Assembly: GCA_964515005.1 (NCBI GenBank)
Contig: CAZEVT010000003.1
Coordinates: 12,815 to 76,814, forward strand
DNA: 64,000 nucleotides
From: an uncultured Gammaproteobacteria bacterium
Lineage (GTDB): Bacteria > Patescibacteriota > Microgenomatia > UBA10105 > UBA927
Reading direction: 5' to 3'
The notes under the pieces are model-generated. The model saw only the letters and a program-made list of their open reading frames with translations, had not been told where the DNA came from and did not search any database. Numbering within the stretch: position 1 is the first letter of the stretch; the number at the start of each line of letters is the position of its first letter. The position numbers were made by a program, and so were the translations under genes. Below, in pieces: positions 1 through 64,000 of this stretch.

Positions 1-2
1 TG

Positions 3-1391
3 TTTTCCACAAGGCTGCCATCGGCAGTCATGGGAATCCTGGCGGTATTGGGGACATATGTACTGGTTCGCGAGCTTTTTGGGAGGAAAAAAGGAGAGGC
101 AGTACCGCTTTTGTCTTCATTTTTGCTTGCAATTTCTCCCTGGCACATTCAGTTTTCCCGAATTGCATTTGAGGCAAATACAGGGATCACGATAAATATT
201 TGGGCTGTGGCGGCATTTCTTGCAGGACTCCGGAGGCGGATATTTCTTCCTGTTTCCGCGGTACTTTTTGGGGTGGGGCTTTATGCATACCACAGTGAAC
301 GTGTCTTTTTGCCACTCATGGTTATTTTTTTGCTGGTTCTCTGTCGCAAGCAGTTGTTCACCTCTGAAAACAAAAAATATGTTGCGGCTGCGATTGTTGT
401 TGGCTTACTCGTGACTATTCCTCTTATTCCCGTATTTTTTAACAAGTCTGCGCTCCTTCGGGCACGAGGGACAAGTTCGTTTACTGATCAGAATAATCTG
501 CTTGCGCGCACCATTGCCAAAATTGAACAGGATCGGAGTGTTGGAGACAGAATGGGAGAGTTGTTGGATAACAGGCGTTTGGTTTGGGTCAAGACGGTGG
601 CCTCCGGATATCTATCTCACTTTTCATTGCAATGGTTGTTTTTAACCGGGGATAATCCGAGACACCACGCGCCTGACATGGGACTCATGTATCTTTGGGA
701 GCTTCCTTTTTTGCTCTACGGCATATACTGGGTCGCCAAGAATGTAAAGGGTCCAACACGCAGTGTTCTTTTTGGATGGTTTTTACTGGCTCCTATTGCG
801 GCCGCCCCCACAACCGGACTTCCCCATGCTATCCGAACGCTTGTTTTTCTGCCCACATTTCAGATATTCACGGCCCTTGGAATTGTTGCCATCGTGACAG
901 CCAGAAAAGGCGTATACAAAAACCTAGCCGCGTATTGCATTATATTCCTCTATGGACTATTTGTGGTGTTTAATTTCGCTTATTATATCGATAAATATTT
1001 TGTACATATGAATCCCGAGTTTTCTGAATATTGGCAATACGGATATGAGGATGCCGTAACGGAGACCGAAAAGATTAAGGGGAAGTATGAAAAAGTCGTC
1101 GTGTCAAATAAACTCGAGCAATCGTATATGTTTTTCCTTTTTTACACGAAATATGATCCCAATAAGTATCTGGCAGGTGGCGGCACGAAATCGGGGAGTT
1201 TTGAGGAGGCACAAAACAAGTTCGACACCTACGAGTTTCGAAAAATAATATGGTCAAATGAGCGGCGTGACGGAACCATTTTGTACGTCGGAGCGCCCGG
1301 CGACATGCCCCACGGAAACGTCAAAAATATTACATTTTTGAACGGGAAGCCGGCAATAGAAATGGCTGATCAGCCAAACGGAGCACCATGA
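3..1391 (+). CDS. Polytopic membrane protein, GT-C-like glycosyltransferase (5' truncated by window edge)
   Basis: The ORF runs open to position 3. Multiple TM helices are followed by a soluble C-terminal domain. It has an S-x-H-I-x-F-S-R loop motif resembling the GT-C domain of the 45246 ORF, and its C-terminal region resembles the 1388 and 6757 proteins. Confidence 0.4.
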   Translation, partial: FSTRLPSAVMGILAVLGTYVLVRELFGRKKGEAVPLLSSFLLAISPWHIQFSRIAFEANTGITINIWAVAAFLAGLRRRIFLPVSAVLFGVGLYAYHSERVFLPLMVIFLLVLCRKQLFTSENKKYVAAAIVVGLLVTIPLIPVFFNKSALLRARGTSSFTDQNNLLARTIAKIEQDRSVGDRMGELLDNRRLVWVKTVASGYLSHFSLQWLFLTGDNPRHHAPDMGLMYLWELPFLLYGIYWVAKNVKGPTRSVLFGWFLLAPIAAAPTTGLPHAIRTLVFLPTFQIFTALGIVAIVTARKGVYKNLAAYCIIFLYGLFVVFNFAYYIDKYFVHMNPEFSEYWQYGYEDAVTETEKIKGKYEKVVVSNKLEQSYMFFLFYTKYDPNKYLAGGGTKSGSFEEAQNKFDTYEFRKIIWSNERRDGTILYVGAPGDMPHGNVKNITFLNGKPAIEMADQPNGAP

Positions 1392-2908
1392 AAAAAATAT
1401 GGATTATTATTGCAATAGTTTTTTTATGGGGAGTGGGTCTTCGTGCTGTGGAGGTATTGAATGGCAACTATTTATTTGGATTTGATATCGGGCGTGACTT
1501 ACTCGTGGCGCGCGATATTGTTGAACATCATAAGTTAACCCTGATTGGTGCGGAAATTGGGTCGGGGAGCGCCGGAATTAACGGTATATTTCAGGGGCCG
1601 GGATATTACTATTTGCTTGCCGTTGTGTATTGGCTTTTCCGCGGTGATCCGTACGGAGTACTCCTTACGATGTTTGCGTTTGGTGTTGCCACGCTCATCG
1701 CCACGTACGTCACGGTGTCCCGCATGTTTGACCGGGTGGTGGCAACACTTGCACTCTTTCTTGTCGGCATATCGCCGCTTATTGTCTCACAGTCGCGGTT
1801 TATTTGGTCGCCGCACCCCGCCTCACTCCTGATTGTTTTTCTTTTGTTTCTTGCATACATGATTCCTACGCGGCCACGCTTATACGCTCCCGCTGCGGTA
1901 TTTCTTGCCGGACTGACGTATCACTTTGAGTTTGCCATGACGGTGCCTATTGTCATGGCTTTGTTTTTGTCGCTTCCCCTCATATTCCGTGTTAAAGATG
2001 TCAGGACATACCTGTACTCTGCCGCGAGCGTGGTGTTGGCGTTTAGTCCTCTGATCGGATTTGAAATGCGTCACGGATGGATGGCTGTGAAGTCAGCGCT
2101 CTCCTACAGCGCGCCTCAAGGGCCTGTGGGTAGTGACGTCTGGTTCCTCCGCATAACCGATCATATGGGTCCGTATATTGCCAACGCGGCAAACTCCTTT
2201 ATACAGGAACATGGACTATTACATGAAAAGTTTTTTGTTGCTCTATCGGGCGCGTTACTCGTTGCGCTTGTTATATTCGCATGGAAAACCAAGAACAAGA
2301 TGCATCGTATGTTTTTCCAATTCTCCTTGCTTCTTTTGGCTACCTCGTATGTCGTACTTCTTTTCCTTAACAATTTCATTTGGGACTACTATCTTATTCA
2401 CGCGCATTTTATCTATATCTATGTTTTTGCCTACTGGCTCGCGTTGACCTTCCGCACAATGAAAAAATCCGTTTTTTCAAAAGCTGCATTCGTGGTACTT
2501 TCGATCTTTCTTTTATCCATGGTCGTATCATCCATTTGGCGCATGAGAGTAAGCTACACCTACGATATTCGCGATTTGGGGGGCGTTGAAAAAATACAGG
2601 GGAAAAAGACGGCAATTGATTACGTCTACACGGACGCCAAGGGGCAACCATTTTCCGAATTTACCTTTATGGCTCCTATCTATACATACCCCTACGAGTA
2701 TCTATTTGAGACGTATGGGAGAAAGAAATACGGATATGCACCGGGGACCGAAAAGAAAGGACTTGTATATCTCATCATCGAGCCTGATGCCTCCAAACCC
2801 TGGACGTATAAAGGGTGGCTTGAAACCGTGATTGTTGATGGAGAAATACTTGATACGGTGACGCTGCCGACCGGGCACATTATACAAAAGCGTATGTTTC
2901 CGCTATGA
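1388..2908 (+). CDS. GT-C fold membrane glycosyltransferase, ArnT/PMT (GT39/83)-like; paralog of 6757..8232
   Basis: 506 aa with an N-terminal TM and the loop motif GFDIGRDLLVARDIVEHHKLTLIG, then about 10 TM helices and a soluble C-terminal domain ending KKYGYAPG...YLIIEPD. Clear paralogy to the 6757 ORF (GPEQGRDFLAIRDIAVNHKLTLIG ... KKYGYLPD...YVVIQRD). Confidence 0.55.
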   Translation: MKKIWIIIAIVFLWGVGLRAVEVLNGNYLFGFDIGRDLLVARDIVEHHKLTLIGAEIGSGSAGINGIFQGPGYYYLLAVVYWLFRGDPYGVLLTMFAFGVATLIATYVTVSRMFDRVVATLALFLVGISPLIVSQSRFIWSPHPASLLIVFLLFLAYMIPTRPRLYAPAAVFLAGLTYHFEFAMTVPIVMALFLSLPLIFRVKDVRTYLYSAASVVLAFSPLIGFEMRHGWMAVKSALSYSAPQGPVGSDVWFLRITDHMGPYIANAANSFIQEHGLLHEKFFVALSGALLVALVIFAWKTKNKMHRMFFQFSLLLLATSYVVLLFLNNFIWDYYLIHAHFIYIYVFAYWLALTFRTMKKSVFSKAAFVVLSIFLLSMVVSSIWRMRVSYTYDIRDLGGVEKIQGKKTAIDYVYTDAKGQPFSEFTFMAPIYTYPYEYLFETYGRKKYGYAPGTEKKGLVYLIIEPDASKPWTYKGWLETVIVDGEILDTVTLPTGHIIQKRMFPL

Positions 2909-4497
2909 AAAAGTTACTCCATAATCCATTGTTTTGGGTAATCGCGGCCTCGCTGCTGCCGATTTTGAGTCTCCTTAACTCGGGCATGCCGGTTGTGCAT
3001 GACGGGCAAGATCATGTCGCGCGGATTGCCAATTTTTATGCAGCCCTCAAAGACGGGATTCTCGTGCCGAGGTGGGCCGCAAACCTCAATTGGGGATACG
3101 GACATCCGGTTCTTATGTTTTTGTACCCGCTGCCCTCGTACCTAGCCAGCCTGTTTCATTTCATAGGATTTTCTCTGGTTGATAGTACAAAGCTAGTGTT
3201 TGGGCTGTCTTTTGTGGCAAGCGCCCTGACTATGTATCTATGGATGCGTGCGGCTTTCGACAAGAACGCGGCGGTTATTGCTGCAGTTTTGTATACATTA
3301 GCTCCCTACCGGTTTGTCGATCTATATGTTCGCGGGGCAATAGGAGAACACCTTGCGTTCGTTTTCCCTCCACTTATATTGTATTTTTTACAGAAGCGTT
3401 CGTTTATTGGCATGTCGGTATCTCTTGCCGCGCTCATTCTTTCCCATAATGCTGTTGCACTTATGTTTCTGCCCATTATCGGGCTCTACGCACTTTATAT
3501 TCTGATTTTTGAAGAGAAGAAAAAGTGGTTGTTTACTGTTCATTGTTTTTTGTCCTTTATTCTGGGTTTTTCCCTGTCTGCCTTTTTTTGGGTCCCTGCA
3601 CTTTTAGAAGGGAGGTTTACTCTCCGCGATATCGTGACTGCGGGTGAGGCACTCAGGCGGTTTGTCCCCTGGTCACAGTTTTTTTACTCTCCGTGGAACT
3701 ACGGGGGAACAGATACGCTGACGAAGTCACTGGGGATCCCGCAGTGGGTGGGGATCATTGGAGCGCTCTTCCTACTTACCAAAACGAAAGAGAAGAAACG
3801 GAAAGTGCTTATTGCGGGTTCGTTCGTGGCTCTGACCGTTTCAATCTTTATGATGACGGAATGGTCACGCCCGATTTGGGCATCAATCAGAATACTGCAA
3901 AATTTCCAGTTTCCTTGGCGGTTTCTTTCGGTGTCTGTGTTTATGGCAGCCTTTCTCGGAGGGATAGCTTTCGCCCAGACAAAAAAATTATTTCTTATTC
4001 TCTACTGCCTATGTATTATTTTCGTAACTTTTCTTATGTGGCATCCAAAAGGATACCAAATTCATGAAGACTCATTGTATTCCGGTGTGTACTCAAGTAC
4101 GACGGATACGGGAGAAAGCAGCCCTATCTGGTCGGTCAGGTTTATGGAGCATGCGCCGGCAGCTCATTTGGAGGTGATCGATGGAAAAGCAACGGTGAAG
4201 GAAACGAAGCGCACGACGACGATTCACGAATATGAGCTTGTCGTCGACAAACCCACGCTGATGCTTGAAAACACCGTGTATTTTCCTGGGTGGATGATAT
4301 ATCTGAATGGGGTTCCCACAGATATTCAGTTCCAAAACCCGAATTACCGCGGACTTATGACGTTTCGAGTGACCGAAGACACAAAATCAGTGCGCGTGGC
4401 GTTTGAGGACACTAAAGTCCGCAAAACCGCAAACGTGATAAGCTTAACATCACTTGTATTTCTGTTTGGACTATTCGTATGGCAAAAAAGAAGATAA
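2905..4497 (+). CDS. Polytopic membrane protein, PTPS-related/YfhO-like putative glycosyltransferase; paralog of 8229..9803
   Basis: 530 aa. N-terminal TM then HDGQDHVARI...PRWAANLNWGYGHP, many TM helices, and a C-terminal extracytoplasmic domain with YFPGW and a terminal TM anchor. Shares these motifs with the 8229 ORF (HDGEYHIIRI...PRWAPDMNSGYGIP...YFPGW). The family name is tentative. Confidence 0.45.
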   Translation: MKKLLHNPLFWVIAASLLPILSLLNSGMPVVHDGQDHVARIANFYAALKDGILVPRWAANLNWGYGHPVLMFLYPLPSYLASLFHFIGFSLVDSTKLVFGLSFVASALTMYLWMRAAFDKNAAVIAAVLYTLAPYRFVDLYVRGAIGEHLAFVFPPLILYFLQKRSFIGMSVSLAALILSHNAVALMFLPIIGLYALYILIFEEKKKWLFTVHCFLSFILGFSLSAFFWVPALLEGRFTLRDIVTAGEALRRFVPWSQFFYSPWNYGGTDTLTKSLGIPQWVGIIGALFLLTKTKEKKRKVLIAGSFVALTVSIFMMTEWSRPIWASIRILQNFQFPWRFLSVSVFMAAFLGGIAFAQTKKLFLILYCLCIIFVTFLMWHPKGYQIHEDSLYSGVYSSTTDTGESSPIWSVRFMEHAPAAHLEVIDGKATVKETKRTTTIHEYELVVDKPTLMLENTVYFPGWMIYLNGVPTDIQFQNPNYRGLMTFRVTEDTKSVRVAFEDTKVRKTANVISLTSLVFLFGLFVWQKRR

Positions 4498-5693
4498 CAC
4501 TATCTATTGCTATGGCGGTATACAACGAAGAGGCAAACCTTGAGTCTTGCCTTTCGTCCGTCGCCTCATTTGCCGATGAAATAGTGATAGTTGACGGAGG
4601 TTCGACAGATCGAACGCGCGAAATAGCCAAAAAGTTTACTTCAAAAATTATTCGCACAGATAATCCTCCGATGTTCCACCTCAACAAACAGAAGGCGCTT
4701 GACGCGTGTGGTGGGGATTGGATTTTGCAGCTTGATGCAGATGAAACAATACCGGCCGAGCTTAAGAAAGAAATTCTTGAGGCAGTGCGCGACGGGTCTA
4801 AAAACGGCTACTACATTCCGCGCAAGAATTACTTCTGGGGTCATTGGATGCGGAAAGGCGGTCAATATCCCGATTACGTGATACGTTTGGTTCGCCGCGG
4901 CAGGGCAAGGTTTCCTTCAAAAACCGTCCACGAGCAGATAGAAGTAGACGGTAAAGTCGGGCACTTAACCCATCCGATGGATCACCTGTCGTACCGAACC
5001 AAGGAGGACTACTTCCGAAAGGCGGATACATATACAACACTCACCGCGCTCGAGATGAAAAAGAATGGAACCCCCAAGAATGCGTGGACGTGGTTACTCT
5101 ATAATATAGTGAAGCCTAAAATGACGTTTCTATCCTTGTTCATCCGACACAAAGGATTTATGGATGGTCGGTACGGACTTATATTTGCCTATTACTCCGC
5201 ACTTCATTTTCCGATTGCCTACAAAAAGTTTTTAAAGTTATTACTTATAACGATTTTCTTTTTAATAGTTACATTCCCCGCACATGCTGACTATGTACTT
5301 CCGTATCCGTCATTTATGCCGGGAAATAAATTGTACAAAGTAACCAGAATTATCGATACGCTTAAGAAGTATTGGTATTTCGGTACTATTGCACAAGCAA
5401 AATATCATTTGGCGCTTTCTGATAAATATTTAGTAGAGGCAAAAACGCTTATGGAGTACAAGCAGTATCTTTTGGGAGTAGACGCCTTGGTACGGTCTGA
5501 CAACGAATTTAAGGCATTGCAACAAACACCGATTGTTAAGGAGGCCGCTGCCGCTCATAAAAAAACCTTATCCGAACTTTTGATAACTACCCCAAAAACA
5601 TTTATCTGGAGTCCGGAGCAATCACCCGCAACAGAGCTTAACTTGGGGCGGATGATACAAACCTCTATTGATCTACGAACGCTATGGCAGTAG
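4479..5693 (+). CDS. GT2 family glycosyltransferase with C-terminal TM segment and extra domain
   Basis: N-terminal SIAMAVYNEE...IVIVDGGSTDRT...LQLDADE is a GT-A (DxD) signature. A hydrophobic helix (LLLITIFFLIVTF) and about 130 aa follow the catalytic domain. Confidence 0.8.
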   Translation: MAKKKITLSIAMAVYNEEANLESCLSSVASFADEIVIVDGGSTDRTREIAKKFTSKIIRTDNPPMFHLNKQKALDACGGDWILQLDADETIPAELKKEILEAVRDGSKNGYYIPRKNYFWGHWMRKGGQYPDYVIRLVRRGRARFPSKTVHEQIEVDGKVGHLTHPMDHLSYRTKEDYFRKADTYTTLTALEMKKNGTPKNAWTWLLYNIVKPKMTFLSLFIRHKGFMDGRYGLIFAYYSALHFPIAYKKFLKLLLITIFFLIVTFPAHADYVLPYPSFMPGNKLYKVTRIIDTLKKYWYFGTIAQAKYHLALSDKYLVEAKTLMEYKQYLLGVDALVRSDNEFKALQQTPIVKEAAAAHKKTLSELLITTPKTFIWSPEQSPATELNLGRMIQTSIDLRTLWQ

Positions 5694-6787
5694 GATTATT
5701 TATCATAACGCTCGCGGCGCTTGGTATATTCTCCTACGGTTTTACGGACCCCAATCTGACACTATCCACGAATCCGTTGTTCCTGCGTTTACACGAGCCT
5801 CTTTTCAACATGGTGTACCACCAACGGCCAACTGCGACGATCCTTTTTCTCTCGCTCCTTTTGATTTTGTTTGTCTGTTATCTATGGTTTCTAAAAAACA
5901 GAGAGAAAATTTTTCCTTCTTGGAACGTAACGCTTAAGATTTTGTTGGTTTCCTCAGTGATGTTTGTTTTTTCATACCCGGCACTTACGTACGATCTTTT
6001 TAACTATATGGCAACGGCAAAAGTTGCGTATCACTATGGAGAAAATCCATACGTGGTAATGCCGGTGGAGATTCCTAATGAACCAAATCTAGCCTTCACG
6101 AGAGCCGCGAATAAATTCGCGCTCTATGGGCCGGTATGGCTTTTGCTTAGCGCGATTCCGCACTTCGTGGGAGCCGGCAATGTCTGGTTGACGATTATCG
6201 CGTTTAAATTTATGAACGCCGTCGTATATCTGGGATTTAGTTATTTCATCTGGCGCATGACGAAAAATCTGACAAACGTAATATTTTTCGCGCTCAATCC
6301 ACTGGTGCTTATCGAAGTCCTTATGAACGGCCATAACGATATCTACATGATGGTACTTGCACTTTTGGGAATTTGGTTTTGGCAAAAGGGAAAGAAAATA
6401 AATGGCATCATAACGTTAGTTGCTTCTTGGTTTATAAAGGGCGCAACGCTACCTCTCATTTTTGTGATGAACAAATCGCTGGTTTGGTCCTACTGGATTC
6501 TAGCAGCCGTATTTTTTATTCTCGCGCCTTTACGCGAAGAGTTGTATCCATGGTATGCGGTTTGGCTTATTATGACAGCTTCATTACTGCCTATGAAGAC
6601 CCATCGGTTTCTCGCGGCTTTTACGCTTGTTCTGTCTTTTGCACTGGAACTGCGGCATCTTCCGTATATGTGGATGGGGTATTATGAAGGACCAGGGCCG
6701 ATGTTAAGGCTCGCACTTACTGTTGTACCGGTAGGTGTGTTTCTCGTGGGCCACGTATGGATAAAAAAACTAAGATTTTTCTCATAG
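5684..6787 (+). CDS. Polytopic membrane protein, possible GT-C (GT87/DUF2029-like) glycosyltransferase
   Basis: 367 aa with about 10 predicted TM helices and conserved loop residues (NGHND). No soluble domain. The call is made by architecture and context only. Confidence 0.3.
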   Translation: MAVGLFIITLAALGIFSYGFTDPNLTLSTNPLFLRLHEPLFNMVYHQRPTATILFLSLLLILFVCYLWFLKNREKIFPSWNVTLKILLVSSVMFVFSYPALTYDLFNYMATAKVAYHYGENPYVVMPVEIPNEPNLAFTRAANKFALYGPVWLLLSAIPHFVGAGNVWLTIIAFKFMNAVVYLGFSYFIWRMTKNLTNVIFFALNPLVLIEVLMNGHNDIYMMVLALLGIWFWQKGKKINGIITLVASWFIKGATLPLIFVMNKSLVWSYWILAAVFFILAPLREELYPWYAVWLIMTASLLPMKTHRFLAAFTLVLSFALELRHLPYMWMGYYEGPGPMLRLALTVVPVGVFLVGHVWIKKLRFFS

Positions 6788-8232
6788 GACTTGCTATTAT
6801 TGCATTCGTTTTGCGATGGTACCTGATGCCGGATCAATTGTTTTTTGGCCCGGAGCAGGGAAGGGATTTCTTGGCCATCCGCGATATCGCGGTCAACCAT
6901 AAATTGACGCTCATCGGCTCCAAAACAGACATTGACGGAGTTTTTCACGGCCCGATTTTTTACTATCTTGCATCCGTCCCGTTTGCGCTTTCCCAGGGAA
7001 ACCCTCTTGGCGTTTCTGCGTTTTTTATATTCATTCAGAGTATTACTGTATTTTTGGCGTACCTGCTTGCATACGAATTAACCAAAAGTCGCCGTGCGGG
7101 ACTCATTGCCGCCACCCTTTTTGCTGTGAGTTATTTGTTAATCGTGTATGCCCGCTGGCTTTCCAATCCTCCGCTCTCCATTCCGCTCTCTTTATTATTT
7201 ATCCTTTCCTTACTTCGGTTTGTGCGCGGTCGTCCGTGGTATCTGGTCGCGGCCGCATTCGTATATGGAATGATCGGACAGGCAGAGTTTATTAATTATT
7301 TACTCTTTGCGGTTATCGGGGTAATTACCTGCTTCATGTACCGGAAAACGGTGGTGCGAACCAGGCCGCTCATTCTCGCCGCGGCCGCAGCAGTGGGTGT
7401 ACTGACATCACTTATCACCTATGTGGCGTTTGATCTTCGGCACGAATTTCTTGTATCCAATGCAGTTGCGGGCCTGCTTATGGGTAAAACCGGATACCGG
7501 TTGGATTTTTTTGGTTCGATAGCGGGAGCATTCAAAATGTTGTGGGAGCAAGCATCAGCAATTCTCGGGTTTTCCGGCCGCACCGCCGGATTTATGTTGA
7601 TTGTTGGGATTGCGTTTGTCTTAATCCGGGCGACGAAAAAGAATCCGGATCACCGCATCCTCGCCGTATGGATATTCGCGCCGCCCGTCGTATTTTCACT
7701 TCTTCGGCATGCAATGCTCGAGCAGTTGTACGCGGGGGTTATCGCCGGACTCCTTATTGGCCTTTCCCTCCTTATTGAATCCATCATGCGGTGGAATGCA
7801 AGGCTCGGGCGAGTACTACTACTTCTGTCCATTGTCATGAGTTTGAGCGTTGTGTACAGGAATCTTCCTATCAATAGGAACGTTTTTTTTCAGGGACCGC
7901 AACCGGCCGTGAGGTATTCGGATCAACTTGCCGCTATCGATTGGGTATACGAACGTGCACAAGGAAGACCCTTTTCTTTTCAGGCATACACAATTCCGTA
8001 CTTTTGGCAGGATGCATGGACATATCTTCTTGGGTATTACGGCAATAAGAAATACGGGTATCTGCCGGATGACCAAGGACGAAAGCTGATGTACGTAGTC
8101 ATCCAAAGGGATACACTTGACCCCGGATTCCAGAAAAAATGGTATGAGGAAACGGTGTCAAAATGGGGGACACGAACGAGTCAGGAAACTATCGGTGAAT
8201 ATCGCGTAGAAGAACTCGCCGTAGGCCTATGA
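6757..8232 (+). CDS. GT-C fold membrane glycosyltransferase, ArnT/PMT-like; paralog of 1388..2908
   Basis: 491 aa with the same N-terminal loop motif and C-terminal KKYGY...D domain as the 1388 ORF. Confidence 0.55.
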   Translation: MDKKTKIFLIGLAIIAFVLRWYLMPDQLFFGPEQGRDFLAIRDIAVNHKLTLIGSKTDIDGVFHGPIFYYLASVPFALSQGNPLGVSAFFIFIQSITVFLAYLLAYELTKSRRAGLIAATLFAVSYLLIVYARWLSNPPLSIPLSLLFILSLLRFVRGRPWYLVAAAFVYGMIGQAEFINYLLFAVIGVITCFMYRKTVVRTRPLILAAAAAVGVLTSLITYVAFDLRHEFLVSNAVAGLLMGKTGYRLDFFGSIAGAFKMLWEQASAILGFSGRTAGFMLIVGIAFVLIRATKKNPDHRILAVWIFAPPVVFSLLRHAMLEQLYAGVIAGLLIGLSLLIESIMRWNARLGRVLLLLSIVMSLSVVYRNLPINRNVFFQGPQPAVRYSDQLAAIDWVYERAQGRPFSFQAYTIPYFWQDAWTYLLGYYGNKKYGYLPDDQGRKLMYVVIQRDTLDPGFQKKWYEETVSKWGTRTSQETIGEYRVEELAVGL

Positions 8233-9803
8233 AAAAACGTATAACCATTATCGCCGCTTGTATGGTTATTGTCGGCGTCAGCTATGCGGTGCTGCCTCTT
8301 TTCGGTCGCTCCTATATTCCGACTCATGACGGGGAATATCACATTATTCGCATTGTGGAGTTTGCAAAGATGCTTGGCGCCGGGTACGTGATACCAAGAT
8401 GGGCCCCAGACATGAATAGTGGCTACGGTATACCGATTTTTAACTACCATTATCCATTGCCTAATTATATCGGATCGTTTGTTCGCATATTTACGAATGA
8501 TGCTGTCTATGCATTTCAAATGAGCATGGGTTTAGGCTATATAGCCCTTGCCGCCGGCGCATTATTATGGCTTTCGGCGATGTTTGGGGCCGTTGCTGCG
8601 CTCGTGGGTACGACGGTCGCGATGTTTGTTCCGTATCTATTTGTGGATCTCTATGTGCGCGGTTCAATCGGTGAGGTTTGGGCGATAGCGTTTCTTTTCC
8701 TGGCACTCAACTTTATAGAAAAAAAGAAGTATATATGGTTCGCGGTGGCTTTAGGGTTTCTTATCTTAAGCCACAATATTTTAGCAATGCTTTTTACTGC
8801 CTTTATCTTTTTTTACCTCTTCATCCAAGACCGCAGAGCCATTCTCTGGATGTTGGGAGGATTGGGATTGTCTGCATTTTTCTGGTTGCCGGCCGTCCTG
8901 GAGCAGAAGTTTGTGGTCGGCCTCAATACCGTTAACTTTCGTGAGCATTTCGTTGCCATCCACGAACTACTCATACCTTCCTGGGGGACCGAGTTTTCCG
9001 GAACAGGAAGCGTGGGAAATAAAATATCTTTTCAGATAGGCTTGGCGCCGATACTGGTGATGGCAGGCGCGCTCTGGGCGTTTCGCCGGGAAAAATCAAA
9101 ACCGCCAAAACGACTCATTATGTTATTTGCGACAGTGATAAGTCTTGGTGTCCTACTTATGCTTCCCATGTTTACGGCTTTCTGGGAATGGGTGAAACCC
9201 TTACAACTCATGCAGTATCCCTGGAGGCTACTGTCGTTTGTCATTCCTGTTGCAGGCTTTGCCGCGGCATACTGGGTAAGTAAGCTAAAAAGACAGTGGT
9301 TGGGGTTGTTTGTTGGGTTGATTGCCGTGTTTTTTGCCGCAGCCTACGCCCGGCCGGTTTTGTATCAACCGAGGAATGAAGCGTATTATCTTTCTCGCGC
9401 AAACTTCACCGATGGAACGTCATCCATGGGCAATAGTTTTTCTACCATTTGGACTGGCTGGAAAAACAGTCGATCGTCGTCTCCCGCAACCGTTAAAAAC
9501 GGAGTTTTAGTGGAGGCGTCGCCTACAAAGTATTTGGATAAGAAATTTTTGGTTTCCATGGATAAAGAAGGGTCGGTTGTCGTCAATACGCTTTATTTTC
9601 CCGGTTGGAAGGCGTTTGTCGATGGCCGAGAAACACCCATTGCCTACACGGGTCATGGTCTTATTGAACTAGCTGTTCCGTCTGGTGAACATACTATCGT
9701 TGTCGCATTCACAGATACCTTGCCCAGAAAAGCAGGTAATATAGTCTCACTCGTTAGTTTGGCGGTACTGTTGTTTTTAGGGTATACTCGCAGAAGAAAA
9801 TGA
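8229..9803 (+). CDS. Polytopic membrane protein, PTPS-related/YfhO-like; paralog of 2905..4497
   Basis: 524 aa with the HDGEYH...PRWAPDMNSGYGIP motif block, many TM helices, a C-terminal YFPGW domain and a terminal TM anchor. Confidence 0.45.
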   Translation: MKKRITIIAACMVIVGVSYAVLPLFGRSYIPTHDGEYHIIRIVEFAKMLGAGYVIPRWAPDMNSGYGIPIFNYHYPLPNYIGSFVRIFTNDAVYAFQMSMGLGYIALAAGALLWLSAMFGAVAALVGTTVAMFVPYLFVDLYVRGSIGEVWAIAFLFLALNFIEKKKYIWFAVALGFLILSHNILAMLFTAFIFFYLFIQDRRAILWMLGGLGLSAFFWLPAVLEQKFVVGLNTVNFREHFVAIHELLIPSWGTEFSGTGSVGNKISFQIGLAPILVMAGALWAFRREKSKPPKRLIMLFATVISLGVLLMLPMFTAFWEWVKPLQLMQYPWRLLSFVIPVAGFAAAYWVSKLKRQWLGLFVGLIAVFFAAAYARPVLYQPRNEAYYLSRANFTDGTSSMGNSFSTIWTGWKNSRSSSPATVKNGVLVEASPTKYLDKKFLVSMDKEGSVVVNTLYFPGWKAFVDGRETPIAYTGHGLIELAVPSGEHTIVVAFTDTLPRKAGNIVSLVSLAVLLFLGYTRRRK

Positions 9804-10840
9804 ACATTGCTATTGACACGTCACCTCTTCATACCGAGCACGGTAGGCGTGGCGTGGGGACCTACGCTAAGAATCTAATCGCTTCATTGAAACAGTACGC
9901 AAGTGAACATTCGTATACTTTATTTACCCGAAAACAAAATATACCCATTAATGCGGATATAGTCCATTATCCGTACTTTGATCCGTTTTTTTTGACGCTC
10001 CCCATCATTAAGCCAAAACCCACGGTCGTGACCGTCCATGATCTTACGCCGCTTGTATTTCCGGGCAAATTTCCCGCCGGGCTTCGCGGGGGGGTGAAAT
10101 GGCAAATTCAAAAACAGTCACTATTGGGAGCCAAAAGAATATTGACGGATTCGGAATATTCCAAACGCGACATCGAGAGAATAATCGGTATCTCCCCATC
10201 CCGCATAGACGCTATTCACCTGGCGCCGGATCCACAATTTATTCGGGTTACAGATGTCAAACTTTTGACGGCAGTCAAGAAAAAATTTGAACTACCTGAC
10301 CGCTTTGTGTTGTATGTTGGGGACGTCAACTGGAACAAAAACGTTCAAGGGCTTCTCAAGGCGTTCGCGCAGTTGGCGCCAAAGGCGAAGCTGGTATTGG
10401 TTGGTGCGGCTTTTACAAATCCGGGGCTTGCCGAAACCAAAGACATACAAAGAGTTATACAATCGCTGAATGTAGCCCAATCAGTAATACTTACTGGCTT
10501 TGTTTCGGGTCGGGAACTTTCGGCTCTTTATTCACTTGCGACCTGTCTTGTTCTCCCTTCTTTTTACGAGGGATTCGGATTCCCGATGCTCGAGGCTATG
10601 GCGTGCGGTTGTCCGGTGGTTACGGCGACTACCTCATCGCTTCGGGAAATAGCCGGTCCTGCCATTGGGGTTCAGCCGGAACGCATAGAGTCGATCGCAG
10701 AGGGGATGTCACACATATTTACTTTGACGCCGAGTGAGCGCGAAAAACTGGTAGGCGAGGGAGATGCATGGGTGAGGAGGTTCACCTGGAAGAAGACTGC
10801 ACGGCAAACGGTCGCCTCATATGAAAGGGCCATGCAGTGA
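9800..10840 (+). CDS. GT4 family glycosyltransferase (GT-B)
   Basis: C-terminal EGFGFPMLEAMACGCPVV motif (the E-x7-E region) and an N-terminal MNIAIDTS...GVGTY start, both typical of GT4. Confidence 0.85.
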   Translation: MNIAIDTSPLHTEHGRRGVGTYAKNLIASLKQYASEHSYTLFTRKQNIPINADIVHYPYFDPFFLTLPIIKPKPTVVTVHDLTPLVFPGKFPAGLRGGVKWQIQKQSLLGAKRILTDSEYSKRDIERIIGISPSRIDAIHLAPDPQFIRVTDVKLLTAVKKKFELPDRFVLYVGDVNWNKNVQGLLKAFAQLAPKAKLVLVGAAFTNPGLAETKDIQRVIQSLNVAQSVILTGFVSGRELSALYSLATCLVLPSFYEGFGFPMLEAMACGCPVVTATTSSLREIAGPAIGVQPERIESIAEGMSHIFTLTPSEREKLVGEGDAWVRRFTWKKTARQTVASYERAMQ

Positions 10841-11523
10841 AAAAACTTTCGATTATTATTCCGGTCTATAACGAAGAGAAAACAGTCGCGGAAATTCTTA
10901 CCCGCGTTTGGCGGGCTCCGCTTGCCGGGTGGGAGAGGGAAATTATCGTCATCGACGACGGATCAACGGATACCACGAGGAAAATTTTAAAATCCTGGGA
11001 GAAAAAGGTGACCGTCCTGTATAGGTCGAAGAACGAAGGGAAGGGAAGCGCGGTAACGATGGGACTACGCAAATCTTCGGGCGATATTATCCTCATGCAG
11101 GATGCGGATCTGGAATATAGCCCGGATGATTACCCGGTACTCCTGACGCCATTTGAAAATGATCACGTCAACATTGTCTACGGCTCACGATTTCTAGGCC
11201 CCCATCTTTCGACCATGTTTATCTATGCCCAGGGGAACAAGTTTGTGACGCTCGTGACCAATCTCTTGTTTAATACAAACATTACCGATATGGAAACAGG
11301 ATATAAAGTGTTCCGGAAAAAAGTTCTTGAAGGTATAACTATTCGCGCCAAACGATTTGATGTTGAACCCGAGCTCACCGCCAAGGTGCTGAAGAAAGGG
11401 TATCAGATTTATGAAGTCCCCATATCCTATTTTGGTCGCAAGTTTTCAGAGGGAAAGAAGCTTACATGGAGAGACGGCGTCGTAGCGCTCTGGACGCTTA
11501 TCAAATTACGATTCGTAGACTAA
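10837..11523 (+). CDS. GT2 polyprenyl-phosphate glycosyltransferase (DPM1/GtrB-like)
   Basis: IIIPVYNEE...IIVIDDGSTDTT...MQDADLEY over 228 aa, the size and motifs of dolichyl/undecaprenyl-phosphate sugar synthases. Confidence 0.8.
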   Translation: MKKLSIIIPVYNEEKTVAEILTRVWRAPLAGWEREIIVIDDGSTDTTRKILKSWEKKVTVLYRSKNEGKGSAVTMGLRKSSGDIILMQDADLEYSPDDYPVLLTPFENDHVNIVYGSRFLGPHLSTMFIYAQGNKFVTLVTNLLFNTNITDMETGYKVFRKKVLEGITIRAKRFDVEPELTAKVLKKGYQIYEVPISYFGRKFSEGKKLTWRDGVVALWTLIKLRFVD

Positions 11524-11532
11524 CCAAGTTTT

Positions 11533-12792
11533 ATGCATCTTAGAGGATTAATTCAGAAAGTCATGTCGCATACTCTCGCCAAGAGTAGTGCAATTGTGTT
11601 TGCCGGAACCATGACGGCAAATGTTTTTGCGTACGTTTATCACCTGCTAATGGGAAGGCTTCTGGGTCCGGCTGGATACGGCGAGCTGTCATCGCTTATT
11701 TCTCTTTTGTACGTATTTTCCGTACCACTGACCGTTGCCAATACGGTAATTGTGAAATACGTTTCCGGTTTTAAGGCGCGAGGGGAAATGGGTCAGGCAA
11801 AATTCCTTTTTTTGAAGTTGACAAAGGTGTTCGCCGTAATTAGCATCATGGGATTTCCCATCGCATACATTGCGGCTCCGACTATCGCATCTTTTCTTCA
11901 TTTGAATTCCCCAGTATTATTTGTTTGGGTCTATCTTCTTTTGGTTTTATCACTTTTGACCGTGGCTGCACTCGGCACACTTACGGGATACCAGAAGTTT
12001 ATCTGGGTCAGCGTGCTTGGGGCTGCAGGACTTCTTCTTAAAGTGGTTTTGAGTATTCCTGCAGTTTCCTGGGGTGTATCCGGGGTTTTGGGCGCTGCGG
12101 TGCTCGCAAGTTTTGTGGGATACGTATGGTTTTTTATTCCGCTTCGGTTTATTCTTCGGGCGAAAGCAAAACCAACCGGGTTAACCGGGAGAGACGCATT
12201 TCGGTATGCGGTGCCGACTTTTCTGACGCTCTTGGGAATAACTTCGCTCTATTCAACAGATATCATTCTCGTGCGTCATTTCTTTGATATGGAAGCTGCG
12301 GGTTTGTACGCGGCACTTGCGGTTCTTGGAAAAATTATCTTTTATGCGTCATCGGCGGTAGGCGTCGTGCTGTTTCCGGTCGTCTCGGAACGCGTGGCGC
12401 GAGGTACTGCAACTCACAAGCTCATTGTGATTGCCGCAGGCAGCGTGGCTTTGCTCTCTCTGGTTCTTACGGCAATATATTTCGTTTTTCCCCATGTCAT
12501 CATAAGCCTACTCTTCGGTAATGCGTACGCGGGAGGTGCGCAGTACTTGGGGCTGTTCGGGGTGTTTCTGGCGCTTTTTTCAATCGGCAACATTATCGCG
12601 CTGTCGTGCCTGGCGCTAGGGAAAACCGGTATAGGAGTCGTCACTATGATTCCCGCGCTGCTCCAGATCGTGGGTATCGGTCTATTTCACGAGAGTATCT
12701 CCTCTGTTATACTTCTCAACATTGCGGTTTCTGCCTTATTTGTTCTTTTATCAGGCGGATATTATTTGAAGACAGCCTATGAAAAAGTTTAG
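11533..12792 (+). CDS. MOP-superfamily polysaccharide flippase (Wzx-like)
   Basis: 419 aa with about 12 TM helices. The N-terminal RLLGPAGYGELS matches the Polysacc_synt R-x-LG-x-E-x-YG signature. Confidence 0.55.
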   Translation: MHLRGLIQKVMSHTLAKSSAIVFAGTMTANVFAYVYHLLMGRLLGPAGYGELSSLISLLYVFSVPLTVANTVIVKYVSGFKARGEMGQAKFLFLKLTKVFAVISIMGFPIAYIAAPTIASFLHLNSPVLFVWVYLLLVLSLLTVAALGTLTGYQKFIWVSVLGAAGLLLKVVLSIPAVSWGVSGVLGAAVLASFVGYVWFFIPLRFILRAKAKPTGLTGRDAFRYAVPTFLTLLGITSLYSTDIILVRHFFDMEAAGLYAALAVLGKIIFYASSAVGVVLFPVVSERVARGTATHKLIVIAAGSVALLSLVLTAIYFVFPHVIISLLFGNAYAGGAQYLGLFGVFLALFSIGNIIALSCLALGKTGIGVVTMIPALLQIVGIGLFHESISSVILLNIAVSALFVLLSGGYYLKTAYEKV

Positions 12793-13570
12793 TCTTATCA
12801 TCCCGGTATACCGGCAGGAAAAAACCATTAAGAGAGATATAGAAGAAGTGTTGGCGACTCTCAAGGGTACCGGGCGCGACTTTGAAATTATTCCCGTTAT
12901 CGACGGGTGGCTGGATAATAGTCTCAAAGAGGCCAGGAAAGTCAAAGATTCACGCGTGCGCGTCGTAGGATACGCAACCAACCATGGAAAGGGGTACGCA
13001 GTACGATATGGATTTTCCGAGGCTCGAGGGGACGTTATCGGATTTAAAGATGGAGGGATGGACCTTAAAGTCAAAGCACTTCCTTTGATGCTTGCGCAAT
13101 TCGAATTTCAGCAGGCAGACATCGTTATCGGCAGTAAACGTCATCCGGATTCGAAAGTTGAATATCCGTTTATTCGGAGAATTATTTCGTGGGGTTACCA
13201 GAAGTTTGCTAAATTACTTTTCGGATTGGATGTGACCGATACGCAGGTAGGGATGAAAATCTACAAGCGGCGTGTCCTTGAAGACGTTCTTCCCAGACTC
13301 TTGGTAAAGCAATTTGCCTTTGATATTGAAATATTGGCCGTTGCCTACCATCTGGGGTACAAAAAGATTTTTGAGGCGCCGGTCGAGATAGACCTTTTTA
13401 CCTCAAAATCGAGTATTGTGTGGGAGAAAATGCTTAAGATTATCTTCAACGTGCTCAATGACACATTTGCGGTATTTTACCGCCTACGGATACGCCGCTA
13501 CTACGATGACGCGAGTAAACGGAAGTGGCGTTTTGATCCGGAACTGAATTTCCGCATAAACATCGGCTAA
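12779..13570 (+). CDS. GT2 family glycosyltransferase
   Basis: LIIPVYRQE...IIPVIDGWLDNS...GFKDGGMD is a GT-A-like fold, 263 aa. Confidence 0.7.
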   Translation: MKKFSLIIPVYRQEKTIKRDIEEVLATLKGTGRDFEIIPVIDGWLDNSLKEARKVKDSRVRVVGYATNHGKGYAVRYGFSEARGDVIGFKDGGMDLKVKALPLMLAQFEFQQADIVIGSKRHPDSKVEYPFIRRIISWGYQKFAKLLFGLDVTDTQVGMKIYKRRVLEDVLPRLLVKQFAFDIEILAVAYHLGYKKIFEAPVEIDLFTSKSSIVWEKMLKIIFNVLNDTFAVFYRLRIRRYYDDASKRKWRFDPELNFRINIG

Positions 13571-13573
13571 CCT

Positions 13574-14686
13574 ATGAACATCCTCATTCTCAACTGGAGG
13601 GATGTACGCCATCCAAAATCTGGGGGCGCGGAGCTTGTTACCATGGAGCACGCGAAAGGGTGGGTTGCTGCCGGTCATAGGGTCACGTGGCTTACCGCAA
13701 GCTACCCGGGAGCCGCAAAAGAGAGCATAGTCGAAGGCGTTCATTTTGTCAGACGTTGGGGGTCACTCTCCGTATATCTTTACGCGCCGATCTATCTTTT
13801 GGCCAATGCAAGACTTGTGGATGTCATTGTGGACGAAGTGCACGGTTTTCCATTTTTTTCTCCTTTGTTTACATGGAAGCCTGTGGTCGTGTTTATTCAT
13901 GAAATAGCGGGTGAAATATGGGATTATATGTTCCCATTTCCAAAAAATATCATCGGGAAATTTTTGGAGCGTTGGTATTTCCGGCTGTACAGACATTGTT
14001 TGTTTTGGACGGACGCGGACTCTACCGTCTCGGAGCTAGTCGAACGAGGGATTCCGCGCACGCAGTGTGTGGCAATACCATGCCCTGTTATCAGGGTACA
14101 GGGGACAGGGTACAGGGGACAGGAAAAAGAAAAGAGTCCGACGTATATTTTTGTTTCGCGAGTCGTCCGGATGAAAGGCGTAGAGGAAATCATTAAAGCG
14201 TTTTCTTTTATCGCGCGCGCGCAAGATGACGCGAGGCTGTGGATCGTTGGCCTTGGCGAACCTGCCTATATTGAGGAGTTGAATCGTATGATGCACGAAT
14301 ATAAGATACAACATCATGTTAAATTTTTTGGAAATGTTTCTGAAAAACGCAAATTTAATCTTATGGCGCGAGCACAACTTCTTTTGCATGCATCTGTGAA
14401 GGAAGGTTGGGGACTTGTTGTGCTGGAAGCGGCATCCATGGGGACTCCCGCAATCGTTTACAATGTGTCAGGCCTCAAAGACGTGGTGAAAAATGGCAGG
14501 ACTGGAATTGTCATTAAAAATAACTCTCCGCACGATATGGCAGAGGAAGCAGTCAAACTTATCGGTGACATGAAACGGTACCGCCAGTATCAAGAAAACG
14601 GAATGATATGGGTGAATAGCCTTAGATGGAAGGATGCCGTCGGCGAAAGCTTGCGGGTCCTTAAAAGAGTCCGTACTGTCCAATAA
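13574..14686 (+). CDS. GT4 family glycosyltransferase
   Basis: EGWGLVVLEAASMGTPAIV motif, an N-terminal ILILNW...SGGAE start, and a short internal tandem repeat. Confidence 0.85.
   Translation: MNILILNWRDVRHPKSGGAELVTMEHAKGWVAAGHRVTWLTASYPGAAKESIVEGVHFVRRWGSLSVYLYAPIYLLANARLVDVIVDEVHGFPFFSPLFTWKPVVVFIHEIAGEIWDYMFPFPKNIIGKFLERWYFRLYRHCLFWTDADSTVSELVERGIPRTQCVAIPCPVIRVQGTGYRGQEKEKSPTYIFVSRVVRMKGVEEIIKAFSFIARAQDDARLWIVGLGEPAYIEELNRMMHEYKIQHHVKFFGNVSEKRKFNLMARAQLLLHASVKEGWGLVVLEAASMGTPAIVYNVSGLKDVVKNGRTGIVIKNNSPHDMAEEAVKLIGDMKRYRQYQENGMIWVNSLRWKDAVGESLRVLKRVRTVQ
14093..14123 (+). repeat. 14-bp direct tandem repeat (AGGGTACAGGGGAC x2.2) inside GT4 gene
   Basis: The repeat spans 14093-14123 and encodes QGTGYRGQ in the inter-domain linker. 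Confidence 0.7.
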
Positions 14687-14707
14687 GGAAGATTTGTTTT
14701 ATAATCA

Positions 14708-15832
14708 GTGCCTACTATGAAGGTGCCTTTTGTTGATCTAAAAATTCAATACGCGCATCTAAAAACAGATATCGATCGCGCCGTTCGTGAAGTGTTCGTT
14801 GAGTCACAATTTATCAATGGGAAAGGCGTGTCGCTGTTTGAAAAAGAATTTGCCAAATATGTCGGTGTAAAGCATTGTATCGCATTAAACTCCGGCACCG
14901 ATGCACTCATTCTCGGTTTTCGTGCGCTTGGCCTTTCGTCGGGCGATGAAGTTATCGTGCCGGTCCATACGTACATTGCGACGGCTCTCGGCGCTTCCGA
15001 AAACGGCTTGCGCCCGGTTTTTGTGGACATGGACCCCATAGATTCCGGTATGGATCTGACAGACCTTAAGAAAAAAATTTCCCCGAAGACCCGCGCAATT
15101 ATTGCGGTTCATCTTTTTGGACAGCCGGAAAAGATGGATGAGTTGAAAAAAATCATCAAAAAAACCGGCAGGAAGATATATCTAGTTGAGGACGCGTGTC
15201 AAGCACATGGAGCACTATATAAAGGCAAGCACGCGGGTTCCTTCGGCGAATTTGCCGCCTTTTCTTTTTATCCGGGTAAAAATCTTGGAGCATATGGTGA
15301 CGCGGGAGCAGTTGTTACCAACAATGCAAATCTTGCCCGTAAGGTACGCCTCCTTCGTGAATATGGGCAGCGCAAAAAATACGTCCATGATACGGTTGGC
15401 GTGAATTCCCGTCTGGATACGCTTCAGGCGGCGTTTCTTCGGACAAAGTTGCCGTATCTTACCGCATGGAATAAAACCCGCCAGGCATGGGCCCAGTATT
15501 ATTCTGAGCGGCTTCGCGGGATTGTCGAGAAGACTCCTCCGTATTTTGCCGATAGGACAAGCGTATTTCATCTTTATGTGGTGCAAGTGCCCAGGCGCAA
15601 TGCGCTCATGCGGACGCTTCTCGCTCAAGGGATATTAACGCTTATTCATTATCCGACGCCGCTTCACTTGCAAAAGGCATACAAACATCTCGGATACAAA
15701 AAAGGCGATTTCCCGGAGGCAGAGAAAGCTTCCCGCCGGATTATTTCTCTTCCCATGTATCCGGATCTTACAAAAAAACAGGTTGATCTCGTCATTGCCG
15801 CGATAAAAAAATTCTATGGACGTTCAGTATGA
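14708..15832 (+). CDS. DegT/DnrJ/EryC1/StrS-family PLP-dependent sugar aminotransferase
   Basis: N-terminal VPFVDLKIQY...NGKGVSLFEKEFAKYVG...ALNSGTDAL is highly characteristic of this family. Start is GTG at 14708, or ATG at 14717. Confidence 0.9.
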   Translation: MPTMKVPFVDLKIQYAHLKTDIDRAVREVFVESQFINGKGVSLFEKEFAKYVGVKHCIALNSGTDALILGFRALGLSSGDEVIVPVHTYIATALGASENGLRPVFVDMDPIDSGMDLTDLKKKISPKTRAIIAVHLFGQPEKMDELKKIIKKTGRKIYLVEDACQAHGALYKGKHAGSFGEFAAFSFYPGKNLGAYGDAGAVVTNNANLARKVRLLREYGQRKKYVHDTVGVNSRLDTLQAAFLRTKLPYLTAWNKTRQAWAQYYSERLRGIVEKTPPYFADRTSVFHLYVVQVPRRNALMRTLLAQGILTLIHYPTPLHLQKAYKHLGYKKGDFPEAEKASRRIISLPMYPDLTKKQVDLVIAAIKKFYGRSV

Positions 15833-16662
15833 AAAGTCCGAAAGTTTCCATAGTCATTACGACAAAAAATGAATCCGGGCACATTGAGCTGTGTCTGCAA
15901 AGCATTAAGGATCAAACATACCGCAATATAGAAATTATCGTAGTCGATAATGGATCGCGCGACCAAACGAAAGAGATAGCCAAACGTTATACTAAACGTG
16001 TATTTGATGCAGGCCCGGAGCGTTCAGCACAGCGTAATTTCGGTGCGAAAAAGGCGAGAGGGAGGTTCCTGTTGTTTCTCGATGCGGATATGATTCTGAC
16101 GCCGGATGTTGTGGCCCGATGCGCGAAGATAACTCAAAAAAACGATTACATCGCGGTGGTCGTACCCGAAAAGTCATTCGGAAGCGGGTTTTGGGCAAAG
16201 TGTAAAGCGCTAGAGCGATCCTACTATGAACACGTTGATTGGATAGAGTCGGCCAGGTTTTTCCAGAAAAAAGCATTTGATAGTATAGGCGGGTACGACG
16301 AAGCGCTTACGGGTCCCGAAGATTTTGAACTCCCCCAGCGAATAAAAGCACGTTTTGGGAATCATGCTGTAGGAAGAATTACTGCGTATATACTGCACGA
16401 TGAGGGAAAACTCTCTCTTGCGAAATTGCTTCGGAAAAAATACTATTACGGAATGCGGATGCGTCGGTACAGCCAAACACAAGGAAGCCGGGAATATTTC
16501 CAAAAGCAGTCAAACATTTTCTTGCGATACGAATTGTATTTTAAGCGCCCAGGTATGTTCATTCGCGACCCGCTCCACGCATTCGGTATGTTAATCATGA
16601 AGTTATTGGAGATGGTTGCCATGGCATTGGGAACTATTCAGAGAAGGGAGCACTATGCGTAA
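15829..16662 (+). CDS. GT2 family glycosyltransferase
   Basis: VSIVITTKNE...IIVVDNGSRDQT...FLDADM. Confidence 0.85.
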   Translation: MKSPKVSIVITTKNESGHIELCLQSIKDQTYRNIEIIVVDNGSRDQTKEIAKRYTKRVFDAGPERSAQRNFGAKKARGRFLLFLDADMILTPDVVARCAKITQKNDYIAVVVPEKSFGSGFWAKCKALERSYYEHVDWIESARFFQKKAFDSIGGYDEALTGPEDFELPQRIKARFGNHAVGRITAYILHDEGKLSLAKLLRKKYYYGMRMRRYSQTQGSREYFQKQSNIFLRYELYFKRPGMFIRDPLHAFGMLIMKLLEMVAMALGTIQRREHYA

Positions 16663-17590
16663 GACCGATAGAATATTCGTTGCAGGAGGGCAGAGTGGAT
16701 TGGTTGGCACTGCCATCATAAGGAGTCTACACTCCAAGGGATATACAAACATCATACTAAAAACGAGGAAAGAACTGGATTTGTTAAATCAAAAAGATGT
16801 GGAGAAGTTTTTTGCTGCCCATAAGCCGGATTACGTGTTTTTGGCAGCGGCCAAAGTGGGCGGCATCCTGGCCAACAGCACAAAGAAAGCGGATTTTATC
16901 TACGACAACATTCAGATTCAGACAAATGTAATCTATAGCGCCTGGAAGTACAAAACAAAGAAGCTGTTGTTTTTGGGGAGTTCGTGTATATATCCCAGAC
17001 TTGCCAAGCAACCGATCAAGGAAAGCTATTTTATGACCGGCCGCTTGGAGCCGACGAACGATGCATATGCGATAGCTAAAATAGCCGGTATCAAAATGTG
17101 TCAGTCGTTCAATGATCAATTCAAAACCAATTTCATATCCGTCATGCCGACAAACCTTTATGGACCGAACGACAACTTTGATCTGAATGATTCACACGTT
17201 CTACCTGCGATGATCCGAAAATTTCACGACGCGAAAACTGCTCACGCGAAAGAAGTGGTCTTGTGGGGAGATGGGAGCGCTAGAAGGGAATTTCTCTATG
17301 TTGATGATATGGCGGACGCGTGCGTCTACCTCATGGAGCATTACAACAACTCTGAGATTATTAATATTGGCTACGGGGGCGATCAAACGATAAAGTCGCT
17401 GGCGCAAACGGTAAAGCGTATCGTTGGCTTCAAGTATCAAATTCGCTGGGATAAAACCAAGCCAAACGGGACACCCCGAAAACAGCTTGATGTGACAAAG
17501 CTGTTTCGGTTCGGTTGGCGACCGACCGTAAAACTGGAAGATGGCATCCGGATGGAGTATGAGTGGTTTTTGCAAAATAGAGCACAATGA
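16655..17590 (+). CDS. fcl: GDP-L-fucose synthase (GDP-4-keto-6-deoxy-D-mannose 3,5-epimerase/4-reductase)
   Basis: IFVAGGQSGLVGTAI, IYDNIQIQTNVI and EPTNDAYAIAKIAG blocks as in Fcl/WcaG. The likely true start is ATG 16655 (MRKTDRIF), not the upstream ATG in the ORF track. Confidence 0.85.
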   Translation: MRKTDRIFVAGGQSGLVGTAIIRSLHSKGYTNIILKTRKELDLLNQKDVEKFFAAHKPDYVFLAAAKVGGILANSTKKADFIYDNIQIQTNVIYSAWKYKTKKLLFLGSSCIYPRLAKQPIKESYFMTGRLEPTNDAYAIAKIAGIKMCQSFNDQFKTNFISVMPTNLYGPNDNFDLNDSHVLPAMIRKFHDAKTAHAKEVVLWGDGSARREFLYVDDMADACVYLMEHYNNSEIINIGYGGDQTIKSLAQTVKRIVGFKYQIRWDKTKPNGTPRKQLDVTKLFRFGWRPTVKLEDGIRMEYEWFLQNRAQ

Positions 17591-18306
17591 ATCTCCTCAA
17601 ACGCTACGGACCCCTTCTTCTTATTTCCTTTATTGCGAGTGAGGGGTATGCGCTTCTCTGGCGCCGCCCGATACTACGATCCTTCAGTCAAAATAGGGAG
17701 GATCTCGTTCTCGACCGCCTTACCGGGCACAAAAAGCGTGGTTTTTATGTAGATGTGGGCGCGTATGATCCATACCGATTCAGTAACACCATGCGATTTT
17801 ACCTGCGCGGATGGCGGGGAATTAACATAGAGCCGGATACAGAGCGTTGGTTGCGGTTCCGAAAGACGCGGAGGCGCGATGTGAATCTGAATATTGGTAT
17901 AGCCGGGAGTCGCGGGAGACTCACATATTATCGTATCGATCCTGCGACGCTTTCCACATTCGAGGCCCGTCACGCGGCAGCATACCTAAGGCAGGGATTT
18001 ACCATTTTGGAGAAAATCAAGGTTGCCGTATTGCCTCTTCGAGATGTTTTTTTTGAGCATGCGAACGATGTACCTATAGACTTTATGAGCATAGATGTCG
18101 AGGGCATGGAGCAGAATGTATTGGCAAGTAACGACTGGAAACGCTTCCGACCCCATTTTCTCTGTATAGAATCTGCGGATTATTCAAAAAAAGGTGAATC
18201 CAAAGATGATAACAAAGACATCGTCGCTTTTCTCAAAAAAGTTGGGTATGCAAAGATCTTTGATAACGGATTAAATTCAATGTATACCGACACACACCAT
18301 GGATAA
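17587..18306 (+). CDS. FkbM-family methyltransferase
   Basis: GFYVDVGAYDP...SNT and NIEPD motifs, 239 aa. Confidence 0.6.
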   Translation: MNLLKRYGPLLLISFIASEGYALLWRRPILRSFSQNREDLVLDRLTGHKKRGFYVDVGAYDPYRFSNTMRFYLRGWRGINIEPDTERWLRFRKTRRRDVNLNIGIAGSRGRLTYYRIDPATLSTFEARHAAAYLRQGFTILEKIKVAVLPLRDVFFEHANDVPIDFMSIDVEGMEQNVLASNDWKRFRPHFLCIESADYSKKGESKDDNKDIVAFLKKVGYAKIFDNGLNSMYTDTHHG

Positions 18307-19177
18307 AGCATTTATTCAATTACTCGCATGCCCGAAGTGCAAAGGAAAAATTATATCGGTTGGGAAGGCACGGCTTCGTTGCAGCAATTGCAATATATAT
18401 TACTCGGTGAAGCACGGTATACCCGTGATGGTTGATTTGAAGCATCTGCCGGAACACTTGCGAGGACAGGTTTCTTATTTTAATGCTGAAGCTAAATCTT
18501 ACGGGATATCGTATACGATGGAAGACTGGCAAAAAAAATATATTGAGAGAATTTTCCGCCAGGTTGACCGAATCAAAGGAAAGATTTTAGTAGATGATGC
18601 TTGCGGGTCCGGCTATGTGACTATTGAGGCCGCCAAACGCGGCGTCCAGGTGATTGCATGTGACCTCAATTTAGTAGCGCTTACAAGACTCCGGCGATTG
18701 GCGCAAGATTTGGAGCTCACCGATAGGGTTTTTTTGGTTTGTTGCTCATCAGAAGCGCTTCCCATACGAAGCGCCAGCGCGGACCTGATCGTCGCGAATG
18801 CAATTTTGGAACACCTTCCGAACGAAAAAGAAGCGATTGCTGATATAACGCGGATTTCCAAAAAGGGCGCGGTTGCCATGATTACGGTGCCTATCGCATA
18901 TTACCTTCTGAATCCCTTGTTTCTAGTGGTAAATTATCTCCATGATAAACGAATAGGCCATTTACGACGGTATACAAAAGAATCGATTCTTGGGCGCTTC
19001 CGGGGGTGGAAGTTTGTGACCCTGTACTATACTGGGCACACGGTTAAAGTCCTGAAAACGCTTGTCAATCAGATCGCGCCCATATTTGATCCGCGGAACA
19101 TAGAGCAGGAAGACGAGAGACGTGCCTCTCAAAAATTGTTTGCGACTAACGTAAGCGTTCTATTACGAAAGCAATAA
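18299..19177 (+). CDS. Class I SAM-dependent methyltransferase with N-terminal Trm112-like zinc ribbon
   Basis: CPKC...CSNC ribbon, then the DDACGSGYVT SAM motif I and an acidic-loop motif. Confidence 0.7.
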   Translation: MDKAFIQLLACPKCKGKIISVGKARLRCSNCNIYYSVKHGIPVMVDLKHLPEHLRGQVSYFNAEAKSYGISYTMEDWQKKYIERIFRQVDRIKGKILVDDACGSGYVTIEAAKRGVQVIACDLNLVALTRLRRLAQDLELTDRVFLVCCSSEALPIRSASADLIVANAILEHLPNEKEAIADITRISKKGAVAMITVPIAYYLLNPLFLVVNYLHDKRIGHLRRYTKESILGRFRGWKFVTLYYTGHTVKVLKTLVNQIAPIFDPRNIEQEDERRASQKLFATNVSVLLRKQ

Positions 19178-19178
19178 C

Positions 19179-20213
19179 ATGGTAGACAAATTAGTTTCGA
19201 TTATTATCGTCAATTGGAACGGCATTAAATGGCTACCGGGGTGTTTTGGGTCGCTTGCGGCGCAGGACTACAAAAACCATGAAATTATTTTTGTCGATAA
19301 TGCCTCGAAGGATGAATCTGTATCGTGGGTTAGAAAACATTATCCAAAAACAAAAATTGTTATAAATAAAGAAAATCTCGGTTTTGCCGATGCCAATAAC
19401 GTAGGCTTCAGGAAAGCAAAAGGGAAATATATATTGTTTCTAAATAATGACACGAGGGTTACTAAAACATTCTTAAACGAGTTGGTGAAAGTTATCGAAA
19501 GCCACAAAAAAATTGCAGGAGTGCAAAGCAAAATTCTCCTCATGGACCATCCAGATACCCACGATAGCGTGGGCGCGTTTCTAACGCCGACGGGATTTCT
19601 TTACCACTATGGCTTTGGGAAAAAGGACCAAAAAAAATATGACAAGCAAATTGATCTTTATACCGCTAAAGGCGCCTGTATGATGTTTAAAAAAGTAGTT
19701 CTGGATCGAGTGACGGTGAATAGTGATATTTTCGACCCGGACTATTTTGCCTACTTTGAAGAATCTGACATGTGTCACAGGGTGTGGCTGGCGGGTTACA
19801 GGATCGTCTATGCCTACGATTCGGTAATTTACCATAAGATGGGCGCCACAAGCGCAGGCATGAATAATGCATTCATCCAGTATCATTCTTTTAAAAACAG
19901 GATCCGCTCATATCTCAAAAACTTCGGTACGCTATGGCTCTGGACCATTTTACCTGTTCATTTGGTGCTTTGCGAGATCTATGCGATCGCTTCGTATCTA
20001 CGGGGCAACTGGGCACTCGGATGGGCAATAGAGCGTGCCTACTGGTGGAATATAAAGCATTTTTCGGAAACGGTATCGATTAGGCGGAAAATCCAACGTG
20101 ATATTCGGATTGTTCCCGATTCGGCTATAGAAAACTTACTATTAGTTAGACCAAGACTTACCTATTATAAAAATCTAATTTCAGGGGACTTAGTTTCCTA
20201 TGAAGATAAGTAA
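19179..20213 (+). CDS. GT2 family glycosyltransferase (rhamnosyltransferase-like)
   Basis: VSIIIVNWNG...IIFVDNASKDES...LNNDT. Confidence 0.85.
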   Translation: MVDKLVSIIIVNWNGIKWLPGCFGSLAAQDYKNHEIIFVDNASKDESVSWVRKHYPKTKIVINKENLGFADANNVGFRKAKGKYILFLNNDTRVTKTFLNELVKVIESHKKIAGVQSKILLMDHPDTHDSVGAFLTPTGFLYHYGFGKKDQKKYDKQIDLYTAKGACMMFKKVVLDRVTVNSDIFDPDYFAYFEESDMCHRVWLAGYRIVYAYDSVIYHKMGATSAGMNNAFIQYHSFKNRIRSYLKNFGTLWLWTILPVHLVLCEIYAIASYLRGNWALGWAIERAYWWNIKHFSETVSIRRKIQRDIRIVPDSAIENLLLVRPRLTYYKNLISGDLVSYEDK

Positions 20214-20946
20214 CAACACCATTAAAAAATCGCAAAGGGAAGAGTTTAATAGCTTGCTTCGTGAAGCAAGGCAAGAATACAGCTCTTTTGTTGAGGACTT
20301 TGCATCACGACATGAGCTTAATACACTTTTACGTTTTATGCCAAACTTGTCCTCGTCTTCAATTTTAGACATTGGCTGTGGGAGGGGTCGTTTTGCAATC
20401 CCTATCGCAAAAATAGCTAAAAATGTTGTCGGCATAGATACGTCTGATTACTCAATTAAATTATTTTGTGGTCAGATAAAAAAAGAACGCCTTCAAAATA
20501 TCTCAGCCCGTGTCATGGATTTTCATGATTTACCAAACGAAAAGAAATTTGATTATGTCCTCATGGTAAACGCGGTTCACCACATTCCGGAAATGAAAGT
20601 GTTACTGGAAAAAGTACGAAAGGTTCTCCGGAAGAACGGTAGACTCATCATTTATGAATTTAACCCGCTCAATCCCCTTTATATACCATTTTTAATTTAT
20701 TATAAACAGGCTTCAATGCATATGAATAGGGAATACTTCCGTAGTAATATATGGACGATGGGTAGGATTTTCGGTCGCTCGAACTATTCTGAAGTCAGTA
20801 AGTTTAGATACGGATTCCTGCCAACGGTTCTCTATAATGTCTCACCGATTTTTGTGAAGATAAATACAGCACTTAATTCCATACCATTGTTGAATCAGCT
20901 CTGTGCGTTTCATATACTTTCGTATAAAATAAGAACACGTGAATAA
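20200..20946 (+). CDS. Class I SAM-dependent methyltransferase
   Basis: ILDIGCGRGRF motif I, with DxxxxxxxxAxxxL and LxxGG-type motifs downstream. Confidence 0.7.
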   Translation: MKISNNTIKKSQREEFNSLLREARQEYSSFVEDFASRHELNTLLRFMPNLSSSSILDIGCGRGRFAIPIAKIAKNVVGIDTSDYSIKLFCGQIKKERLQNISARVMDFHDLPNEKKFDYVLMVNAVHHIPEMKVLLEKVRKVLRKNGRLIIYEFNPLNPLYIPFLIYYKQASMHMNREYFRSNIWTMGRIFGRSNYSEVSKFRYGFLPTVLYNVSPIFVKINTALNSIPLLNQLCAFHILSYKIRTRE

Positions 20947-20980
20947 AAATGACAAATAAACTATATTTTAGTACAGAATT

Positions 20981-22036
20981 CTAAACTTTATACAGAGATT
21001 CAAAGACATGTTGGGAAACCGTAGATGTCCTTTCGAAAATAGTTTTCCAATGTTTCCTTATTGGATAATCATTTTTTGTAATTCGCAACTGATCCTTAAG
21101 ATTTTCATTATCGTAATACTGTTTTGTATAGAATATTCCTTTACACTTCTTATCGATAAGAGAAAAATAATTTTCAATCTGCGGCATGGTCATTTCTTGG
21201 AACGAGTAGATATTGATAAATACGTCAAGGGATTCATCCGCTATGTTTGTTAATTGCCAGGGTGCGAGAAAAACTATTTTGTATTTTGATAATAACGCTC
21301 GGTCAAACTTTTTCATTCTTCGTGAGGCATCATACGTAAGAACCTTATGACGGGGAAAAAGTCGGGACAGGTAATACTGTGAGAGTATCAGTGACCCGGG
21401 AAGATCCACGATAATATATGTGGATTTTGGAATAGCTTTCGAACTTACATATCCGAGTCTGCCATAGCCCGCGCCCAGCTCGGCCACAATGATGTGTTTA
21501 TGTTTTGTTTTAATACGAGGGTATATGGTATAAAATTCATCAAGTGACTGAAGAAGGTCGTATGACATTACCGTTCCGTTAATATCATACGTAACAGGAT
21601 TTCCAATTCGAGGCTCTTCCAATGTATGTAATAAATGGAGAGAATCCCGTTTTCGTATAAGTTGCCAGTACGCCCACAAAAACATCTTGTAGAATCTGGG
21701 GTTTGTTGGAGCAAAGGCAGAAAAGGTCCTATTATATCTCTGTGTTTTAAAATTCTTGATGTCTTCAACATACAACACCCGTTCGAACTGATTATATAAA
21801 TCTTCCCAGTGGATAGAGGGTTTATACACCGGGTCGGCCTTTTCCATGTCGGCACGTAAGCCCTCTAGTTGTTTTAGAAGTCTTACATTTTTAGATGTTT
21901 TGATAGATTTAACGAAAATAAACCTTGCATATAACGAAAATTCCTCCCAAATTCTCTTTGGTATTGCGGATATGAGGCGTGGTTCCATTTTGATATACGT
22001 AAAATATTCCTTAAGAAATATAAGCGTTCTTTTCAT
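20981..22036 (-). CDS. Putative SAM-dependent (sugar O-) methyltransferase-like protein
   Basis: Contains IIVAELGAGYGRLGY, a motif-I-like glycine loop. The rest is unassignable by eye. Low-GC codon usage. Confidence 0.35.
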   Translation of the reverse strand: MKRTLIFLKEYFTYIKMEPRLISAIPKRIWEEFSLYARFIFVKSIKTSKNVRLLKQLEGLRADMEKADPVYKPSIHWEDLYNQFERVLYVEDIKNFKTQRYNRTFSAFAPTNPRFYKMFLWAYWQLIRKRDSLHLLHTLEEPRIGNPVTYDINGTVMSYDLLQSLDEFYTIYPRIKTKHKHIIVAELGAGYGRLGYVSSKAIPKSTYIIVDLPGSLILSQYYLSRLFPRHKVLTYDASRRMKKFDRALLSKYKIVFLAPWQLTNIADESLDVFINIYSFQEMTMPQIENYFSLIDKKCKGIFYTKQYYDNENLKDQLRITKNDYPIRKHWKTIFERTSTVSQHVFESLYKV

Positions 22037-22087
22037 ATTTTGATCCCCAAGTATAACACAAAAGTATTCGAGGAAGAGTGAATAAGG

Positions 22088-22093
22088 TATAAT
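22088..22093 (+). promoter_or_regulatory. TATAAT -10 box 6 nt upstream of ATG 22100 (leaderless geometry)
   Basis: A perfect TATAAT in the divergent spacer between the 20981(-) and 22100(+) genes. Confidence 0.35.
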
Positions 22094-22099
22094 TAGACA

Positions 22100-22882
22100 A
22101 TGACATCCAATGATTTGACCATATTGTTTTTGTCTTGTGACAAATATTCTGATTTGTGGCGGCCCCTTCTCTACTGCTTGCGCAAATATTGGAAAAATTG
22201 TCCCTACCCGTTATACCTGGGAAGCAATACCATGCCCCTAAAAGACAAACAGATACAAACGATACTCTCCGGACCGGACACAGATTGGTCCTCAAGCCTT
22301 CAAGCAATCCTCAAACAGATAACCACACCATATGTTTTTATCTGGCTAGATGACATTTTCCCGATTAAGAGAATCCAATCACAGGATTTTGCTGAGGCGC
22401 TGGAGTTTATGAAAAAACATGATGGCAAACATATGCATATGTTGCCCTCGCCGAAACCGGACAGCAAAACATCCGATGGACAGTATGGCCTCTATGAGAA
22501 AGGCACCCCGTATAGGTGCACCGCATTGGGTTTTTGGAAAGTCTCCTATTTACAAGATTTACTAATTCATAGAGAAAACCCTTGGAATTTTGAAGTCATG
22601 GGATCGTATCGAAGCTCATATGTAGATGGTTTTTATTGCACGATGAGGCCATTATTTCAGTCGCTTCATGTGATTGAGAAAGGACGGATTTTCCGAGCCG
22701 CATATGAGTACTGCCACGCTCATTCGATACCTTTATCAATAGGGAATCGGTCAGTACTTGCCAGTGCATTTCAATTGAGAAGCGAAATTCAGAAATTTTA
22801 TTTTAACAGCGTGAAGCATATTCCTTGGAAGATCCGCGTATCTATGATGAACGTATTGCGAAAATTGCTTATTAGTTATTAA
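22100..22882 (+). CDS. Hypothetical protein, possible GT-A-like nucleotide-sugar transferase
   Basis: 260 aa, soluble, with LSCDKYSDLW and IWLDDIF (DxD-like) motifs. No confident family. Confidence 0.3.
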   Translation: MTSNDLTILFLSCDKYSDLWRPLLYCLRKYWKNCPYPLYLGSNTMPLKDKQIQTILSGPDTDWSSSLQAILKQITTPYVFIWLDDIFPIKRIQSQDFAEALEFMKKHDGKHMHMLPSPKPDSKTSDGQYGLYEKGTPYRCTALGFWKVSYLQDLLIHRENPWNFEVMGSYRSSYVDGFYCTMRPLFQSLHVIEKGRIFRAAYEYCHAHSIPLSIGNRSVLASAFQLRSEIQKFYFNSVKHIPWKIRVSMMNVLRKLLISY

Positions 22883-22903
22883 TAGTTTGTGTATAATGAC
22901 GAT

Positions 22904-23872
22904 ATGAAAAAAGCACTCGTTACCGGAGCAGGCGGCTTTATCGGTCACCATCTAGTCAAAAGGCTTGCTGGGGAAGGATTTTGGGTTCAGGGTGTTGATC
23001 TTAAAAAACCGGAGTATAGTAAATCAGGAGCAGATGAATTTATTATCGGAGATCTTCGTGACCAAAAATTTTGTCAGAAAATTTTAAACCACACATTTGA
23101 TGAAGTATATCAGCTAGCAGCCGATATGGGCGGTGCAGGCTATATATTTACCGGAGACCATGATGCGGATGTCATGCGTAATTCTGCACAGATTAATCTC
23201 AATATGCTTCATTTTGGACGACTTGTGAAGATCAAAAAAATCTTCTTTTCTTCGTCAGCATGTATTTATCCGGAGCGGAACCAGGTAGACCCAAACAACC
23301 CAAACTGTTCAGAAGAGTCAGCCTACCCTGCGGCTCCCGATAGCGAATACGGCTGGGAAAAACTCTTTGGCGAGCGCATGTTTCTCGCATACAGTCGGAA
23401 TTATGGAATGGAAGTACGTATCGCTCGCTTTCACAACATATTTGGGCCAGAAGGCAGCTGGAACAACGGTAAGGAGAAAGTGCCATCAGCAATATGCAGG
23501 AAAGTGGCCGAGGCAAAAGACGGCGGAACTATAAAGATGTGGGGGGATGGAAAACAGACAAGGTCTTTCCTCTATATAGATGAATGCCTTCATGGCGTAA
23601 GGAAGTTAATGAATAGTAAGTTTACAGGGCCTGTGAACATTGGTTCAGAAGAAATGGTTTCTATAAACGGATTAGCTAAAATGATTATGGAAATAGCAGG
23701 AAAGAAGTTGAAAATAAAACACATTCCAGGACCACAAGGGGTGAGAGGCAGAAAATCAGATAATAGATTAATTCAAGAGAAGCTTGGTTGGACGCCGACT
23801 GCGTCTTTGAAAAGCGGACTGGAAAAAACGTATATTTGGATTGATGAACAAGTTCATAAATCCGGCAAATAA
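22904..23872 (+). CDS. gme: GDP-mannose 3,5-epimerase-like SDR (GME family)
   Basis: A long collinear match to the GME signature: AADMGGAGYI, SSSACIYPE, RFHNIFGP.G.W, MWGDGKQTRSF, IDECLHG, IPGPQGVRGRKSDN, KLGW. ATG 22904 (MKKALVTGAGGF) lies 6 nt after a TATAAT box; the ORF track's GTG start at 22889 is less likely. Confidence 0.8.
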   Translation: MKKALVTGAGGFIGHHLVKRLAGEGFWVQGVDLKKPEYSKSGADEFIIGDLRDQKFCQKILNHTFDEVYQLAADMGGAGYIFTGDHDADVMRNSAQINLNMLHFGRLVKIKKIFFSSSACIYPERNQVDPNNPNCSEESAYPAAPDSEYGWEKLFGERMFLAYSRNYGMEVRIARFHNIFGPEGSWNNGKEKVPSAICRKVAEAKDGGTIKMWGDGKQTRSFLYIDECLHGVRKLMNSKFTGPVNIGSEEMVSINGLAKMIMEIAGKKLKIKHIPGPQGVRGRKSDNRLIQEKLGWTPTASLKSGLEKTYIWIDEQVHKSGK

Positions 23873-23891
23873 TTAGAAGAAGGATATTTAT

Positions 23892-24716
23892 ATGATCACA
23901 AATTTAGTTATAGGTTCTGAGGGCGGAATCGGTACCTCGTTATGTAAATTCCTCGAAAAAAAGAATGAAAAGGTAGTACATTTTGATATTAAGAAAGATG
24001 AAAAAGAGGACGGGAGAGTTTTTAAATTCGATTTTAAAAATATAGATAATGTTTATTTTCTCGCTTGGGATGTCGGAGGTTCAAAATATTTATACGAGTC
24101 TAAAGTGCAAATGTCCCAGCTTAAGTGGAATTTGCAGTTAATGGCCAATATTTTTGAGCACATCGAAAAAGACAAGAAAAAATTTTTGTTTGTTTCCAGC
24201 CAGTTATCCGAAGAGTGCGATACGGTCTATGGCGTAACCAAAAGGCTAGGAGAAGTCTGGACGCATTTACTTAAAGGAGCGTGCGTCAGAGTGTGGAATG
24301 CCTACGGGGTAATGGAAGAGCAAAATATAAAAAGTCATGTTATCTCAGATTTTATTTCTCAGGCCCTATTAAGTGGAAAAATTAAAATGATGACAAATGG
24401 AGAAGAATGGCGTCAATTTACGCATATAGACGACGTCTGCAATGCATTTTACATGGCTTTACGTACCAATAATTTGCGTAGAACTGTGTACGATGCAAGT
24501 AGCTACGAATGGGTTCGCATAATTGATATCGCGCAAATAATTTGTGATTTAACCGGTGCAAAATACTATCCTGGAAGGACAAAAGGTCACGATCCACTGC
24601 CGTCACTCAATATGGGGAGATTACCCGGGTGGCTGCCTCGTGTTGCATTAAGGGACGGCATACAGAATATGATCTATCAAACACAGAAATCATTACAACA
24701 TGTTAAAAAGAAATGA
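23892..24716 (+). CDS. SDR-fold NAD(P)-dependent sugar epimerase/reductase (RmlD-like size)
   Basis: N-terminal glycine-rich GSEGGIGTSL and a YGVTK (YxxxK) catalytic motif, 274 aa. Confidence 0.5.
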   Translation: MITNLVIGSEGGIGTSLCKFLEKKNEKVVHFDIKKDEKEDGRVFKFDFKNIDNVYFLAWDVGGSKYLYESKVQMSQLKWNLQLMANIFEHIEKDKKKFLFVSSQLSEECDTVYGVTKRLGEVWTHLLKGACVRVWNAYGVMEEQNIKSHVISDFISQALLSGKIKMMTNGEEWRQFTHIDDVCNAFYMALRTNNLRRTVYDASSYEWVRIIDIAQIICDLTGAKYYPGRTKGHDPLPSLNMGRLPGWLPRVALRDGIQNMIYQTQKSLQHVKKK

Positions 24717-24718
24717 TA

Positions 24719-25711
24719 TCACCGATACAATTTAGATAGATAATTGTTGACAAGGGCCTTTGTCGTGTAGCTTGCATGGGCTTTTTTATACGCGCTTTCG
24801 ATAATCCCCTCATATTTTTTATAATTACTAAGTATTTCTTGAAGTTTTTCATCTAGCTTGCCATACTCATAATAAATAAAATCCTTACCGGGTTCGAAGA
24901 AGTTTTCAATAATGTTAAAAGGATCTTTCCGGCAAAGAATAAGCGTTCGGCACAAGGCGCTTTCAAATATCCTATTCTTCACCTGCGGTATTACAATATT
25001 TTTATTACTAAACATCTCCCAGAAACGATACCATGGCGGAATGAATCGGAAGGCCTCGTTTTTGCGCCAGTCCTTTGTCCTCCAGATGAAAAAAATGTGA
25101 TCAGCCCGCGGAAATAATAAGTTGTGAACTAGGGCTACCTTGCTTTGCGCGAGTAATTTGAGTTTGTCTGGGTACGATACGTCAAAATTGGTGACAAGGT
25201 TGTGCACGCGTTGTGAAACAAATCTGTAGTTATAGTTGCTCATAGTTTGGATGTCCTCCAGAATGCTCGATGAGACTATGCTACCTATGTAAATGATGTC
25301 GAATAGTTTTTTGGTTTTTGGCGGGATATACTCCTCGTTGATAGGGTAAAAGATCGGAACTCTCTTATTATTATGTTGTCTTTTATTTAGCCATGTTGCC
25401 GTATAGGGGCAGATAGTGAAAATTTTATCAAAGTACCGATCATAACTGTCTGTGTCGTCAGGAAGACAAAACTTATTCGGTTCTTCAAATTCCAATCGTA
25501 CGAGCTTACCGGACAGAATGTTGTTTAATTCATTTTTAGATAAATTAAATTGATCCCATTGATAATATTGACCGAAGCCACCCTCTATTAAAACAAAATC
25601 CGCGCATTGTTTTTCGAATTGTTTAAGATGGTAAAATTGTCTTAAATCATCACGGCGCCCTATGTTTTTACCCGTTGGAAGAACCCGCATACTATATTCT
25701 CCTTTTTGCAT
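24719..25711 (-). CDS. Hypothetical protein (candidate novel glycosyltransferase, e.g. fucosyltransferase-like)
   Basis: 330 aa, soluble, with no recognisable motif. It sits among nucleotide-sugar and methyltransferase genes. Confidence 0.3.
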   Translation of the reverse strand: MQKGEYSMRVLPTGKNIGRRDDLRQFYHLKQFEKQCADFVLIEGGFGQYYQWDQFNLSKNELNNILSGKLVRLEFEEPNKFCLPDDTDSYDRYFDKIFTICPYTATWLNKRQHNNKRVPIFYPINEEYIPPKTKKLFDIIYIGSIVSSSILEDIQTMSNYNYRFVSQRVHNLVTNFDVSYPDKLKLLAQSKVALVHNLLFPRADHIFFIWRTKDWRKNEAFRFIPPWYRFWEMFSNKNIVIPQVKNRIFESALCRTLILCRKDPFNIIENFFEPGKDFIYYEYGKLDEKLQEILSNYKKYEGIIESAYKKAHASYTTKALVNNYLSKLYR

Positions 25712-26681
25712 AGAGCTCTATGCTGTCTCCAACCTTAAAAAGGTCTAAAAGAGGTGATAATGAGAACATTTCCAGTAATTTAACAGGAATTGTATATATG
25801 CTGGAGTTTAGTCTGAATATCCGAAGAAAACTTCGGGAGAATATGCCCGAAGATTTCGTTCTCACATAGACAACACGAAATCCATTGTTTCTCATAAGGT
25901 GGGTAAGTCCTCTTATTGTATGATGCGTCCGGTGAAATGGAAGGTGTAAAAACATGTACCCTCCGCAGAGGCGTATGAGCGTTTCATAATTAGGAACACC
26001 AATAATCAGTTCGCCATTTTTCTTCAGAAATTTGTGTGCCCTTTTCAGTTCTGTATTTGGATCGACCAAGTGTTCGACCACGTGGTTTAATCGTACGATG
26101 TCGAACTTCGTATGGAGTTTTGCGACGGCTTCAAGATCAAGGTACGCCCGTATTCCATGGGACCTAAGTTTCTTAACTAATTTTTTGTCAATTTCTGTCC
26201 CGTATGCCGTGCATCCGGCCTTTTGCGCAATTTTGAGAAAATGACCCCCGCCACAGCCAATGTCTAATATTTTGATTCCTGTTGCAGTTTTGGTAGTGAA
26301 TAGTGGGTACGTTTGGAAAAGATAAGTGAAGAAAGGAAAAGTAAGAAACTTTTTTAGAATTAGCCCTTTCGTACTGAGACATGCAGTCATTACTTGTTCT
26401 TCAATGTACACGAGTAGTCTATAAGCGAGGGTATTACTAATTTTATCGTCGTGGGTATACCCGCTATAGTTTTTATAAATTTTATTCAGTTGCGTCTCCG
26501 TGTAGAACGGATAGGAATATCCCGTTCCACAACGGCGGCAGGTGTATATAGTATCGCACGTCGAAAAATCGTCGCGATATACCTGCGAATTGAAAACGAG
26601 ATTTTTTGTGATTGGAGCACTACACACTATACAGCGACCGTGTTTGTAGGTTTGATAATAATCGCTTAAGATCGTTTTCAT
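25692..26681 (-). CDS. SAM-dependent methyltransferase with N-terminal zinc-ribbon (C-methyltransferase-like architecture)
   Basis: CIVC...CRRC ribbon, then ILDIGCGGGHF motif I. Confidence 0.65.
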   Translation of the reverse strand: MKTILSDYYQTYKHGRCIVCSAPITKNLVFNSQVYRDDFSTCDTIYTCRRCGTGYSYPFYTETQLNKIYKNYSGYTHDDKISNTLAYRLLVYIEEQVMTACLSTKGLILKKFLTFPFFTYLFQTYPLFTTKTATGIKILDIGCGGGHFLKIAQKAGCTAYGTEIDKKLVKKLRSHGIRAYLDLEAVAKLHTKFDIVRLNHVVEHLVDPNTELKRAHKFLKKNGELIIGVPNYETLIRLCGGYMFLHLPFHRTHHTIRGLTHLMRNNGFRVVYVRTKSSGIFSRSFLRIFRLNSSIYTIPVKLLEMFSLSPLLDLFKVGDSIELYAKRRI

Positions 26682-26690
26682 CTGACCAGT

Positions 26691-27554
26691 CTAGCTAATT
26701 CGCGAATGCTTGTCCAGGCGCCAGAAGCTGTTATAGACTGTCTTTTTAGTTAACTTTATACCACGATGAGCCAGATAGGGCAGAAGTCCCAGCGAATGCT
26801 GTGTCTTGACGTCCTCTACCAATAAAGTAGTATTTCTCGCTTTTTGAATGAGTCGCTTGCTTCCCTGTAACACTTTGATCTCGTGACCTTCAACGTCGAG
26901 TTTAATAAAGATGTCGGATTTATCGACGTGAGGAAAATGACTTACGTAATTATCAAGCATCTCGGTTTTGATAGTTATCTTTCGTGAGGTTGGAAAACTG
27001 ACGATCATTTTTTGCGGCGGATAGTAATAGAATTTTTGTGTGGCACTTTTATTACTTAATGCCTTCCGAAACAACGTGACGTTATGGAGTCTATTTATAC
27101 GAATATTTTCCTCTAATAATGAGAAGTTTTCCGGGTCGGGTTCAAATGCGTAGATTGCCATATTTTTTGAATCTTTTCGAAATCTATTTCCAATGGTTAC
27201 GGTATATTTTCCGAATTGAGCTCCTATGTCTATAAATATTACCCGACGATTTTGCACCAGCGAATCCGAAATTCGGCGAATAAGTTCTTCAATATCTAAC
27301 CGTTCAAATGCGGGAGAAGTTACTTTTACATCCCAACAAATATCTCTGATGCGAAAATCACCGAATTTTGTCTTAAGGAGCAATTTTTTGGTAAAGTCTG
27401 ATGCAAAGTTTTTCCGGTTAATCACTAAATAGAGGTAATAGAATTCGTTTATAAGAAAACGAAACCGCGGATTTCGACACTCAAGAGGTGACAGAAGATT
27501 ATAGAAGGCTAAAGAAAAATAAAATCTTAACTTTGAAAGACCGGAAAATTGCAT
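26691..27554 (-). CDS. FkbM-family methyltransferase
   Basis: FIDIGAQFGKYT...AFEPDPENF. Confidence 0.65.
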   Translation of the reverse strand: MQFSGLSKLRFYFSLAFYNLLSPLECRNPRFRFLINEFYYLYLVINRKNFASDFTKKLLLKTKFGDFRIRDICWDVKVTSPAFERLDIEELIRRISDSLVQNRRVIFIDIGAQFGKYTVTIGNRFRKDSKNMAIYAFEPDPENFSLLEENIRINRLHNVTLFRKALSNKSATQKFYYYPPQKMIVSFPTSRKITIKTEMLDNYVSHFPHVDKSDIFIKLDVEGHEIKVLQGSKRLIQKARNTTLLVEDVKTQHSLGLLPYLAHRGIKLTKKTVYNSFWRLDKHSRIS

Positions 27555-27632
27555 ACGGTACAGTATAGCTCCTTTTGATTAGCTTTGGAAGGTAATATGA
27601 TACAATTCCTAAGACTTATTTGAAAAGGACGT

Positions 27633-28751
27633 ATGCGTAATAGAAGTATTTACATCTTCATCGGTACGACCGCTGAACTTATCAAACTTGTCCCGGTAAT
27701 CAGGGAGCTTAAAAGACGAAAGATCGTCTTTACCGTCGTTGCATCCGGGCAAAATGATATATATTTTGAAGAATTTGCTGCGGAGTTAGGTAATGTGGAA
27801 ATATCATATGCTGTAACCCCGAAGGGAAAAGAGCCTTCCCTCGTGTTTTTTTTCTTTTGGGCGGTGAGAACCTTTTTTTCACTTATAATGGGAATGAAGG
27901 GACATTTTCAGGGATTAAATAAAACGAACTCATTTTTTATTGTACATGGCGATACAGTTTCATCTCTTATAGGATCACTCGTTGCATCTATGTATGGTCT
28001 TAAACTTGTGCACATCGAGTCAGGACTTAGATCTTTCAATTTTTTGGAGCCTTTTCCTGAAGAACTGTGTCGTTACATAATCTCACGGTTAGCCGATATT
28101 CATTTTTGCCCGAATGCGTGGGCAGTAGATAATCTCAACCTCGTTAAAGGTGTAAAGGTAAATACATATGAAAATACTCTCATAGAAACGTACTGGTCCG
28201 CGCTAAAAACAGCTAGCGACCATCCACTTGTTCACCAACTTCAGAAGCAAAAAACTCCATATTTTGTACTGGTTGTCCATAGACAAGAGCATGTTTTATT
28301 CGGACAAAAGCGAACTGCAGAAGAGCTTAAGTTTGTACTGAACACGGTGCCAAAAAATATGCGATGTATATTTCTCGTTCATGATTTATCTTCGAATTTC
28401 ATCCGGTCTTTGAGTCTGGTCCTATCTCAGAAAGTAGCTGCCAACATGATCCGCGTCGGGCGATTATCGTATCTGGACTTCATGCACTTATTGCGGGGAT
28501 CAGAATTTATGATTACTGATGGCGGCAGTAATCAAGAAGAAATGTACTATATGGGTAAACCGTGTTTACTCCTCCGAGGGACAACCGAACGCGTAGAAGG
28601 GTTAGGGAAAAATGTTATGTTAAGCAAAAACAAGAAGAAAACAATTATGCAATTTTTACGCAATTATAATACGTATAAAAGACGGTCAGTAAAGTTGGAC
28701 CTGCGCCCGTCGGATATAATAGTTGACTATTTATTTAATCATGGCTCATAA
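27633..28751 (+). CDS. UDP-N-acetylglucosamine 2-epimerase-like (WecB/NeuC family)
   Basis: HGDTVSSL...HIESGLRSFN..EPFPEE matches the Epimerase_2 signature. 372 aa. Confidence 0.7.
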   Translation: MRNRSIYIFIGTTAELIKLVPVIRELKRRKIVFTVVASGQNDIYFEEFAAELGNVEISYAVTPKGKEPSLVFFFFWAVRTFFSLIMGMKGHFQGLNKTNSFFIVHGDTVSSLIGSLVASMYGLKLVHIESGLRSFNFLEPFPEELCRYIISRLADIHFCPNAWAVDNLNLVKGVKVNTYENTLIETYWSALKTASDHPLVHQLQKQKTPYFVLVVHRQEHVLFGQKRTAEELKFVLNTVPKNMRCIFLVHDLSSNFIRSLSLVLSQKVAANMIRVGRLSYLDFMHLLRGSEFMITDGGSNQEEMYYMGKPCLLLRGTTERVEGLGKNVMLSKNKKKTIMQFLRNYNTYKRRSVKLDLRPSDIIVDYLFNHGS

Positions 28752-29790
28752 ATCAATTTTGAGTATCGTTATCGCAACGTTTAATTCAGAACGACTCCTT
28801 CCACGTGTGCTAGATTCCATTGCGAAACAAACGTATCCGAGTTCGAAAATAGAAATCCTCACTATTGACGGTGGTTCGACGGACGGGACAAGGGAAATTG
28901 CAAGGTCGTACGGCTGTAGAGTTATCGACAATCCGAAGACGCTCCCCGCATGGGCCAAATATATTGGATACACACATGCCCGCAGTGCGTACCTGATGTA
29001 TCTGGACAGTGATGAGATTATTGAAAGCACTCAGAGTATCAAGAGAAAAATTAATATCCTTCAGTCAAACCCATCGGTTCATGCCGTAACCGGAAGTGGG
29101 TATAAAAGCCCCAAGAGCTATTCTATTTTAAATGATTATATCAATGAATATGGAGACCCGTTTTCGTTTTTCATGTACCGCCTCTCAAAGAGCTATCGAT
29201 TTTTTGTGAGATCGATGAAGACTACATATTCGATCGTGGAGGAAAATAAGGATCATATTATTTTTGACTTTTCTCATTGTCGTGAGTTGCCAATTTTTGA
29301 ATTGGCAGCAATGGGGAGTATCGTAGATCTTCAATATTTGAGAACAAATTTTCCAAATATTTTGAAGAGTCCTGGCTTGATTTGGCATTTTTTCCATTTG
29401 CTTGTTTCCAAAGGCACATACATCGCAATAACCAAAAATGACGCACTCGTTCATTACTCTGTCAATTCGCTTCGTCACTATCTTCGCAAGATTACTTCTC
29501 GTGTGATAACAAATGTTTATACCCCTGCCAAAGAAGGATTTAAGGGGAGAGATGAATTAGCAGCTGGATACGGGTACATTAAACGATATTTATTCTTTCC
29601 CTACACGTTTTCAATCATATTACCTTTGATCGACAGCATATATTTATCGTTAACACGACACAATTTCGGTTACCTTGTGCATGTGCCCTTGTGTATCTAT
29701 ACCGCCAGTTTAATTATGTATTATTCGGTATTAAAGCTATTTGGTAGTCAACCGATTTTCAGATCGTACGGTGGGGCGCAACCTTTATGA
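28744..29790 (+). CDS. GT2 family glycosyltransferase with C-terminal TM helices
   Basis: LSIVIATFNSE...ILTIDGGSTDGT...YLDSDE. The likely start is ATG 28744. Confidence 0.8.
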   Translation, partial: AHKSILSIVIATFNSERLLPRVLDSIAKQTYPSSKIEILTIDGGSTDGTREIARSYGCRVIDNPKTLPAWAKYIGYTHARSAYLMYLDSDEIIESTQSIKRKINILQSNPSVHAVTGSGYKSPKSYSILNDYINEYGDPFSFFMYRLSKSYRFFVRSMKTTYSIVEENKDHIIFDFSHCRELPIFELAAMGSIVDLQYLRTNFPNILKSPGLIWHFFHLLVSKGTYIAITKNDALVHYSVNSLRHYLRKITSRVITNVYTPAKEGFKGRDELAAGYGYIKRYLFFPYTFSIILPLIDSIYLSLTRHNFGYLVHVPLCIYTASLIMYYSVLKLFGSQPIFRSYGGAQPL

Positions 29791-31700
29791 AATCTTACTT
29801 CACAAGAAATAAATTTTCTTTTCTTGCACTAATAGTTGCTATTATATTTTTTATCATTCCCTTTTTTTGGCTGAAGCCCGGATTTGTGGATCTGGGAGGG
29901 GACGCCGGGAGATTATATTTTCTTGATCCTCTCGCTGTTGCGCGGAATTTGTATTCGTATAGTAATTTAGCCTGGGCAACCTCTCACGCCATCATTCCTT
30001 ATGAATTATTTTTGGCTTTTTTGCATAGATTCATTACATCTCCGACAAACATGATTGTTTTGGAACATGGTGTGCAGCTGTCACTGGCGTTTCTTTTTAT
30101 GTTTCTCGTTATACGAGATATACTCTCACTATCGTCGCGACGGTCAGATGTACGTGTAGGATGGGTGAGCATTGCCGGTGGTCTTGTGTACGTTGGATTC
30201 GTTACGAGCATGGGCTGGGCTACATCGCTGCCGAGCCTCAATCAAGTATTTCTCAATCCGCTTCTTTTTTATCTGCTTTTGCGATATTGTCTGAACCGCT
30301 CGTTTTGGTATATGCCGACCATTCTTCTTCTCACTCTCTTATATTCCATAAACTTCGGGTTTTCATCGATGCCCCAGATTATGTCCTTCTATCCGTTGGT
30401 CATAGGGTTTCTTTTGATCGTACTTTCGCGTCTGTTTGGGCGGTCAATTCCATGGCGCGGCTTACTCACCCTGGGATTGCTTTTTGTAGGACTCCATTCT
30501 TTTCATATCATACCAACTATAGCATCCATAGTGGACACAAGTACGACGACGCATTCTTATGTTCTTAGTGATCAGTCGATACAGTATTCGGGTGTACATT
30601 ATTTCGCCGTTAACCATGAGGCACTTGGAAAAATTAGCACAGAATTGTTTGCGCCGTCCAAGGGGAGCCAGAATTTGCTCATTCTCTTGATTCCTATAAT
30701 TATTCTTCTGGGATTCATGGGACGCCCGTCAAAACTCCTAGCGGTAGTCGGGATATTTTTTGCAGTGACCTTTTTCCTCGTTTCCGCAAATATTACGAAG
30801 CTCGGAGTCGAATTGTATCAAAAACTGTTTTATATTCCCGGATTTATGATGTTTCGGTCGTTTAACGAAAAGTGGTATCCGGTTTTCGCGTTCTTCTACG
30901 TACTGCTTTTTGCATTTTCATTCTATTCGCTTGTCAAAAACAAAAAACCATGGATCGTTGTTGCGTTGTCCTTAATACTCATCGGGTCAACCATATATCG
31001 CATCATTCCTTTCTTACAGGGGAAAGCAATCGATGTTCCGCACTATCAATCTAAAAACGTGTCGACGGTATTTTCGATGGATCCGGACTTGATGGATACG
31101 GTTTCATTTGTACGCATACTGCCGGAAGGAAAAGTTTTGACCTTACCTCTCACTTTTCCATATTATCAGATTGCCTACGGTAAAGAGGGTGGAGCGTATG
31201 TGGGCGTCTCCATGATTATAAATTTGGCAGGCAGAGAGGATTTTACGGGATTTTGGCGTTTTGGTGAGTACGCACAGGGCATGTTTGACGCCATTCATGA
31301 CGAGGACGTGAACCGTATTCTACAGATTCTTTCCAGCCTTAAAGTGCGTTACGTTTTTTATAATTCAGACTCCCGCATCATGGATAATTTTCCAGATTAC
31401 CCGTATATATACCCGGGTCTCATGTACTCATCGAAAGATCAGTTGCCGGCCATTCGTGATCAGGCTGCATATAAATCGTTTTTGGCAAAATTACCGCTAA
31501 AAAAGATATATGAAAAAGGATTTTATTCACTGTACGAAATTGGCTATGCTCATCCGCCTGTATATACGTCGAATTTTGAGACACCAGCACGAGAAAATCA
31601 ATATTTTTTTATCGGACGCCTCCTCAGCGTAGCAACACTCGTTATATTCGGTTTGCTTATTTTTCGAGAGCTGGTTCGGAGGCGCAATGAAAAGAACTAA
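29787..31700 (+). CDS. Large polytopic membrane protein, unnamed GT-C-like family (paralog group with 33602 and 36581)
   Basis: 637 aa. N-terminal TM then the GGDAGRLYFLDP loop, about 12 TM helices, an internal YIPGFMMFRSF motif, a C-terminal soluble domain and a terminal TM anchor. Confidence 0.45.
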   Translation: MKSYFTRNKFSFLALIVAIIFFIIPFFWLKPGFVDLGGDAGRLYFLDPLAVARNLYSYSNLAWATSHAIIPYELFLAFLHRFITSPTNMIVLEHGVQLSLAFLFMFLVIRDILSLSSRRSDVRVGWVSIAGGLVYVGFVTSMGWATSLPSLNQVFLNPLLFYLLLRYCLNRSFWYMPTILLLTLLYSINFGFSSMPQIMSFYPLVIGFLLIVLSRLFGRSIPWRGLLTLGLLFVGLHSFHIIPTIASIVDTSTTTHSYVLSDQSIQYSGVHYFAVNHEALGKISTELFAPSKGSQNLLILLIPIIILLGFMGRPSKLLAVVGIFFAVTFFLVSANITKLGVELYQKLFYIPGFMMFRSFNEKWYPVFAFFYVLLFAFSFYSLVKNKKPWIVVALSLILIGSTIYRIIPFLQGKAIDVPHYQSKNVSTVFSMDPDLMDTVSFVRILPEGKVLTLPLTFPYYQIAYGKEGGAYVGVSMIINLAGREDFTGFWRFGEYAQGMFDAIHDEDVNRILQILSSLKVRYVFYNSDSRIMDNFPDYPYIYPGLMYSSKDQLPAIRDQAAYKSFLAKLPLKKIYEKGFYSLYEIGYAHPPVYTSNFETPARENQYFFIGRLLSVATLVIFGLLIFRELVRRRNEKN

Positions 31701-32019
31701 AGCACTAACAACCATTTCACTTTTTCTAATTCCGCTTATAATCGGTGTTGTGTTTGTGGACCTCTCGGGGACATTTTCGTATAGCGATCTTCCTTTTGCG
31801 ATAGCATTTTTGCTATATATTACGTTTGTATTCCTTCAGCGCGCAAAAAGCAGAACTGCCTTTATTATGAGTCTGTTTTTTCTTGCATGGATGGGGCTTT
31901 CGTACGTTCCGACCGGCGCGAGCGTATTGACGGAGCGGATAGGGGAATGGTTTTACTTGTTTTTCGTATTCGGACTTATACAGTACAATAAGGAAGTTTG
32001 GCATATTCCAACGCCATGA
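31687..32019 (+). CDS. Small integral membrane protein (3-4 TM)
   Basis: 110 aa, hydrophobic, translationally coupled to the flanking genes. Confidence 0.35.
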   Translation: MKRTKALTTISLFLIPLIIGVVFVDLSGTFSYSDLPFAIAFLLYITFVFLQRAKSRTAFIMSLFFLAWMGLSYVPTGASVLTERIGEWFYLFFVFGLIQYNKEVWHIPTP

Positions 32020-32687
32020 ATCGACAACAATCATTTTACGATAAGATTCCAGAATATGTTGAATTACAGGGCTATAACCCTGATAAAATCCGATTTATTC
32101 TCGATTCCGTTGACACAGGACTACGCATCTTGGATGTAGGATGCAACAACGGATTTATTGGGTCCATGCTTTTGAGAAAAAAGAATGACGTATACGGAAT
32201 TGACATAGCAGAACATAAAATACGCAGAGCGAAGAAGCGCGGGGTAAAAGCCATTGTAATTGATGTAGAAAATGAAAGCTTCCCGTTCAGATCAAATTAT
32301 TTTGACATTGTGCTGCTTACGGATGTTATAGAACATGTATTTGACACGGATTTGCTGTTACAAAAAATTTACAAGGTGCTTAAACCGGGAGGAACCCTCC
32401 TTATTACGACCCCCAATGTTGCATCGCTCGGCAGACGACTGATGCTTCTGTTCGGAATAAATCCGTTTTTGGAATATTCGACTCGCTACATCGACTATGT
32501 GCCTCGTCCGGTCGGCCATATAAGATATTACACGCATTCTGACCTTCGTCGTCAGCTGGAGCGCAATAATTACCGAAGCGTCATCACCAAAGGCGATCGT
32601 GTTAACTTTATTCTATTTTCGAATATATTTGCAGCGTTTTTGTTTCCGTCGTTGTCAGTCGATATACTTTGCCGAGCCACGAAATAA
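31998..32687 (+). CDS. Class I SAM-dependent methyltransferase
   Basis: ILDVGCNNGF motif I and the VLKPGGTLLITTPN motif. Confidence 0.75.
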   Translation: MAYSNAMNRQQSFYDKIPEYVELQGYNPDKIRFILDSVDTGLRILDVGCNNGFIGSMLLRKKNDVYGIDIAEHKIRRAKKRGVKAIVIDVENESFPFRSNYFDIVLLTDVIEHVFDTDLLLQKIYKVLKPGGTLLITTPNVASLGRRLMLLFGINPFLEYSTRYIDYVPRPVGHIRYYTHSDLRRQLERNNYRSVITKGDRVNFILFSNIFAAFLFPSLSVDILCRATK

Positions 32688-32691
32688 TTCT

Positions 32692-33612
32692 ATGCATTGT
32701 ATTGTTTGCGGTTACACCGCCTGGACATACGTATTTGCCGCACAAGATCGGATGTTCGGATTACCCGGGCAGTTCCGTGAGTACCGGTGCACTCACTGTG
32801 GATTGATGCGTTTATACCCGAAACCATCAAAGGAACAGTTAAAAAAATATTATCCATCCGCGTCGTACTACTCGTACAGGAAGACACGAAATTATAATTT
32901 TTTCAGGAGCCTGCGATCGTATCTCATATCTCATTTATACCGACCTTCCGTATGGTCTGTCATTATCGAGATATTTGTGACAGTTCCCGCGATGCCCCGC
33001 ATACGCCGCGGTCGCATACTTGATGTCGGATGCGGGAGTGGGGAGACCATGTCACTCCTTCAATCGGTAGGATGGGATGTGTATGGACTGGATATTGATA
33101 AGAACGCCATTGGCGTTGCGCGAACACAGGGGTTGCAGCATGCGTCCGTCGGTTCTCATGAAGATATAGGGAAATACCCGGATCATTTTTTCGATGTCAT
33201 ACGCATGTATCACGTTATTGAACATTTATCCGATCCTTTGCTCTGTCTTCGACTTGCACGTAGAAAGCTTAAGTCAGGCGGAGAGATAATTGTCGGTACA
33301 CCAAACGAAGCGAGCTTTGTTGCGAGAGTCGCCAGACAATATTGGTATAATTTGGATTGCCCGAGGCATCTCTATTTGTTCACCCCACAAACGCTCGGCC
33401 TGCTGTTGAAAAAAGCCAAGTTTACGAGTCTTCAGATGAATTTTTGTTCAGCTGGAGGGGTCGTGGGGAGCATGCAATACGTATGTAACGAAATATTCTC
33501 TAAAGATATTAATTTAATAAATCGATTGTGGGTCGTTTTATTGGTTTACCCGTTTGAGTGGTTCCTCGATCGATTGGAGCTTGGTGACGTCTTTGTGACA
33601 TATGCGAAGTAA
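32692..33612 (+). CDS. SAM-dependent methyltransferase with N-terminal zinc ribbon
   Basis: CIVCGY...CTHCG ribbon, then ILDVGCGSGE motif I. The likely start is ATG 32692. Confidence 0.7.
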   Translation: MHCIVCGYTAWTYVFAAQDRMFGLPGQFREYRCTHCGLMRLYPKPSKEQLKKYYPSASYYSYRKTRNYNFFRSLRSYLISHLYRPSVWSVIIEIFVTVPAMPRIRRGRILDVGCGSGETMSLLQSVGWDVYGLDIDKNAIGVARTQGLQHASVGSHEDIGKYPDHFFDVIRMYHVIEHLSDPLLCLRLARRKLKSGGEIIVGTPNEASFVARVARQYWYNLDCPRHLYLFTPQTLGLLLKKAKFTSLQMNFCSAGGVVGSMQYVCNEIFSKDINLINRLWVVLLVYPFEWFLDRLELGDVFVTYAK

Positions 33613-36571
33613 TATGTGGAAAAAATTCATCGCGTTTTTGTACCGTAACTTTGAATACGCTTTTGTCATCATTCTTGCATTCCCACCGCTCCTTTGGTTT
33701 CGCGACGGGTATGTACTCTTAGGTCACGATGCCGGGTTCCGACTCGATTATCTCTCTCAGCTTCCCAATGTATTCTATTCTTGGAATTCTACATATAACT
33801 TCGGAATTGACTGGAGCATGTTTAAGGGATTTCTCGTAACTCAATTTCCGGAAGTTACGTTTTCCGTTCTGACAGGTTCATTTGCCGTAGGAGAAAAACT
33901 GTCTCTCATTTTCTGGTTTGCGCTTATGGGCATAGGGATGTTGACCCTGCTTCGGAGTGTATTTCCGGCACCAACATACAGATTATTTAGATTATTTTCA
34001 AGCACCTTTTACATGTATAACTTTTTTATCCTGAGCGGTTGGACTATTGGCGAACGAGCGAAATTCTCCCTCTGGGCTGCGTTGCCGATTGGACTGCTTT
34101 TGATATACAACGTATTTGTCCGCAATCATTCCGTTATCCGAAACGGAATATGTTTCGGGTTGCTGTACTTTTTCCTTAACGGCGGAGGTGTTCTGCCGTT
34201 GTATGGCGGCACCGTCGTCGTTTTGGGTCTGGCATTTGTCTACTTCACGATACTGAGATTTAGAAAAGACGGATGGAGTGCGGTATGGTTTTGTAGCAAG
34301 GTGATATCGGCTTTTGTACTTCCGTTTGTCTTGTTGAACGCCTATTATATAGTTCCAAATGTTGGACTGCTAAAAACTAGCTACGGTTCTTCTGTTGCGG
34401 CTCAAGGGGGTATAGACGGACTTATCGCATGGGAGCGGGGTATTAGCCAAAATGCGTCGTTTTTTAACGTCATTCGGCTTCAGGGGTTACCTGATTGGTC
34501 GCCAGGCGCCGCGCAGCAGTATATCCATGCTTTTCTTACTAATCCATTTTTGATTATTTTCAGTTTTATTCCCATTGTTTCTATTATTCTGGGGTTTGCA
34601 TGGATACGGTTTGCCAACAGCACAAAAGAACAGCGGTTATTGGTAATATTCCTCATTCTCCTTCTCCCGTTTGGTCTGGTGTTAACAATGGGAACGCATC
34701 CACCGACCGGAATTCTGTACGAATTTGCCATGAAAAAGATTCCAGGGTTTGTGATGCTGCGTTCCAGTTTTTATAAGTTTGCGCCGGCTTTTTGGTTTCC
34801 TATGATTGTACTTTCCGGCTATTTTTTGAATCAACTTTTACTTCGAGTAAAGAAAAGCCCAAAGGTATATCAGATTATAGGCATATGCGCAATCATTGGT
34901 CTTTTGGCCTATCATTATCCGTTTTTTACCACAGACGCATTTACACTATCCGATAATTTTTCTACCCGCGTACGAATTCCGTCATATCTGGCTGACATTA
35001 CCACTCAAGTGAAGAGTCACGTGGAGGAAAGCAGCGCGATTCTTGTCGTGCCCAAAATGGAAATGTATTTTCCTGACTTACCGGTGGATACGTATACTTG
35101 GGGCTATTTCAGCCTGGATATTTTACCCCGTAATGCAATCAACAGACGGTTTATTGCGAATGATGGGCACAACCCGATAGTTCAAAGTCTTTATAACGCG
35201 CTCTATGCAGGCGATGCAGAAGCGACAACATACCTTGCGGGAGTTCTTCGCATCGATTACATTCTTTGGCGTGGGGACGCGAGACTGAGCGTGCAAACAC
35301 AGCTATATGATTCTCCTGATATAGCCAAGACTTTACTCGATACGAATCCGGATTTTAAGCGTATATTTGAAACCGAGTCATGGAGTTTATATAAAATTAT
35401 TCGGCAAGAAGTCGAGCAAAAAATATATGCTACCACATCGGTCGCCGCGTATCGGGGATCGGACGAGGCCGCCGGATTTCTCATACAGGATAAAGAGGTT
35501 CGTGATACGCTCACATTGGCAAAAATTCAGGATACCAGTCAACTTCAGAACATGCCGTATCAACGTCTGTTCTTTGAGGCAGAATGCAGTATGTGTGTGA
35601 AAAACGAATTTCAGAGTCTTGTCGACTCAATTGCTCTACCCAATAAACGTCTGACTCCGGCGTCTCCACTGTTTATGTTTGAAACATGGCGACAAAGCCA
35701 GCTTACGAAGCGCGTAGCTAACCTACCAAACGAACGCATAGACGCAGATCTCGCATTAGCGCAAAACTTTCTCTCTTATGTGAACGCGTTGAACAGACCA
35801 GAGTATTTTGTGCAGTACCTATCATACATGAATGATGCGATGGGTACCTGGGATGGATTCAAGGGGAGAGATAGGAATACGTATGCGATTCGATTACTCG
35901 CGTATATAGAGTCCCATGTGCATGCGCTCGCATCTCTCCAGGGGATGTCCGGTGCCGATGCTGTTTCTCAACGACTTGATGAAATGACGAAGAATTTGCA
36001 GAGGAACGTCTGGATGTCCGAAGGCAGTACATACAGATACATGATTTTGCTTGATGAAGAAGGCACGTATGAGTTGGAAATGAATACAAATCCGTCTGAC
36101 GTTGTGCACATATCACTAGATGGGGTAACACATCAATTAGGTTCACCTGCACGTTTGACATCCGGTTTGCATACAATAGAGGTATCCTTGGTTGACGAGC
36201 ATGTTTGGCGGCCGTATGTGTTTTTGAAAAAATCTATCCAACGCGATTTCGGTAGTCCTCCGCACATTACCTTTACAAAATTGAATCCGACCAAATATAT
36301 CGCGCATGTGAATAACAGTTCGGATCGCCAATTTTTGTTAGTGTTTAAGGAGCAGTATGATCCCCGGTGGACGACATCCATCACGGGTGCGACACACGTC
36401 ATGGTCGATGGATTTGCGAATGGGTGGATTATCAATACACCGGGAGTATACGATGTTGAAGTGTACTATATGCCGCAGGGTTATTTTTATATTGGTCTTG
36501 TTATTACTGGAGGCACGATACTTATTATCGGAATAGCGTATGGTATGTCTATAATGAAGCGTAGAAAATAG
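33602..36571 (+). CDS. Very large membrane protein, unnamed GT-C-like family, with ~600-aa extracytoplasmic C-terminal domain
   Basis: 989 aa. N-terminal GHDAGFRLDY loop, KIPGFVMLRSSF motif, multiple TM helices, a long soluble region and a C-terminal TM anchor (GGTILIIGIAYG). Confidence 0.45.
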   Translation: MRSNMWKKFIAFLYRNFEYAFVIILAFPPLLWFRDGYVLLGHDAGFRLDYLSQLPNVFYSWNSTYNFGIDWSMFKGFLVTQFPEVTFSVLTGSFAVGEKLSLIFWFALMGIGMLTLLRSVFPAPTYRLFRLFSSTFYMYNFFILSGWTIGERAKFSLWAALPIGLLLIYNVFVRNHSVIRNGICFGLLYFFLNGGGVLPLYGGTVVVLGLAFVYFTILRFRKDGWSAVWFCSKVISAFVLPFVLLNAYYIVPNVGLLKTSYGSSVAAQGGIDGLIAWERGISQNASFFNVIRLQGLPDWSPGAAQQYIHAFLTNPFLIIFSFIPIVSIILGFAWIRFANSTKEQRLLVIFLILLLPFGLVLTMGTHPPTGILYEFAMKKIPGFVMLRSSFYKFAPAFWFPMIVLSGYFLNQLLLRVKKSPKVYQIIGICAIIGLLAYHYPFFTTDAFTLSDNFSTRVRIPSYLADITTQVKSHVEESSAILVVPKMEMYFPDLPVDTYTWGYFSLDILPRNAINRRFIANDGHNPIVQSLYNALYAGDAEATTYLAGVLRIDYILWRGDARLSVQTQLYDSPDIAKTLLDTNPDFKRIFETESWSLYKIIRQEVEQKIYATTSVAAYRGSDEAAGFLIQDKEVRDTLTLAKIQDTSQLQNMPYQRLFFEAECSMCVKNEFQSLVDSIALPNKRLTPASPLFMFETWRQSQLTKRVANLPNERIDADLALAQNFLSYVNALNRPEYFVQYLSYMNDAMGTWDGFKGRDRNTYAIRLLAYIESHVHALASLQGMSGADAVSQRLDEMTKNLQRNVWMSEGSTYRYMILLDEEGTYELEMNTNPSDVVHISLDGVTHQLGSPARLTSGLHTIEVSLVDEHVWRPYVFLKKSIQRDFGSPPHITFTKLNPTKYIAHVNNSSDRQFLLVFKEQYDPRWTTSITGATHVMVDGFANGWIINTPGVYDVEVYYMPQGYFYIGLVITGGTILIIGIAYGMSIMKRRK

Positions 36572-36580
36572 TATAACAAT

Positions 36581-38092
36581 ATGTTTCTTTGGTATTTTGC
36601 TTCAGGCGATTTGGAGTTTTTTTGGAAAGAACAGTTGCAGGTTCTTTCATGGTTGCCTCAAGTGTTTCGTGAAGACATCGGATTTGGATTTAATATGCTT
36701 CTGAGCCTGTGGCTCGACTACCCGTTCCGAATTGTATTGAAGATACTATCCGGCATGGGTTTATCCTGGTTTATTATAGAAAAATTATTGTGGCTGTCGG
36801 TTTTATTACTCGCTGTCTATTCATCCTATCTATTGGCGTCACGTATATTGGGGAAAAACGTGTTTACGTATTTGGCGCCCGTCATCTATGCCACAAACAG
36901 TTACTTCTTGCTTCTTTTCAGCGGGGGACAGTTGGGGGTTGCGTTTGCGTACGCAATCGCACCGTTTGTTCTGATGAAATTTTTGCAAGGCAAGGCTATA
37001 GCAAATGGTCTGTGGCTCGCGCTTTTGGTTGTATTCGATCTTCGTATTGCATATTTGGTTGTTGGCGCAATTGTGTTATATCTGATACTTGAGAAGAAAT
37101 TTAGCTCGTTTTATTCTTTAGGAATTTCCCTCGCGGTTGCGGCGAGTGTACATCTGTATTGGATTTTACCCACAGTGTTGGCCAGTCGCGGAACTGCAGG
37201 TTTAGGAGAGCAATTTACCAACCCCGGCATGCTCAAGTTTTTGAGTTTTGCGGATTTCTCACATACGCTCGCGCTTCTCCATCCCAACTGGCCGGAGAAT
37301 TTGTTTGGAAAGGTGTATTTCTTGCAGCCGGAGTTTTTACTCTTGCCAATCATTGCATTTTCCGCGCTTTTATTTCGTGAACAAAAAATTCGTTTCTTTG
37401 CGCTACTGGCCCTAGTGGGAGCATTTTTTTCGAAAGGAGTTCAAGAACCCCTCGGGGGGATTTTCCAGTGGATGTTTACGTATATCCCTGGGTTTGTCAT
37501 GTTCCGAGATCCTACGAAATTCTATGTATTGACTGCAATCGGGTACTCTGTACTTATTCCGTTTGCTCTAAAACGAATGAACAAAATGATACTCTATATA
37601 TGTTTTATTCTTTTTTGGATTTTTACCGTGCGAGCTATCAATGTACGGCCGGTCCAACTTCCGCAGGAATATGTGCAGTTAAAAAATCTTCTTGTTTCGG
37701 ATGCCGTGCCGTCGCGGACGTTATGGATTCCGCAAAAAGAAAACTTCGCTTATTTTTCGGACATTCACCCGATTTTGATATCAACAGCAACTGCATCCAT
37801 AGATTCGAGCGTAAAATATGTTATTGTACCGACCGACGTGAATAAACGCATTTTTTTGAATGATTACAAATTTGATCTGTCAGTTCGAACAAAGCTGATT
37901 GATGAGCTAGGATTAACTTTAAACAGAAATCCGTCCTTTCGTGATCTTGCTGTATTTGAAAATCCAGATTTTACACAGATGCAGAGCACGGTGCCAGCGA
38001 TTGCAGTCAAGCAGCAACGATTGGCAAACGTGGGGCTCTTAGCCAGCATTGTTTCACTCGTTGGCTGGATAATCGCACGAAAAGTATTATGA
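36581..38092 (+). CDS. Polytopic membrane protein, same unnamed family (short form)
   Basis: 503 aa with SGDLEFFW near the N-terminus and a YIPGFVMFRDP motif. Lacks the long C-terminal domain. Confidence 0.4.
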   Translation: MFLWYFASGDLEFFWKEQLQVLSWLPQVFREDIGFGFNMLLSLWLDYPFRIVLKILSGMGLSWFIIEKLLWLSVLLLAVYSSYLLASRILGKNVFTYLAPVIYATNSYFLLLFSGGQLGVAFAYAIAPFVLMKFLQGKAIANGLWLALLVVFDLRIAYLVVGAIVLYLILEKKFSSFYSLGISLAVAASVHLYWILPTVLASRGTAGLGEQFTNPGMLKFLSFADFSHTLALLHPNWPENLFGKVYFLQPEFLLLPIIAFSALLFREQKIRFFALLALVGAFFSKGVQEPLGGIFQWMFTYIPGFVMFRDPTKFYVLTAIGYSVLIPFALKRMNKMILYICFILFWIFTVRAINVRPVQLPQEYVQLKNLLVSDAVPSRTLWIPQKENFAYFSDIHPILISTATASIDSSVKYVIVPTDVNKRIFLNDYKFDLSVRTKLIDELGLTLNRNPSFRDLAVFENPDFTQMQSTVPAIAVKQQRLANVGLLASIVSLVGWIIARKVL

Positions 38093-39936
38093 TACTTATT
38101 CTTATTTTTTATTTATTCTCAACGTTTTTCCTGGGCTGGACCATAGTCAAAAAGTGGTTTGGAGGCTTGCCGACACTTCTGTCAATTGTGGGCGCTTTTT
38201 TGCTGGGAACGGGGATAGGAGTACCGATTACCTATTTCCTGGCAGTTCTTTTTTCTAAAACTAGTGCGCCGATATTGTGGGGTACGATCACGGCTAGTGC
38301 AGCGGCAATTGTCATCAGATATCAGTTATCTCATCCAAAGGCTGATCGTCCTCTGGACGATGTTATCAACAAGAATAATAAAATATCTTTGAGCGAAATA
38401 GCTCTTATCGTATTCTCCATGGTTTTCAGCACGTGGCTTATGACCAAGACGTTTCACGGGAATACGGCAGGAGAGCTATTTGTGGGAAGTAATAATATTT
38501 TTGATTTTGGATTTATGGTTGGGCTCGTCCGGTCGATATCGTGGGGGTCAAATATTCCGATACAGGAACCGTTTTTTGCAGGGTTCCCGCTTTTTTACCA
38601 TTTTTTCTTCGCCTTTTGGGTCGCTCTATGGGAATATTTTGGCGTTCCCATAGTCTGGGCGATGAATATCCCGAGCATACTTTCGTTTACTGCGATGCTT
38701 GTCGTTATATATTATTTGCCTCAAATTATCGCAAAGCAAAAACCCCTGGTTGGATGGATTGCGGTTCTTTTGACCATCACCAATAGTTCACTCACATTTT
38801 GGAAGATTGTAGGCAAACAGGATATCTGGCATCTGTCGACCTATCCATTTGCCGGACCGTTTGACGGATCTACGATTTCCATTTTTGTGACGCTCAATAG
38901 CTACGTGAACCAGCGTCATTTGGCGTTTGCTATCGCATATACGTTGTTTTTATTTCTTGTCTTTATCGTCTGGTTACAGCAAAAGAAAATTTCTCTATCC
39001 CATTCAGTAAAGCTCGGTGTGCTTACTGGTGTTTTATTTTTGTGGAATACCGTGGTGTTTCTTTTGGCCGTCGGAATATTCGGGTTCGTATTTGTTATGC
39101 AAAAGCGATGGAAGTCGGTGATTGTCTTTGGGATGACTGCAGCAACTGTCGCAATTATCGTCTTAGCGCCACAGGCAACGTTGCTATACAAAGTCTTACC
39201 ATTCTTGGGTTATCTGACAGAATCGCAGCGAAGTCTTTTCATACCCACGTGGAATATAGCGGAATACCTTTGGGAAAATTTGAGCATTCTCCCTGTCGTT
39301 GCTGTGTTGGGTTATATTGCTCTGACGAAAAAGACAAGACAATTTCTGCTGCCCTTTATTATTTTCTTTGTGGGCGCATGCATGCTTGCGACGGTCGGAA
39401 AGCGCGGATTTGATCAAAAGCTTCTATCATTTTTTATCATCGGTATCAATGTACTCGCCGCGGTTGGGCTGATGTGGTTGTGGGAGAGGCGCACCGTATT
39501 TTTTCGGGCATGTGCGATTGGTTTGTGCGTTATGCTGACCGTTTCGGGAGTCATAGATCTCTTTCCGATAAAAAACGAATTCGCATACCCTTTAATCGGG
39601 AAAGACAGCCTTCCGCTTATTTCGTGGATTCGGACGAATACAAACAAAAATTCAGTTTTTGTCTCGTATGAGGATATGATTGACCCGGTCGTGCTTGGAG
39701 GCAGAACGAATTACTATGGATTTTTCAAGAATGTCGGTCAATATGACCGTTCTGCGGATGTCAGACGTATATATGCAGGAGATGTTTCTTACGCAAAGAC
39801 GATCGGCATATCCTATATCCTCGTGCCGAAATGGCAGAAAAACGATTTTCCGTATGTGGCTGATACAGAGAATTTACGGAAACGCGTGGGAGTTGCATAC
39901 GAAGACAGCCGCTTCACCGTGTTTGCTATTGAGTAA
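38089..39936 (+). CDS. Polytopic membrane protein with C-terminal soluble domain (possible GT-C glycosyltransferase)
   Basis: 615 aa, about 13 TM helices, conserved loop residues. No assignable family. Confidence 0.35.
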   Translation: MILILIFYLFSTFFLGWTIVKKWFGGLPTLLSIVGAFLLGTGIGVPITYFLAVLFSKTSAPILWGTITASAAAIVIRYQLSHPKADRPLDDVINKNNKISLSEIALIVFSMVFSTWLMTKTFHGNTAGELFVGSNNIFDFGFMVGLVRSISWGSNIPIQEPFFAGFPLFYHFFFAFWVALWEYFGVPIVWAMNIPSILSFTAMLVVIYYLPQIIAKQKPLVGWIAVLLTITNSSLTFWKIVGKQDIWHLSTYPFAGPFDGSTISIFVTLNSYVNQRHLAFAIAYTLFLFLVFIVWLQQKKISLSHSVKLGVLTGVLFLWNTVVFLLAVGIFGFVFVMQKRWKSVIVFGMTAATVAIIVLAPQATLLYKVLPFLGYLTESQRSLFIPTWNIAEYLWENLSILPVVAVLGYIALTKKTRQFLLPFIIFFVGACMLATVGKRGFDQKLLSFFIIGINVLAAVGLMWLWERRTVFFRACAIGLCVMLTVSGVIDLFPIKNEFAYPLIGKDSLPLISWIRTNTNKNSVFVSYEDMIDPVVLGGRTNYYGFFKNVGQYDRSADVRRIYAGDVSYAKTIGISYILVPKWQKNDFPYVADTENLRKRVGVAYEDSRFTVFAIE

Positions 39937-39953
39937 TTTGATAGAATAAGATT

Positions 39954-40895
39954 ATGGACACCAAAACCGCAGTTGTGACCGGTGGAGCAGGATTTATAGG
40001 ATCACACCTTGTTGATGCTCTTCTTTTGGCAGGTCACAAGGTTATTTGTGTCGATAATCTACTGACCGGGTCAGAAGCCAATCTCCAGAAAGCGAAAAAA
40101 AATCCCAATTTTTCATTCATAAACCACGATATTATTGAGTCTCCTCCTGACGTTCCAGACGGCGTTGACTTTGTATTTCATCTGGCGTCTCCGGCCTCGC
40201 CCGTGGATTTTAAGAAACTTGCCGAAGAAATAGCACTCGTGAACTCCGTGGGATCCATCAATATGCTGAAGTTTGCCAAAGAGAAAGGCGCACGATACTT
40301 AGAAGCCTCGACGTCAGAGGTGTACGGAGACCCTAAGGAGCACCCGCAGAAGGAAACCTATTGGGGTAATGTCAACCCCAACGGTATCAGGTCCTGCTAT
40401 GATGAGTCAAAACGTTTTGCCGAGGCCATGACCATGCTATACCTCCGAAAATATGGGTTGGATGCCCGAATTGTACGGATTTTCAACACCTACGGACCGA
40501 GAATGAGGAAGGATGACGGTCGGGTGGTATCCAATTTCATCAATCAGGCCATTTCAGGAACTCCGCTGACGATCTATGGCGACGGGACGCAAACGCGTTC
40601 TTTTTGTTTTGTTTCGGATCTTGTTGACGGGCTCATGAAGGCGATGATGAGCGATCACACCAAAGGCGTCGTATTTAACTTGGGCAACCCAGAGGAGTAT
40701 CAGGTAAAAGAACTGGCAGAAAAGATAAAGACACTTACTGCTTCTTCTTCGCCCATTGAACACGGAGAACTTCCGGAAGATGACCCCACGCAGAGGAAGC
40801 CCGATATAACGAAAGCAAAAACGATACTCGGTTGGGAGCCAAAAGTTACGGTCGACCAGGGACTCAAGATGACGATTGAGTATTACAAAAAATGA
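39954..40895 (+). CDS. uxs: UDP-glucuronate decarboxylase (UDP-xylose synthase-type SDR)
   Basis: VTGGAGFIGSHL, YDESKR, and the RVVSNFI.QA..G.PLTIYGDGTQTRSF block typical of UXS/ArnA-decarboxylase enzymes. Confidence 0.9.
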   Translation: MDTKTAVVTGGAGFIGSHLVDALLLAGHKVICVDNLLTGSEANLQKAKKNPNFSFINHDIIESPPDVPDGVDFVFHLASPASPVDFKKLAEEIALVNSVGSINMLKFAKEKGARYLEASTSEVYGDPKEHPQKETYWGNVNPNGIRSCYDESKRFAEAMTMLYLRKYGLDARIVRIFNTYGPRMRKDDGRVVSNFINQAISGTPLTIYGDGTQTRSFCFVSDLVDGLMKAMMSDHTKGVVFNLGNPEEYQVKELAEKIKTLTASSSPIEHGELPEDDPTQRKPDITKAKTILGWEPKVTVDQGLKMTIEYYKK

Positions 40896-41089
40896 AGCCC
40901 CAGGACATAGGATTTTTCGTGGTATTTGTCGTACTGCTAATTGCGAAACGGCCAAAATTTCTACTAATCGCGGGACTCATTAGCTTTATACTTGCCATTC
41001 CTCTTTTTGCCACGTGGACGTTTTTTACCGCCGAGCGCCTTACTTGGTATGGTGCGGCATTCATCTTTGCTTCACTTCTGCTAAAATAA
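40892..41089 (+). CDS. Small membrane protein (2 TM)
   Basis: 65 aa, hydrophobic, lying between uxs and galE with an ATGA overlap. Confidence 0.3.
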   Translation: MKPQDIGFFVVFVVLLIAKRPKFLLIAGLISFILAIPLFATWTFFTAERLTWYGAAFIFASLLLK

Positions 41090-41093
41090 GCTC

Positions 41094-42071
41094 ATGAACG
41101 TTCTGGTGACCGGCGGGGCCGGGTATATCGGCAGCCATATGGTTCGGATGCTTAGCGCCCGCGGATTTAAGCCGATAGTTTTTGACAGCCTTGAATATGG
41201 CCACAAGGCGGCAATTCCAAAGGAGACTCCGCTTGTCGTTGGCAATGTGAAGGATAAAGCGGCTCTTGAGACTGTTTTTTCAAAAAAAAAGATCGACGCG
41301 GTCATCCATTTTGCCGGGTATCTGATGGTCGAGGAGTCAGTGCGGGACCCCATCAAATACATGAAAAACAACGTCATCTACCCGGTGACGCTTCTTAATG
41401 TCATGCGTGACCACAATGTAGACAAGATTATTTTTTCCTCGAGCGCCGCTGTGTACGGCAATCCCGAAAAAGTACCCATACCAGAAGACCACCCCAAAAA
41501 TCCTTCTAGCCCGTATGGACTCTCTAAATGGTGTTTTGAAGAGCTCCTGGGCGCGCTGAAGTTTAGGGCAATTTCTTTAAGATATTTTAATGCTTGTGGC
41601 GCGAGTCTCGATGGCGCTCATGGAGAAGACCACAGCCCGGAAACCCATATTATTCCGGTTGCAATAAGTACGGCCTTGGGCAAACAAAAAGAGTTTGCCC
41701 TGTATGGCACCGATTATCCGACCCGCGACGGGTCGTGCCTACGGGACTATATTCACATCGAGGATCTGTGCGAGGCCCATATTTTGGCGCTTGAGGCGCT
41801 TGTAAAGGGTCATGGGACGGATGTGTATAATGTGGCAACCGGGGACGGAACCACCAATAAAGAGGTTGTTGCGGCAGTTAAGAAGGCCACTGGTGTTGAT
41901 TTTCCGGTAAAAGAAGCCGCTCGTCGTCCAGGCGACCCTCATAGTTTAGTCGCAGACCCCACGAAATTCAAAAAAGAATTCGGCTGGCAGCCGAAATACT
42001 CGGATATCAATGCAATAGTCGAAACCGCCTGGCAGTGGCATAGTAAACATCCAAAAGGGTATGCCGGGTAG
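41094..42071 (+). CDS. galE: UDP-glucose 4-epimerase
   Basis: VLVTGGAGYIGSH, SSSAAVYG, the YGLSK catalytic motif, and RYFNACGA. Confidence 0.9.
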   Translation: MNVLVTGGAGYIGSHMVRMLSARGFKPIVFDSLEYGHKAAIPKETPLVVGNVKDKAALETVFSKKKIDAVIHFAGYLMVEESVRDPIKYMKNNVIYPVTLLNVMRDHNVDKIIFSSSAAVYGNPEKVPIPEDHPKNPSSPYGLSKWCFEELLGALKFRAISLRYFNACGASLDGAHGEDHSPETHIIPVAISTALGKQKEFALYGTDYPTRDGSCLRDYIHIEDLCEAHILALEALVKGHGTDVYNVATGDGTTNKEVVAAVKKATGVDFPVKEAARRPGDPHSLVADPTKFKKEFGWQPKYSDINAIVETAWQWHSKHPKGYAG

Positions 42072-42207
42072 TAGAATTTCGACACGCTTAATACTTTGCC
42101 CGTATAAGCGAAAGACTACTTGGATCATTTACAGGCAACTTTTATAATGAAAGGACCGTGAGGTTTCGTTAAGCGTAAAAGGCAAAGGTCGAAATTTCAC
42201 AACCCGG
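42064..42207. repeat. 20-bp imperfect terminal inverted repeat bracketing a ~100-bp spacer (MITE-like or structured element)
   Basis: CCGGGTAGTAGAATTTCGAC (42064-42083) is matched by the reverse complement of GTCGAAATTTCACAACCCGG (42188-42207), 17 of 20 positions. Confidence 0.5.
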
Positions 42208-42208
42208 T

Positions 42209-42742
42209 ATGAAGATAGGGATTGATATTAGTCAGATAGTACACGAGGGAACTGGCGTGGCAACCTATGTGCGGCGCATGGTGGAAACGCTACTGAAAAC
42301 TGATAAAAAGAATGAGTACGTTTTGTTTGGTGCATCTCTGCGGTTGCGAGGTGAATTTCAGTCATTTTACAATACATTGCCCCACGAACGGGTTCGGCTA
42401 GTTACGGTTCCCATTCCGCCGACACTGCTTGACATTCTATGGAACCGACTCCATGTTATGCCGGTTGAGAAATTTATCGGTCCCGTGGATGTATTTTGGA
42501 GCAGCGACTGGACCCAACCGCCAATGAGTGCAAAGGGGGTAACGACGATTCACGATCTTACAACCATGAAGTTTCCGAGTGAAATGGACGGACGTATCGT
42601 GCAAACACACGCACGAAGGCTTGCGTGGGTGAAAAAAGAATGTCAGGCAATTTTTTGCGACAGTGAATCTACAAAAAAAGACGTGATGAAACTTCTGGGT
42701 TTTCCGGGAGACAAATTACATGTCATATATCCAGGCATATGA
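42209..42742 (+). CDS. GT4 N-terminal-domain-only protein (half glycosyltransferase; possible remnant)
   Basis: 177 aa with MKIGIDIS...TIHDLT...VIYPGI, then a stop exactly at the GT-B inter-domain boundary. Homologous to the N-half at 51730. Confidence 0.55.
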   Translation: MKIGIDISQIVHEGTGVATYVRRMVETLLKTDKKNEYVLFGASLRLRGEFQSFYNTLPHERVRLVTVPIPPTLLDILWNRLHVMPVEKFIGPVDVFWSSDWTQPPMSAKGVTTIHDLTTMKFPSEMDGRIVQTHARRLAWVKKECQAIFCDSESTKKDVMKLLGFPGDKLHVIYPGI

Positions 42743-43845
42743 ATATTGGAATAGATGGCTATGAAGCAAATATTGAAAATCGAGTCGGAATTGGACGTTA
42801 TGCCTTTGAAATTCTTACGCATCTTTATCCGATAGCCGGGCACCATACGGTAACGGTATTTTTACCATCAAAACCTCTCCCACATATGCCGAAAGAAACA
42901 TCACGCTGGCGCTACCGGGTTGCCGGACCGGCAAACTTATGGACATTTATCGGGTTGCCCTGGGCCATGAAAGCGGTGCATCTGGATGTTATGTATTCGC
43001 CGACGCATTATATTCCTAGGTTTACGTCCGCGCCTCGGGTTATGGCGATTATGGATATTTCCTATCTCAAATATCCCGAGCTTTTTGAGGTCAAAGACCT
43101 CTATCAGCTGCAGCACTGGACGGCATATTCGGTGGCCCACGCCCGGTCGATTTTTACGATCAGCCAGGCCTCCAAAAATGATATAATAGATGCATACAAC
43201 GTACCGGCCTCCAAGGTCGTCGTGACGTATCCCGGTTTTACTATGACTACTGCGTCAAATGTCCCAAGTAAATATAAGATATCAAAAAACTATATTCTGT
43301 CGGTCGGAACAATCCAGCCTCGAAAAAACTTCACGAAGCTCATTGAAGCGTTTGCACTGTTCGTTAAGGAAAACAAGCAAAAGTTTGCAGATTTGGAGCT
43401 TGTGATCATCGGGAAAAAGGGATGGCTTTACGGAGAGATTCTTGAAGCTCCGAAAAAATACGGAGTCGCGGAGCGTGTAAAATTCTTGGATTTTGTGCCG
43501 GAATCTGACTTGCCGAGTTTTTACGCGCATGCCTTATGCTTTGCGCTTCCGAGCTTATACGAGGGATTCGGATTGACCGTTTTGGAGGCGATGGCATACA
43601 GGTGCCCGGTCGTCGTTTCCCGCGTATCCAGTTTACCGGAAATTGCGGGAAAGGCAGGGGTCTATGTAGACCCCGAGAGCGCCCAAAGCATTGCCGAGGG
43701 GCTTTTGACTGCCGTGCGGCAAAGAAATCTAGTGCAGGGAACAAGCAGGGTTCGCGTGGGGCGCGAGCAAGTCAGTAAGTTTACATGGGAAAAGGCAGCT
43801 AGGCAAACACTGGCGGTTCTTGAAGATGTAGGAGGGAAATCATGA
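42739..43845 (+). CDS. GT4 family glycosyltransferase
   Basis: Full length, with [18 protein letters not shown]. Confidence 0.85.
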
Positions 43846-44405
43846 GACTATTTATCGATTTTTGGGTATTTCTTTGTACACTCACGGGGTATATCCCTAG
43901 CCACATCATTCGACTGTTTTTGTATCGGACACTGTTTGGTGTACGAATAGGCAAAGATTCTTCCATACACTGGCGGGCCGAGTTTAATCAACCTATGGGT
44001 GTTAGTATCGGACATAATACCGTCATTGGAAACGATGCATTTTTGGACGGGCGGATGAAGCAGTTTTTGTCATATCGCAAAACCCATGGGTCGCCGCTGA
44101 CAATCGGCAACAACGTTTCGATTGCGGGAGAGGTGCGCATCTACACCATGGAACATGATATCGACTCTCCTGACTTTACCGAAGTGGGCACACCGGTCGT
44201 TATCGACGACTACGCGGTTATAGGAACGCGCGTCACGATCCTTCCCGGGGTACACATCGGAAAGGGTGCAGTTGTGGCATCGGGCGCCGTAGTGACGAAG
44301 GATGTCGGTGAGTATGAAGTCGTAGGAGGGGTGCCTGCCAAACTCATCAAAGAAAGGTCCAAAGATCTCCGCTACACACTGAAATTTGCGAGGCTCTTTC
44401 AGTAA
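43842..44405 (+). CDS. Hexapeptide-repeat (left-handed beta-helix) sugar O-acetyltransferase
   Basis: Tandem [LIV]-G-x-x-x-x hexapeptides ([38 protein letters not shown]), 187 aa. Confidence 0.8.
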
Positions 44406-44407
44406 GT

Positions 44408-45277
44408 ATGGATCTATCCATCATCATCCCCAGTTTTAACACAAAACACCTCACCACGCGCTGCCTGCGGTCTATTGTCGAGACCCTCAAGCGGTCTACG
44501 CTCACATACGAGATTATTGTCATAGATAACGCGTCAACAGACGGTACCGTTTCGGTTTTGAACAATGATTTTCCTCAAGTAATAAAAATACTCAATAAGA
44601 CTAATGTAGGCTATGGTACAGCCAACAACCAAGGATTAGCCGCGGCAAAGGGCACGTATGCCCTGATGCTCAATTCCGACATTGATGCGTTAAACGGCTC
44701 ATTAGAAAACCTTATGGACTTTGCCAAAACCCATCCTAAATCGTTTGTCGGCGGCAAGCTATACAACGAAGACGGATCGCTGCAGCCTTCATGCGGTCCG
44801 ATGTTTACTCCGTGGTACGTCTTTCTTATGCTTTTTTTCCAGGCTGATGAGCTTCGCGTGACCCGGTATTCGCCCGACGAAGTGAAGAGGGTTGAATGGG
44901 TATCTGGTGCGTGCCTGTTGGGCACCAAAAAGGCGTTTTATGACGTCGGGCTATTTGATCAGAGTATTTTTATGTATATGGACGAGATTGAGCTTTTGTA
45001 CCGTGCTGGCAAAAAGGGTTACAAGGTCTGGTTTATCCCGGACGCCCGCTTTATCCATACGGGTGCGGCTTCAAGCGGCAACAAGCGCTCGCCGGTCAAA
45101 AACATTTTTCGGGGGCTCATGTTTTTCTACCGCAAGCACTATTCGCCGTTTGCCGTCATGATGTTGAAGGGCATGCTGACTCTCAAGGCGTATATCGCCA
45201 TTACAATCGGGAAATTGTTGAAAAAACAGGATTTGGTTCAAATTTATGAAGAAGGCCTTCAACTGGTTAACGAGTAA
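44408..45277 (+). CDS. GT2 family glycosyltransferase
   Basis: LSIIIPSFNT...IIVIDNASTDGT...LNSDID. Confidence 0.85.
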   Translation: MDLSIIIPSFNTKHLTTRCLRSIVETLKRSTLTYEIIVIDNASTDGTVSVLNNDFPQVIKILNKTNVGYGTANNQGLAAAKGTYALMLNSDIDALNGSLENLMDFAKTHPKSFVGGKLYNEDGSLQPSCGPMFTPWYVFLMLFFQADELRVTRYSPDEVKRVEWVSGACLLGTKKAFYDVGLFDQSIFMYMDEIELLYRAGKKGYKVWFIPDARFIHTGAASSGNKRSPVKNIFRGLMFFYRKHYSPFAVMMLKGMLTLKAYIAITIGKLLKKQDLVQIYEEGLQLVNE

Positions 45278-48242
45278 TATAGGACTGCTTGCCATCCTAT
45301 TTTTCACGGCGTTTATTCCGCTGTATCCCAAGCTGCCGCTGATCAATGTGATCCGGACCTGGGTGTATGTGCGGCTTGAGGATTTTCTGGTCGCCGCGGC
45401 AATCGGCATCTATATCCTCATTCGCTTCCGGCGCAGGAGTATCCCCAAAACGCCGCTCACGTGGCCCATTCTTTTCTACTGGAGCATAGGAACGGTTTCT
45501 GCGGTATTTTCACTCCTTTTTATAGGGCCGCACCTGGAGGGGTACTTTCCGCATCTGGTTGCGCTGCACTTTATCCGGCGCGTTGAGTACATGATGCTCT
45601 TTTTCATGGCCTACGACGTCATTGTTCATGAAAAATCCCGTGTTAATGCTTTAGTGTGGACGCTTGCCGCAACGATGCTGGGCATCATCATTTACGGGGC
45701 CGCGCAGAAGTTTTTGGGATGGCCGGCGTATCTGACCATGAATGAGGAATTTGCCAAAGGGATTCCTCTGCGGCTTCCGCCGACAGCCCGCATTCCTTCG
45801 ACTTTCGGGGGGCATTATGATCTTGCGGCCTACATTGTACTTACTATCCCTATTTTGGCGACGCTTGTATTTGCAGTACAAAAGTTTTGGCAGAAAATTG
45901 TTTTTTTCGCGCTGTCGGTGGGGGCGCTTGTACTTCTTCTTTTTACTGCGTCCCGTACCTCGTTTCTTGTCTATTTGATTGCCGTATCCGCCACGCTTTG
46001 GTGGTACAAAAAGAAATGGTTTATTGTCCCGGTCATCCTTTTTAGTTTTTGGCTTCTCAATTACGTCGGAGTGGCGACTGACCGGTTCTACAAGACGTTT
46101 CGTTTTTCTGACATCATCGTAGATCTATCCACAGGAAGACCAGTGGGGACGCTCGATAAGCTTGAGGGGACAAGCGCAGTTATCAAGGAATCCGAATCTC
46201 CGGCAGAAGAAAGTTTACCCACGGGTAGTCAGTACATCGGGCTTCCCTCCGGCCAGTTGGCGCAGGAACAGGCCAAAACGATAGAAATATACAAAAGCCT
46301 AGATTTGGCCACTGCGTCGGGAGAAATCGCCACTATCTCTGGCAGTTTCCTCATCCAGAAAGCGCTCGTCTATGACATATCCATAACGACCAGATTTCAG
46401 GGGCAGTGGCCCAAAGCTCTCGCGGCTTTCAAAAGAAACATTTTTTTGGGAAGCGGGTATTCGACGCTTTCACTTGCCGCAGACGGAGACTACATGCGGA
46501 TGCTTGGAGAAACCGGTCTTTTGGGAACCATAGCATTTTTGGGAATTATTGTCGCGGCGTTTGTCTTTTTCTTCCGAAGGAAAGAGACACTTAGCGGTAT
46601 TCCCAAAGCGTATGTTGTTGGGGTATTCGGCGGACTCACCGGGCTACTACTCAACGGCATCCTCATAGACGTCTTTGAGGCGTCCAAAGTCGCATTTTCA
46701 CTATGGCTTCTTTTAGGAGTCGCGATGGCTCTTTTGGCGGTAAAAGAACTGTCACCGAGGAGTTATTTCAAGCTCATGTGGAAAGCGCTGACTTCAAACG
46801 CCGCTTTGCTTTTTTACCTTTTTACGGCAGGCGCGGTACTATTCGGAAGCGCCGTGTCGCATTATTTTTTGGGTGATGACTTCACGTGGCTCAAATGGGC
46901 GACGCAAACCTCATTTGCCGATATATCCCAACTGTTTACCGATTCTGAAGGATTTTTCTACCGTCCTATCCCCAAGCTTTGGTACATGATTCTCTATGCG
47001 TTGTTTTGGCTCAAACCCGAAGGGTACCATGTCATGTCGATCATTCTTTTAGGTGCAAGTTCGTACCTTTTGTTTCTCATCATGCGCCTCACCGGCGTTA
47101 AGCGCACGTTCGCGTTTCTTGCCAGCTTACTCTTTGCCGTGCTTTCGATTCATCATGAAAATGTGTTTTGGATATCCGGGCACAGCAGTTTGCTCTCCGG
47201 AGTATTTTTGTTTGGGAGCATATACGCATACCTTAGGCAGGCGGGTGGCCGCGGAATTTGGAGGGCGGGGCTATGGGTGTTTTCGATGATCCTGGTGATG
47301 CTCTCCATGCTTTCCTATGACGGCATGCTGGTGGCGCCCATAATTCTATCTCTTGTCGGGTGGTTTGTGGTGAAGAAAAAACACGTTACCACATTCATTC
47401 CACTTCTTGCGATTCCTCTGTACTGGTGGGTGCGTACCGCAAGTGGAGCGGTACCGCCTTCCGGGGATTATGGATATAGGCTCAGCGCATTACCCTTTAA
47501 TATTCTGGGCAACAGTGTCGGATATATTGTTTCCGCGTTTTTGGGTCCCCGTATCATGGAAGTTATGAGTGGAGTTCGCACCTATCTGCGGGAAAATCAA
47601 ATGATTGCAGCGGGAGGGGGGGCACTCACTATCGCGGCATTTTCGTTTGTCGCATGGAAGGTAAGGCGCGAAATCGGCACGTATAAAAACGCACTTATAT
47701 GGTTGATTGCGGGGTTTGTTGCCTTGGCTGCCTACGTCGGATTGGGCGGGATGAGCGAACGCTACACATTTGCCGCAAGCGGCTTTTTCGTGATATCTGC
47801 AGGAGCATATGTGTCCACATTGTGGGAGAAAGGCACACGAACGATTTGGAAAATAATTGTGGCCTTTTCGTTTGTCGCACTTATTGTTTGGAACATCGCA
47901 GAAGTGACACGTGTAAGCCGCGATTGGAAAAAAGCTGGTGAGACTTCGCAGCGCTCACTCGTGACGTTGAGCAAAATGTTTTTCCCTCTTAAAGAACAAA
48001 AAAGCTTTGTATTTATCAATATGCCGATTCGCTATGGCCGCGCCTGGATATTTCCGACGGGACTTGCGGATCCGTTGTGGCACGTTTTTCGTTTAAGTGA
48101 TTGGCGCTATACCGTAACGAATGTTTCTACCCCGCAGGAAGCCTATGCGTTGCCCATCACCCAGGGGTATACACCGGAAGTCTTTATTTTCGACAATTTT
48201 ACCCTAAAGCGACTCGTGAAAGAGATTCAGGTAGTTCAATAG
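45246..48242 (+). CDS. Fusion membrane protein: O-antigen ligase/polymerase-like (Wzy_C) domain + second GT-C-like polytopic domain
   Basis: 998 aa. The N-half carries FTASRTSF and STFGGHYDLAAY loop motifs typical of the WaaL/Wzy_C family. The C-half (about aa 500 onward) is a further TM bundle of roughly 12 helices with an SIHHENVFWISGH loop. Confidence 0.5.
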   Translation: MKKAFNWLTSNIGLLAILFFTAFIPLYPKLPLINVIRTWVYVRLEDFLVAAAIGIYILIRFRRRSIPKTPLTWPILFYWSIGTVSAVFSLLFIGPHLEGYFPHLVALHFIRRVEYMMLFFMAYDVIVHEKSRVNALVWTLAATMLGIIIYGAAQKFLGWPAYLTMNEEFAKGIPLRLPPTARIPSTFGGHYDLAAYIVLTIPILATLVFAVQKFWQKIVFFALSVGALVLLLFTASRTSFLVYLIAVSATLWWYKKKWFIVPVILFSFWLLNYVGVATDRFYKTFRFSDIIVDLSTGRPVGTLDKLEGTSAVIKESESPAEESLPTGSQYIGLPSGQLAQEQAKTIEIYKSLDLATASGEIATISGSFLIQKALVYDISITTRFQGQWPKALAAFKRNIFLGSGYSTLSLAADGDYMRMLGETGLLGTIAFLGIIVAAFVFFFRRKETLSGIPKAYVVGVFGGLTGLLLNGILIDVFEASKVAFSLWLLLGVAMALLAVKELSPRSYFKLMWKALTSNAALLFYLFTAGAVLFGSAVSHYFLGDDFTWLKWATQTSFADISQLFTDSEGFFYRPIPKLWYMILYALFWLKPEGYHVMSIILLGASSYLLFLIMRLTGVKRTFAFLASLLFAVLSIHHENVFWISGHSSLLSGVFLFGSIYAYLRQAGGRGIWRAGLWVFSMILVMLSMLSYDGMLVAPIILSLVGWFVVKKKHVTTFIPLLAIPLYWWVRTASGAVPPSGDYGYRLSALPFNILGNSVGYIVSAFLGPRIMEVMSGVRTYLRENQMIAAGGGALTIAAFSFVAWKVRREIGTYKNALIWLIAGFVALAAYVGLGGMSERYTFAASGFFVISAGAYVSTLWEKGTRTIWKIIVAFSFVALIVWNIAEVTRVSRDWKKAGETSQRSLVTLSKMFFPLKEQKSFVFINMPIRYGRAWIFPTGLADPLWHVFRLSDWRYTVTNVSTPQEAYALPITQGYTPEVFIFDNFTLKRLVKEIQVVQ

Positions 48243-48244
48243 CT

Positions 48245-49687
48245 ATGGGAAATCAAAAAAACAGGTTTTTCGGTGTTTGGCTTACGGCAATAGCAATCGT
48301 TGCTTTTGCTCTGCGCCTCTACCATATCAACGGCCCGGTTGCCGACTGGCACAGCTGGCGTCAGTCGGATACGGCCGCAGTTGCGCGTAATTTTCTGCGG
48401 TTTGGGATTGATCCGTTGCATCCGAGGTATGACGACCTGTCCAATATTCAGTCCGGGAAAGACAATCCCATGGGATGGCGGATGGTGGAGTTTCCCATCT
48501 ATCAGACGATAGGTGCGTTTCTTGCCCAATCATTTCCGGGACTCACCATTGAAGTTTGGTTGCGTCTGGTAACTATAGTGGCATCGGTCGGAACGACAGT
48601 ACTGGTTGGCCTTTTGGCCGCAGAATTTATTTCTCCCTTAACCGGAATTATTGCCGCGGGCATCTATGCAGTTCTTCCTTACAGCGTCTATTACGGCCGC
48701 GCGATTCTTCCGGATTCCTTTATGGTATTTTGGGGGGTATTCAGTCTGTGGCTTCTCACACGCGGGAAAGGCTATCCGTGGATTATCGCCAGCGCCGCGG
48801 CCGGGGGAGTTGCGCTTTTATCCAAACCCATGGCCGCGTTTCTTCTTATCCCTGTTCCATATATTGTATTTCGGCAGTTCGGGTTTTCCCGGCAGCTTTT
48901 TGCTCGACTCTTTATATATGCTCTGATAAGTCTCGTTCCACTTATACTTTGGCGCAGGTGGATATTGCAGTTTCCTGAAGGCATTGCCGTCAGCTCGTGG
49001 CTCTTAAACGGAAATGGCATTCGGTTCAAAGGGGCCTGGTTTCGGTGGCTATTTGCCGAGCGCATCGGCAATCTTATTCTGGGGTATTGGGGCCTCATTC
49101 CCTTCGGGCTAGGGCTTGCGGCGTCGGTTACCAAAAAAGAAGGCTGGTTTTTCCGTTTTTGGGCAATCGGGGTTTTGACCTACTTTATTGTCTTTGCCTC
49201 GGGTAACGTGCAGCACGATTATTATCAAATCCTCATCATTCCCGCCCTTGCCATATTTACGGCCAAGGGAATCGTTTCACTTCTCCAATATAAGCGGTCG
49301 GGAATGGTCGTTGCCGCATTGAGTCTTCTTGCGATGCTGGGGTTTTCCTGGTACACCATCCGCACGTACTATTGGATAAACCGCCCGGAAATCGTCGAAG
49401 CGGGGAAGGCCACGGACGCGATGATACCTCGGGACGCCAAAGTGATCGCCTCCTATAACGGGGATACGACATTCTTGTATCAGACCGGCAGGCAAGGTTG
49501 GCCTTTGGGATTTGAAATTGACAAGAAAATCGCGATGGGGGCAACGCACTATGTGACAGTTTCGCCAAGTGACAGTGACGGCGAGACCAAAGACTTGGCA
49601 AATCGGTATACCGTGCTTGTTCGGAACGAAAAATTTGCGATTATTGACCTGACGAGGCCCCGCCTACCGGCGGGCAAGCCAAAATGA
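48245..49687 (+). CDS. GT39/83-family (ArnT/PMT_2-like) membrane glycosyltransferase
   Basis: WHSWRQSDTAAVARNF motif near the first loop and about 11 TM helices. The likely start is ATG 48245, 3 nt after the upstream stop. Confidence 0.7.
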   Translation: MGNQKNRFFGVWLTAIAIVAFALRLYHINGPVADWHSWRQSDTAAVARNFLRFGIDPLHPRYDDLSNIQSGKDNPMGWRMVEFPIYQTIGAFLAQSFPGLTIEVWLRLVTIVASVGTTVLVGLLAAEFISPLTGIIAAGIYAVLPYSVYYGRAILPDSFMVFWGVFSLWLLTRGKGYPWIIASAAAGGVALLSKPMAAFLLIPVPYIVFRQFGFSRQLFARLFIYALISLVPLILWRRWILQFPEGIAVSSWLLNGNGIRFKGAWFRWLFAERIGNLILGYWGLIPFGLGLAASVTKKEGWFFRFWAIGVLTYFIVFASGNVQHDYYQILIIPALAIFTAKGIVSLLQYKRSGMVVAALSLLAMLGFSWYTIRTYYWINRPEIVEAGKATDAMIPRDAKVIASYNGDTTFLYQTGRQGWPLGFEIDKKIAMGATHYVTVSPSDSDGETKDLANRYTVLVRNEKFAIIDLTRPRLPAGKPK

Positions 49688-50874
49688 AAATTCTTTTTGT
49701 TTCAGCCGTCCTGCCGTACCCCTTGCATTCCGGGGGACAGATCCGGATATATAATCTGCTGAAACGGTTGGGGAAGAAGCACGAGATTCACCTCTATTCC
49801 TTTATCCGGTCGGAAAGTGAAAAAAAGTATCTTCCGAAGTTATCATTTTGCAAAAAGGTCGTCACGGTTCTGCGAGGCCGTGTATGGCAGCCGAAATATC
49901 TGTTCAAAGCAATAACCAGCTCGTACCCTTTGTTATGGAGTAGTTACGATAACCGGGAGATGTTTGGGCTTTTGTCAGGCGAGATTGGCCGCGACAACTA
50001 TGATCTTGTCCATATAGAGCCGGGATATGTGTTCCCGTCGCTCCCCCCGATTGATATTCCTTTGGTGGTGTCCGAACATAATATTGAGCATACGGTCTAT
50101 GCGGCATACGTGGGCACGCTGCCGAAAGTACTAGGACCCTTTCTTTCCCGTGACGTGGAAAAAATAAAACAATGGGAAGAAAAGGTCTGGAAGCGCGCCA
50201 GTCACGTGACTGCAGTCTATGAAGGCGATCAGAAGCATATTGCTTCGATTATTGATCTCAAAAGGGTGAGCATTGTTGGGAACGGCGTTGACCTTGCGCA
50301 GTTCCTTTTCCTGCCGAAAAAGACCCTTTCTCAAAAGGAATTAACATTCCTGTATGTCGGTAACTTTTTGTGGATCGAGAATATTGACGCGGTCGAGTAT
50401 CTCCTCAAGAAGGTTTGGCCCGTTATTATGCAACACTATCCGGGCGCGCGGTTGCGGATTGTGGGGAAGCATCTTCCTCTACGGCTTCGCCTCCTCGGGG
50501 GATCCCCCTCGGTTTCATTTTTTGAACATGTTGAGGAAATTTACAAGGAATATCAATCGGCCGATATTCTTCTTGCGCCCATCCGGGTCGGCGGAGGAAC
50601 AAAATATAAACTGATCGAGGCAATGGGCAGCGGCTTGCCGGTCATCACGACAAGCATTGGCGCACAGGGCATCGAACACAAAGGATCACGGGGACTCCTG
50701 GTTGCTGATTCTCCCGAAGAAGCGCTACAATCCGTGAGGACGCTTCTCGATAATACAAAGAGGATATTTTTGGTGACCAATGCGCGGTCTGTCATTGAGA
50801 AATCTTTTTCCTGGGACGTGATTGCCAAACAACTGGAAGGGGTCTGGAAGCAAACCTATGAACACGGCAACTGA
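49684..50874 (+). CDS. GT4 family glycosyltransferase
   Basis: GG.KYKLIEAMGSGLPVITT C-terminal motif and an N-terminal MKILFVS...SGGQ start. Confidence 0.8.
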   Translation: MKILFVSAVLPYPLHSGGQIRIYNLLKRLGKKHEIHLYSFIRSESEKKYLPKLSFCKKVVTVLRGRVWQPKYLFKAITSSYPLLWSSYDNREMFGLLSGEIGRDNYDLVHIEPGYVFPSLPPIDIPLVVSEHNIEHTVYAAYVGTLPKVLGPFLSRDVEKIKQWEEKVWKRASHVTAVYEGDQKHIASIIDLKRVSIVGNGVDLAQFLFLPKKTLSQKELTFLYVGNFLWIENIDAVEYLLKKVWPVIMQHYPGARLRIVGKHLPLRLRLLGGSPSVSFFEHVEEIYKEYQSADILLAPIRVGGGTKYKLIEAMGSGLPVITTSIGAQGIEHKGSRGLLVADSPEEALQSVRTLLDNTKRIFLVTNARSVIEKSFSWDVIAKQLEGVWKQTYEHGN

Positions 50875-51733
50875 ACTTTCGATCATCATCGTCAACTTTA
50901 ATACCAAAGACATCACTCGCGCATGTCTGGATTCCATACGGAAATGGTCGGAAGGGCGCCCGTGGGAAATCATCATGGTCGACAACGGCTCGACTGACGG
51001 CAGCGTCGAGATGCTCGAGAAGTACCCGGGAATTACCCTCATTTTAAACAAAAAAAATTTGGGATTTGCGAAGGCGAATAACAAAGGGATAAAGGTTGCC
51101 AAGGGAAAATATATCCTCCTTTTGAATTCCGATACAGAGATCCATCAGGATTCCGTCCAAACCATGCTGCGATTTATGGATGGGCATCTGAAGGCAGGCG
51201 CGGCTACGTGCAAGCTGGAACTCATGGACGGCACAATGGATCCTGCGTGCCACCGGGGATTTCCTACTCCCTGGGCATCATTGAGCTATCTTCTCGGACT
51301 TGAGAAACTGTTCCCAAAATCCCGGCTATTTGCCGGCTATCACCTTGGGTACAAAAATATGGATATTCCGCACCAGGTGGATTGCGTAAGCGGTGCCTTT
51401 TTTATGGCCCGCCGCGAAGCGATTGACGCGGTAGGAGTACTTGACGAAGATTATTTTTTCTATGCCGAAGATATCGACTGGGCATACCGTTTCAAGAAAA
51501 AAGGGTGGGAGATCTGGTTTAATCCGGAAGCCACGGTTCTGCATAAGAAGAAACAAAGCGGGAGGGCAAATGTACTACGATCTCGACAAATCAAAACCGA
51601 GATGTACTTCCATACGTACAACTGGCTCTTCTTTAAAAAACACTATGCGAAAAAATATGGTCCGTTGGTCTCGATCCCCGTGAGCATTTTTTATACGATC
51701 CGCTTGTTTTTGCTCAAAAACTTTTCTCTATGA
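50858..51733 (+). CDS. GT2 family glycosyltransferase
   Basis: LSIIIVNFNT...IIMVDNGSTDGS...LNSDTE. The likely start is ATG 50858. Confidence 0.85.
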   Translation: MNTATELSIIIVNFNTKDITRACLDSIRKWSEGRPWEIIMVDNGSTDGSVEMLEKYPGITLILNKKNLGFAKANNKGIKVAKGKYILLLNSDTEIHQDSVQTMLRFMDGHLKAGAATCKLELMDGTMDPACHRGFPTPWASLSYLLGLEKLFPKSRLFAGYHLGYKNMDIPHQVDCVSGAFFMARREAIDAVGVLDEDYFFYAEDIDWAYRFKKKGWEIWFNPEATVLHKKKQSGRANVLRSRQIKTEMYFHTYNWLFFKKHYAKKYGPLVSIPVSIFYTIRLFLLKNFSL

Positions 51734-52260
51734 AGATTGGCATTGATGCGCGCCTTATCGACGAAACCGGAGTTGGGAGATATATCCGGAACCTTATAGT
51801 GGAACTGGGAAAGATTGATAAGACAAATTCATACGTTGTCTTTTTACGGAAACGTTCCTACGGCGATTTCGTTGCGCCGAATGCGCGCTGGCAAAAACGG
51901 CTTGCGGACGTGCCATGGCATAGCGTCGCCGAACAATTATTTATGCCGGCGATATTTAATGGGGGGAAATTGGATCTCCTCCATGTGCCGTACTTCAACG
52001 TCCCGCTTTTGTACTTTGGGAAATTTATTGTGACGATCCATGATTTAACCGTTCTTCACGTTCATACCGGTAAGGCAAGTACCCTCCCATATTTTTTCTA
52101 TCAAATCCGGCGGTTGGGATATCATCTGTCACTACTAAAAGCGCTTTCCTGGGCAGAAAAGATTATTGCGGTGTCGGGGGCAACGAAGAAAGAAATTACC
52201 GATCATTTTGATGTGCTGCCCGCGGATATTACGGTGATTTACGAAGGGGGATCGTTATGA
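51730..52260 (+). CDS. GT4 glycosyltransferase, N-terminal half (split gene)
   Basis: 176 aa with MKIGIDAR...TIHDLT...VIYEGGSL, then a stop. A G5 tract lies at 52246-52250 just before the stop. Confidence 0.6.
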   Translation: MKIGIDARLIDETGVGRYIRNLIVELGKIDKTNSYVVFLRKRSYGDFVAPNARWQKRLADVPWHSVAEQLFMPAIFNGGKLDLLHVPYFNVPLLYFGKFIVTIHDLTVLHVHTGKASTLPYFFYQIRRLGYHLSLLKALSWAEKIIAVSGATKKEITDHFDVLPADITVIYEGGSL

Positions 52261-52775
52261 AGACGCCGTATTTTCTCTATGTTGGAAATGCATATCCTCA
52301 TAAAAACCTGGAAATTCTTATAGACGCATTTGCTGCGCTCGGCGGCGATACCACGCTTGTCCTGGTGGGAAAAGATGATTATTTTTATAAACGGCTGAAA
52401 CAAAGTGAACGAGTGAAGACGCTGGGAAACAGAATTGTTTTTAAAACGAGTGTATCGGATAGAGAACTGGGAAGTTTGTACCGCGATGCGCAAGCATTTG
52501 TATTTCCGTCGCTCATGGAAGGCTTCGGATTGCCTGCCATCGAAGCACTTGCCCATGGTTGTCCGGTCATTTGTTCGGATATACCCGTCTTTCATGAGAT
52601 TCTTGGTGAGGCAGCAACATACTTCGATCCGAACGACGTCGACCGCCTTACAAAAATTCTCGCGGTTGCCCTAGAAAAAAGACCCAGAGTCGACGGGAGT
52701 ATCGTAAAGAAGTATTCCTGGCAAAAAATGGCTAAGGAGACATTATCTGTATATGAAAATCGGTCTCGTCTATGA
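52257..52775 (+). CDS. GT4 glycosyltransferase, C-terminal half (split gene)
   Basis: 172 aa with PYFLYVGN...EGFGLPAIEALAHGCPVI. Starts 4 bp inside the preceding half's stop. Confidence 0.65.
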   Translation: MKTPYFLYVGNAYPHKNLEILIDAFAALGGDTTLVLVGKDDYFYKRLKQSERVKTLGNRIVFKTSVSDRELGSLYRDAQAFVFPSLMEGFGLPAIEALAHGCPVICSDIPVFHEILGEAATYFDPNDVDRLTKILAVALEKRPRVDGSIVKKYSWQKMAKETLSVYENRSRL

Positions 52776-53871
52776 CCGCGTAAATAAATGGGGCGGGGCT
52801 GAGCGGGTTCTTCTTGCGCTCCATGAGATTTGGCCGGAGGCGCCGCTTTATACTGCGGTCTACGACGAGAAACGTGCATCATGGGCAAAGGTATTTGAGG
52901 TTCATCCTTCGTTCCTGCAGCATATTCCCTTCGCCAAAAATAATCACGAGTTTTATCCATGGTTTACTCCCATGGCCTTTGAAACGTTTCGCTTTGACGG
53001 ATATGATGCAGTGCTTTCAGTGACGTCTGCGGAGGCTAAAAATATTATTACCAAGCCCGGTACCGTGCATATATGCTACTCCCTGACCCCGACGCGATAT
53101 CTTTGGAGCGGAGAGAAAGAATATGTAAAATATTCAGATCAAATTTCATCACACATGTTTCGTCTGTGGAGGGCGACGCTCAAACGATGGGACCAGGTTG
53201 CGGCTTCGCGACCCGATTATTATCTTGCCATTTCCAACCATGTTGCGGGTCGCATAAGGAAATACTACCAGCGGGAAACAGAAAAAGTTATCTATCCGCC
53301 GGTTGATCTTCAGATGTTTCGGCCAGAGGCCGATCAGCCTTTGGCTGATACGCCGAATGGTAAAGGCGACTATTTTCTTTGTGTTGCAAGGCTCGTGCCG
53401 TATAAACGTGTGGACCTTGTCATAGATGCGTTTAACAAATTAGGCTGGCTGCTCAAAATTATCGGCAGGGGTAGAAGCGAGTCATCGCTTCGGCAAAAGG
53501 CAAAAAAGAATATTGAATTTGTCGGTGGTGATTTGACAGATGAAGAAGTCCGTGCCTATTATCAAAAGGCCCGTGCTTTTGTGTTTGGGGGCGTCGAAGA
53601 CTTTGGTATTGTATCGCTTGAGGCTCAAGCATGCGGCAAGCCGGTGATTTGCCCGCGGGACTCCGGAATGGCGGAAACCGTGATGGAGGGCAAAACCGGA
53701 GAATTGTTCAGCGAGCAGTCAGTCGGTTCGCTTACCGCCGCGTTGCGAAAGTTTGATAAAGGGTGGTATGATAGCGACTTCTGCCGCACAAACGCAGAAA
53801 AATTTTCTATGGACCGATTTAAAAAAGAAATGAAGGAGACTGTGATGAGGTTGGCGACACATACACTATGA
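52753..53871 (+). CDS. GT4 family glycosyltransferase
   Basis: EDFGIVSLEAQACGKPVI motif, with an N-terminal MKIGLVYD...WGGAE start. Confidence 0.8.
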   Translation: MKIGLVYDRVNKWGGAERVLLALHEIWPEAPLYTAVYDEKRASWAKVFEVHPSFLQHIPFAKNNHEFYPWFTPMAFETFRFDGYDAVLSVTSAEAKNIITKPGTVHICYSLTPTRYLWSGEKEYVKYSDQISSHMFRLWRATLKRWDQVAASRPDYYLAISNHVAGRIRKYYQRETEKVIYPPVDLQMFRPEADQPLADTPNGKGDYFLCVARLVPYKRVDLVIDAFNKLGWLLKIIGRGRSESSLRQKAKKNIEFVGGDLTDEEVRAYYQKARAFVFGGVEDFGIVSLEAQACGKPVICPRDSGMAETVMEGKTGELFSEQSVGSLTAALRKFDKGWYDSDFCRTNAEKFSMDRFKKEMKETVMRLATHTL

Positions 53872-54950
53872 AGGCAATAATATTCGCAGGCGGAGTAGGC
53901 ACAAGGCTGTGGCCGCTTTCCCGAAAAAAATCCCCCAAGCAATTTGAAAAAATTGTCGGCAACAAGTCGACCCTCCAGTTGGCTGCGCAGCGTCTTCTCC
54001 CTGATTTTTCCTGGAAAGACATCTATGTTTCGACCGGCAAGCCGTACGTTGAACTGATTCAAAAACAGCTCCCCGAGGTGCCTGCCGATCAGGTTATTGG
54101 TGAACCCGAGATGCGGGATGTTGGGCCTGCCGTCGGCCTTATAACGTCGCTTCTTGTGAAAAAGTCGCCCCTTGAGCCAATGGTCATCCTTTGGAGCGAT
54201 CATCTGGTCAAAAAAGACGCGCTGTTTCGAAAAGTTCTCATGGCCGCGGGGGATATAGTGAAAAAAGAACCCGACCGCATTATTTTTGTTGCCCAAAAGC
54301 CGCGATTTGCTAGTGAAAACCTGGGATGGATTGATTATGGAAAAGAAATGCAGCGGGAAAACGGCGTTCCGTTTCACGCATTTGTCGACTTTCAATACCG
54401 CCCGGACGGGGCCACTGCCAAACGCTACTTGGAAAGCGGCCATCATGCGTGGAATCTCGGGTACTTCGTCACGACCCCGCAATTTTTGTGGAAACAATAC
54501 GAGCGGTTTGCCCCGAATGTTCACCAAGGACTATCCCGGATTGCCGATGCCTGGGGCACTACGCGATTTGAAGAAGTTCTTGCCGAGGTATACCCGACGC
54601 TTGAGAAAATCAGCTTTGACAACGCGATTCTGGAAAAACTCGACCCGGGGGGTGCGCTGGTTGTTTCTGAAAACATCGGATGGAGTGATATTGGCGCGTG
54701 GGAAGCGCTCAAGGAGGCGCTTCAGGAGGCGGAGGACAAAAATGTCACGCAGGGAAAAGTGATTCTAACCGATACGTCCGATTCGCTTGTTTATAACTAC
54801 ACGGATCAGACCATCGCAACGATTGACGTTGATGATATGCTCATCGTTACGACCGATGACGTGGTACTCGTCTGCAAGAAATCATCGGTACCCAAAATAA
54901 AAAAACTGGTCGAAAGCTTGAAAGGGACAGAGCACGAGCATCTGACATAA
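53868..54950 (+). CDS. manC: Mannose-1-phosphate guanylyltransferase (GDP-mannose pyrophosphorylase)
   Basis: AIIFAGGVGTRLWPLSR...PKQF N-terminal signature, 360 aa. Confidence 0.8.
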   Translation: MKAIIFAGGVGTRLWPLSRKKSPKQFEKIVGNKSTLQLAAQRLLPDFSWKDIYVSTGKPYVELIQKQLPEVPADQVIGEPEMRDVGPAVGLITSLLVKKSPLEPMVILWSDHLVKKDALFRKVLMAAGDIVKKEPDRIIFVAQKPRFASENLGWIDYGKEMQRENGVPFHAFVDFQYRPDGATAKRYLESGHHAWNLGYFVTTPQFLWKQYERFAPNVHQGLSRIADAWGTTRFEEVLAEVYPTLEKISFDNAILEKLDPGGALVVSENIGWSDIGAWEALKEALQEAEDKNVTQGKVILTDTSDSLVYNYTDQTIATIDVDDMLIVTTDDVVLVCKKSSVPKIKKLVESLKGTEHEHLT

Positions 54951-54957
54951 GCCTTCT

Positions 54958-55596
54958 ATGGGATATTCGTCGACGAAGCGGTGTATCGATATAGGCGGAA
55001 GTGTACTTTTGGGAGTATTCTTTTTTCCCATTTCTCTTGTGACGGCACTAGCCATTTACTTGGATTCCCCCGGACCGATATTTGCCGACACCCCCCAGCG
55101 GGTAGGAAAAGGGGGCAAACTCTTTAAGCTCTATAAATTCCGTTCGATGGTCGTCCATGCGCATGAAAAGCTGCGGAGCGACCCGAAGCTGGCGAAGCTT
55201 TACAGCGAATACAAGAAAAACAGCTACAAGCTTCTGGATGATCCGCGGGTGACCCACGTCGGCCGCTTAATCCGCAAGCACTCACTCGACGAAATTCCCC
55301 AACTTCTCAACGTCATGCGGGGCGACATGAGCCTTGTTGGGCCCCGGCCGTATTACCCGGATGAGCTCGTTGAACAGCAGCGAAAGTATCCGCATACGAA
55401 AGACTTGGTGAAAGTCGTGCTTTCGGCAAAGCCCGGTATTACCGGCCACTGGCAGGTGTCTGGGCGAAGCGAAGTTAACTTTGACAAGCGGATAAAAATG
55501 GATGCAGACTACGTCAAAAAGCGTTCGCTTCTTATGGACATATCGATTCTTCTGAAAAGCCCCTGGGCCATGATCTCGGGCAAAGGCGCGGTGTAG
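54958..55596 (+). CDS. Polyprenyl-phosphate hexose-1-phosphate transferase (bacterial sugar transferase, PglC/WbaP C-domain type)
   Basis: KRCIDI, a single TM, and [21 protein letters not shown]. Confidence 0.85.
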
Positions 55597-55599
55597 CGG

Positions 55600-55628
55600 T
55601 TGACAAGAATTGGGTAATACGCGAAAAT
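55600..55628 (+). promoter_or_regulatory. Candidate promoter TTGACA-N17-GAAAAT, 6 nt before ATG 55635
   Basis: Exact -35 hexamer, a 17-nt spacer and an A/T-rich -10-like hexamer. Leaderless geometry. Confidence 0.35.
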
Positions 55629-55634
55629 AATACA

Positions 55635-57638
55635 ATGCCCGAGGAGCTCAAAAAAATAGAACTGGAGACGACGCCTCGGCCAAAGGCCGACCAGCCTCTG
55701 GCTGGTGTACCCGCTTTGAACTCCATGAACAAGAAACCATTTCCCTGGAAATTTATTTTCATTCCTTTAGGCGTCATCCTTGTTTTCCTCGTTGTGATCG
55801 GACTCATGTTGCTTCCGCTTCGCGGCGTTATGGCCAAAGCCCAAAACGTTGCGCAAACCGGTCGTATCCTTGGGGATGCCGTGAAAAGCCAGGACCTGGT
55901 GAAGGCAAAAGAAGGGCTTGCAGCGACAAGGAAAAGTCTTGAGGAGCTTCGGAGTGAGTACGGCAAAATAAAACCGCTTATGGTCGTTCCTCTTCTCGGC
56001 GCGTATATAAAAGATGGCGATCACGCAATCAAAGCAGGGTTTGCCGGACTTGATGCGGGGGACAAGGCCATCGAAGCACTCGAGCCCAATGCGGACATTC
56101 TGGGACTCAAAGGCAAAAGCACATTTGTCTCGGGGACCGCCGATGACCGGATCCAGACAGCAGTCAAAACCATGAACGCGCTCGTGCCAAAAATAAATGA
56201 AATGGCCGGAAGCATCGATACCTTACGACGCGAAATCGACGCGATAGATCCCGCGCGCTACCCCGACCACATCGGCAAGACGTCCATTCGGCCGCGCCTC
56301 GTGGGAATCAAAGAAGTCATTGAAAATGCGGCGAATTTGTTTGTGAATGCACAGCCTTTACTCGTGAATCTACCCAAACTTCTTGGCGAGCCCGATGAAA
56401 AGCGCTACCTCGTGCTTTTCCAAAACGACAAGGAACTTCGGTCAACAGGCGGATTCATCACCGCCTACGCACAGTTCCGGTTTGTACGGGGCAAAGCAAT
56501 TTTGGAAAAATCAGATGATATCTACGCGCTTGATGCCGCCAAGACCAAGAAGTTTGAAGCACCCCGGGAAATTTCCACGTTCCACAAAGGTGTCTATGAG
56601 CTCCACATCCGCGACTCAAATCTTTCGCCCGATTTCAAGACGTCCATGCTGAAGTTTGAAGAAATGTACAACACCACATCTGGTAAAGAAAAAATTGACG
56701 GTATTTGGGCGATGGACACGCATGTACTGGTCGAGGCATTGAAGATTTTAGGCCCCATGAACGTATACGGCCGCGTGTTTAGTGCAGAAATTGACAAGCG
56801 GTGCGATTGCCCCAAGGCAGTCTACGAACTTGAGGATTATTCGACGCGCCCGGTCAACTATGTGAAGACCGCGCGCAAAGATATTATCGGTGTCCTTCTT
56901 CAGACTATTTTGCAGCAGGCCTTGGGCGTTTCCCCTTCCAAGTACTGGGGACCGCTTTTCCAGATGCTCATTACGGAAATTAACGAAAAGCATGTCCTTG
57001 CATACTTCCATGATCCTGCCGCCCAGAAGGCCGCGGAAAGCTTCAATATGGCAGGTCGCATTATGGCGGCAACCGACACGGCGACGCTTTTGAAGTATGA
57101 AGAGGGCAACGGCTGGGACTATCTCCACGTCAACCACAGCAATATGAGCGGCGCTAAAGCCAATATGTTTGTATCGGAGAAAATTACCAAAGACACGACC
57201 GTAAATACCGACGGAACGGTGATCACTAAATTAACCGTCGATTATAAAAATCCCTACAAAGGAAGCGACTGCGGACTCGAGTCCGGAGGGCTCTGCCTTA
57301 ACGCGCCGCTTCGCAATTGGGTGCGGGTGTTTGCGCCAGCAGGAAGCAAGCTCGTTGAGAGTAAAGGCACTCAGTCGCCCAAAGACAGCAAAGCGACGCC
57401 CATGGAGACCTATGACTCACTGGGAAAAACTGTGTTTGAAGGGTTCCTCATCGTCAACCCATTGGGGACAGCGAAGCTTGAGCTGACGTATACGTCACCG
57501 GTTTCCCAGGTAGACGGGAAATACAAGCTCCTTATCCAGCGCCAGCCGGGATCTGACGATCAGGAGTTTATTCTCAAGCTCGGCGGTAAAGAAAGAAAGA
57601 AATTTATCCTCAAAACTGATACGGAGGTAGTATTGTAG
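55635..57638 (+). CDS. Membrane-anchored extracytoplasmic protein, possibly DUF4012-like
   Basis: N-terminal TM anchor, a 600-aa soluble domain, and an LVLFQNDKELRSTGGFI motif. The family assignment is tentative. Confidence 0.4.
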   Translation: MPEELKKIELETTPRPKADQPLAGVPALNSMNKKPFPWKFIFIPLGVILVFLVVIGLMLLPLRGVMAKAQNVAQTGRILGDAVKSQDLVKAKEGLAATRKSLEELRSEYGKIKPLMVVPLLGAYIKDGDHAIKAGFAGLDAGDKAIEALEPNADILGLKGKSTFVSGTADDRIQTAVKTMNALVPKINEMAGSIDTLRREIDAIDPARYPDHIGKTSIRPRLVGIKEVIENAANLFVNAQPLLVNLPKLLGEPDEKRYLVLFQNDKELRSTGGFITAYAQFRFVRGKAILEKSDDIYALDAAKTKKFEAPREISTFHKGVYELHIRDSNLSPDFKTSMLKFEEMYNTTSGKEKIDGIWAMDTHVLVEALKILGPMNVYGRVFSAEIDKRCDCPKAVYELEDYSTRPVNYVKTARKDIIGVLLQTILQQALGVSPSKYWGPLFQMLITEINEKHVLAYFHDPAAQKAAESFNMAGRIMAATDTATLLKYEEGNGWDYLHVNHSNMSGAKANMFVSEKITKDTTVNTDGTVITKLTVDYKNPYKGSDCGLESGGLCLNAPLRNWVRVFAPAGSKLVESKGTQSPKDSKATPMETYDSLGKTVFEGFLIVNPLGTAKLELTYTSPVSQVDGKYKLLIQRQPGSDDQEFILKLGGKERKKFILKTDTEVVL

Positions 57639-57655
57639 CCGCTAGACATACCCGC

Positions 57656-58201
57656 GTGTATACGGCGGAGGGAATAGTGCTGAAGCGAAAGAGTATTGGA
57701 GAAGCCGATCGCATGGTTTCCCTGTTTACCAAAAAGTATGGCAAGGTGAGAGTATTGGCCCGGGGCGTTCGGAAAGTAAGTAGCCGGCGCGGTCCTCACA
57801 TAGAAGTGTTCAACCACGTGATTGCCACCATCCATAAAGGTGAGCATCAGGAATCGCTTTCTGAAGTTTCCCCTCTTGGAACGTTTGAAAATATACGAGG
57901 AGATCTTACGCGCATCGCGGCGGCATATTATCTCTGCGAACTCATCGACGGGCTCCTGCCCGAAGGACAAGTACACGAGGACGTGTTTAGGCTCTTGTCG
58001 GATGCGCTCACGACTCTCGGTACGGTTGAAACAAACCGGGTCGAGGTCCTCCGTGACCGGTTTGCCGCAGCGCTTCTTCGAATGCTTGGGTTTCTTGAAA
58101 AGGGAAAAAAGCCGCCGGGGCAGGATATAAATGCCTATGTCGAACACCTTTTGGAGCGTAGGCTCAAAACCGTGCGTCTGGCTTCACAGCTTAACATTTG
58201 A
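57656..58201 (+). CDS. recO: DNA repair protein RecO (short form)
   Basis: N-terminal EGIVLKR...GEADR..SLFT...G..R OB-fold pattern. GTG start. 181 aa. Confidence 0.7.
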   Translation: MYTAEGIVLKRKSIGEADRMVSLFTKKYGKVRVLARGVRKVSSRRGPHIEVFNHVIATIHKGEHQESLSEVSPLGTFENIRGDLTRIAAAYYLCELIDGLLPEGQVHEDVFRLLSDALTTLGTVETNRVEVLRDRFAAALLRMLGFLEKGKKPPGQDINAYVEHLLERRLKTVRLASQLNI

Positions 58202-58213
58202 TACTATGTATCC

Positions 58214-59833
58214 ATGACCAACCTCGATAGTATTGTTGCCCTTGCCAAACGCCGCGGTTTTATTTACCCCGGATCAGAAATCTACGGAGGTCTTGCAAAC
58301 GCTTGGGATTATGGTCCTGTAGGGGTTGAACTGAAAAACAACATTAAAAATTTATGGTGGAAAAAATTCGTTCATGGGCGCGATGATATCGTTGGGCTCG
58401 ATGCTGCCATAATGATGAATAGAAAAGTATGGGAAGCCTCTGGTCACGTCAACAATTTTACTGATCCGTTAGTGGAATGCCTAAATTGTCATTATAGGGA
58501 TAGGGTTGATCAGATATTGCCAACAGATAAGTTGGTAAATTTTAGAAGTATTGTTTTGAGTGATATCGAAAAACAACAAAAAAAATTAAATGATAGTCTT
58601 GCCGGAATAACGAGTATTCCAAAAGTTATTGAAAGAATCGAATCAGCAACATATTTGAATGAAGCGCAAAAAAGAGAATTTATTAAATCGTTAAAAGGGG
58701 TAAAAGATGCGGAATTGAATTCCTCTGTAATTAGTAATACCCGATTGAGCAAAATAATCGAAGACGTAGGAAAGTCATTTAAATATGAGGGTGAATTAAC
58801 TCAATTTATTCTAAATACATATACGCCGTGCCCGAATTGTGAAAGGAAAAACATTTGGACACAGCCTAAAAGTTTTAATTTGATGTTTAAAACAAACATG
58901 GGACCAATTGATGACAGTTCTTCGTTAGTGTACCTTCGTCCAGAGACTGCGCAGGCTATGTTTATAGACTTTAAATCTGTTCTAGACACAACAAGAATGA
59001 CTATTCCTTTTGGAATTGCTCAAATTGGCAAAGCGTTTCGTAATGAAATAACAACAGGAAATTATATATTTAGAACAAGAGAATTTGAACAGATGGAGAT
59101 AGAATATTTTATTCCAGAACCAACAAATAAGAATGATTGGCTAGATTATTTTATCGAGTGGAAGAACGAATTTTACGAATGGTTTAAACTAATTGGTCTT
59201 GATGTAAATAAAATTAAAGAATACGACGTTCCTGAATACGAGCTTGCCCACTATTCTAAAAAGACGATTGATTTTGAATACGAATTTCCCTTTGGATTAA
59301 AAGAACTTTATGGTCTCGCCTATAGAACAAATTTTGATTTAAAAAATCATGAAAGAATGTCAGGTAATATAATGAAATATAGAGATAATCTGACTGCGGA
59401 AGAGTATTATCCTCATGTAATAGAGCCGACTTGGGGTGTAGATAGAACAGTGCTCGCAGTATTATGTGATGCTTATAGGGAAGAAGGAGAGAATGAAAAA
59501 AAACGGATATATTTAAAAATAAAACCTATCTTGGCACCATATAAGATAGCAGTCTTTCCATTAGTTCGTAACAGAGAAGATATAGTCGATAAAGCGCGAA
59601 GTGTTTATAAAAAACTAAAGCAAAAGTATAATGTGATTTGGGATGACAGAGGTAATATTGGTAAACGGTATTATTCGCAGGATGAAATTGGTACACCTTG
59701 GTGTGTTACAGTTGATCATCAGACGCTTGAGGATGATACCGTGACTATCCGCGACCGGGATACGACCGAGCAGGATCGGGTCAATATTTCCAAGCTAACG
59801 GAATATATTGACGAAAGGCTACGCAGCCTGTAA
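58214..59833 (+). CDS. glyQS: Glycine--tRNA ligase, single-chain (alpha2) type
   Basis: RRGFIYPGSEIYGGLANAWDYGP, VGLD.AI, FRNEI and the class II motifs. Includes an internal AT-rich insertion-like segment. Confidence 0.9.
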   Translation: MTNLDSIVALAKRRGFIYPGSEIYGGLANAWDYGPVGVELKNNIKNLWWKKFVHGRDDIVGLDAAIMMNRKVWEASGHVNNFTDPLVECLNCHYRDRVDQILPTDKLVNFRSIVLSDIEKQQKKLNDSLAGITSIPKVIERIESATYLNEAQKREFIKSLKGVKDAELNSSVISNTRLSKIIEDVGKSFKYEGELTQFILNTYTPCPNCERKNIWTQPKSFNLMFKTNMGPIDDSSSLVYLRPETAQAMFIDFKSVLDTTRMTIPFGIAQIGKAFRNEITTGNYIFRTREFEQMEIEYFIPEPTNKNDWLDYFIEWKNEFYEWFKLIGLDVNKIKEYDVPEYELAHYSKKTIDFEYEFPFGLKELYGLAYRTNFDLKNHERMSGNIMKYRDNLTAEEYYPHVIEPTWGVDRTVLAVLCDAYREEGENEKKRIYLKIKPILAPYKIAVFPLVRNREDIVDKARSVYKKLKQKYNVIWDDRGNIGKRYYSQDEIGTPWCVTVDHQTLEDDTVTIRDRDTTEQDRVNISKLTEYIDERLRSL

Positions 59834-59842
59834 GCTGGTTCT

Positions 59843-60301
59843 ATGAACAAGAAAATAGGAATTATTGTTGGAGTTTTAGCACTTCTACTCGTTGTAACCG
59901 GCGTGGTTGTCTACAAGGCGGTGTTTTCCCAAAAACCTGCGGTTGTTGAGGAGGTCATCGATGAACCGTTGCCGCCTGCGGATGCCACAATTTCCGTGGA
60001 GATTACCAAAAGCAAAGTGAGAGAAAATACACTGGTGTTGACGGTTTCGGGATTGGGATCCAACTATTCAACACTTGCATATGAGATAAGCTACGAAACC
60101 CAGGGAGTAGTGCAGGGAGTCACGAGCCAACCGCTTGTTTTATCAGGAAAAGATACGTTTGTGCGGGATGATATCTATCTTGGTACGTGTTCTGGGAAAG
60201 TCTGTAAGCCACATCTAGGAGTCAAAAAGGTTTCGGTCGTTATCGAATTTACCGACTCTTCCGGCCAAAAGAGCCAGTTTTCGAAAGATTATACGCTGTA
60301 A
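59843..60301 (+). CDS. Hypothetical signal-anchored exported protein
   Basis: N-terminal hydrophobic helix, then a Ser/Thr/Val-rich beta-like domain, 152 aa. Confidence 0.35.
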   Translation: MNKKIGIIVGVLALLLVVTGVVVYKAVFSQKPAVVEEVIDEPLPPADATISVEITKSKVRENTLVLTVSGLGSNYSTLAYEISYETQGVVQGVTSQPLVLSGKDTFVRDDIYLGTCSGKVCKPHLGVKKVSVVIEFTDSSGQKSQFSKDYTL

Positions 60302-60495
60302 TGTTTGCCAAAACGTGGTTCGAGATTTTATCGGAATTATTCGTAAACCTTGCAGCCGGTTGGTTTGCAGTGGTATTTATTGAACCGCAGTTCGGCTCTG
60401 TGGGGACTGTTTGGTTCTTGATTCACAGATTTATACTTGGTATGCTTTCATTGTCCTTTGCGAAATTACTTCGCGACGAAAGTAAAAAGCTATGA
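60301..60495 (+). CDS. Small hydrophobic protein
   Basis: 64 aa with 2 predicted TM helices, ATGA-coupled to the flanking genes. Confidence 0.3.
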   Translation: MFAKTWFEILSELFVNLAAGWFAVVFIEPQFGSVGTVWFLIHRFILGMLSLSFAKLLRDESKKL

Positions 60496-60617
60496 TGAAT
60501 TTCAGTCAGATTACAAATAACATTGCCGTTTTATACTCATTGGCATTTATCATTGTGCTTTTAATGTATATTGCCTTTTATAAAAAATCTCCTCGGCAAA
60601 AATCTGGACGGAAATAA
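60492..60617 (+). CDS. Possible 41-aa single-TM micro-protein
   Basis: ATG overlaps the upstream stop (ATGA). The ORF is MMNFSQITNNIAVLYSLAFIIVLLMYIAFYKKSPRQKSGRK. It is not in the ORF track (<60 aa). Confidence 0.2.
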   Translation: MMNFSQITNNIAVLYSLAFIIVLLMYIAFYKKSPRQKSGRK

Positions 60618-60672
60618 GACAAAGACAGTTTTCCAAATATTACTACCTGTAGGCAGTTTAGATTGATAAAAC

Positions 60673-60701
60673 TTGACAAACTAGAGCGTCAAGAGTACTA
60701 T
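60673..60701 (+). promoter_or_regulatory. Sigma70-like promoter TTGACA-N17-TACTAT
   Basis: Exact TTGACA at 60673-60678, a 17-nt spacer, and TACTAT at 60696-60701. ATG 60709 lies 7 nt downstream. Confidence 0.5.
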
Positions 60702-60708
60702 GGGCGAC

Positions 60709-61092
60709 ATGAAGCGCGAGATTGACCTAACGCAGCAAACGTTTTTTAAATCCCGTTTACCCCAAGAAGGACCTCTGTCTGGTGTTAGGTCATATCATTC
60801 CGGAGTGTTTCAGCAAGAAAGTTTGCCAGAATTTGGAATACTTGTTGTAGAAAAAGCAGAGAGGAATTATTTCAAGAAAAAGGTAAAAACTATTCCAGTA
60901 ACTGACATCACTGATCCTGATACTCAGGTATGGTTAACAGGATCGCCTAAAGCACTATCAGTGAAGCTAGCGGAGCCACCTGCCGGATTTGTTCAGGATA
61001 CAGAAGGAGCGAGAATTGCGTTGGAAAAAGGTGGGTTTCTAGAAGAACAGCCAGCGCTTCTTGTAGTTCCTGACAAAAAATTCGACTACTAA
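60709..61092 (+). CDS. Hypothetical soluble protein (probably leaderless; track ORF starts at 60700)
   Basis: A TTGACA-N17-TACTAT promoter overlaps the 60700 ATG. The in-frame ATG at 60709 sits 7 nt after the -10 box, so 60709 is the preferred start. Confidence 0.35.
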   Translation: MKREIDLTQQTFFKSRLPQEGPLSGVRSYHSGVFQQESLPEFGILVVEKAERNYFKKKVKTIPVTDITDPDTQVWLTGSPKALSVKLAEPPAGFVQDTEGARIALEKGGFLEEQPALLVVPDKKFDY

Positions 61093-61172
61093 ATCGCTAA
61101 TTTTCTCCCTAACTCTACAGGTAGCGTATATTTTACCCTCATAACTCAACCTGTTATTTCGTGAAATACCCC

Positions 61173-61235
61173 TTGACATTCCGTGAAAAATGGGTGACTA
61201 TGGATATGGATGGGAAGATATGGTAGAGTTAGGGA
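61173..61235 (+). promoter_or_regulatory. mraZ promoter region with 10-bp-phased TGG(G/A/T) direct repeats (putative MraZ operator)
   Basis: TTGACA at 61173-61178. TGGG/TGGA/TGGG/TGGT/AGGG begin at 61191, 61201, 61211, 61221 and 61231. TAGAGT sits 6 nt before the mraZ ATG. Confidence 0.5.
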
Positions 61236-61646
61236 ATGAAGTTGTTCCTTGGTGAATACGATCATGCACTGGACGATCGGGGCCGTATAACGCTCCCGAG
61301 AAAGATTCGGCAAGAGTTAGGAGACGAAAGGGAATTGGTACTTGCGCGCGGGTTTGATACATGCATTTTTGGGTTTGACCGGTCCAGTTGGGAACGAGAA
61401 GCGGGAAAGCACCTTGAAACACCGGTGACCGATGAAAAAGGAAGGAGTTTGCGCCGCTATCTGTTTTCAGGGGCGCAAAAAGCGGACATAGACAAGCTTG
61501 GTCGTATTCTTTTGCCTGCCCAGCTCAAGGAATATGCTTCGATTTCCCGTAATGTAGCAATCATAGGCGCCGGAGACCATTTTGAGATTTGGGACAAGAA
61601 GAAATGGGACACATATGAAGCCACACATACCGGTTCTCCTGCGTGA
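61236..61646 (+). CDS. mraZ: Transcriptional regulator MraZ
   Basis: Two DxxGR-type half-domain motifs (LDDRGRITLP and IDKLGRILLP), 136 aa, at the head of rsmH-ftsL-ftsI. Confidence 0.9.
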   Translation: MKLFLGEYDHALDDRGRITLPRKIRQELGDERELVLARGFDTCIFGFDRSSWEREAGKHLETPVTDEKGRSLRRYLFSGAQKADIDKLGRILLPAQLKEYASISRNVAIIGAGDHFEIWDKKKWDTYEATHTGSPA

Positions 61647-62406
61647 AGCCGTTGACGGGCTCCAAGTAACCCCAGGGAAGCGTTTTATCGATGCGACGTA
61701 CGGTGGCGGTGGACATGCACGAGAGATTGAGCGGCTAGGTGGGCAAGTGTTGGGAATAGATACTGATCCGGACGCTGGGGCAATACTCGGAAACTTTAGA
61801 AATATTGAAAAAATAGCGATTGAGTATGGATTTGGTGAAGTTGATGGGATCTTATTTGATTTGGGAGTATCGAGCCATCAGCTGGATACGGCAGAAAGAG
61901 GCTTTAGTTATAGGTTCGGAGACGCGCCGCTGGACTCGCGACTCAATCAAAGTGAAGGGATCACCGCCGCGGAATACTTAAAAACAGTGAGTGAAAACGA
62001 ATTATATGAAACTTTGGCAACGTTTGGTGAAGAAGAGCATAGTCGGGCAATTGCTGTTGCTATTATCAGGGCCCGTCACTTAAGTCCGGTGGCAACAACC
62101 GGAGATCTTTTAAAAATTGTCGGCAAAAACGCCGCATCTCGGGTATTTCAGGCACTACGCATTGCCATAAATGATGAGCTTCATGCTCTCAAAGATGGCC
62201 TGCAAGGGGCGAAGGCACTTTTAAAGCCAGGAGGAAGACTCGTTGTTATCAGCTTTCATTCATTGGAAGACCGGATCGTAAAGTTATTTTTACAATCCGA
62301 TGCATGGAAGGTGATAACGAAAAAACCAATAACGCCAAGCGAAGAGGAAATAAGAGAAAATATACGGTCAAGAAGCGCAAAAATGCGGATTGCCGAAAGA
62401 ATATGA
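61615..62406 (+). CDS. rsmH: 16S rRNA (cytosine1402-N4)-methyltransferase RsmH (MraW)
   Basis: HIPVLL.E, DAT.G.GGH and FDLGVSSHQLD signature. The likely start is ATG 61615. Confidence 0.9.
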   Translation: MKPHIPVLLREAVDGLQVTPGKRFIDATYGGGGHAREIERLGGQVLGIDTDPDAGAILGNFRNIEKIAIEYGFGEVDGILFDLGVSSHQLDTAERGFSYRFGDAPLDSRLNQSEGITAAEYLKTVSENELYETLATFGEEEHSRAIAVAIIRARHLSPVATTGDLLKIVGKNAASRVFQALRIAINDELHALKDGLQGAKALLKPGGRLVVISFHSLEDRIVKLFLQSDAWKVITKKPITPSEEEIRENIRSRSAKMRIAERI

Positions 62407-62699
62407 ACATTCTAAGAACCATAGCAAAAACTATCCCGGTATTCGTCATTCTTCTTATCGTGGCCCAGATTATCTGGAGTAATACCCTCGTCGGATCCGG
62501 CCGTGAGGTTCTGGCTATTGATGCTGCCATTTCAGAACTTCGCCAGGCCAACGGTCAGCTCGGCGAACAAGTGGCCTCGGCAAGCAGTCTCGTTACCGTC
62601 GCGGCTAAGTCCAAAGAACTGGGGCTCGTCGAGCCTTCAAAGGGCCAATTTGTTATGATAGGAAGTGAGACCCTGCCTGTGGCTCTTGCCCGCCCGTAA
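62403..62699 (+). CDS. ftsL: Cell division protein FtsL-like (single TM + short coiled region)
   Basis: 98 aa from ATG 62403 (ATGA overlap with rsmH). N-terminal TM, positioned between rsmH and ftsI. Confidence 0.5.
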   Translation: MNILRTIAKTIPVFVILLIVAQIIWSNTLVGSGREVLAIDAAISELRQANGQLGEQVASASSLVTVAAKSKELGLVEPSKGQFVMIGSETLPVALARP

Positions 62700-62708
62700 C
62701 TCTCACTT

Positions 62709-64000
62709 ATGTGGAGGATTTGGTCGCTATTTGCCGCTTTCGCTTTCATTTTCTTTATTATTATCTCCCGTCTCTTTTACTGGCAGATTATCGCGGGTGA
62801 CCGGCTCCGGACCGAGGCGGCGGCGCAGTACAAGCTGCAGCTGACGATTCCGGCGGCGCGCGGCACCATTGCAGACACGGGCGGCAGCCCTCTTGCTATG
62901 AACGAGGAGGCGTATCTGGTCTATGCCCAGCCCAAGGAGATTACCGATATGCTTACGTTTTCCCGTCTGGTTGCGCCAGTTCTGTCTGCTGAAGAGGCGT
63001 CTGTTTCTTCGCAGCTTTTGATTCCCGGCCGCGTCTGGGTACCTTTGGCGCATAAAATTGATAATGAGATTGCGGATGAGCTAAAAAAACTGAATCTTAC
63101 CGGCCTCGGGTTTGAACGGGAAGCAAAACGGTACTACCCCGAGGCGTCGATGGCTGCCCACTTACTGGGATTTGTGGGAGCCGACGAGATAGGGCGCGAT
63201 TTGGGATACTTTGGCCTCGAAGGCTACTATGACCGCGAGCTTCGGGGAAGAGACGGCAGCATTACGCTTGAAAAAGATGTCGCAGGCGCGGCAATTCTGG
63301 TTGGCGACACCAAACGGATTGAAGCAGAAGACGGCCGGTCACTTGTTCTCTGGACCGACCGGACGGTACAACAAATTGTCGAGAAGCGGCTGGCGGCCGG
63401 AATTCAAAAGTACGGCGCCAAGGAGGGGTCGGTGGTCGTCATGGATCCCAAAACGGGCGGGATTCTTGCCATGGCTTCCGCCCCGGGCTACGATCCGGCG
63501 GATTTCAGCGCGTTTGATAAATTGCTCTACAAAAATCCGATCGTTGCATCCGCGTATGAGCCGGGAAGTACGTTTAAAGTGCTTGTGATGAGCGCCGCGT
63601 TAAATGAGAAGGCGGTGAAGGCGGATACGAAAATGAATGAAGACGGGCCAGTGCAGGTGGGAGAATATGCCATCCGCACCTGGAATAACGAGTATCACGG
63701 GCAGCAGTCAATGACGGAAGTCATACAGCACTCATCAAACGTCGGCATGGTATTTGCCGCCCAAAAGCTCGGGAAGGACAAATTTGTGCAGTACCTCCAT
63801 GATTTCGGGATTGGAGAGGCAACGGGCATAGACCTACAGGAGGAAGGTTCACCTGAACTGCGGGATGACCGCGACTGGCGCGAAATCGATCTTGCGACTG
63901 CCGCGTTCGGTCAGGGGGTCGCGGTGACCCCTATCCAGATGGCGCGCGCGGTTGCGGCGATTGCCAATGGAGGAGCCATCATGGAGCCGCATATGGTGCG
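62709..64000 (+). CDS. ftsI: Peptidoglycan D,D-transpeptidase FtsI / PBP (3' truncated by window edge)
   Basis: N-terminal TM, RG.I.D..G..LA, VVVMDPKTGGILAMAS, the STFK active-site motif and the HSSNVG (SxN) motif. The ORF is open to the end of the window. Confidence 0.85.
   Translation, partial: MWRIWSLFAAFAFIFFIIISRLFYWQIIAGDRLRTEAAAQYKLQLTIPAARGTIADTGGSPLAMNEEAYLVYAQPKEITDMLTFSRLVAPVLSAEEASVSSQLLIPGRVWVPLAHKIDNEIADELKKLNLTGLGFEREAKRYYPEASMAAHLLGFVGADEIGRDLGYFGLEGYYDRELRGRDGSITLEKDVAGAAILVGDTKRIEAEDGRSLVLWTDRTVQQIVEKRLAAGIQKYGAKEGSVVVMDPKTGGILAMASAPGYDPADFSAFDKLLYKNPIVASAYEPGSTFKVLVMSAALNEKAVKADTKMNEDGPVQVGEYAIRTWNNEYHGQQSMTEVIQHSSNVGMVFAAQKLGKDKFVQYLHDFGIGEATGIDLQEEGSPELRDDRDWREIDLATAAFGQGVAVTPIQMARAVAAIANGGAIMEPHMV

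Follow-up and report, generated by a model that had tools for sequence, protein, structure and literature searches.

A glycan gene cluster of a Microgenomates-group member of the Patescibacteria (CPR) encodes three large polytopic membrane proteins, here called A, B and C, and raises the question of what these proteins do. All family members that we found are annotated "hypothetical protein". The cluster occupies ~57 kb (position 30 to about 57,600) of the window, the stretch of 64,000 nucleotides analysed here. It codes for an initiating phosphoglycosyl transferase, a Wzx-like flippase, many GT2 and GT4 enzymes, methyltransferases and, with A, B, C and other types included, at least nine GT-C-type proteins. 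Its sugar-nucleotide set comprises SDR epimerases/dehydratases, GalE, a ManC-like nucleotidyltransferase, a UDP-GlcNAc 2-epimerase and aminotransferases. We find A, B and C to be real, conserved genes, whose coordinates and lengths (Table 1) are exactly those given in an earlier note on this DNA. Databases start B 4 codons downstream (985 aa).

Table 1 Genes at and around A, B and C, with positions in the window
Feature	Position	Strand	Length (aa)	Description
GT2 glycosyltransferase	28723-29790	+	355	C-terminal segment hydrophobic; 5' of A
Protein A	29787-31700	+	637	AftD-like GT-C
Two class I SAM methyltransferase genes	31998-32687, 32599-33612	+		Between A and B
Protein B	33602-36571	+	989	Most AftD-like of the three
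Protein C	36581-38092	+	503	Short AftD/MmpA-like GT-C
Protein D	38089-39936	+	615	More remote GT-C-type membrane protein directly 3' of C
SDR	39954-40895	+		Generic 4,6-dehydratase/decarboxylase-like; directly 3' of D
GalE	41094-42071	+		Sugar-nucleotide SDR; above NCBIfam cut-off

The GT2 gene and A are translationally coupled, with the ATG of A overlapping the GT2 stop codon (ATGA, 29787-29790), and a further ATGA overlap couples C to D. B and C are separated by a 10-nt gap in the window and overlap in relatives; this pair is kept in 44 of 65 Microgenomates loci. Two methyltransferase genes also precede B in a close relative (L001), a single one lies 5' of B in another locus (L003), and both of these loci retain the order SDR, small ORF, SDR 3' of D.

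Kinship, motifs and topology of A, B and C

Judged by sequence, A, B and C are genuine paralogues, though distant ones, that diverged anciently. Pairwise BLASTP comparisons gave E values of 6e-6, 3e-5 and 1e-3. Alignment of family profiles with hhalign joined B to A (100%, E 6.6e-42, over 557 columns that take in the GxD loop), C to the B subgroup (99.8%, E 2.3e-27) and A to C (97.4%, E 1.1e-11), with the PGF motifs in register. This similarity lies far above chance and bears out the shared sequence that had been reported, including its two sets of motif strings: an N-terminal loop (GGDAGRLYFLDP at A 37-48, GHDAGFRLDY at B 41-50, SGDLEFFW at C 8-15) and an internal motif (YIPGFMMFRSF at A 349-359, KIPGFVMLRSSF at B 379-390, YIPGFVMFRDP at C 301-311). 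The pattern PGFxx[FLMIV]R was present in 107 of 109 homologues of A, 117 of 120 of B and 118 of 120 of C (342 of 349 in total), and the loop Asp never varies in the alignments of A and B and is kept in at least 90% of the C sequences. Motif conservation extends to hundreds of proteins from other genomes. A six-frame translation of the window yielded the PGF pattern five times: three are A, B and C, and the other two are chance matches, one at 12080 in a different frame from the real ORF at that place and one at 2803 on the minus strand.

The PGF motif had been assigned to the cytoplasmic face of the membrane. By contrast, we place it on the periplasmic face, the same side as the soluble domain, because after it come two TM helices with a short K/R-rich loop between them, then the large soluble domain, and because the C-terminal tails beyond the last TM helix are K/R-rich. 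The soluble domains also differ from the 0, ~290 and ~600 aa proposed earlier, at about 121 aa in C, 194 aa in A and 516 aa in B, and all three proteins, rather than two, end in a single TM anchor.

A consists of TM1, a periplasmic loop with the invariant G38-D39, PGFMMFR (351-357), two further TM helices, a periplasmic alpha/beta domain (411-604) and the anchor (605-631). Most of its family are 740-815 aa long and have an extra beta-sandwich bearing NGYANxW; A, a short form, lacks this sandwich. In B, TM1 and a loop with invariant G41, D43 and G45 precede PGFVMLR (381-387), and R387 and K392 are invariant. The periplasmic region of B (444-959) contains an alpha/beta domain in which W500 is invariant and G501 near-invariant, a conserved CxxC (C662/C665), a helical bundle at about 691-802 (DUF5667 in relatives) and a beta-sandwich at about 810-956, ahead of the anchor (960-985). 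This beta-sandwich is carbohydrate-binding-like: Foldseek matched it to the CBM-containing glucanotransferase 3WNO (probability 0.98), single relatives match CBM_4_9, and it aligns to the C-terminal beta-sandwich region of AftD.

C lacks TM1 and begins directly at the G9-D10 loop, departing from what is, to our knowledge, a feature of every characterised GT-C. The loss is common to its clade, and distant C-type genes keep the loop Asp with or without TM1. The rest of C comprises a flexible loop (226-248), PGFVMFRD (303-310), the periplasmic domain (359-479) and the anchor (480-502), and D225, N236, E251, D310 and K313 are invariant polar residues of its periplasmic loops. D is a conserved downstream partner that is homologous to B in its last TM helices and periplasmic domain; an N-terminal loop of D carries an invariant D139, and the PGFxxFR motif is absent.

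Relationship to AftD

Profile searches place A, B and C in an AftD-centred GT-C superfamily, and the Pfam family PF11847 (GT-C_AftD, formerly DUF3367) covers the group. PF11847 was matched by 15 of 41 relatives of B and 8 of 40 relatives of C. Of nine proteins scored individually, four lay clearly above the gathering cut-off of 26 bits (P0346, 51.3; P0327, 45.3; P0341, 43.9; P0229, 34.5); these are relatives of B and C, and the B relatives aligned to about positions 10-544 of the 661 in the profile. The A, B and C of the window had no Pfam match, and none of them reaches a Pfam or NCBIfam threshold alone; the A family never matched PF11847 directly and is linked to it only through B. Family profiles matched the AftD PDB chains 6W98 and 6WBX (E 0.04 and 0.007), either ahead of any other GT-C or as the sole GT-C, and the alignment covers the part of the loop that follows the Asp as well as the W-G that opens the periplasmic domain.

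Comparison of AlphaFold models of B (pLDDT 90.2, pTM 0.84) and C (pLDDT 82, pTM 0.81) led to the same family. AftD took the top three Foldseek places for B (E 2.5e-13 to 3.3e-11, TM 0.51-0.55 over the query), with STT3, AglB and Pmt4 next, and the top three for C (E 1.7e-5, TM 0.59), followed by STT3, PglB and DPY19. In structure both models thus came closest to AftD 6W98, and AftD was the only GT-C family recovered by sequence. Profiles and fold back the likeness to arabinofuranosyl and mannosyl transferases with variable extracytoplasmic domains that had been suggested, and neither model has a transporter fold. As large polytopic proteins of the membrane that are encoded in a glycan locus, A, B and C could be transporters or flippases for lipid-linked sugars rather than transferases, and genetics ties proteins of the MmpA family to lipid export. 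However, we find this hardly credible: no transporter was among the significant structural matches of B or C (the best had E of at least 0.016, probability of at most 0.25 and TM below 0.1), and a Wzx-type flippase is already encoded in the locus.

The second tier of structural matches, STT3, AglB, PglB, DPY19 and Pmt4, raises the question of whether A, B and C are instead oligosaccharyltransferases or protein O-/N-glycosyltransferases (STT3/PglB/AglB- or PMT-like) that move lipid-carried glycans onto proteins of the cell surface (S-layer or pilin subunits, for example) instead of extending a polysaccharide. STT3, AglB and PglB share a GT-C_A-type fold with A, B and C, and the initiating phosphoglycosyl transferase and flippase of the locus have counterparts in protein-glycosylation loci. 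Furthermore, the W-G pair that opens the periplasmic domain of B lies at what we take to be the position of the WWDxG region of oligosaccharyltransferases. The WWDxG motif itself, however, is absent from all three proteins, AftD outscores STT3 and AglB by 6-7 orders of magnitude for B and by about 2-3 for C, and Pfam scans matched PF11847 repeatedly and no STT3 or PglB family. The acceptor presumably differs as well, and the beta-sandwich of B suits a glycan acceptor. We consider protein glycosylation very unlikely.

AftD (the Rv0236c family; 6W98, 6WBX, 6WBY) resembles A, B and C in its N-terminal polytopic GT-C module, whose first periplasmic loop carries a conserved Asp, a long, flexible and conserved loop ahead of the third-last TM region, a conserved Arg-containing loop between the equivalents of TM9 and TM10, and a periplasmic alpha/beta "soluble GT-C" domain that opens with a conserved W-G. 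In B, the terminal beta-sandwich and the TM helix that re-enters the membrane correspond to the structural beta-sandwich and TM12 of AftD. By contrast, identity is about 10-11%, AftD has about 1,400 aa compared to 503-989 aa, and B carries a DUF5667-type helical insertion. The window proteins lack CBM1-3 and the four-helix bundle of TM13-16, and therefore have no acyl carrier protein binding site.

In AftD, D41, which lies in the same loop as the conserved Asp, is essential; so are two residues of EL5, K361 and the fully conserved R357 (10.1101/2019.12.22.885152). Only the EL1 Asp among the five experimentally essential AftD residues could be matched with reasonable confidence: K39 is replaced by Gly in the A, B and C families, D474/E475 stand opposite non-acidic residues of the AftD-nearest subgroup in one alignment, and AftD E251 could not be aligned to these families. 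We equate the PGF loop with EL5 by topology only, since a profile focused on the PGF region failed to align to AftD. AftD homologues have been described only across Actinobacteria (10.1101/2019.12.22.885152), whereas the host here belongs to the Patescibacteria, and our literature search found nothing on a Patescibacteria branch of the AftD family. The suggestion of an undescribed GT-C clade holds for this branch but not for the family, which is already named in PF11847. We conclude that the three proteins represent a divergent and uncharacterised branch, within the Patescibacteria, of an already known GT-C family.

C also resembles its closest named relative, MmpA (NCgl2761/Rv0226c; NF053599), a short paralogue of the AftD N-terminal module that is required for trehalose-lipid export and has been proposed to be the membrane anchor of a complex, thought to be non-catalytic (PMC8698533). 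MmpA is close to C in size (474-540 aa) and has one small extracytoplasmic domain before its final TM helix. It differs in retaining the N-terminal helix, in being confined to Corynebacterineae and in its tie to mycolate-trehalose lipid export, a process that we know of in no CPR bacterium. These parallels would fit a mixed assembly in which B, and perhaps A, is an enzyme and C a non-catalytic partner that acts as scaffold or regulator of a complex with B and D, or moves a lipid-linked intermediate. Consistent with this idea, MmpA is the only NCBIfam match of C (E 1.2e-10), its layout is the same, TM1 is missing from C, and C lies nearly always directly 3' of a B-type gene. However, the match scores 40.7 bits, far under the family cut-off of 210, and covers only residues 253-391. 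Moreover, C keeps the loop Asp, the PGFVMFRD motif and the invariant polar residues, an active-site-like rather than a scaffold pattern, and the same Asp occurs in distant C-type genes that retain TM1. A non-catalytic C thus appears rather unlikely.

A candidate role in surface-glycan assembly

Our preferred reading is that A, B and C are probably AftD-type GT-C paralogues of an envelope-glycan locus that most likely add sugars to a surface glycan on the outside of the cell membrane. Nucleotide sugars would come from cytoplasmic enzymes encoded in the locus. The GT2 enzyme encoded 5' of A, a candidate polyprenyl-phosphate sugar synthase and source of the lipid-linked donor, would load sugar on polyprenyl phosphate, and the product would be flipped to the outer face, where each GT-C would pass it to the growing glycan. 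Catalysis would proceed via the conserved Asp of the first periplasmic loop. The PGFxxFR loop, at the position of the AftD loop that bears R357 and K361, may close over an active-site cavity that lies between the membrane domain and the periplasmic alpha/beta domain.

In its logic, the locus is similar to three-component extracytoplasmic glycosylation systems, namely the GtrA/GtrB/Gtr* and GT136 pentofuranose systems (PMC11127046), which share a GT2 enzyme as possible maker of polyprenyl-phosphate sugar, a flippase, and GT-C enzymes that act outside the membrane and have optional carbohydrate-binding beta-sandwich domains. No sequence kinship to Gtr* or GT136 was detected for A, B or C, and those systems have one GT-C compared to at least nine GT-C-type genes here. 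Pfam scans of the window returned no GtrA, MATE, UbiA-type synthase or DprE homologues; a UbiA/DprE-type arabinose donor pathway was not found in the window, nor were decaprenyl-phospho-arabinose pathway genes near A, B and C.

The periplasmic additions differ among the three proteins: C has none beyond the core, A the core only, and B a helical bundle and a beta-sandwich. Such differences would set different acceptor or linkage specificities. Finally, the tight, conserved B-C(-D) order suggests that B, C and possibly D act consecutively or as a complex.

Relatedness and topology of the three proteins

The three plus-strand open reading frames, here called A, B and C, lie exactly where an earlier note on this DNA had placed them (table), and all the peptide strings it quoted are found in the encoded proteins. 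A, B and C share ~22% identity in a three-way alignment, and each pair is significantly similar by BLASTP (A/B, E = 6e-6 over ~240 residues; A/C, 3e-5; B/C, 1e-3), the matches being concentrated in the IPGF block and the stretch that follows it in the proteins. We gathered homologues of A (109), B (142, of which 120 were listed) and C (575, of which 120 were listed) and built one family alignment for each (A1 for A, A2 for C, A3 for B). Profile-profile comparison with hhalign joined B to A with a probability of 100% (E = 6.6e-42) over 557 columns starting at residue 1, setting GHDSG on GGDsG. A was similarly joined to C (97.4%, E = 1.1e-11, 539 columns). C and the profile of a subgroup of B were aligned over 476 columns (99.8%, E = 2.3e-27), and their PGF blocks fell in register. 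Judged by these profile-profile comparisons, the common ancestry of the three proteins is beyond doubt.

The motif that the earlier note had singled out is kept outside its own genome: PGFxx[FLMIV]R occurs in 107 of the 109 A homologues and in 117 and 118 of the 120 listed homologues of B and C, respectively. In the family alignments P, (G), F, F and R of the PGFxxFR motif are invariant, as are two aspartates in the first extracytoplasmic loop (EL1), D39 of A and D43 of B; the corresponding D10 of C is at least 90% conserved. Six-frame translation of the window yielded the PGF pattern five times, in A, B and C and in two chance matches. One of the latter, at 12080, overlaps the ORF of a Wzx-like flippase and is read in a different frame from it.

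Hydropathy, the distribution of lysine and arginine, and the secondary structure of the B and C models gave concordant topologies. A and B begin with a K/R-rich cytoplasmic N-terminus and TM1, followed by the G-x-D loop, which is therefore extracytoplasmic. In all three proteins the PGFxxFR motif is followed by a TM helix, a very short K/R-rich loop ('KNKKP' in A, 'RVKKSPK' in B, 'KRMNK' in C), a further TM helix, a large soluble domain and a final TM helix; A and B close with a basic cytoplasmic tail ('RRRNEKN' and 'KRRK') and the C terminus of C is 'ARKVL'. Because of this order of elements, the PGF motif shares a side with the soluble domain, on the periplasmic face and not on the cytoplasmic face to which the earlier note had assigned it. 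The soluble domains, put there at 0, ~290 and ~600 aa, measure ~194 aa in A (411-604), 516 aa in B (444-959) and 121 aa in C (359-479), and the TM anchor seen at the end of two proteins is present at the end of all three. A is a short form, without the terminal beta-sandwich (NGYANxW motif) carried by most members of its family. The periplasmic region of the B family contains an invariant CxxC (C662/C665) that could be a disulfide or a metal site. Long members of the A family have a CxxxxC at the corresponding position.

Features of the window and of the glycan locus, in window positions
Feature	Position	Strand	Remarks
A	29787-31700	+	637 aa
B	33602-36571	+	989 aa
CxxC of B (C662/C665)	35585-35596	+	
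C	36581-38092	+	503 aa
D	38089-39936	+	615 aa, directly downstream of C
PMT_2-type membrane protein	30-1391		
PMT_2-type membrane protein	6757-8232		
PMT_2-type membrane protein	48101-49687		
PTPS_related/YfhO-type membrane protein	2905-4497		
PTPS_related/YfhO-type membrane protein	8229-9803		
Wzx-like flippase	11533-12792		
ManC-like nucleotidyltransferase	53868-54950		
Bac_transf initiating phosphoglycosyl transferase	54958-55596		
DUF4012 protein	55635-57638		
GT2 enzymes			at least 8
GT4 enzymes			several
GalE, other SDRs, WecB-like epimerase, DegT aminotransferase, hexapeptide acyltransferase			
SAM methyltransferases			at least 7
Polytopic ORF	45246-48242	+	998 aa
Glyco_transf_4 N-domain ORF, then full GT4	42209-43845	+	N-domain free-standing, 177 aa
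Split GT4	51730-52775	+	176-aa N-half, then 172-aa C-half
Hydrophobic ORF overlapping the end of A	31687-32019	+	110 aa, no family match
Region of lower G+C	20000-40000		0.37-0.44, against 0.46-0.53 across most flanks

Placement by sequence profiles and predicted fold

A, B and C had no Pfam match even at E <= 1, and none reached the 26-bit gathering threshold of PF11847 (GT-C_AftD, formerly DUF3367), the family of the mycobacterial arabinofuranosyltransferase AftD. A phmmer search of the three against the PDB returned nothing usable, and the sole NCBIfam match among them was that of C to MmpA (NF053599; E = 1.2e-10, residues 253-391), which at 40.7 bits lies below the cut-off of 210 bits. These single-sequence scans were unhelpful for A, B and C and profiles were therefore needed. 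Among family members scanned singly, PF11847 matched 15 of 41 in the B family and 8 of 40 in the C family at E <= 0.1, and five relatives exceeded the gathering score (P0346, 51.3 bits; P0327, 45.3; P0341, 43.9; P0229, 34.5; P0296, 28.5). The match of P0346 spans positions 23-544 of the 661 in the profile, and the matches of several relatives span nearly the whole GT-C module. On this sequence evidence, the PF11847 membership of A, B and C is transitive, at the level of the superfamily, and not direct. Since none of the 42 A-family members scanned matched PF11847, A is tied to AftD only via B; the A-family profile likewise had no match in the PDB.

The other profiles led to AftD. That of C had its best matches among PDB sequences in the AftD chains 6W98/6WBX (E = 0.04, profile 26-218 on AftD 58-244). 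The profile of the B subgroup nearest to AftD (A4) matched AftD chains at E = 0.007 in two stretches: one just after the conserved GHD ('lpLnPl...vWt...glG' on 'LAINPL...LWS...PFG'), and one at the start of the periplasmic domain, where an invariant W-G falls on 'TWG...DEP' of AftD. The full B profile set its C-terminal beta-sandwich and anchor (853-981) on AftD 1150-1270 (E = 0.26). In AftD this region follows CBM3 (10.1101/2019.12.22.885152), and its position is thus that of the structural beta-sandwich leading to TM12.

Models were built by AlphaFold2 with the family alignments (C, pLDDT 82.0 and pTM 0.81; B, pLDDT 90.2 and pTM 0.84) and compared with the PDB by Foldseek. For C, ranks 1-3 were the three AftD entries (E = 1.7e-5 to 9.6e-5; query-normalised TM 0.55-0.59), followed by yeast and human STT3, PglB and DPY19. 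For B, ranks 1-3 were again AftD (E = 2.5e-13 to 3.3e-11, TM 0.51-0.55), followed by STT3, AglB and Pmt4, and the terminal beta-sandwich weakly matched CBM-bearing glucanotransferases (3WNO, probability 0.98). All significant structural matches of the two models were thus to GT-C enzymes (AftD, STT3, AglB, PglB, Pmt4 and DPY19). Transporters, whose fold would have spoken against the GT-C reading, appeared only at non-significant scores with TM < 0.1. Taking a GT-C fold to be a polytopic N-terminal membrane module of 7-13 TM helices in the GT-C arrangement together with an extracytoplasmic domain, the models predict this fold for B and C, and we infer it for A through its 100% hhalign match to B. 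The earlier note's GT-C guess was accordingly a good one, as the B and C models and the family profiles lead to AftD-type GT-C: A, B and C are GT-C glycosyltransferase-type proteins, and AftD is their nearest known relative. Its suggestion of a candidate undescribed GT-C clade stands in that the proteins form a deep, uncharacterised CPR branch, and falls in that their relatives lie inside Pfam GT-C_AftD.

Comparison with the active site and domains of AftD

The acidic residue in the first extracytoplasmic loop that serves as a GT-C criterion is present in all three proteins, with D39 and D43 following TM1 and D10 in the homologous loop. AftD has D41 in the same loop, and the distance from the aspartate to the aligned [WF]...G-x-G segment is 16-19 residues in AftD, B and C. 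It is plausible from these alignments that the EL1 aspartate of A, B and C is the equivalent of D41. In Mycobacterium abscessus AftD, the K39A, D41A, E251A, K361A and D474A variants all fail complementation (10.1101/2019.12.22.885152). The AftD loop EL5 (residues 331-363, between TM9 and TM10) contains an absolutely conserved R357 and conserved P340/P355, can fold over the active site and is, according to its authors, unique to AftD (10.1101/2019.12.22.885152). In A, B and C this position is occupied by the PGFxxFR(x4-5)K block, whose loop immediately precedes the final pair of TM helices in the GT-C module. A focused 12-sequence profile of the PGF region (A7) gave only spurious matches to leukotriene C4 synthase, and the equivalence with EL5 is topological only. 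The stretch 226-248 of C, which is disordered in the model (pLDDT < 50) and rich in invariant residues (D225, P235-N236-W237-P238, N240 and E251), is reminiscent of the flexible, conserved EL4 of AftD.

Other features differ from AftD. The position of K39 is a glycine in the A, B and C families, D474/E475 fall on non-acidic residues (S-L/a-P) in the subgroup nearest to AftD, and no counterpart of E251 or K361 could be aligned in the three families. At the level of the predicted fold and the first-loop aspartate, an AftD-like mode of working appears well supported; the catalytic constellation may differ from that of AftD in detail. Furthermore, AftD is ~1,380 aa long and has three CBMs and, at its C terminus, the TM13-16 bundle to which acyl carrier protein binds, whereas A and C have neither CBMs nor this bundle. 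B carries a single beta-sandwich and a single TM anchor, with a helical bundle in place of the ACP-binding bundle and CBMs, and DUF5667 was matched in 13 of 41 of its relatives scanned. A, B and C are thus reduced versions of AftD that define the minimal core of the AftD type, and the EL1 aspartate and the PGFxxFR loop at the EL5 position are candidate universal catalytic features of the AftD-type branch.

C also departs from AftD in its N-terminus. The G-D lies inside the first 15 residues in 109 of the 120 listed C homologues, which have the conserved N-terminus 'MxWYFASGD'; some family members carry a GDAGF variant of the loop. Distant C-type genes downstream of B-type genes (at loci L016, L039, L042, L054, L066 and L080 of other genomes) still have a TM helix at the N terminus, with '[GHN]-D-W-P-[FYL]' after it, whereas the clade of C in the window starts straight at the loop; the loss of TM1 is therefore derived. 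The EL1 aspartate is present in both forms. We know of no described GT-C enzyme without TM1.

Gene order, distribution and the surrounding glycan locus

The order of these genes recurs in other genomes. A close relative (L001/L002) has GT2...A-MT-MT-B-C-D-...-SDR-SDR, and the distant Microgenomates genome GCA_049287205.1 (L003) has MT-B-C-D-SDR-small ORF-SDR. HMMs of the A, B, C and D families, run over 80 loci from GTDB species genomes, found a C-type gene 3' of the B-type gene in 44 of the 65 loci with enough flank and a D-type gene 3' of C in 10 of 27. Tandem B-B pairs in six genomes (L037, L043, L048, L052, L054 and L061) point to an ongoing paralogue expansion of the large AftD-like gene. 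In the window, ATGA overlaps join GT2 to A and C to D. B and C share a reading frame, with 9 nt between the TAG stop of B and the start of C, an arrangement that could suggest a single fused or read-through gene. We rejected this reading in favour of two separate genes: the stop is TAG, which is not a known recoded codon in CPR, and B and C of relatives overlap out of frame.

D had no BLAST similarity to B, no match in single-sequence hhalign and no Pfam match. It has 910 relatives in the representative library. Its family profile matched that of B (probability 96.1%, E = 3.4e-9) across the periplasmic alpha/beta domain and the final TM helices, and three of its relatives weakly matched Dpy19. 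A loop aspartate, D139, is invariant and, with it, an 'NQRH' block is (near-)invariant. The homology of D to B lies in the C-terminal third, and as PGFxxFR is absent we do not count D as a member of the A-B-C family. The description that fits D best is that of a fourth GT-C-type protein, more remote than A, B and C, and its family is probably another undescribed GT-C family. We think it unlikely that B, C and D make up an obligate hetero-oligomeric, Microgenomates-specific GT-C machine, in which the TM1-less C would need to dock to a partner, such as B or the C-terminal anchor helix of B, to reach its active conformation, and which would polymerise or branch a heavily methylated CPR lipoglycan or wall polysaccharide in functional parallel to mycobacterial arabinan/LAM assembly. 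If it did exist, such a machine would be the first defined envelope polymer pathway of this uncultured group and the first split or TM1-less GT-C.

All informatively named homologues of A, B and C belong to Patescibacteria, overwhelmingly to the Microgenomates group (Gottesman-, Woese-, Levy-, Roizman-, Davies-, Shapiro-, Ames- and Dojkabacteria), and every member of the three families is annotated 'hypothetical protein'. Homologues of AftD have been reported from Actinobacteria only (10.1101/2019.12.22.885152), and our literature search on Patescibacteria with GT-C, DUF3367 or CPR envelope glycosyltransferases found nothing relevant. In the deep CPR branch formed by A, B and C the architecture is reduced, the periplasmic PGFxxFR loop is distinctive and conserved, one paralogue has lost TM1, and B-C(-D) recurs as a conserved module. 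AftD-type enzymes, so far an actinobacterial speciality tied to arabinogalactan and lipoarabinomannan, thus have a multi-paralogue branch across Microgenomates Patescibacteria, which are ultra-small and uncultured. The locus offers concrete targets for heterologous expression and for identifying the surface glycan that its bearers display to hosts or partners; the advance is one of annotation within a known enzyme class and adds no new mechanism. Among the GTDB representative MAGs with B-type genes (L005-L083), many are TPA co-assemblies bearing the title 'uncultured Gammaproteobacteria bacterium', probably a placeholder, and one bears the title 'archaeon'. Their B-C pairs resemble those of named Microgenomates, so these titles are probably unreliable.

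Positions 30 to ~57,600 are essentially one envelope-glycan locus, nearly all on the plus strand (table), in which GT-C-type genes, at least nine in number, are unusually dense. Among its sugar-nucleotide enzymes NCBIfam named only GalE and the WecB-like epimerase, the latter below its own cut-off; the other SDRs were generic. Genes for a decaprenyl-phospho-arabinose donor (UbiA-type synthase, DprE1/E2) were not found by Pfam among the 44 window ORFs scanned. Candidate GT2 synthases and the flippase provide a context for a possible polyprenyl-phosphate-linked donor. As for the product, one might reasonably guess at a methylated heteropolysaccharide or lipoglycan, though this is no more than a guess. 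The 998-aa polytopic ORF has no Pfam or NCBIfam match and, with an hhalign probability of 4.5%, is not a fourth AftD-like member. By eye, its N-terminal half seems to carry an O-antigen-ligase/Wzy-like signature (FLGSGYSTLSLAADGDYMRMLGETGLLG), fused to a second polytopic half.

Two GT4 loci contain divided genes (table). A 178-182-aa Glyco_transf_4 gene is called in L001 and L003 too, so the split looks genuine and not a sequencing frameshift. The 110-aa ORF that overlaps the end of A might encode a small flippase-like or accessory membrane protein, or be no gene at all; in L001 the interval from A to the methyltransferase genes has no corresponding gene call. Both L001 and L003 have small ORFs (65-73 aa) called between their two SDR genes. 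Finally, the drop in G+C across the region that includes A-D is typical of exchangeable surface-polysaccharide gene blocks.

Follow-up and report, generated by a model that had tools for sequence, protein, structure and literature searches.

GT-B glycosyltransferases are textbook two-domain enzymes. Their N-domain makes the contacts with the acceptor and the membrane, and their C-domain binds the nucleotide sugar (general knowledge; see also PMC10937113). The 64-kb stretch of DNA analysed here (64,000 nucleotides, hereafter the window) contains, within a glycan gene cluster, a gene that encodes just the first of these halves and overlaps a complete glycosyltransferase gene. This raises the question of how such a half-gene arose, whether it is a functional gene at all, and what its product could do. 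The genes at the centre of this question are the following.

42209..42742, + strand: ORF A, a free-standing GT4 N-terminal (acceptor-side) Rossmann domain of 177 aa (MKIGIDIS...TIHDLT...VIYPGI*), matching PF13439 only
42739..42742, + strand: ATGA stop/start overlap of ORF A and ORF B (ggc ata tga / atg aat att)
42739..43845, + strand: ORF B, a complete GT4 (N- and C-domain) of 368 aa downstream of ORF A, matching PF00534 (E 5e-34) and, weakly, PF13439

The 177-aa reading frame is present as described in the original prediction, and Pfam assigns it to the GT4 N-domain and to nothing else. PF13439 (Glyco_transf_4) covers residues 16-177 of ORF A (profile positions 3-166 of 170; E 2.3e-11; 44.5 bits against a cut-off of 28.5), and PF00534 (Glycos_transf_1) does not match, which means that ORF A is not a complete GT4-type GT-B enzyme; it stops one residue past the YPG strand. 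Because the missing PF00534 half is the one that binds the nucleotide sugar, ORF A alone cannot transfer sugar. The gene that follows was correctly recognized at the outset as a complete GT4 rather than a C-half, as ORF B contains both PF13439 and PF00534. ORF A has no family match in NCBIfam, and a scan for promoter and terminator sites around it found no excess over shuffled sequence.

In relatives, the gene block runs from two epimerase/dehydratase genes through A, B, a hexapeptide acyltransferase, a GT2, and a Wzy_C-type membrane protein of about 1000 aa, and continues with a PMT_2 protein, a GT4, a GT2, the genes C and D (described below), another GT4, a ManC-like nucleotidyltransferase, and a Bac_transf initiating transferase. 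The window genes directly following ORF B fit into this order.

43842..44405, + strand: hexapeptide-repeat acyltransferase (PF00132 in orthologues; 64-87% identity across loci)
44408..45277, + strand: GT2 glycosyltransferase (PF00535 in orthologues; gene order kept)
45246..48242, + strand: membrane protein of 998 aa, Wzy_C-type in an orthologue (PF04932 on the L001 orthologue; gene order kept)

A 137-nt spacer (window 42072-42208) precedes ORF A, and the same is seen in L013 and other loci; several close relatives carry a gene of about 520 aa with no Pfam match between the second epimerase and A (L001:4426-5988, L004:4418-5983). Many of the species-representative metagenome-assembled genomes with this cluster (L015-L091) are titled 'uncultured Gammaproteobacteria bacterium' (binchicken/SRP co-assemblies) and one 'Acidobacteria bacterium'. 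Judging by the gene content and the 50-70% identity to Gottesmanbacteria proteins, such titles appear to be mislabels.

A search with ORF A against 5.8 billion proteins returned 1299 matches, and the statements made here rest on the best 120. These 120 proteins are 154-197 aa long and 60-83% identical to ORF A, those with a name belong to Candidatus Gottesmanbacteria, and their Pfam matches are confined to the N-domain (PF13439, in a few also PF13579). Altogether, short orthologues occur in more than 100 protein clusters, in assemblies from many studies. A one-genome-per-species scan provided the check on related genomes that had been proposed together with the original prediction, and it did bring up stand-alone GT4 N-domain genes: 55 of its 80 loci, mostly Candidatus Gottesmanbacteria, have an A of 160-198 aa directly 5' of a B orthologue. 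The junction between the two genes is a 4-nt overlap in 27 of these 55 species and a gap of 3-12 nt in another 16, so that 43 have an overlap or a very short gap; the remaining 12 have 35-1645 nt between A and B. No C-domain remnants were found in the longer gaps of these 12 species. At least three of the longer gaps carry inserted genes, each in a single species (L020:4553-4944, L015:1522-2086, L066:2474-4118); the inserts comprise a GIY-YIG-like gene and an NYN/LabA-like gene, both by our own reading of the sequence, and a PMT-like membrane protein of about 550 aa. Tight translational coupling of A to B is thus dispensable. The possibility of a programmed frameshift that fuses A and B was also considered and is ruled out by the junction, which is not conserved and contains overlaps, gaps, or whole inserted genes.

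The short form evolves as a protein-coding gene under constraint. Among seven species pairs with dS below 1.5, the dN/dS ratio of ORF A is 0.07-0.23 in six and 0.37 in the seventh, and that of ORF B in the same pairs is 0.10-0.18. Comparison of the window ORF A with every relative gave pN values of 0.13-0.40, with pS saturated at 0.70-0.98, and an alignment of 90 family sequences has 34 invariant columns. The two neighbours have not diverged equally everywhere: in the sub-clade formed by L068, L070, L071, and L077, A has only 44-46% identity to the window, far less than the 63-67% of B. ORF A is therefore a real, long-conserved gene kept by purifying selection.

The relatives of ORF A also indicate where it came from. 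Among 50%-identity representatives, an exhaustive HMMER search found two short relatives (182 and 193 aa), followed by full-length GT4s of about 362-391 aa. The full-length relatives are 45-55% identical to ORF A (the closest 52-55%) and align to it over their residues 1 to about 177. In 18 more distant species, which where named are Roizmanbacteria, Woesebacteria, or other Microgenomates, a full-length GT4 occupies the position of A, directly before the B orthologue and the acyltransferase; its length is 332 aa in one species and 357-387 aa in the other 17. A neighbour-joining tree of the N-domains places all 53 short A forms in one clade, which adjoins the full-length syntenic forms. This clade has diverged down to 44% identity, and hence the truncation must be old. 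The simplest history that these sequence comparisons support is that the C-domain of A was deleted once, long ago, and the N-domain retained. In this history, an ancestor of the Gottesmanbacteria-type lineage carried A-full and B as tandem full-length GT4 genes at the head of a surface-glycan cluster; a single deletion took out the donor-binding C-domain of A-full, from just past the V-I-Y-P-G strand to the start of B, and the leftover N-domain of 160-198 aa has been retained under purifying selection.

About 9.5 kb downstream of A and B, the window contains a second GT4 N-half, which is followed by a C-half.

51730..52260, + strand: ORF C, the N-subunit of a split GT4, 176 aa (...VIYEGGSL*), matching PF13439 only (residues 14-173; profile positions 3-165 of 170)
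52257..52260, + strand: ATGA stop/start overlap of ORF C and ORF D, seen in the sequence
52257..52775, + strand: ORF D, the C-subunit (donor-binding half), 172 aa, matching PF00534 only (profile positions 14-159)

The exact sequence of ORF C is on record as P0121. Its family, for which NCBIfam has no model, has members of 169-177 aa with 49-84% identity, and in every short-C context inspected the next gene is a PF00534-only gene, with an overlap of 4, 11, or 14 nt. Relatives that read through the domain boundary have the order ...VTYEG, a linker of 12 to about 40 aa, and YFLYVGNAYPHKNLE..., and ORF D opens with MKTPYFLYVGNAYPHKNLE, the motif that stands after the linker in these fused relatives; C and D together are therefore one GT4 minus its linker. 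They are separate, adjacent genes that jointly cover one GT-B enzyme end to end, which is not the case for ORF A, where a complete GT4 comes next. On this sequence evidence, the products of C and D are predicted to have to reassemble as a two-chain GT-B enzyme. A metagenome scan added 80 loci: in 62 the C reading frame exceeds 200 aa and runs past the boundary, and in 14 C is short and D comes next.

The C/D split and the truncation of A do not go hand in hand. A short A occurs together with a fused C-D gene in at least seven loci (L113, L115, L122, L123, L127, L140, and L143) and with split C and D genes in the window, L008, L093, L107, and L132. From these mixed loci we conclude that the truncation of A is the older and more widespread of two independent events, and, since A is short where C-D is still fused, that ORF A cannot depend on a free D. 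In a neighbour-joining tree of the C family, the short forms fall into two well-separated clades (22 and 82 leaves) with fused forms between them, apart from a few isolated short forms. This rough distance tree suggests that the fission may have arisen at least twice at the same boundary, with re-fusion also possible. The overlap of C and D differs among lineages, being 11 nt in L008 (10001-10997) and L107 (10001-10979), 14 nt in L010 (6001-7066), and 4 nt in the window, and these three geometries show that the junction has been remodelled while the split was maintained, a persistence that indirectly favours the idea that the two chains would bind each other. In the 11-nt forms the ATG of D lies inside the TAT-GAA codons of the conserved Y-E-G. 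By our inference, an out-of-frame deletion of the linker could create the stop of the N-half and the start of the C-half in one step. A different kind of break is seen in L094:3530-4690 and L095:6616-7697, in which the C-D orthologue is fused across the boundary and broken later, inside the C-domain, into pieces of 277 + 97 aa and 243 + 90 aa with gaps of 34-78 nt. Unlike the clean split at the linker, these breaks look like genuine decay or sequencing frameshifts.

The ends of ORFs A and C can now be compared directly. The two proteins are 29% identical across their entire length, and pairwise and multiple alignments both pair G176 of A with G173 of C. Both stop where the last N-domain strand closes and the inter-domain linker begins. 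The original prediction that they end at the identical residue holds at the level of the domain boundary, but not to the residue: past the V-I-Y-(P/E)-G strand, A runs for one residue and C for three, so that the end-points lie within two residues of each other. We estimate the chance that two random truncations of a protein of about 370 aa would land this close at about 1%. At 29% identity, and with much closer full-length relatives for each, the shared end-point is convergent and not inherited. The coincidence is explained by the GT-B architecture, in which the domain boundary is the sole cut that leaves foldable halves. The two truncations had been proposed to be independent, and this is borne out by the low identity, the closer full-length relatives of each, and their different phyletic distributions. 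The argument that the halves are not products of random decay likewise stands, as the short forms of both A and C are conserved families under purifying selection. The further proposal that stand-alone N-domains recur here needs to be narrowed. What recurs in the cluster is truncation or fission at the boundary (A, C/D, and the B gene of one relative, described next), and only A is a true orphan. ORF C is not a functional stand-alone N-domain; it is an N-subunit whose C-subunit, D, is encoded immediately afterwards, and many relatives have the two as a single fused gene. With HMMs built from the N- and C-domains, no half-GT4 reading frames beyond A, C, and D were found in the window, which leaves D as its sole free C-domain.

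Some observations on ORF B may be added. In L015:2087-3159 (metagenome-assembled genome, contig CAYWVJ010000009.1), B itself is cut into an N-half and a C-half that starts with MKNYILSVG; the two overlap by ATGA, a linker of about 14 aa is absent, and both the boundary and the geometry are those of C and D. This could be a third independent fission, or it could be a frameshift or an assembly error. Residues 103-105 of the window ORF B (window 43045-43053) are A-I-M in the motif A-I-M-D; in A, C, and the majority of GT4s of this type, I-H-D stands in place of I-M-D. Among the B orthologues in L013-L091, the methionine is present in all but one of the 53 short-A species and in five of 16 with a full-length A (L072, L073, L074, L084, and L086). 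Position 8 of B separates the two groups without exception, with a tyrosine in the 53 short-A species and an asparagine in the 16 full-length-A species. These correlations of B residues with the length of A count as a single event, since the short-A species are one clade. The idea that the change from I-H-D to I-M-D in B coincided with the truncation of A was rejected, since I-M-D is found in the five full-length-A species just named and the change therefore came first. ORFs B and D have no NCBIfam match above the cut-off, and their donor sugars are not assignable from it.

An AlphaFold2 model of ORF A built from 90 family members has a pLDDT of 92.1 and a pTM of 0.86 and shows a compact beta/alpha/beta domain. 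Foldseek against the PDB placed the GT-B proteins MshA, GlgM, PglA, and sucrose-phosphate synthase at the top, with query-normalised TM-scores of about 0.6. The N-domain motifs of the short clade (IDISQ, EGTGV, SDWTQPP, TIHD, CDSxxTKxD, and VYPG) show a conservation equal to or above that in the full-length orthologues; the mean frequency of the top residue is 0.67 in short A and 0.63 in the N-domain of the full-length orthologues. When the A family was used as a sequence profile to search the PDB, only chance matches came back, and these motifs are therefore not mappable to known active-site residues by that route. Three residues set the short form apart: W97, C145, and C150 (window 42497-42499, 42641-42643, and 42656-42658) are fixed in nearly all short A proteins, and the full-length syntenic orthologues have I or H, S, and A at these positions. 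The two cysteines flank one predicted beta-strand (residues 145-150). A substitution of histidine 97 by tryptophan was considered as a mark of lost catalysis and rejected, as the syntenic full-length orthologues mostly have isoleucine there.

What, then, does this domain do? We favour, as the probable answer, that ORF A is a functional free-standing GT4 N-domain gene, kept after loss of the C-domain, and that its product is most likely a non-catalytic partner of ORF B. The most likely role, as we infer it, is non-catalytic binding of an acceptor or a membrane: ORF A would attach to the lipid-linked acceptor or to the membrane and act with the adjacent, often translationally coupled B or with the whole assembly complex. 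The absence of a C-domain and the location directly upstream of B in 55 species fit an accessory subunit that sits next to its active paralogue. Adjacency by itself is no proof of partnership, because it was inherited from the full-length ancestor. Distance matrices of A and three of its neighbours gave a partial Mantel correlation of 0.35 with B (p = 0.001), compared with 0.13 and 0.08 for the acyltransferase and the GT2, respectively; this correlation is suggestive of a link between A and B, and shared recombination or local history could also yield it.

The intact N-domain motifs fit equally well with an A that still takes part in catalysis together with some C-domain. ORF A could be half of an active enzyme that docks in trans on a C-domain encoded elsewhere, such as the free D, an unseen orphan C-half, or the C-domain of B in alternation. 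Besides the full retention of the motifs in the short clade, the neighbouring C/D pair suggests that this lineage tolerates two-chain GT4s, and isolated GT-B halves from different enzymes are able to form active dimers (PMC10937113). We nevertheless consider this main rival unlikely, weakened as it is by the at least seven loci that combine a short A with a fused C-D and hence have no free D, by the descent of D, the only free C-domain of the window, from the same gene as C, and by the finding of no orphan C-half in the window or among the best 120 matches of the profile search described next. A profile made from the C-halves of the full-length relatives gave at least 8000 matches, the best 120 of which are mostly full-length proteins, and no relocated C-half was seen among these 120, nor is there a C-domain remnant between A and B. 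The few short or C-domain-only proteins among the 120 come from short contigs and none from the known Gottesmanbacteria contigs of about 1 Mb; P0506, the one that was inspected, is a fragment at a contig end. A variant of the same thought, in which A is an exchangeable acceptor-recognition module that alternates with the native N-domain on the C-domain of B or of another GT4 of the cluster, must be regarded as a long shot. If it were true, one catalytic C-domain would serve two acceptors; genome-reduced bacteria would then have a natural way to 'mix and match' GT-B halves, and the repeated splitting of GT4s in this cluster would belong to that strategy.

It is also rather improbable that ORF A has been recruited outside the glycan pathway, for example as a small-molecule-binding or regulatory protein of Rossmann type. 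The fixation of W97, C145, and C150 in the short clade alone and the lack of an NCBIfam family would agree with such a new role; however, the gene has remained part of the glycan cluster and immediately precedes B in each of the 55 species that show the short form and B, and its ancestral GT4 motifs have been kept rather than replaced. The overlaps and very short gaps in 43 of the 55 species could mean that A serves only as an upstream reading frame that feeds ribosomes to B, with its protein irrelevant. That is very hard to reconcile with selection at the amino-acid level, visible in the dN/dS values and the invariant columns, or with the 12 species in which A remains intact despite longer stretches, sometimes whole genes, before B, and we give it very little credence. 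Least credible is a recent pseudogene fragment or an artefact of assembly or frameshift. Half of the enzyme is indeed missing, and the exact ORF A sequence has no record in the gene-position index; yet more than 100 protein clusters and 55 species-level assemblies contain the short form without damage, purifying selection acts on it, its members make up one old clade, and the frame after its stop belongs to a different, complete gene. A pseudogene would have been expected to show a Ka/Ks near 1 and to be absent from relatives, and neither was found.

The preferred reading, a retained N-domain that acts as a non-catalytic partner, can be set beside several known systems. The GT-like proteins GtfB of streptococci and GAUT7 of plants, which work with GtfA and GAUT1, are non-catalytic partners that serve as acceptor-binding or anchoring subunits of an active paralogue. 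They have kept the full-length fold. ORF A is likewise derived from a glycosyltransferase and without catalytic capacity, but it became a single domain by deletion, and it is a putative partner of B. Its profile and its predicted fold match the N-terminal Rossmann domain of the full-length retaining GT4 enzymes MshA, PimA, and PglA, from which it differs by the absence of the entire PF00534 C-terminal domain. Natural two-chain GT-B enzymes have been described in the MurG-like lineage, namely Alg14/Alg13 and EpsE/EpsF (PMC8993221, PMC10937113), and it is to this MurG/Alg13-14/EpsE-F lineage that the natural two-chain GT-Bs we found described in the literature belong. As in C/D, the N- and C-halves of these enzymes are separate polypeptides; C and D are adjacent genes cut at the inter-domain boundary. 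In contrast to Alg14/Alg13 and EpsE/EpsF, which are inverting and of MurG type (Glyco_tran_28_C is named for Alg13; PMC8993221), C/D are of GT4 type, with PF13439 and PF00534, and their split is recent enough for sister lineages to have kept fused orthologues. The Pfam families reported on A, C, and D (PF13439, PF13579, PF00534, PF13692, and PF20706) are all of GT4 type, with none of MurG type. Therefore, despite the similar arrangement, C and D are not members of the MurG/Alg13/Alg14 family. ORF A differs from Alg14/Alg13 and EpsE/EpsF in having no C-half partner gene.

Isolated GT-B domains have been studied in laboratory constructs. When the N- and C-domains of plant UGT74 enzymes are expressed separately, they assemble by themselves into active dimers (PMC10937113), and the N-domain of EpsF alone, when overexpressed in S. 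thermophilus, changed the molecular mass and chain length of the polysaccharide (PMC7023835). ORF A, on the other hand, occurs naturally as a gene and has been maintained over a long evolutionary span. Our literature searches brought up no paper on half or split GT4 genes in Gottesmanbacteria.

The cluster shows clean fission of GT4s into overlapping genes in uncultivated, genome-reduced bacteria, by a rough tree more than once. As fused and split C-D orthologues exist side by side, they are ideal material for learning what the assembly of a two-chain GT-B enzyme needs. For annotation pipelines, such proteins are a problem of their own, because they are labelled 'glycosyltransferase' or 'hypothetical' even though A alone cannot be an enzyme. 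An N-domain that has outlived its catalytic half under long selection points to a role of its own for the acceptor-side domain. Should A turn out to be an adaptor for B, it would record one way in which an enzyme becomes a non-catalytic subunit and would provide natural parts for modular glycosyltransferase engineering.

Follow-up and report, generated by a model that had tools for sequence, protein, structure and literature searches.

A 998-residue membrane protein of Microgenomates joins a Wzy_C/WaaL-superfamily module to a predicted GT-C(A)-fold glycosyltransferase module

The gene described here lies within a 64,000-nucleotide stretch of DNA (the window) from a Microgenomates (CPR/Patescibacteria) bacterium. 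It is a single ATG-to-stop open reading frame with no internal stops in the ORF listing and a stop codon at 48240–48242, and it encodes a protein with about 20–25 hydrophobic or helical membrane segments, organized as two autonomous modules joined via a short cytoplasmic linker (Table 1). The surrounding operon, which contains a phosphoglycosyltransferase (PGT), GT4 and GT2 glycosyltransferases, an acetyltransferase and a second GT-C enzyme, displays strong synteny: depending on the gene, the same flanking genes are found in 57–77 of 80 loci from a species-representative set (n = 80) spanning Gottesman-, Woese-, Levy- and Roizmanbacteria. The 3' end of the upstream GT2 gene overlaps the start of the fusion by 32 nt, and this overlap is conserved. 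About 34 kb away are candidates for a polyprenyl-phosphate-sugar synthase, whose best NCBIfam matches (AglJ, Dol-P-hexose transferase, ArnC and PpgS) all fall under the family cut-offs, and for a flippase. The synthase possibly supplies the donor for the GT-C enzymes of the locus, or both candidates may instead serve the other six GT-C genes.

Table 1 Features of the fusion gene and its locus, numbered from the first letter of the window
Feature	Position (nt)	Strand	Residues (aa)	Evidence or remarks
Candidate polyprenyl-phosphate-sugar synthase, 228-aa GT2	10837..11523	+		best NCBIfam matches
Wzx-type flippase candidate (Polysacc_synt, MOP)	11533..12792	+		PF01943
Hexapeptide-repeat acetyltransferase	43842..44405	+		Pfam; syntenic in 75/80 loci
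GT2 glycosyltransferase	44408..45277	+		PF00535; upstream on same strand in 72/80 loci
Whole gene	45246..48242	+	1-998	998-aa bimodular integral membrane protein
N-module	45246..46736	+	1-497	12-TM Wzy_C/WaaL-superfamily, GT-C(B)-like; Pfam, hhalign, Foldseek, conservation
Large extracytoplasmic loop TM9-TM10	46059..46490	+	272-415	AF2, pLDDT, Pfam, conservation
Linker AVKELSPRSYFKLMWKALTS	46737..46796	+	498-517	cytoplasmic, K/R-rich; positive-inside analysis
C-module membrane domain	46797..47981	+	518-912	predicted GT-C(A)-fold glycosyltransferase; AF2, Foldseek, conservation
First extracytoplasmic loop of C-module	46860..47015	+	539-590	D544-D545 (GDDFTW), FYR573PIPK577; conservation
SIHHENVFWISGH motif	47145..47183	+	634-646	E638, W642 invariant; H636, H637 variable
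C-terminal extracytoplasmic beta-rich domain	47982..48239	+	913-998	conserved PIRYGRAWIFPTGLxDxLWH motif; AF2 strands 919-995
PMT/PMT_2-type GT-C glycosyltransferase, 480 aa	48245..49687	+		PF02366/PF13231; downstream on same strand in 77/80 loci
GT4, GT2, split GT4, GT4, ManC-like sugar-1-P nucleotidyltransferase	49684..54950	+		Pfam; synteny
Initiating polyprenyl-phosphate phosphoglycosyltransferase (Bac_transf, WbaP C-domain type)	54958..55596	+		NCBIfam TIGR03025 7e-71; kept in L003, L004
DUF4012 membrane protein, final gene of conserved operon	55635..57638	+		PF13196; kept in L003, L004

The uninterrupted fusion reported by the initial annotation is borne out by assemblies and relatives alike. 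The same 998-aa protein is present in three assemblies (an NCBI 79-kb contig, Logan SRR6155509 and JGI metagenome 3300010391), and all three motifs quoted in that annotation are found, at aa 185–196 (STFGGHYDLAAY), 234–240 (TASRTSF) and 634–646 (SIHHENVFWISGH). The junction near aa 480–520, where a missed stop had been a concern, contains the K/R-rich linker and no stop, with the assemblies in agreement and sequence conservation unbroken between the modules. The best 120 database homologues are 809–1,013 aa long (nearly all about 960–1,013 aa), with identities of 48–82% and coverage mostly of 96–100%. In the species-representative set, the orthologous ORF is uninterrupted in 78 of 80 loci (959–1,097 aa) and truncated at contig ends in the other two; the intact fusion is therefore found in all 78 complete loci, at identities of 34–66%. 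Given the identical protein in three assemblies, the uninterrupted loci and the near full-length homologues, the fusion is genuine and under selection: a chance ORF, frameshift or chimera is ruled out, as are an assembly error and a missed stop at 45246–48242. An artefactual origin of the long ORF (an assembly error, an overlooked stop or frameshift, or two genes read through as one) could draw on an in-frame TAG at the Glu478 codon of locus L005, a split at an A-run in L094 and many database entries of 450–550 aa that are contig-end fragments, but its probability is negligible and it is refuted for this window by the independent assemblies and the intact complete loci, to which the continuity over the linker and the AF2 model of all 998 aa (pTM 0.77) can be added.

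Although the fusion is unusual in general, as had been claimed, it is the norm within Microgenomates, where it occurs in at least 78 species. Relatives are not uniformly fused: in a sister clade of three genomes (L093, L095 and L096), the N- and C-modules are separate adjacent genes of the same operon. The split falls exactly at the position of the linker (aa 498–517 of the fused protein), the junctions differ among the three independent genomes (a 1-nt overlap, a 4-nt overlap and a 6-nt gap), and neither module has lost any of its key residues.

The Wzy_C / O-antigen-ligase / SEDS superfamily comprises enzymes whose donors are undecaprenyl-PP-linked glycans, and the N-module is, by sequence and model comparison, a divergent member of it. 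In a domain scan against PF04932 (Wzy_C), the full protein scores 20.3 bits and the N-half alone 22.5 bits (E 5e-4 to 1e-4), both beneath the gathering score of 31.7 bits, and the matched region (aa 223–430) covers only 149 profile positions; among 46 relatives, 35 match the profile at E ≤ 0.01 (the best at 1e-7), and several carry a precomputed PF04932 hit. Alignment to an enterobacterial WaaL profile with hhalign gives an E value of 1.8e-4 at a probability of only 48%. Foldseek retrieved WaaL with the full model (7tpg_B; E 0.017, probability 1.00, TMt 0.53), and this match is credited to the N-half by subtraction, being absent from the list obtained with the C-half alone. These results uphold the earlier reading of the first ~450 aa as Wzy_C/WaaL-type, and no other Wzy_C-type module is present within the 64-kb locus.

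Further similarities and differences emerge from comparison with WaaL (GT121, 7TPG), Wzy and SEDS proteins (clan GT-C1 / GT-C(B)). Based on AF2 helices and the positive-inside pattern, the N-module shares their layout of 12 TM helices and, between TM9 and TM10, a large outer loop (aa 272–415) that here holds a ~95-aa beta-rich low-confidence insertion (aa 284–378), a TTR383FQGQWP motif and D413. Invariant residues in 79 of 79 orthologues are R43, D46, R111, E114, R182, D192, R237, R280, R383, D413, R418, D475 and K481. Among these, R237 corresponds to the first Und-PP-binding Arg of WaaL (R215 in Escherichia coli, R191 in C. metallidurans), with hhalign pairing TASR237 and TQTR215 where its alignment is confident, and D475 resembles WaaL D389, both being conserved and located in the final outer loop. 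R383 is the probable second Arg (E. coli R288, C. metallidurans R265), although its context (TTRFQGQWPxAxxAF) resembles WaaL GAR288LAMYExGxxIF at the motif level only and the profile alignment is unreliable there. In two low-confidence alignments, D413 occupies the position of the WaaL catalytic His (H338 in E. coli, H313 in C. metallidurans); no conserved His occurs in aa 400–427 in any register, and the sole conserved His of the N-half is H190. The D413 and R383 equivalences are drawn from a sub-region alignment with a probability of 2.7% combined with motif reading. In addition to its sub-gathering score, the N-module thus departs from WaaL in the beta-rich insertion, the Asp for His and the fusion to a membrane glycosyltransferase. 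SEDS proteins and inverting Wzy polymerases are marked by an Asp at the ligase-His position (PMC10920833), and D413, R237 and R383 resemble the SEDS/Wzy pattern of an Asp or Glu with one or two Arg, with D413 and R383 in low-confidence register (PMC10920833). While the initial annotation left the choice between ligase and polymerase open, the invariant Asp in place of the catalytic His makes a polymerase-like module appear more likely and a ligase less so.

The C-module (aa 518–998) is predicted from its structural model to be a GT-C(A)-fold glycosyltransferase of the ArnT/PMT/PglB class, in which polyprenyl-phosphate-linked sugars serve as donors. The AF2 model of the C-half is of high quality (pLDDT 95.8, pTM 0.94), and its 14 Foldseek matches in the PDB at E ≤ 1e-3 (best ~1e-5, TMq 0.36–0.48) are all GT-C(A) enzymes, from the STT3, PglB, AglB, ArnT, PMT, DPY19 and Aft classes, in agreement with the GT-C-like second half of the initial annotation. 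In the domain scan, Pfam families (PMT_2, PMT, YfhO, PTPS_related and GtrII included) show no match to the C-half up to E = 1, or to its counterpart in 46 relatives up to E = 0.01; two distant relatives have weak matches to GtrII (5e-5) and PMT_2 (7e-3). The topology of the C-half was derived from the positive-inside rule and conservation, and the conserved charged residues and catalytic faces of both modules are predicted to lie outside the membrane. Following the TM segment at 518–538 (with further AF2 helices at 545–554 and 557–564), the acidic pair D544-D545 is kept in 79 of 79 orthologues, and D545 is the single invariant column over fused and standalone relatives; other conserved residues include R730, Y742 and R839. 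The loop-1 DD aligns with GRDF of a PMT_2-type ORF at 6757–8232, which is the sole in-window relative found by profile (hhalign probability 81%). A proposed resemblance of the HHEN motif to the first, truncated ORF of the window is not significant (HMM E 3.6, hhalign probability 2%), and the weak hhalign alignment to that ORF pairs HHEN with SPWHIQF, not YHSERVF.

The C-module shares its fold class with ArnT (5F15), PMT (6P25, 9I5K), PglB/STT3/AglB, AftA/AftD and the Gtr/YfhO/GT136-type enzymes of three-component extracytoplasmic glycosylation, together with an acidic pair after TM1, outer-face basic residues and a small C-terminal extracytoplasmic domain, but it belongs to no Pfam or NCBIfam family, lacks sequence relatives in the PDB and reaches TM-scores of only ~0.45. 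The candidate Pren-P-sugar synthase in the locus and the weak GtrII or PMT_2 hits of distant relatives are further points in common with these enzymes. Unlike OST, PMT, Emb and AftD, the module lacks the WWDYG motif (no WWD occurs anywhere in the sequence), MIR domains and CBMs; its C-terminal domain spans only ~85 aa, and it is fused behind a Wzy_C module.

We consider it somewhat probable that the protein is a bifunctional, ~25-helix extracytoplasmic glycan-assembly enzyme of a Wzx/Wzy-like cell-surface pathway with coupled active sites. In the cytoplasm, the PGT, GT4/GT2 enzymes and acetyltransferase of the operon would assemble an Und-PP-linked oligosaccharide, to be exported by a flippase. 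Module 1 (aa 1–497) would then transfer the oligosaccharide en bloc, with R237 and R383 holding the pyrophosphate and D413 acting as the acceptor-activating base; chain polymerization would be its likelier reaction because D413 replaces the ligase His. Module 2 (aa 518–998) would draw on a lipid-phosphate donor to attach a monosaccharide, either to that glycan or to its acceptor, and the fusion would let one active site pass its product to the next. In 79 of 79 orthologues, the putative catalytic residues are conserved in both modules. The earlier suggestion that the fusion couples polymerization to transfer is plausible, and both the split-gene clade and the conserved synteny speak for it. 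Fusion and synteny place the modules in one pathway, but they are not proof of a shared molecule or of substrate hand-over.

The closest analogy is WadA of Brucella and Mesorhizobium, a bimodular O-antigen ligase in which GT121 is fused to GT25 (PMC10920833), the glycosyltransferase completing the acceptor of the ligase. Both proteins covalently join a Wzy_C-superfamily module to a glycosyltransferase of the same pathway, which suggests coupled action. In WadA, however, the partner domain is a soluble GT25 of GT-A type that uses a nucleotide sugar, whereas here it is a polytopic GT-C module facing outside with a predicted lipid-linked donor; neither Pfam nor Foldseek found a GT25 or GT-A domain in the 998-aa protein, and lineage and glycan also differ.

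Alternatively, the protein could be a terminal ligase or O-oligosaccharyltransferase, which we regard as unlikely. The N-module would attach the finished Und-PP glycan to a final acceptor, for instance a membrane lipid or, as with PglL/WsfB-type Wzy_C enzymes, a pilin or S-layer protein, and the C-module would glycosylate or prime the same acceptor. The host clade is generally regarded as lacking LPS, which would leave lipid A-core out as an acceptor. Gram-positive S-layer O-glycosylation, which employs Wzy_C-type transferases, offers a parallel for such an enzyme. The nearest solved structure for the N-half is that of a ligase, WaaL, the top structural matches of the C-half modify proteins (STT3, PglB, AglB, PMT, DPY19), and no Wzz-like chain-length regulator was recognized in the operon with Pfam, all of which would fit such an enzyme, as would WadA as a precedent (PMC10920833). 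It is nevertheless countered by the missing ligase/O-OTase His, since the invariant Asp aligned there, with no conserved His nearby, is the polymerase/SEDS state in a CAZy analysis (PMC10920833), by a C-module with neither WWDYG, a large C-terminal domain nor a PMT or PMT_2 Pfam match, and by an operon with no evident acceptor protein gene.

Another possibility, which we judge distinctly improbable, is that only one module is catalytic and the C-module serves mainly as a structural partner, substrate platform, or regulator of chain length or processivity for the Wzy_C module. This would account for L091, where a divergent fused orthologue keeps every N-module residue while its C-module, still fused, has changed DD to RD and lost FYRP, HHEN, SERY and GRAW; the pTM of the full model also suggests a defined arrangement of the modules. 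The acidic pair and basic residues of the C-module are, however, strictly conserved in all 79 aligned orthologues and kept in the split-gene clade and standalone paralogues, and in L091 itself a standalone C-module paralogue with intact motifs adjoins the fused gene, which argues that its catalytic function is needed. By its sequence, L091 is consistent with a requirement for one catalytically intact C-module per operon.

Returning to the bifunctional enzyme, we tentatively propose, as a broader idea that is rather doubtful at present, that the conserved ~15-gene Microgenomates operon makes a clade-wide core envelope glycopolymer by a 'polymerise-and-decorate' machine not described before. In this machine, a polymerase of the Wzy/SEDS type acting on Und-PP-linked glycans would be physically coupled to a GT-C enzyme using a lipid-phosphate sugar, the two being either fused or encoded by an obligate pair of genes. 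Retention of the catalytically degenerate C-module in L091 hints that contact between the modules is itself functional. We know of no characterized Wzx/Wzy pathway that works by such coupling. If this is true, a single complex would carry out both the en-bloc growth of chains and, outside the cytoplasm, the addition of side sugars or the priming of acceptors.

The 998-aa protein (the fusion) consists of two membrane modules, an N-module (aa 1–497) and a C-module (aa 518–998), joined by a linker (aa 498–517). The three motifs quoted in the initial annotation were all recovered: STFGGHYDLAAY at aa 185–196, TASRTSF at aa 234–240 and SIHHENVFWISGH at aa 634–646. The sole Pfam match of the N-module was Wzy_C (PF04932; aa 223–430 on profile positions 2–147), the family proposed for this half; its score of 20–22 bits lies under the 31.7-bit gathering score; 35 of the 46 family members scanned matched at E ≤ 0.01 (best 1e-7). 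An N-half profile built from 20 diverse loci was aligned with hhalign to an enterobacterial WaaL profile, built from E. coli K-12 waaL, in which R215, R265, R288, H336, H338, N339, S388 and D389 are invariant. The alignment (E 1.8e-4, probability 48%, aa 52–288 on WaaL 53–274) set TASR237, part of TASRTSF, on WaaL TQTR215. The full-length AlphaFold model (pLDDT 78.5, pTM 0.77) has 12 TM helices in the N-module; TM9 and TM10 are separated by an outer loop of 144 residues, part of which is a beta-rich insertion modelled with low confidence. Foldseek with this model matched WaaL 7TPG (TMt 0.53) and ALG12; because both were missing when the C-half was modelled alone, and Foldseek gave no residue ranges, the matches would belong to the N-half by subtraction.

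The catalytic His of WaaL is absent. H190 is the only conserved His of the N-module, and none falls within aa 400–427, whatever the alignment register. Two same-register alignments of low confidence, one permissive and one independent on the post-insertion segment, place the invariant D413 opposite WaaL H338 and D475 opposite WaaL D389. In WaaL, two Args bind the Und-PP phosphates and the His activates the acceptor, and an Asp or Glu replaces the ligase His in SEDS and inverting Wzy-type polymerases of the same clan (PMC10920833). With an Asp apparently at the ligase-His position, as in those polymerases, the N-module looks polymerase/SEDS-like rather than ligase-like; the His-to-Asp equivalence, and that of R383 with the second Arg, are low-confidence assignments from alignment and motif reading. 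The N-module can be placed in the Wzy_C superfamily as a member that scores below threshold and lacks the catalytic His, and a search of the 64-kb window with the N-half profile detected no second Wzy_C-like gene. The earlier description of a Wzy_C/WaaL-type domain stands for the superfamily (hhalign, Foldseek 7TPG), and a WaaL-type ligase identity is disfavoured by the missing His. A ligase or O-oligosaccharyltransferase acting on protein or lipid is possible but rather unlikely.

The second GT-C-like membrane domain described earlier was borne out at the level of fold. Modelled alone with a deeper alignment, the C-half reached pLDDT 95.8 and pTM 0.94, and every one of the 14 PDB structures matched by Foldseek at E ≤ 1e-3 was a GT-C(A) enzyme (STT3, AglB, PglB and AftA), with ArnT, DPY19, Pmt4 and AftD just above this cut-off (E 1.2e-3 to 7e-3) and TM-scores of ~0.36–0.48. 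The class comes from these fold matches: no Pfam or NCBIfam model matched the C-module or the C-halves of 46 relatives, and searches with three profiles found no sequence-level PDB relatives, only chance matches such as DDB1 and a Photorhabdus protein. Despite the top Foldseek matches, OST identity was rejected, as the module is without WWDYG and without a large C-terminal domain, its C-terminal outer domain spanning only ~85 aa. An exhaustive search returned 14,581 relatives of the C-half at E ≤ 1e-3 (68 at E ≤ 1e-30); the C-module represents a large GT-C family without a Pfam or NCBIfam model.

The catalytic hallmark of GT-C enzymes is an acidic pair right after TM1, in the first outer loop, comparable to the PMT 'DE' motif. 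Across fused and standalone C-module relatives, D545 is the only invariant column, and conservation reaches at least 90% at D544, R573, P574, H595, E638, W642, R730 and R839; D544, D545, R573, E638, R730, Y742 and R839 are each present in 79 of 79 aligned orthologues. A non-catalytic scaffold role for the C-module is improbable. The C-module profile detected one PMT_2-type protein in the window (ORF 6757–8232; probability 81%, E 1e-5), whose GRDF aligns with the GDDF at D544–D545. By hhalign this was the only window gene linked to the C-half, and BLASTP and HMM searches found no paralogues of either half in the window. The motif SIHHENVFWISGH, which contains HHEN, had been likened to the window's first, truncated ORF; profile comparison gave this link no significance (E 3.6 by HMM, 2% probability by hhalign), and in the weak alignment HHEN pairs with SPWHIQF of that ORF.

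GT-C(A) enzymes start N-in. All predicted cytoplasmic loops of the N-half are K/R-rich (MKK, RFRRRSIPK, YKKK, FRRKET and the linker KELSPRSYFKLMWK) and its conserved-motif loops are all predicted outside. With 12 helices in the N-module, the linker would be cytoplasmic, so that the C-module would start N-in with its DD loop outside; K/R-rich and conserved-motif loops alternate consistently in the C-half, where some DSSP helices are juxtamembrane and not spanning. From this modelled topology we infer that both catalytic faces are extracytoplasmic.

The gene runs from ATG to stop as one ORF of 998 codons and has no internal stop, and an identical protein with the same neighbouring genes occurs in three independent assemblies (an NCBI 79-kb contig, Logan SRR6155509 and JGI 3300010391). 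A homology search with the fusion returned 2067 relatives, the best 120 of which are nearly all ~960–1013 aa long (48–82% identity, 96–100% coverage), with a single 809-aa entry (83% coverage) as the exception. When each species was represented by one genome, a relative was encoded in at least 256 of the genomes scanned; among the best 80 of these loci, 78 carry an uninterrupted 959–1097-aa ORF and the remaining two are cut by contig ends. The identical protein in three assemblies, the long intact homologues and the intact species loci rule out the mis-assembly, frameshift or missed stop that had been raised for the junction, and an artefactual long ORF has a negligible chance of being correct. 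By record titles and source names, relatives fall in Candidatus Gottesmanbacteria, Woesebacteria, Levybacteria, Roizmanbacteria and 'Microgenomates/Patescibacteria'. Many operon-bearing species-representative records (loci L012, L014, L016–L019 and others) are titled 'uncultured Gammaproteobacteria', and of L064 and L067 one is titled 'Methylomirabilota' and one 'Lysobacterales' despite a Microgenomates-type operon; these titles are probably placeholder or mis-binned, unreliable labels.

As database protein lengths can mimic split genes, junctions were inspected locus by locus, and most standalone-length C-module entries proved misleading as evidence of splitting. Locus L005, a metagenomic relative like L094, is a fused gene with an in-frame TAG in place of the conserved Glu478 codon (~2990) and tblastn aligns through its junction, L006 and L009 are contig-end fragments, and L094 is ambiguous, being split with a frame change at an A-run at the linker (~7000); the L005 TAG and the L094 frame change reflect either an error in sequencing or a recent event of inactivation or fission. 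In L007, L008 and L091 the standalone C-module is an additional paralogue next to a fused gene and not an N-less orthologue. Alongside the fused species loci, a genuine split into adjacent genes occurs in three independent assemblies (L093, L095 and L096) in the same operon, where a 530–532-aa Wzy_C-like gene is directly followed by a 464–470-aa C-module gene, with the break exactly at the linker and the key residues of both modules all kept. Their N genes are mutually 58–73% identical and their C genes 45–59%, the junctions all differ (1-nt TGATG overlap, 4-nt ATGA overlap and 6-nt gap), and ~15 relatives of the split-clade C gene, on contigs of up to 1.57 Mb, are all 447–485 aa long.

In L091 (GCA_964406795.1), a divergent fused orthologue (2984–6169, 1061 aa) keeps every N-module residue and has lost DD (now RD), FYRP, HHEN (now TFQS), SERY and GRAW from its C-module; one gene downstream, a standalone C-module paralogue (7001–8512) has the motifs kept. 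L007 and L008 probably share this arrangement, which looks like subfunctionalisation with a dead domain retained. None of the 78 mainstream loci has a second C-module copy within 4 kb. Together, the split clade and the L091-type variants show that the modules are autonomous units that belong together; one C-module with its catalytic site intact seems to be retained in the operon.

A single, very large glycan locus (~57 kb, nearly all of it on the plus strand) makes up the window; it includes a Wzx-type flippase, seven or more genes of GT-C(A) type and numerous GT2, GT4 and sugar-modifying genes. The best NCBIfam matches of a 228-aa GT2, all sub-cut-off, are the polyprenyl-phosphate-sugar synthase families AglJ, Dol-P-hexose transferase, ArnC and PpgS. 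The fusion lies in a sub-operon that runs, in order: two epimerases, GT4 (a lone N-half ORF and a full-length GT4), hexapeptide acetyltransferase, GT2 (its 3' end overlapping the fusion start by 32 nt), the fusion, PMT-like GT-C, GT4, GT2, split GT4, GT4, ManC-like nucleotidyltransferase, Bac_transf phosphoglycosyltransferase and DUF4012. This order is kept in genomes whose fusion orthologue is only 49–64% identical. Most of the 80 species loci have each flanking gene on the side that this order predicts and on the matching strand: the upstream GT4 (73/80), acetyltransferase (75/80), upstream GT2 (72/80), PMT-like GT-C (77/80), downstream GT4 (70/80) and downstream GT2 (57/80). Such strong synteny points to a conserved envelope glycopolymer, not a hypervariable antigen, as the likely product.

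Features of the window
Feature	Position	Strand	Size	Observation
Fusion	45246–48242	+	998 aa
GRAWIFPTGLxDxLWH motif of the fusion	48020–48100		aa ~927–950	Weakly resembles GRxxVFxRGxDNALWHxWQ blade repeat of Photorhabdus PDB 8q7u (E-value 3.9, not significant)
GT-C(A)-type genes (PMT_2, PTPS_related or YfhO-like)	3–1388; 1388–2908; 2905–4497; 6757–8232; 8229–9803; 48245–49687
Second giant membrane ORF	33602–36571	+	989 aa	At least 9 TM; no Pfam/NCBIfam match
Polytopic ORF	29787–31700		637 aa	No family
Polytopic ORF	36581–38092		503 aa	No family; weak MmpA-like match (1e-10), nothing else
Polytopic ORF	38089–39936		615 aa	No family
Polytopic ORF	5684–6787		367 aa	No family
Lone GT4 N-half	42209–42742		177 aa	Before full GT4 at 42739
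Split GT4, N-terminal Rossmann half	51730–52260		176 aa	Overlaps next ORF
Split GT4, C-terminal Rossmann half	52257–52775		172 aa
Low-GC stretch	~20000–30000			GC 0.37–0.40 vs 0.46–0.50 in flanks; methyltransferase-rich; two ORFs without family
Only minus-strand genes	20981–22036; 24719–27554	−		Within low-GC stretch
DUF4012 membrane protein	55635–57638		667 aa

With six GT-C(A)-type genes besides the fusion in 64 kb, the density of lipid-sugar-dependent extracytoplasmic glycosyltransferases is unusually high for a small-genome CPR bacterium. HMM and hhalign searches found no relation of the five family-less polytopic ORFs to either fusion module. The two-ORF GT4 is also split in locus L003 and is a single 370-aa gene in L004; the arrangement recalls the Alg13/Alg14 split, and a pseudogene is unlikely. 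The low-GC stretch may be a variable or acquired sub-cluster. The DUF4012 protein always follows the phosphoglycosyltransferase at the operon end, in L003 and L004 too, and a co-polymerase or export function is possible.

Computation shows two modules of known enzyme class, each with a conserved putative active site, joined across a linker predicted to be cytoplasmic; the operon around the fusion is of the Wzx/Wzy type and encodes an initiating phosphoglycosyltransferase (PGT). We lean towards a bifunctional enzyme whose two activities serve the same pathway. The PGT and the GT4 and GT2 enzymes would build an acetylated oligosaccharide on Und-PP, which a flippase would export. The N-module would take it as donor, with R237 and R383 holding the pyrophosphate and D413 acting as base, and would most likely polymerise repeat units; the C-module, working by the scheme of three-component extracytoplasmic glycosylation systems (PMC11127046), would use a polyprenyl-phosphate donor to place a sugar on that polymer or on the polymer's acceptor. 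Fusion or gene pairing would couple the two steps. The nearest precedent for such coupling is WadA (GT121 + GT25), in which one protein unites a ligase with the GT responsible for completing the ligase's acceptor (PMC10920833).

Both modules fall into structural classes already known. We found no description in the searchable literature of a fusion between a Wzy_C-type module and a second polytopic GT-C, or of this operon, and none of this protein in the CPR/Patescibacteria/Microgenomates literature on O-antigen ligase, Wzy or the cell envelope; public databases name its relatives 'hypothetical', 'O-antigen ligase' or 'RgtA/B/C/D-like domain-containing'. The fusion is not categorically new. 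It is an uncharacterised protein, occurs widely in a major uncultured lineage and is suggestive in its mechanism.

CPR/Patescibacteria form a large, almost uncultured share of bacterial diversity, and to our knowledge their cell-envelope chemistry is essentially unknown. The fusion gene is a marker for a glycan operon that is shared throughout a major CPR group; the encoded protein is a rare covalent union of both structural classes of membrane GT-C enzymes, a Wzy/WaaL-like module that would use Und-PP-glycans and an ArnT/PMT-like module that would use Pren-P-sugars. Because fused and split forms share the same operon context, they provide Rosetta-stone-type evidence that the two predicted activities cooperate. 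The analysis offers precise residues for mutagenesis (R237, R383 and D413; D544/D545, R573, E638, R730 and R839), and the fusion is a compact structural target for how polymerisation and extracytoplasmic glycosylation are coordinated.
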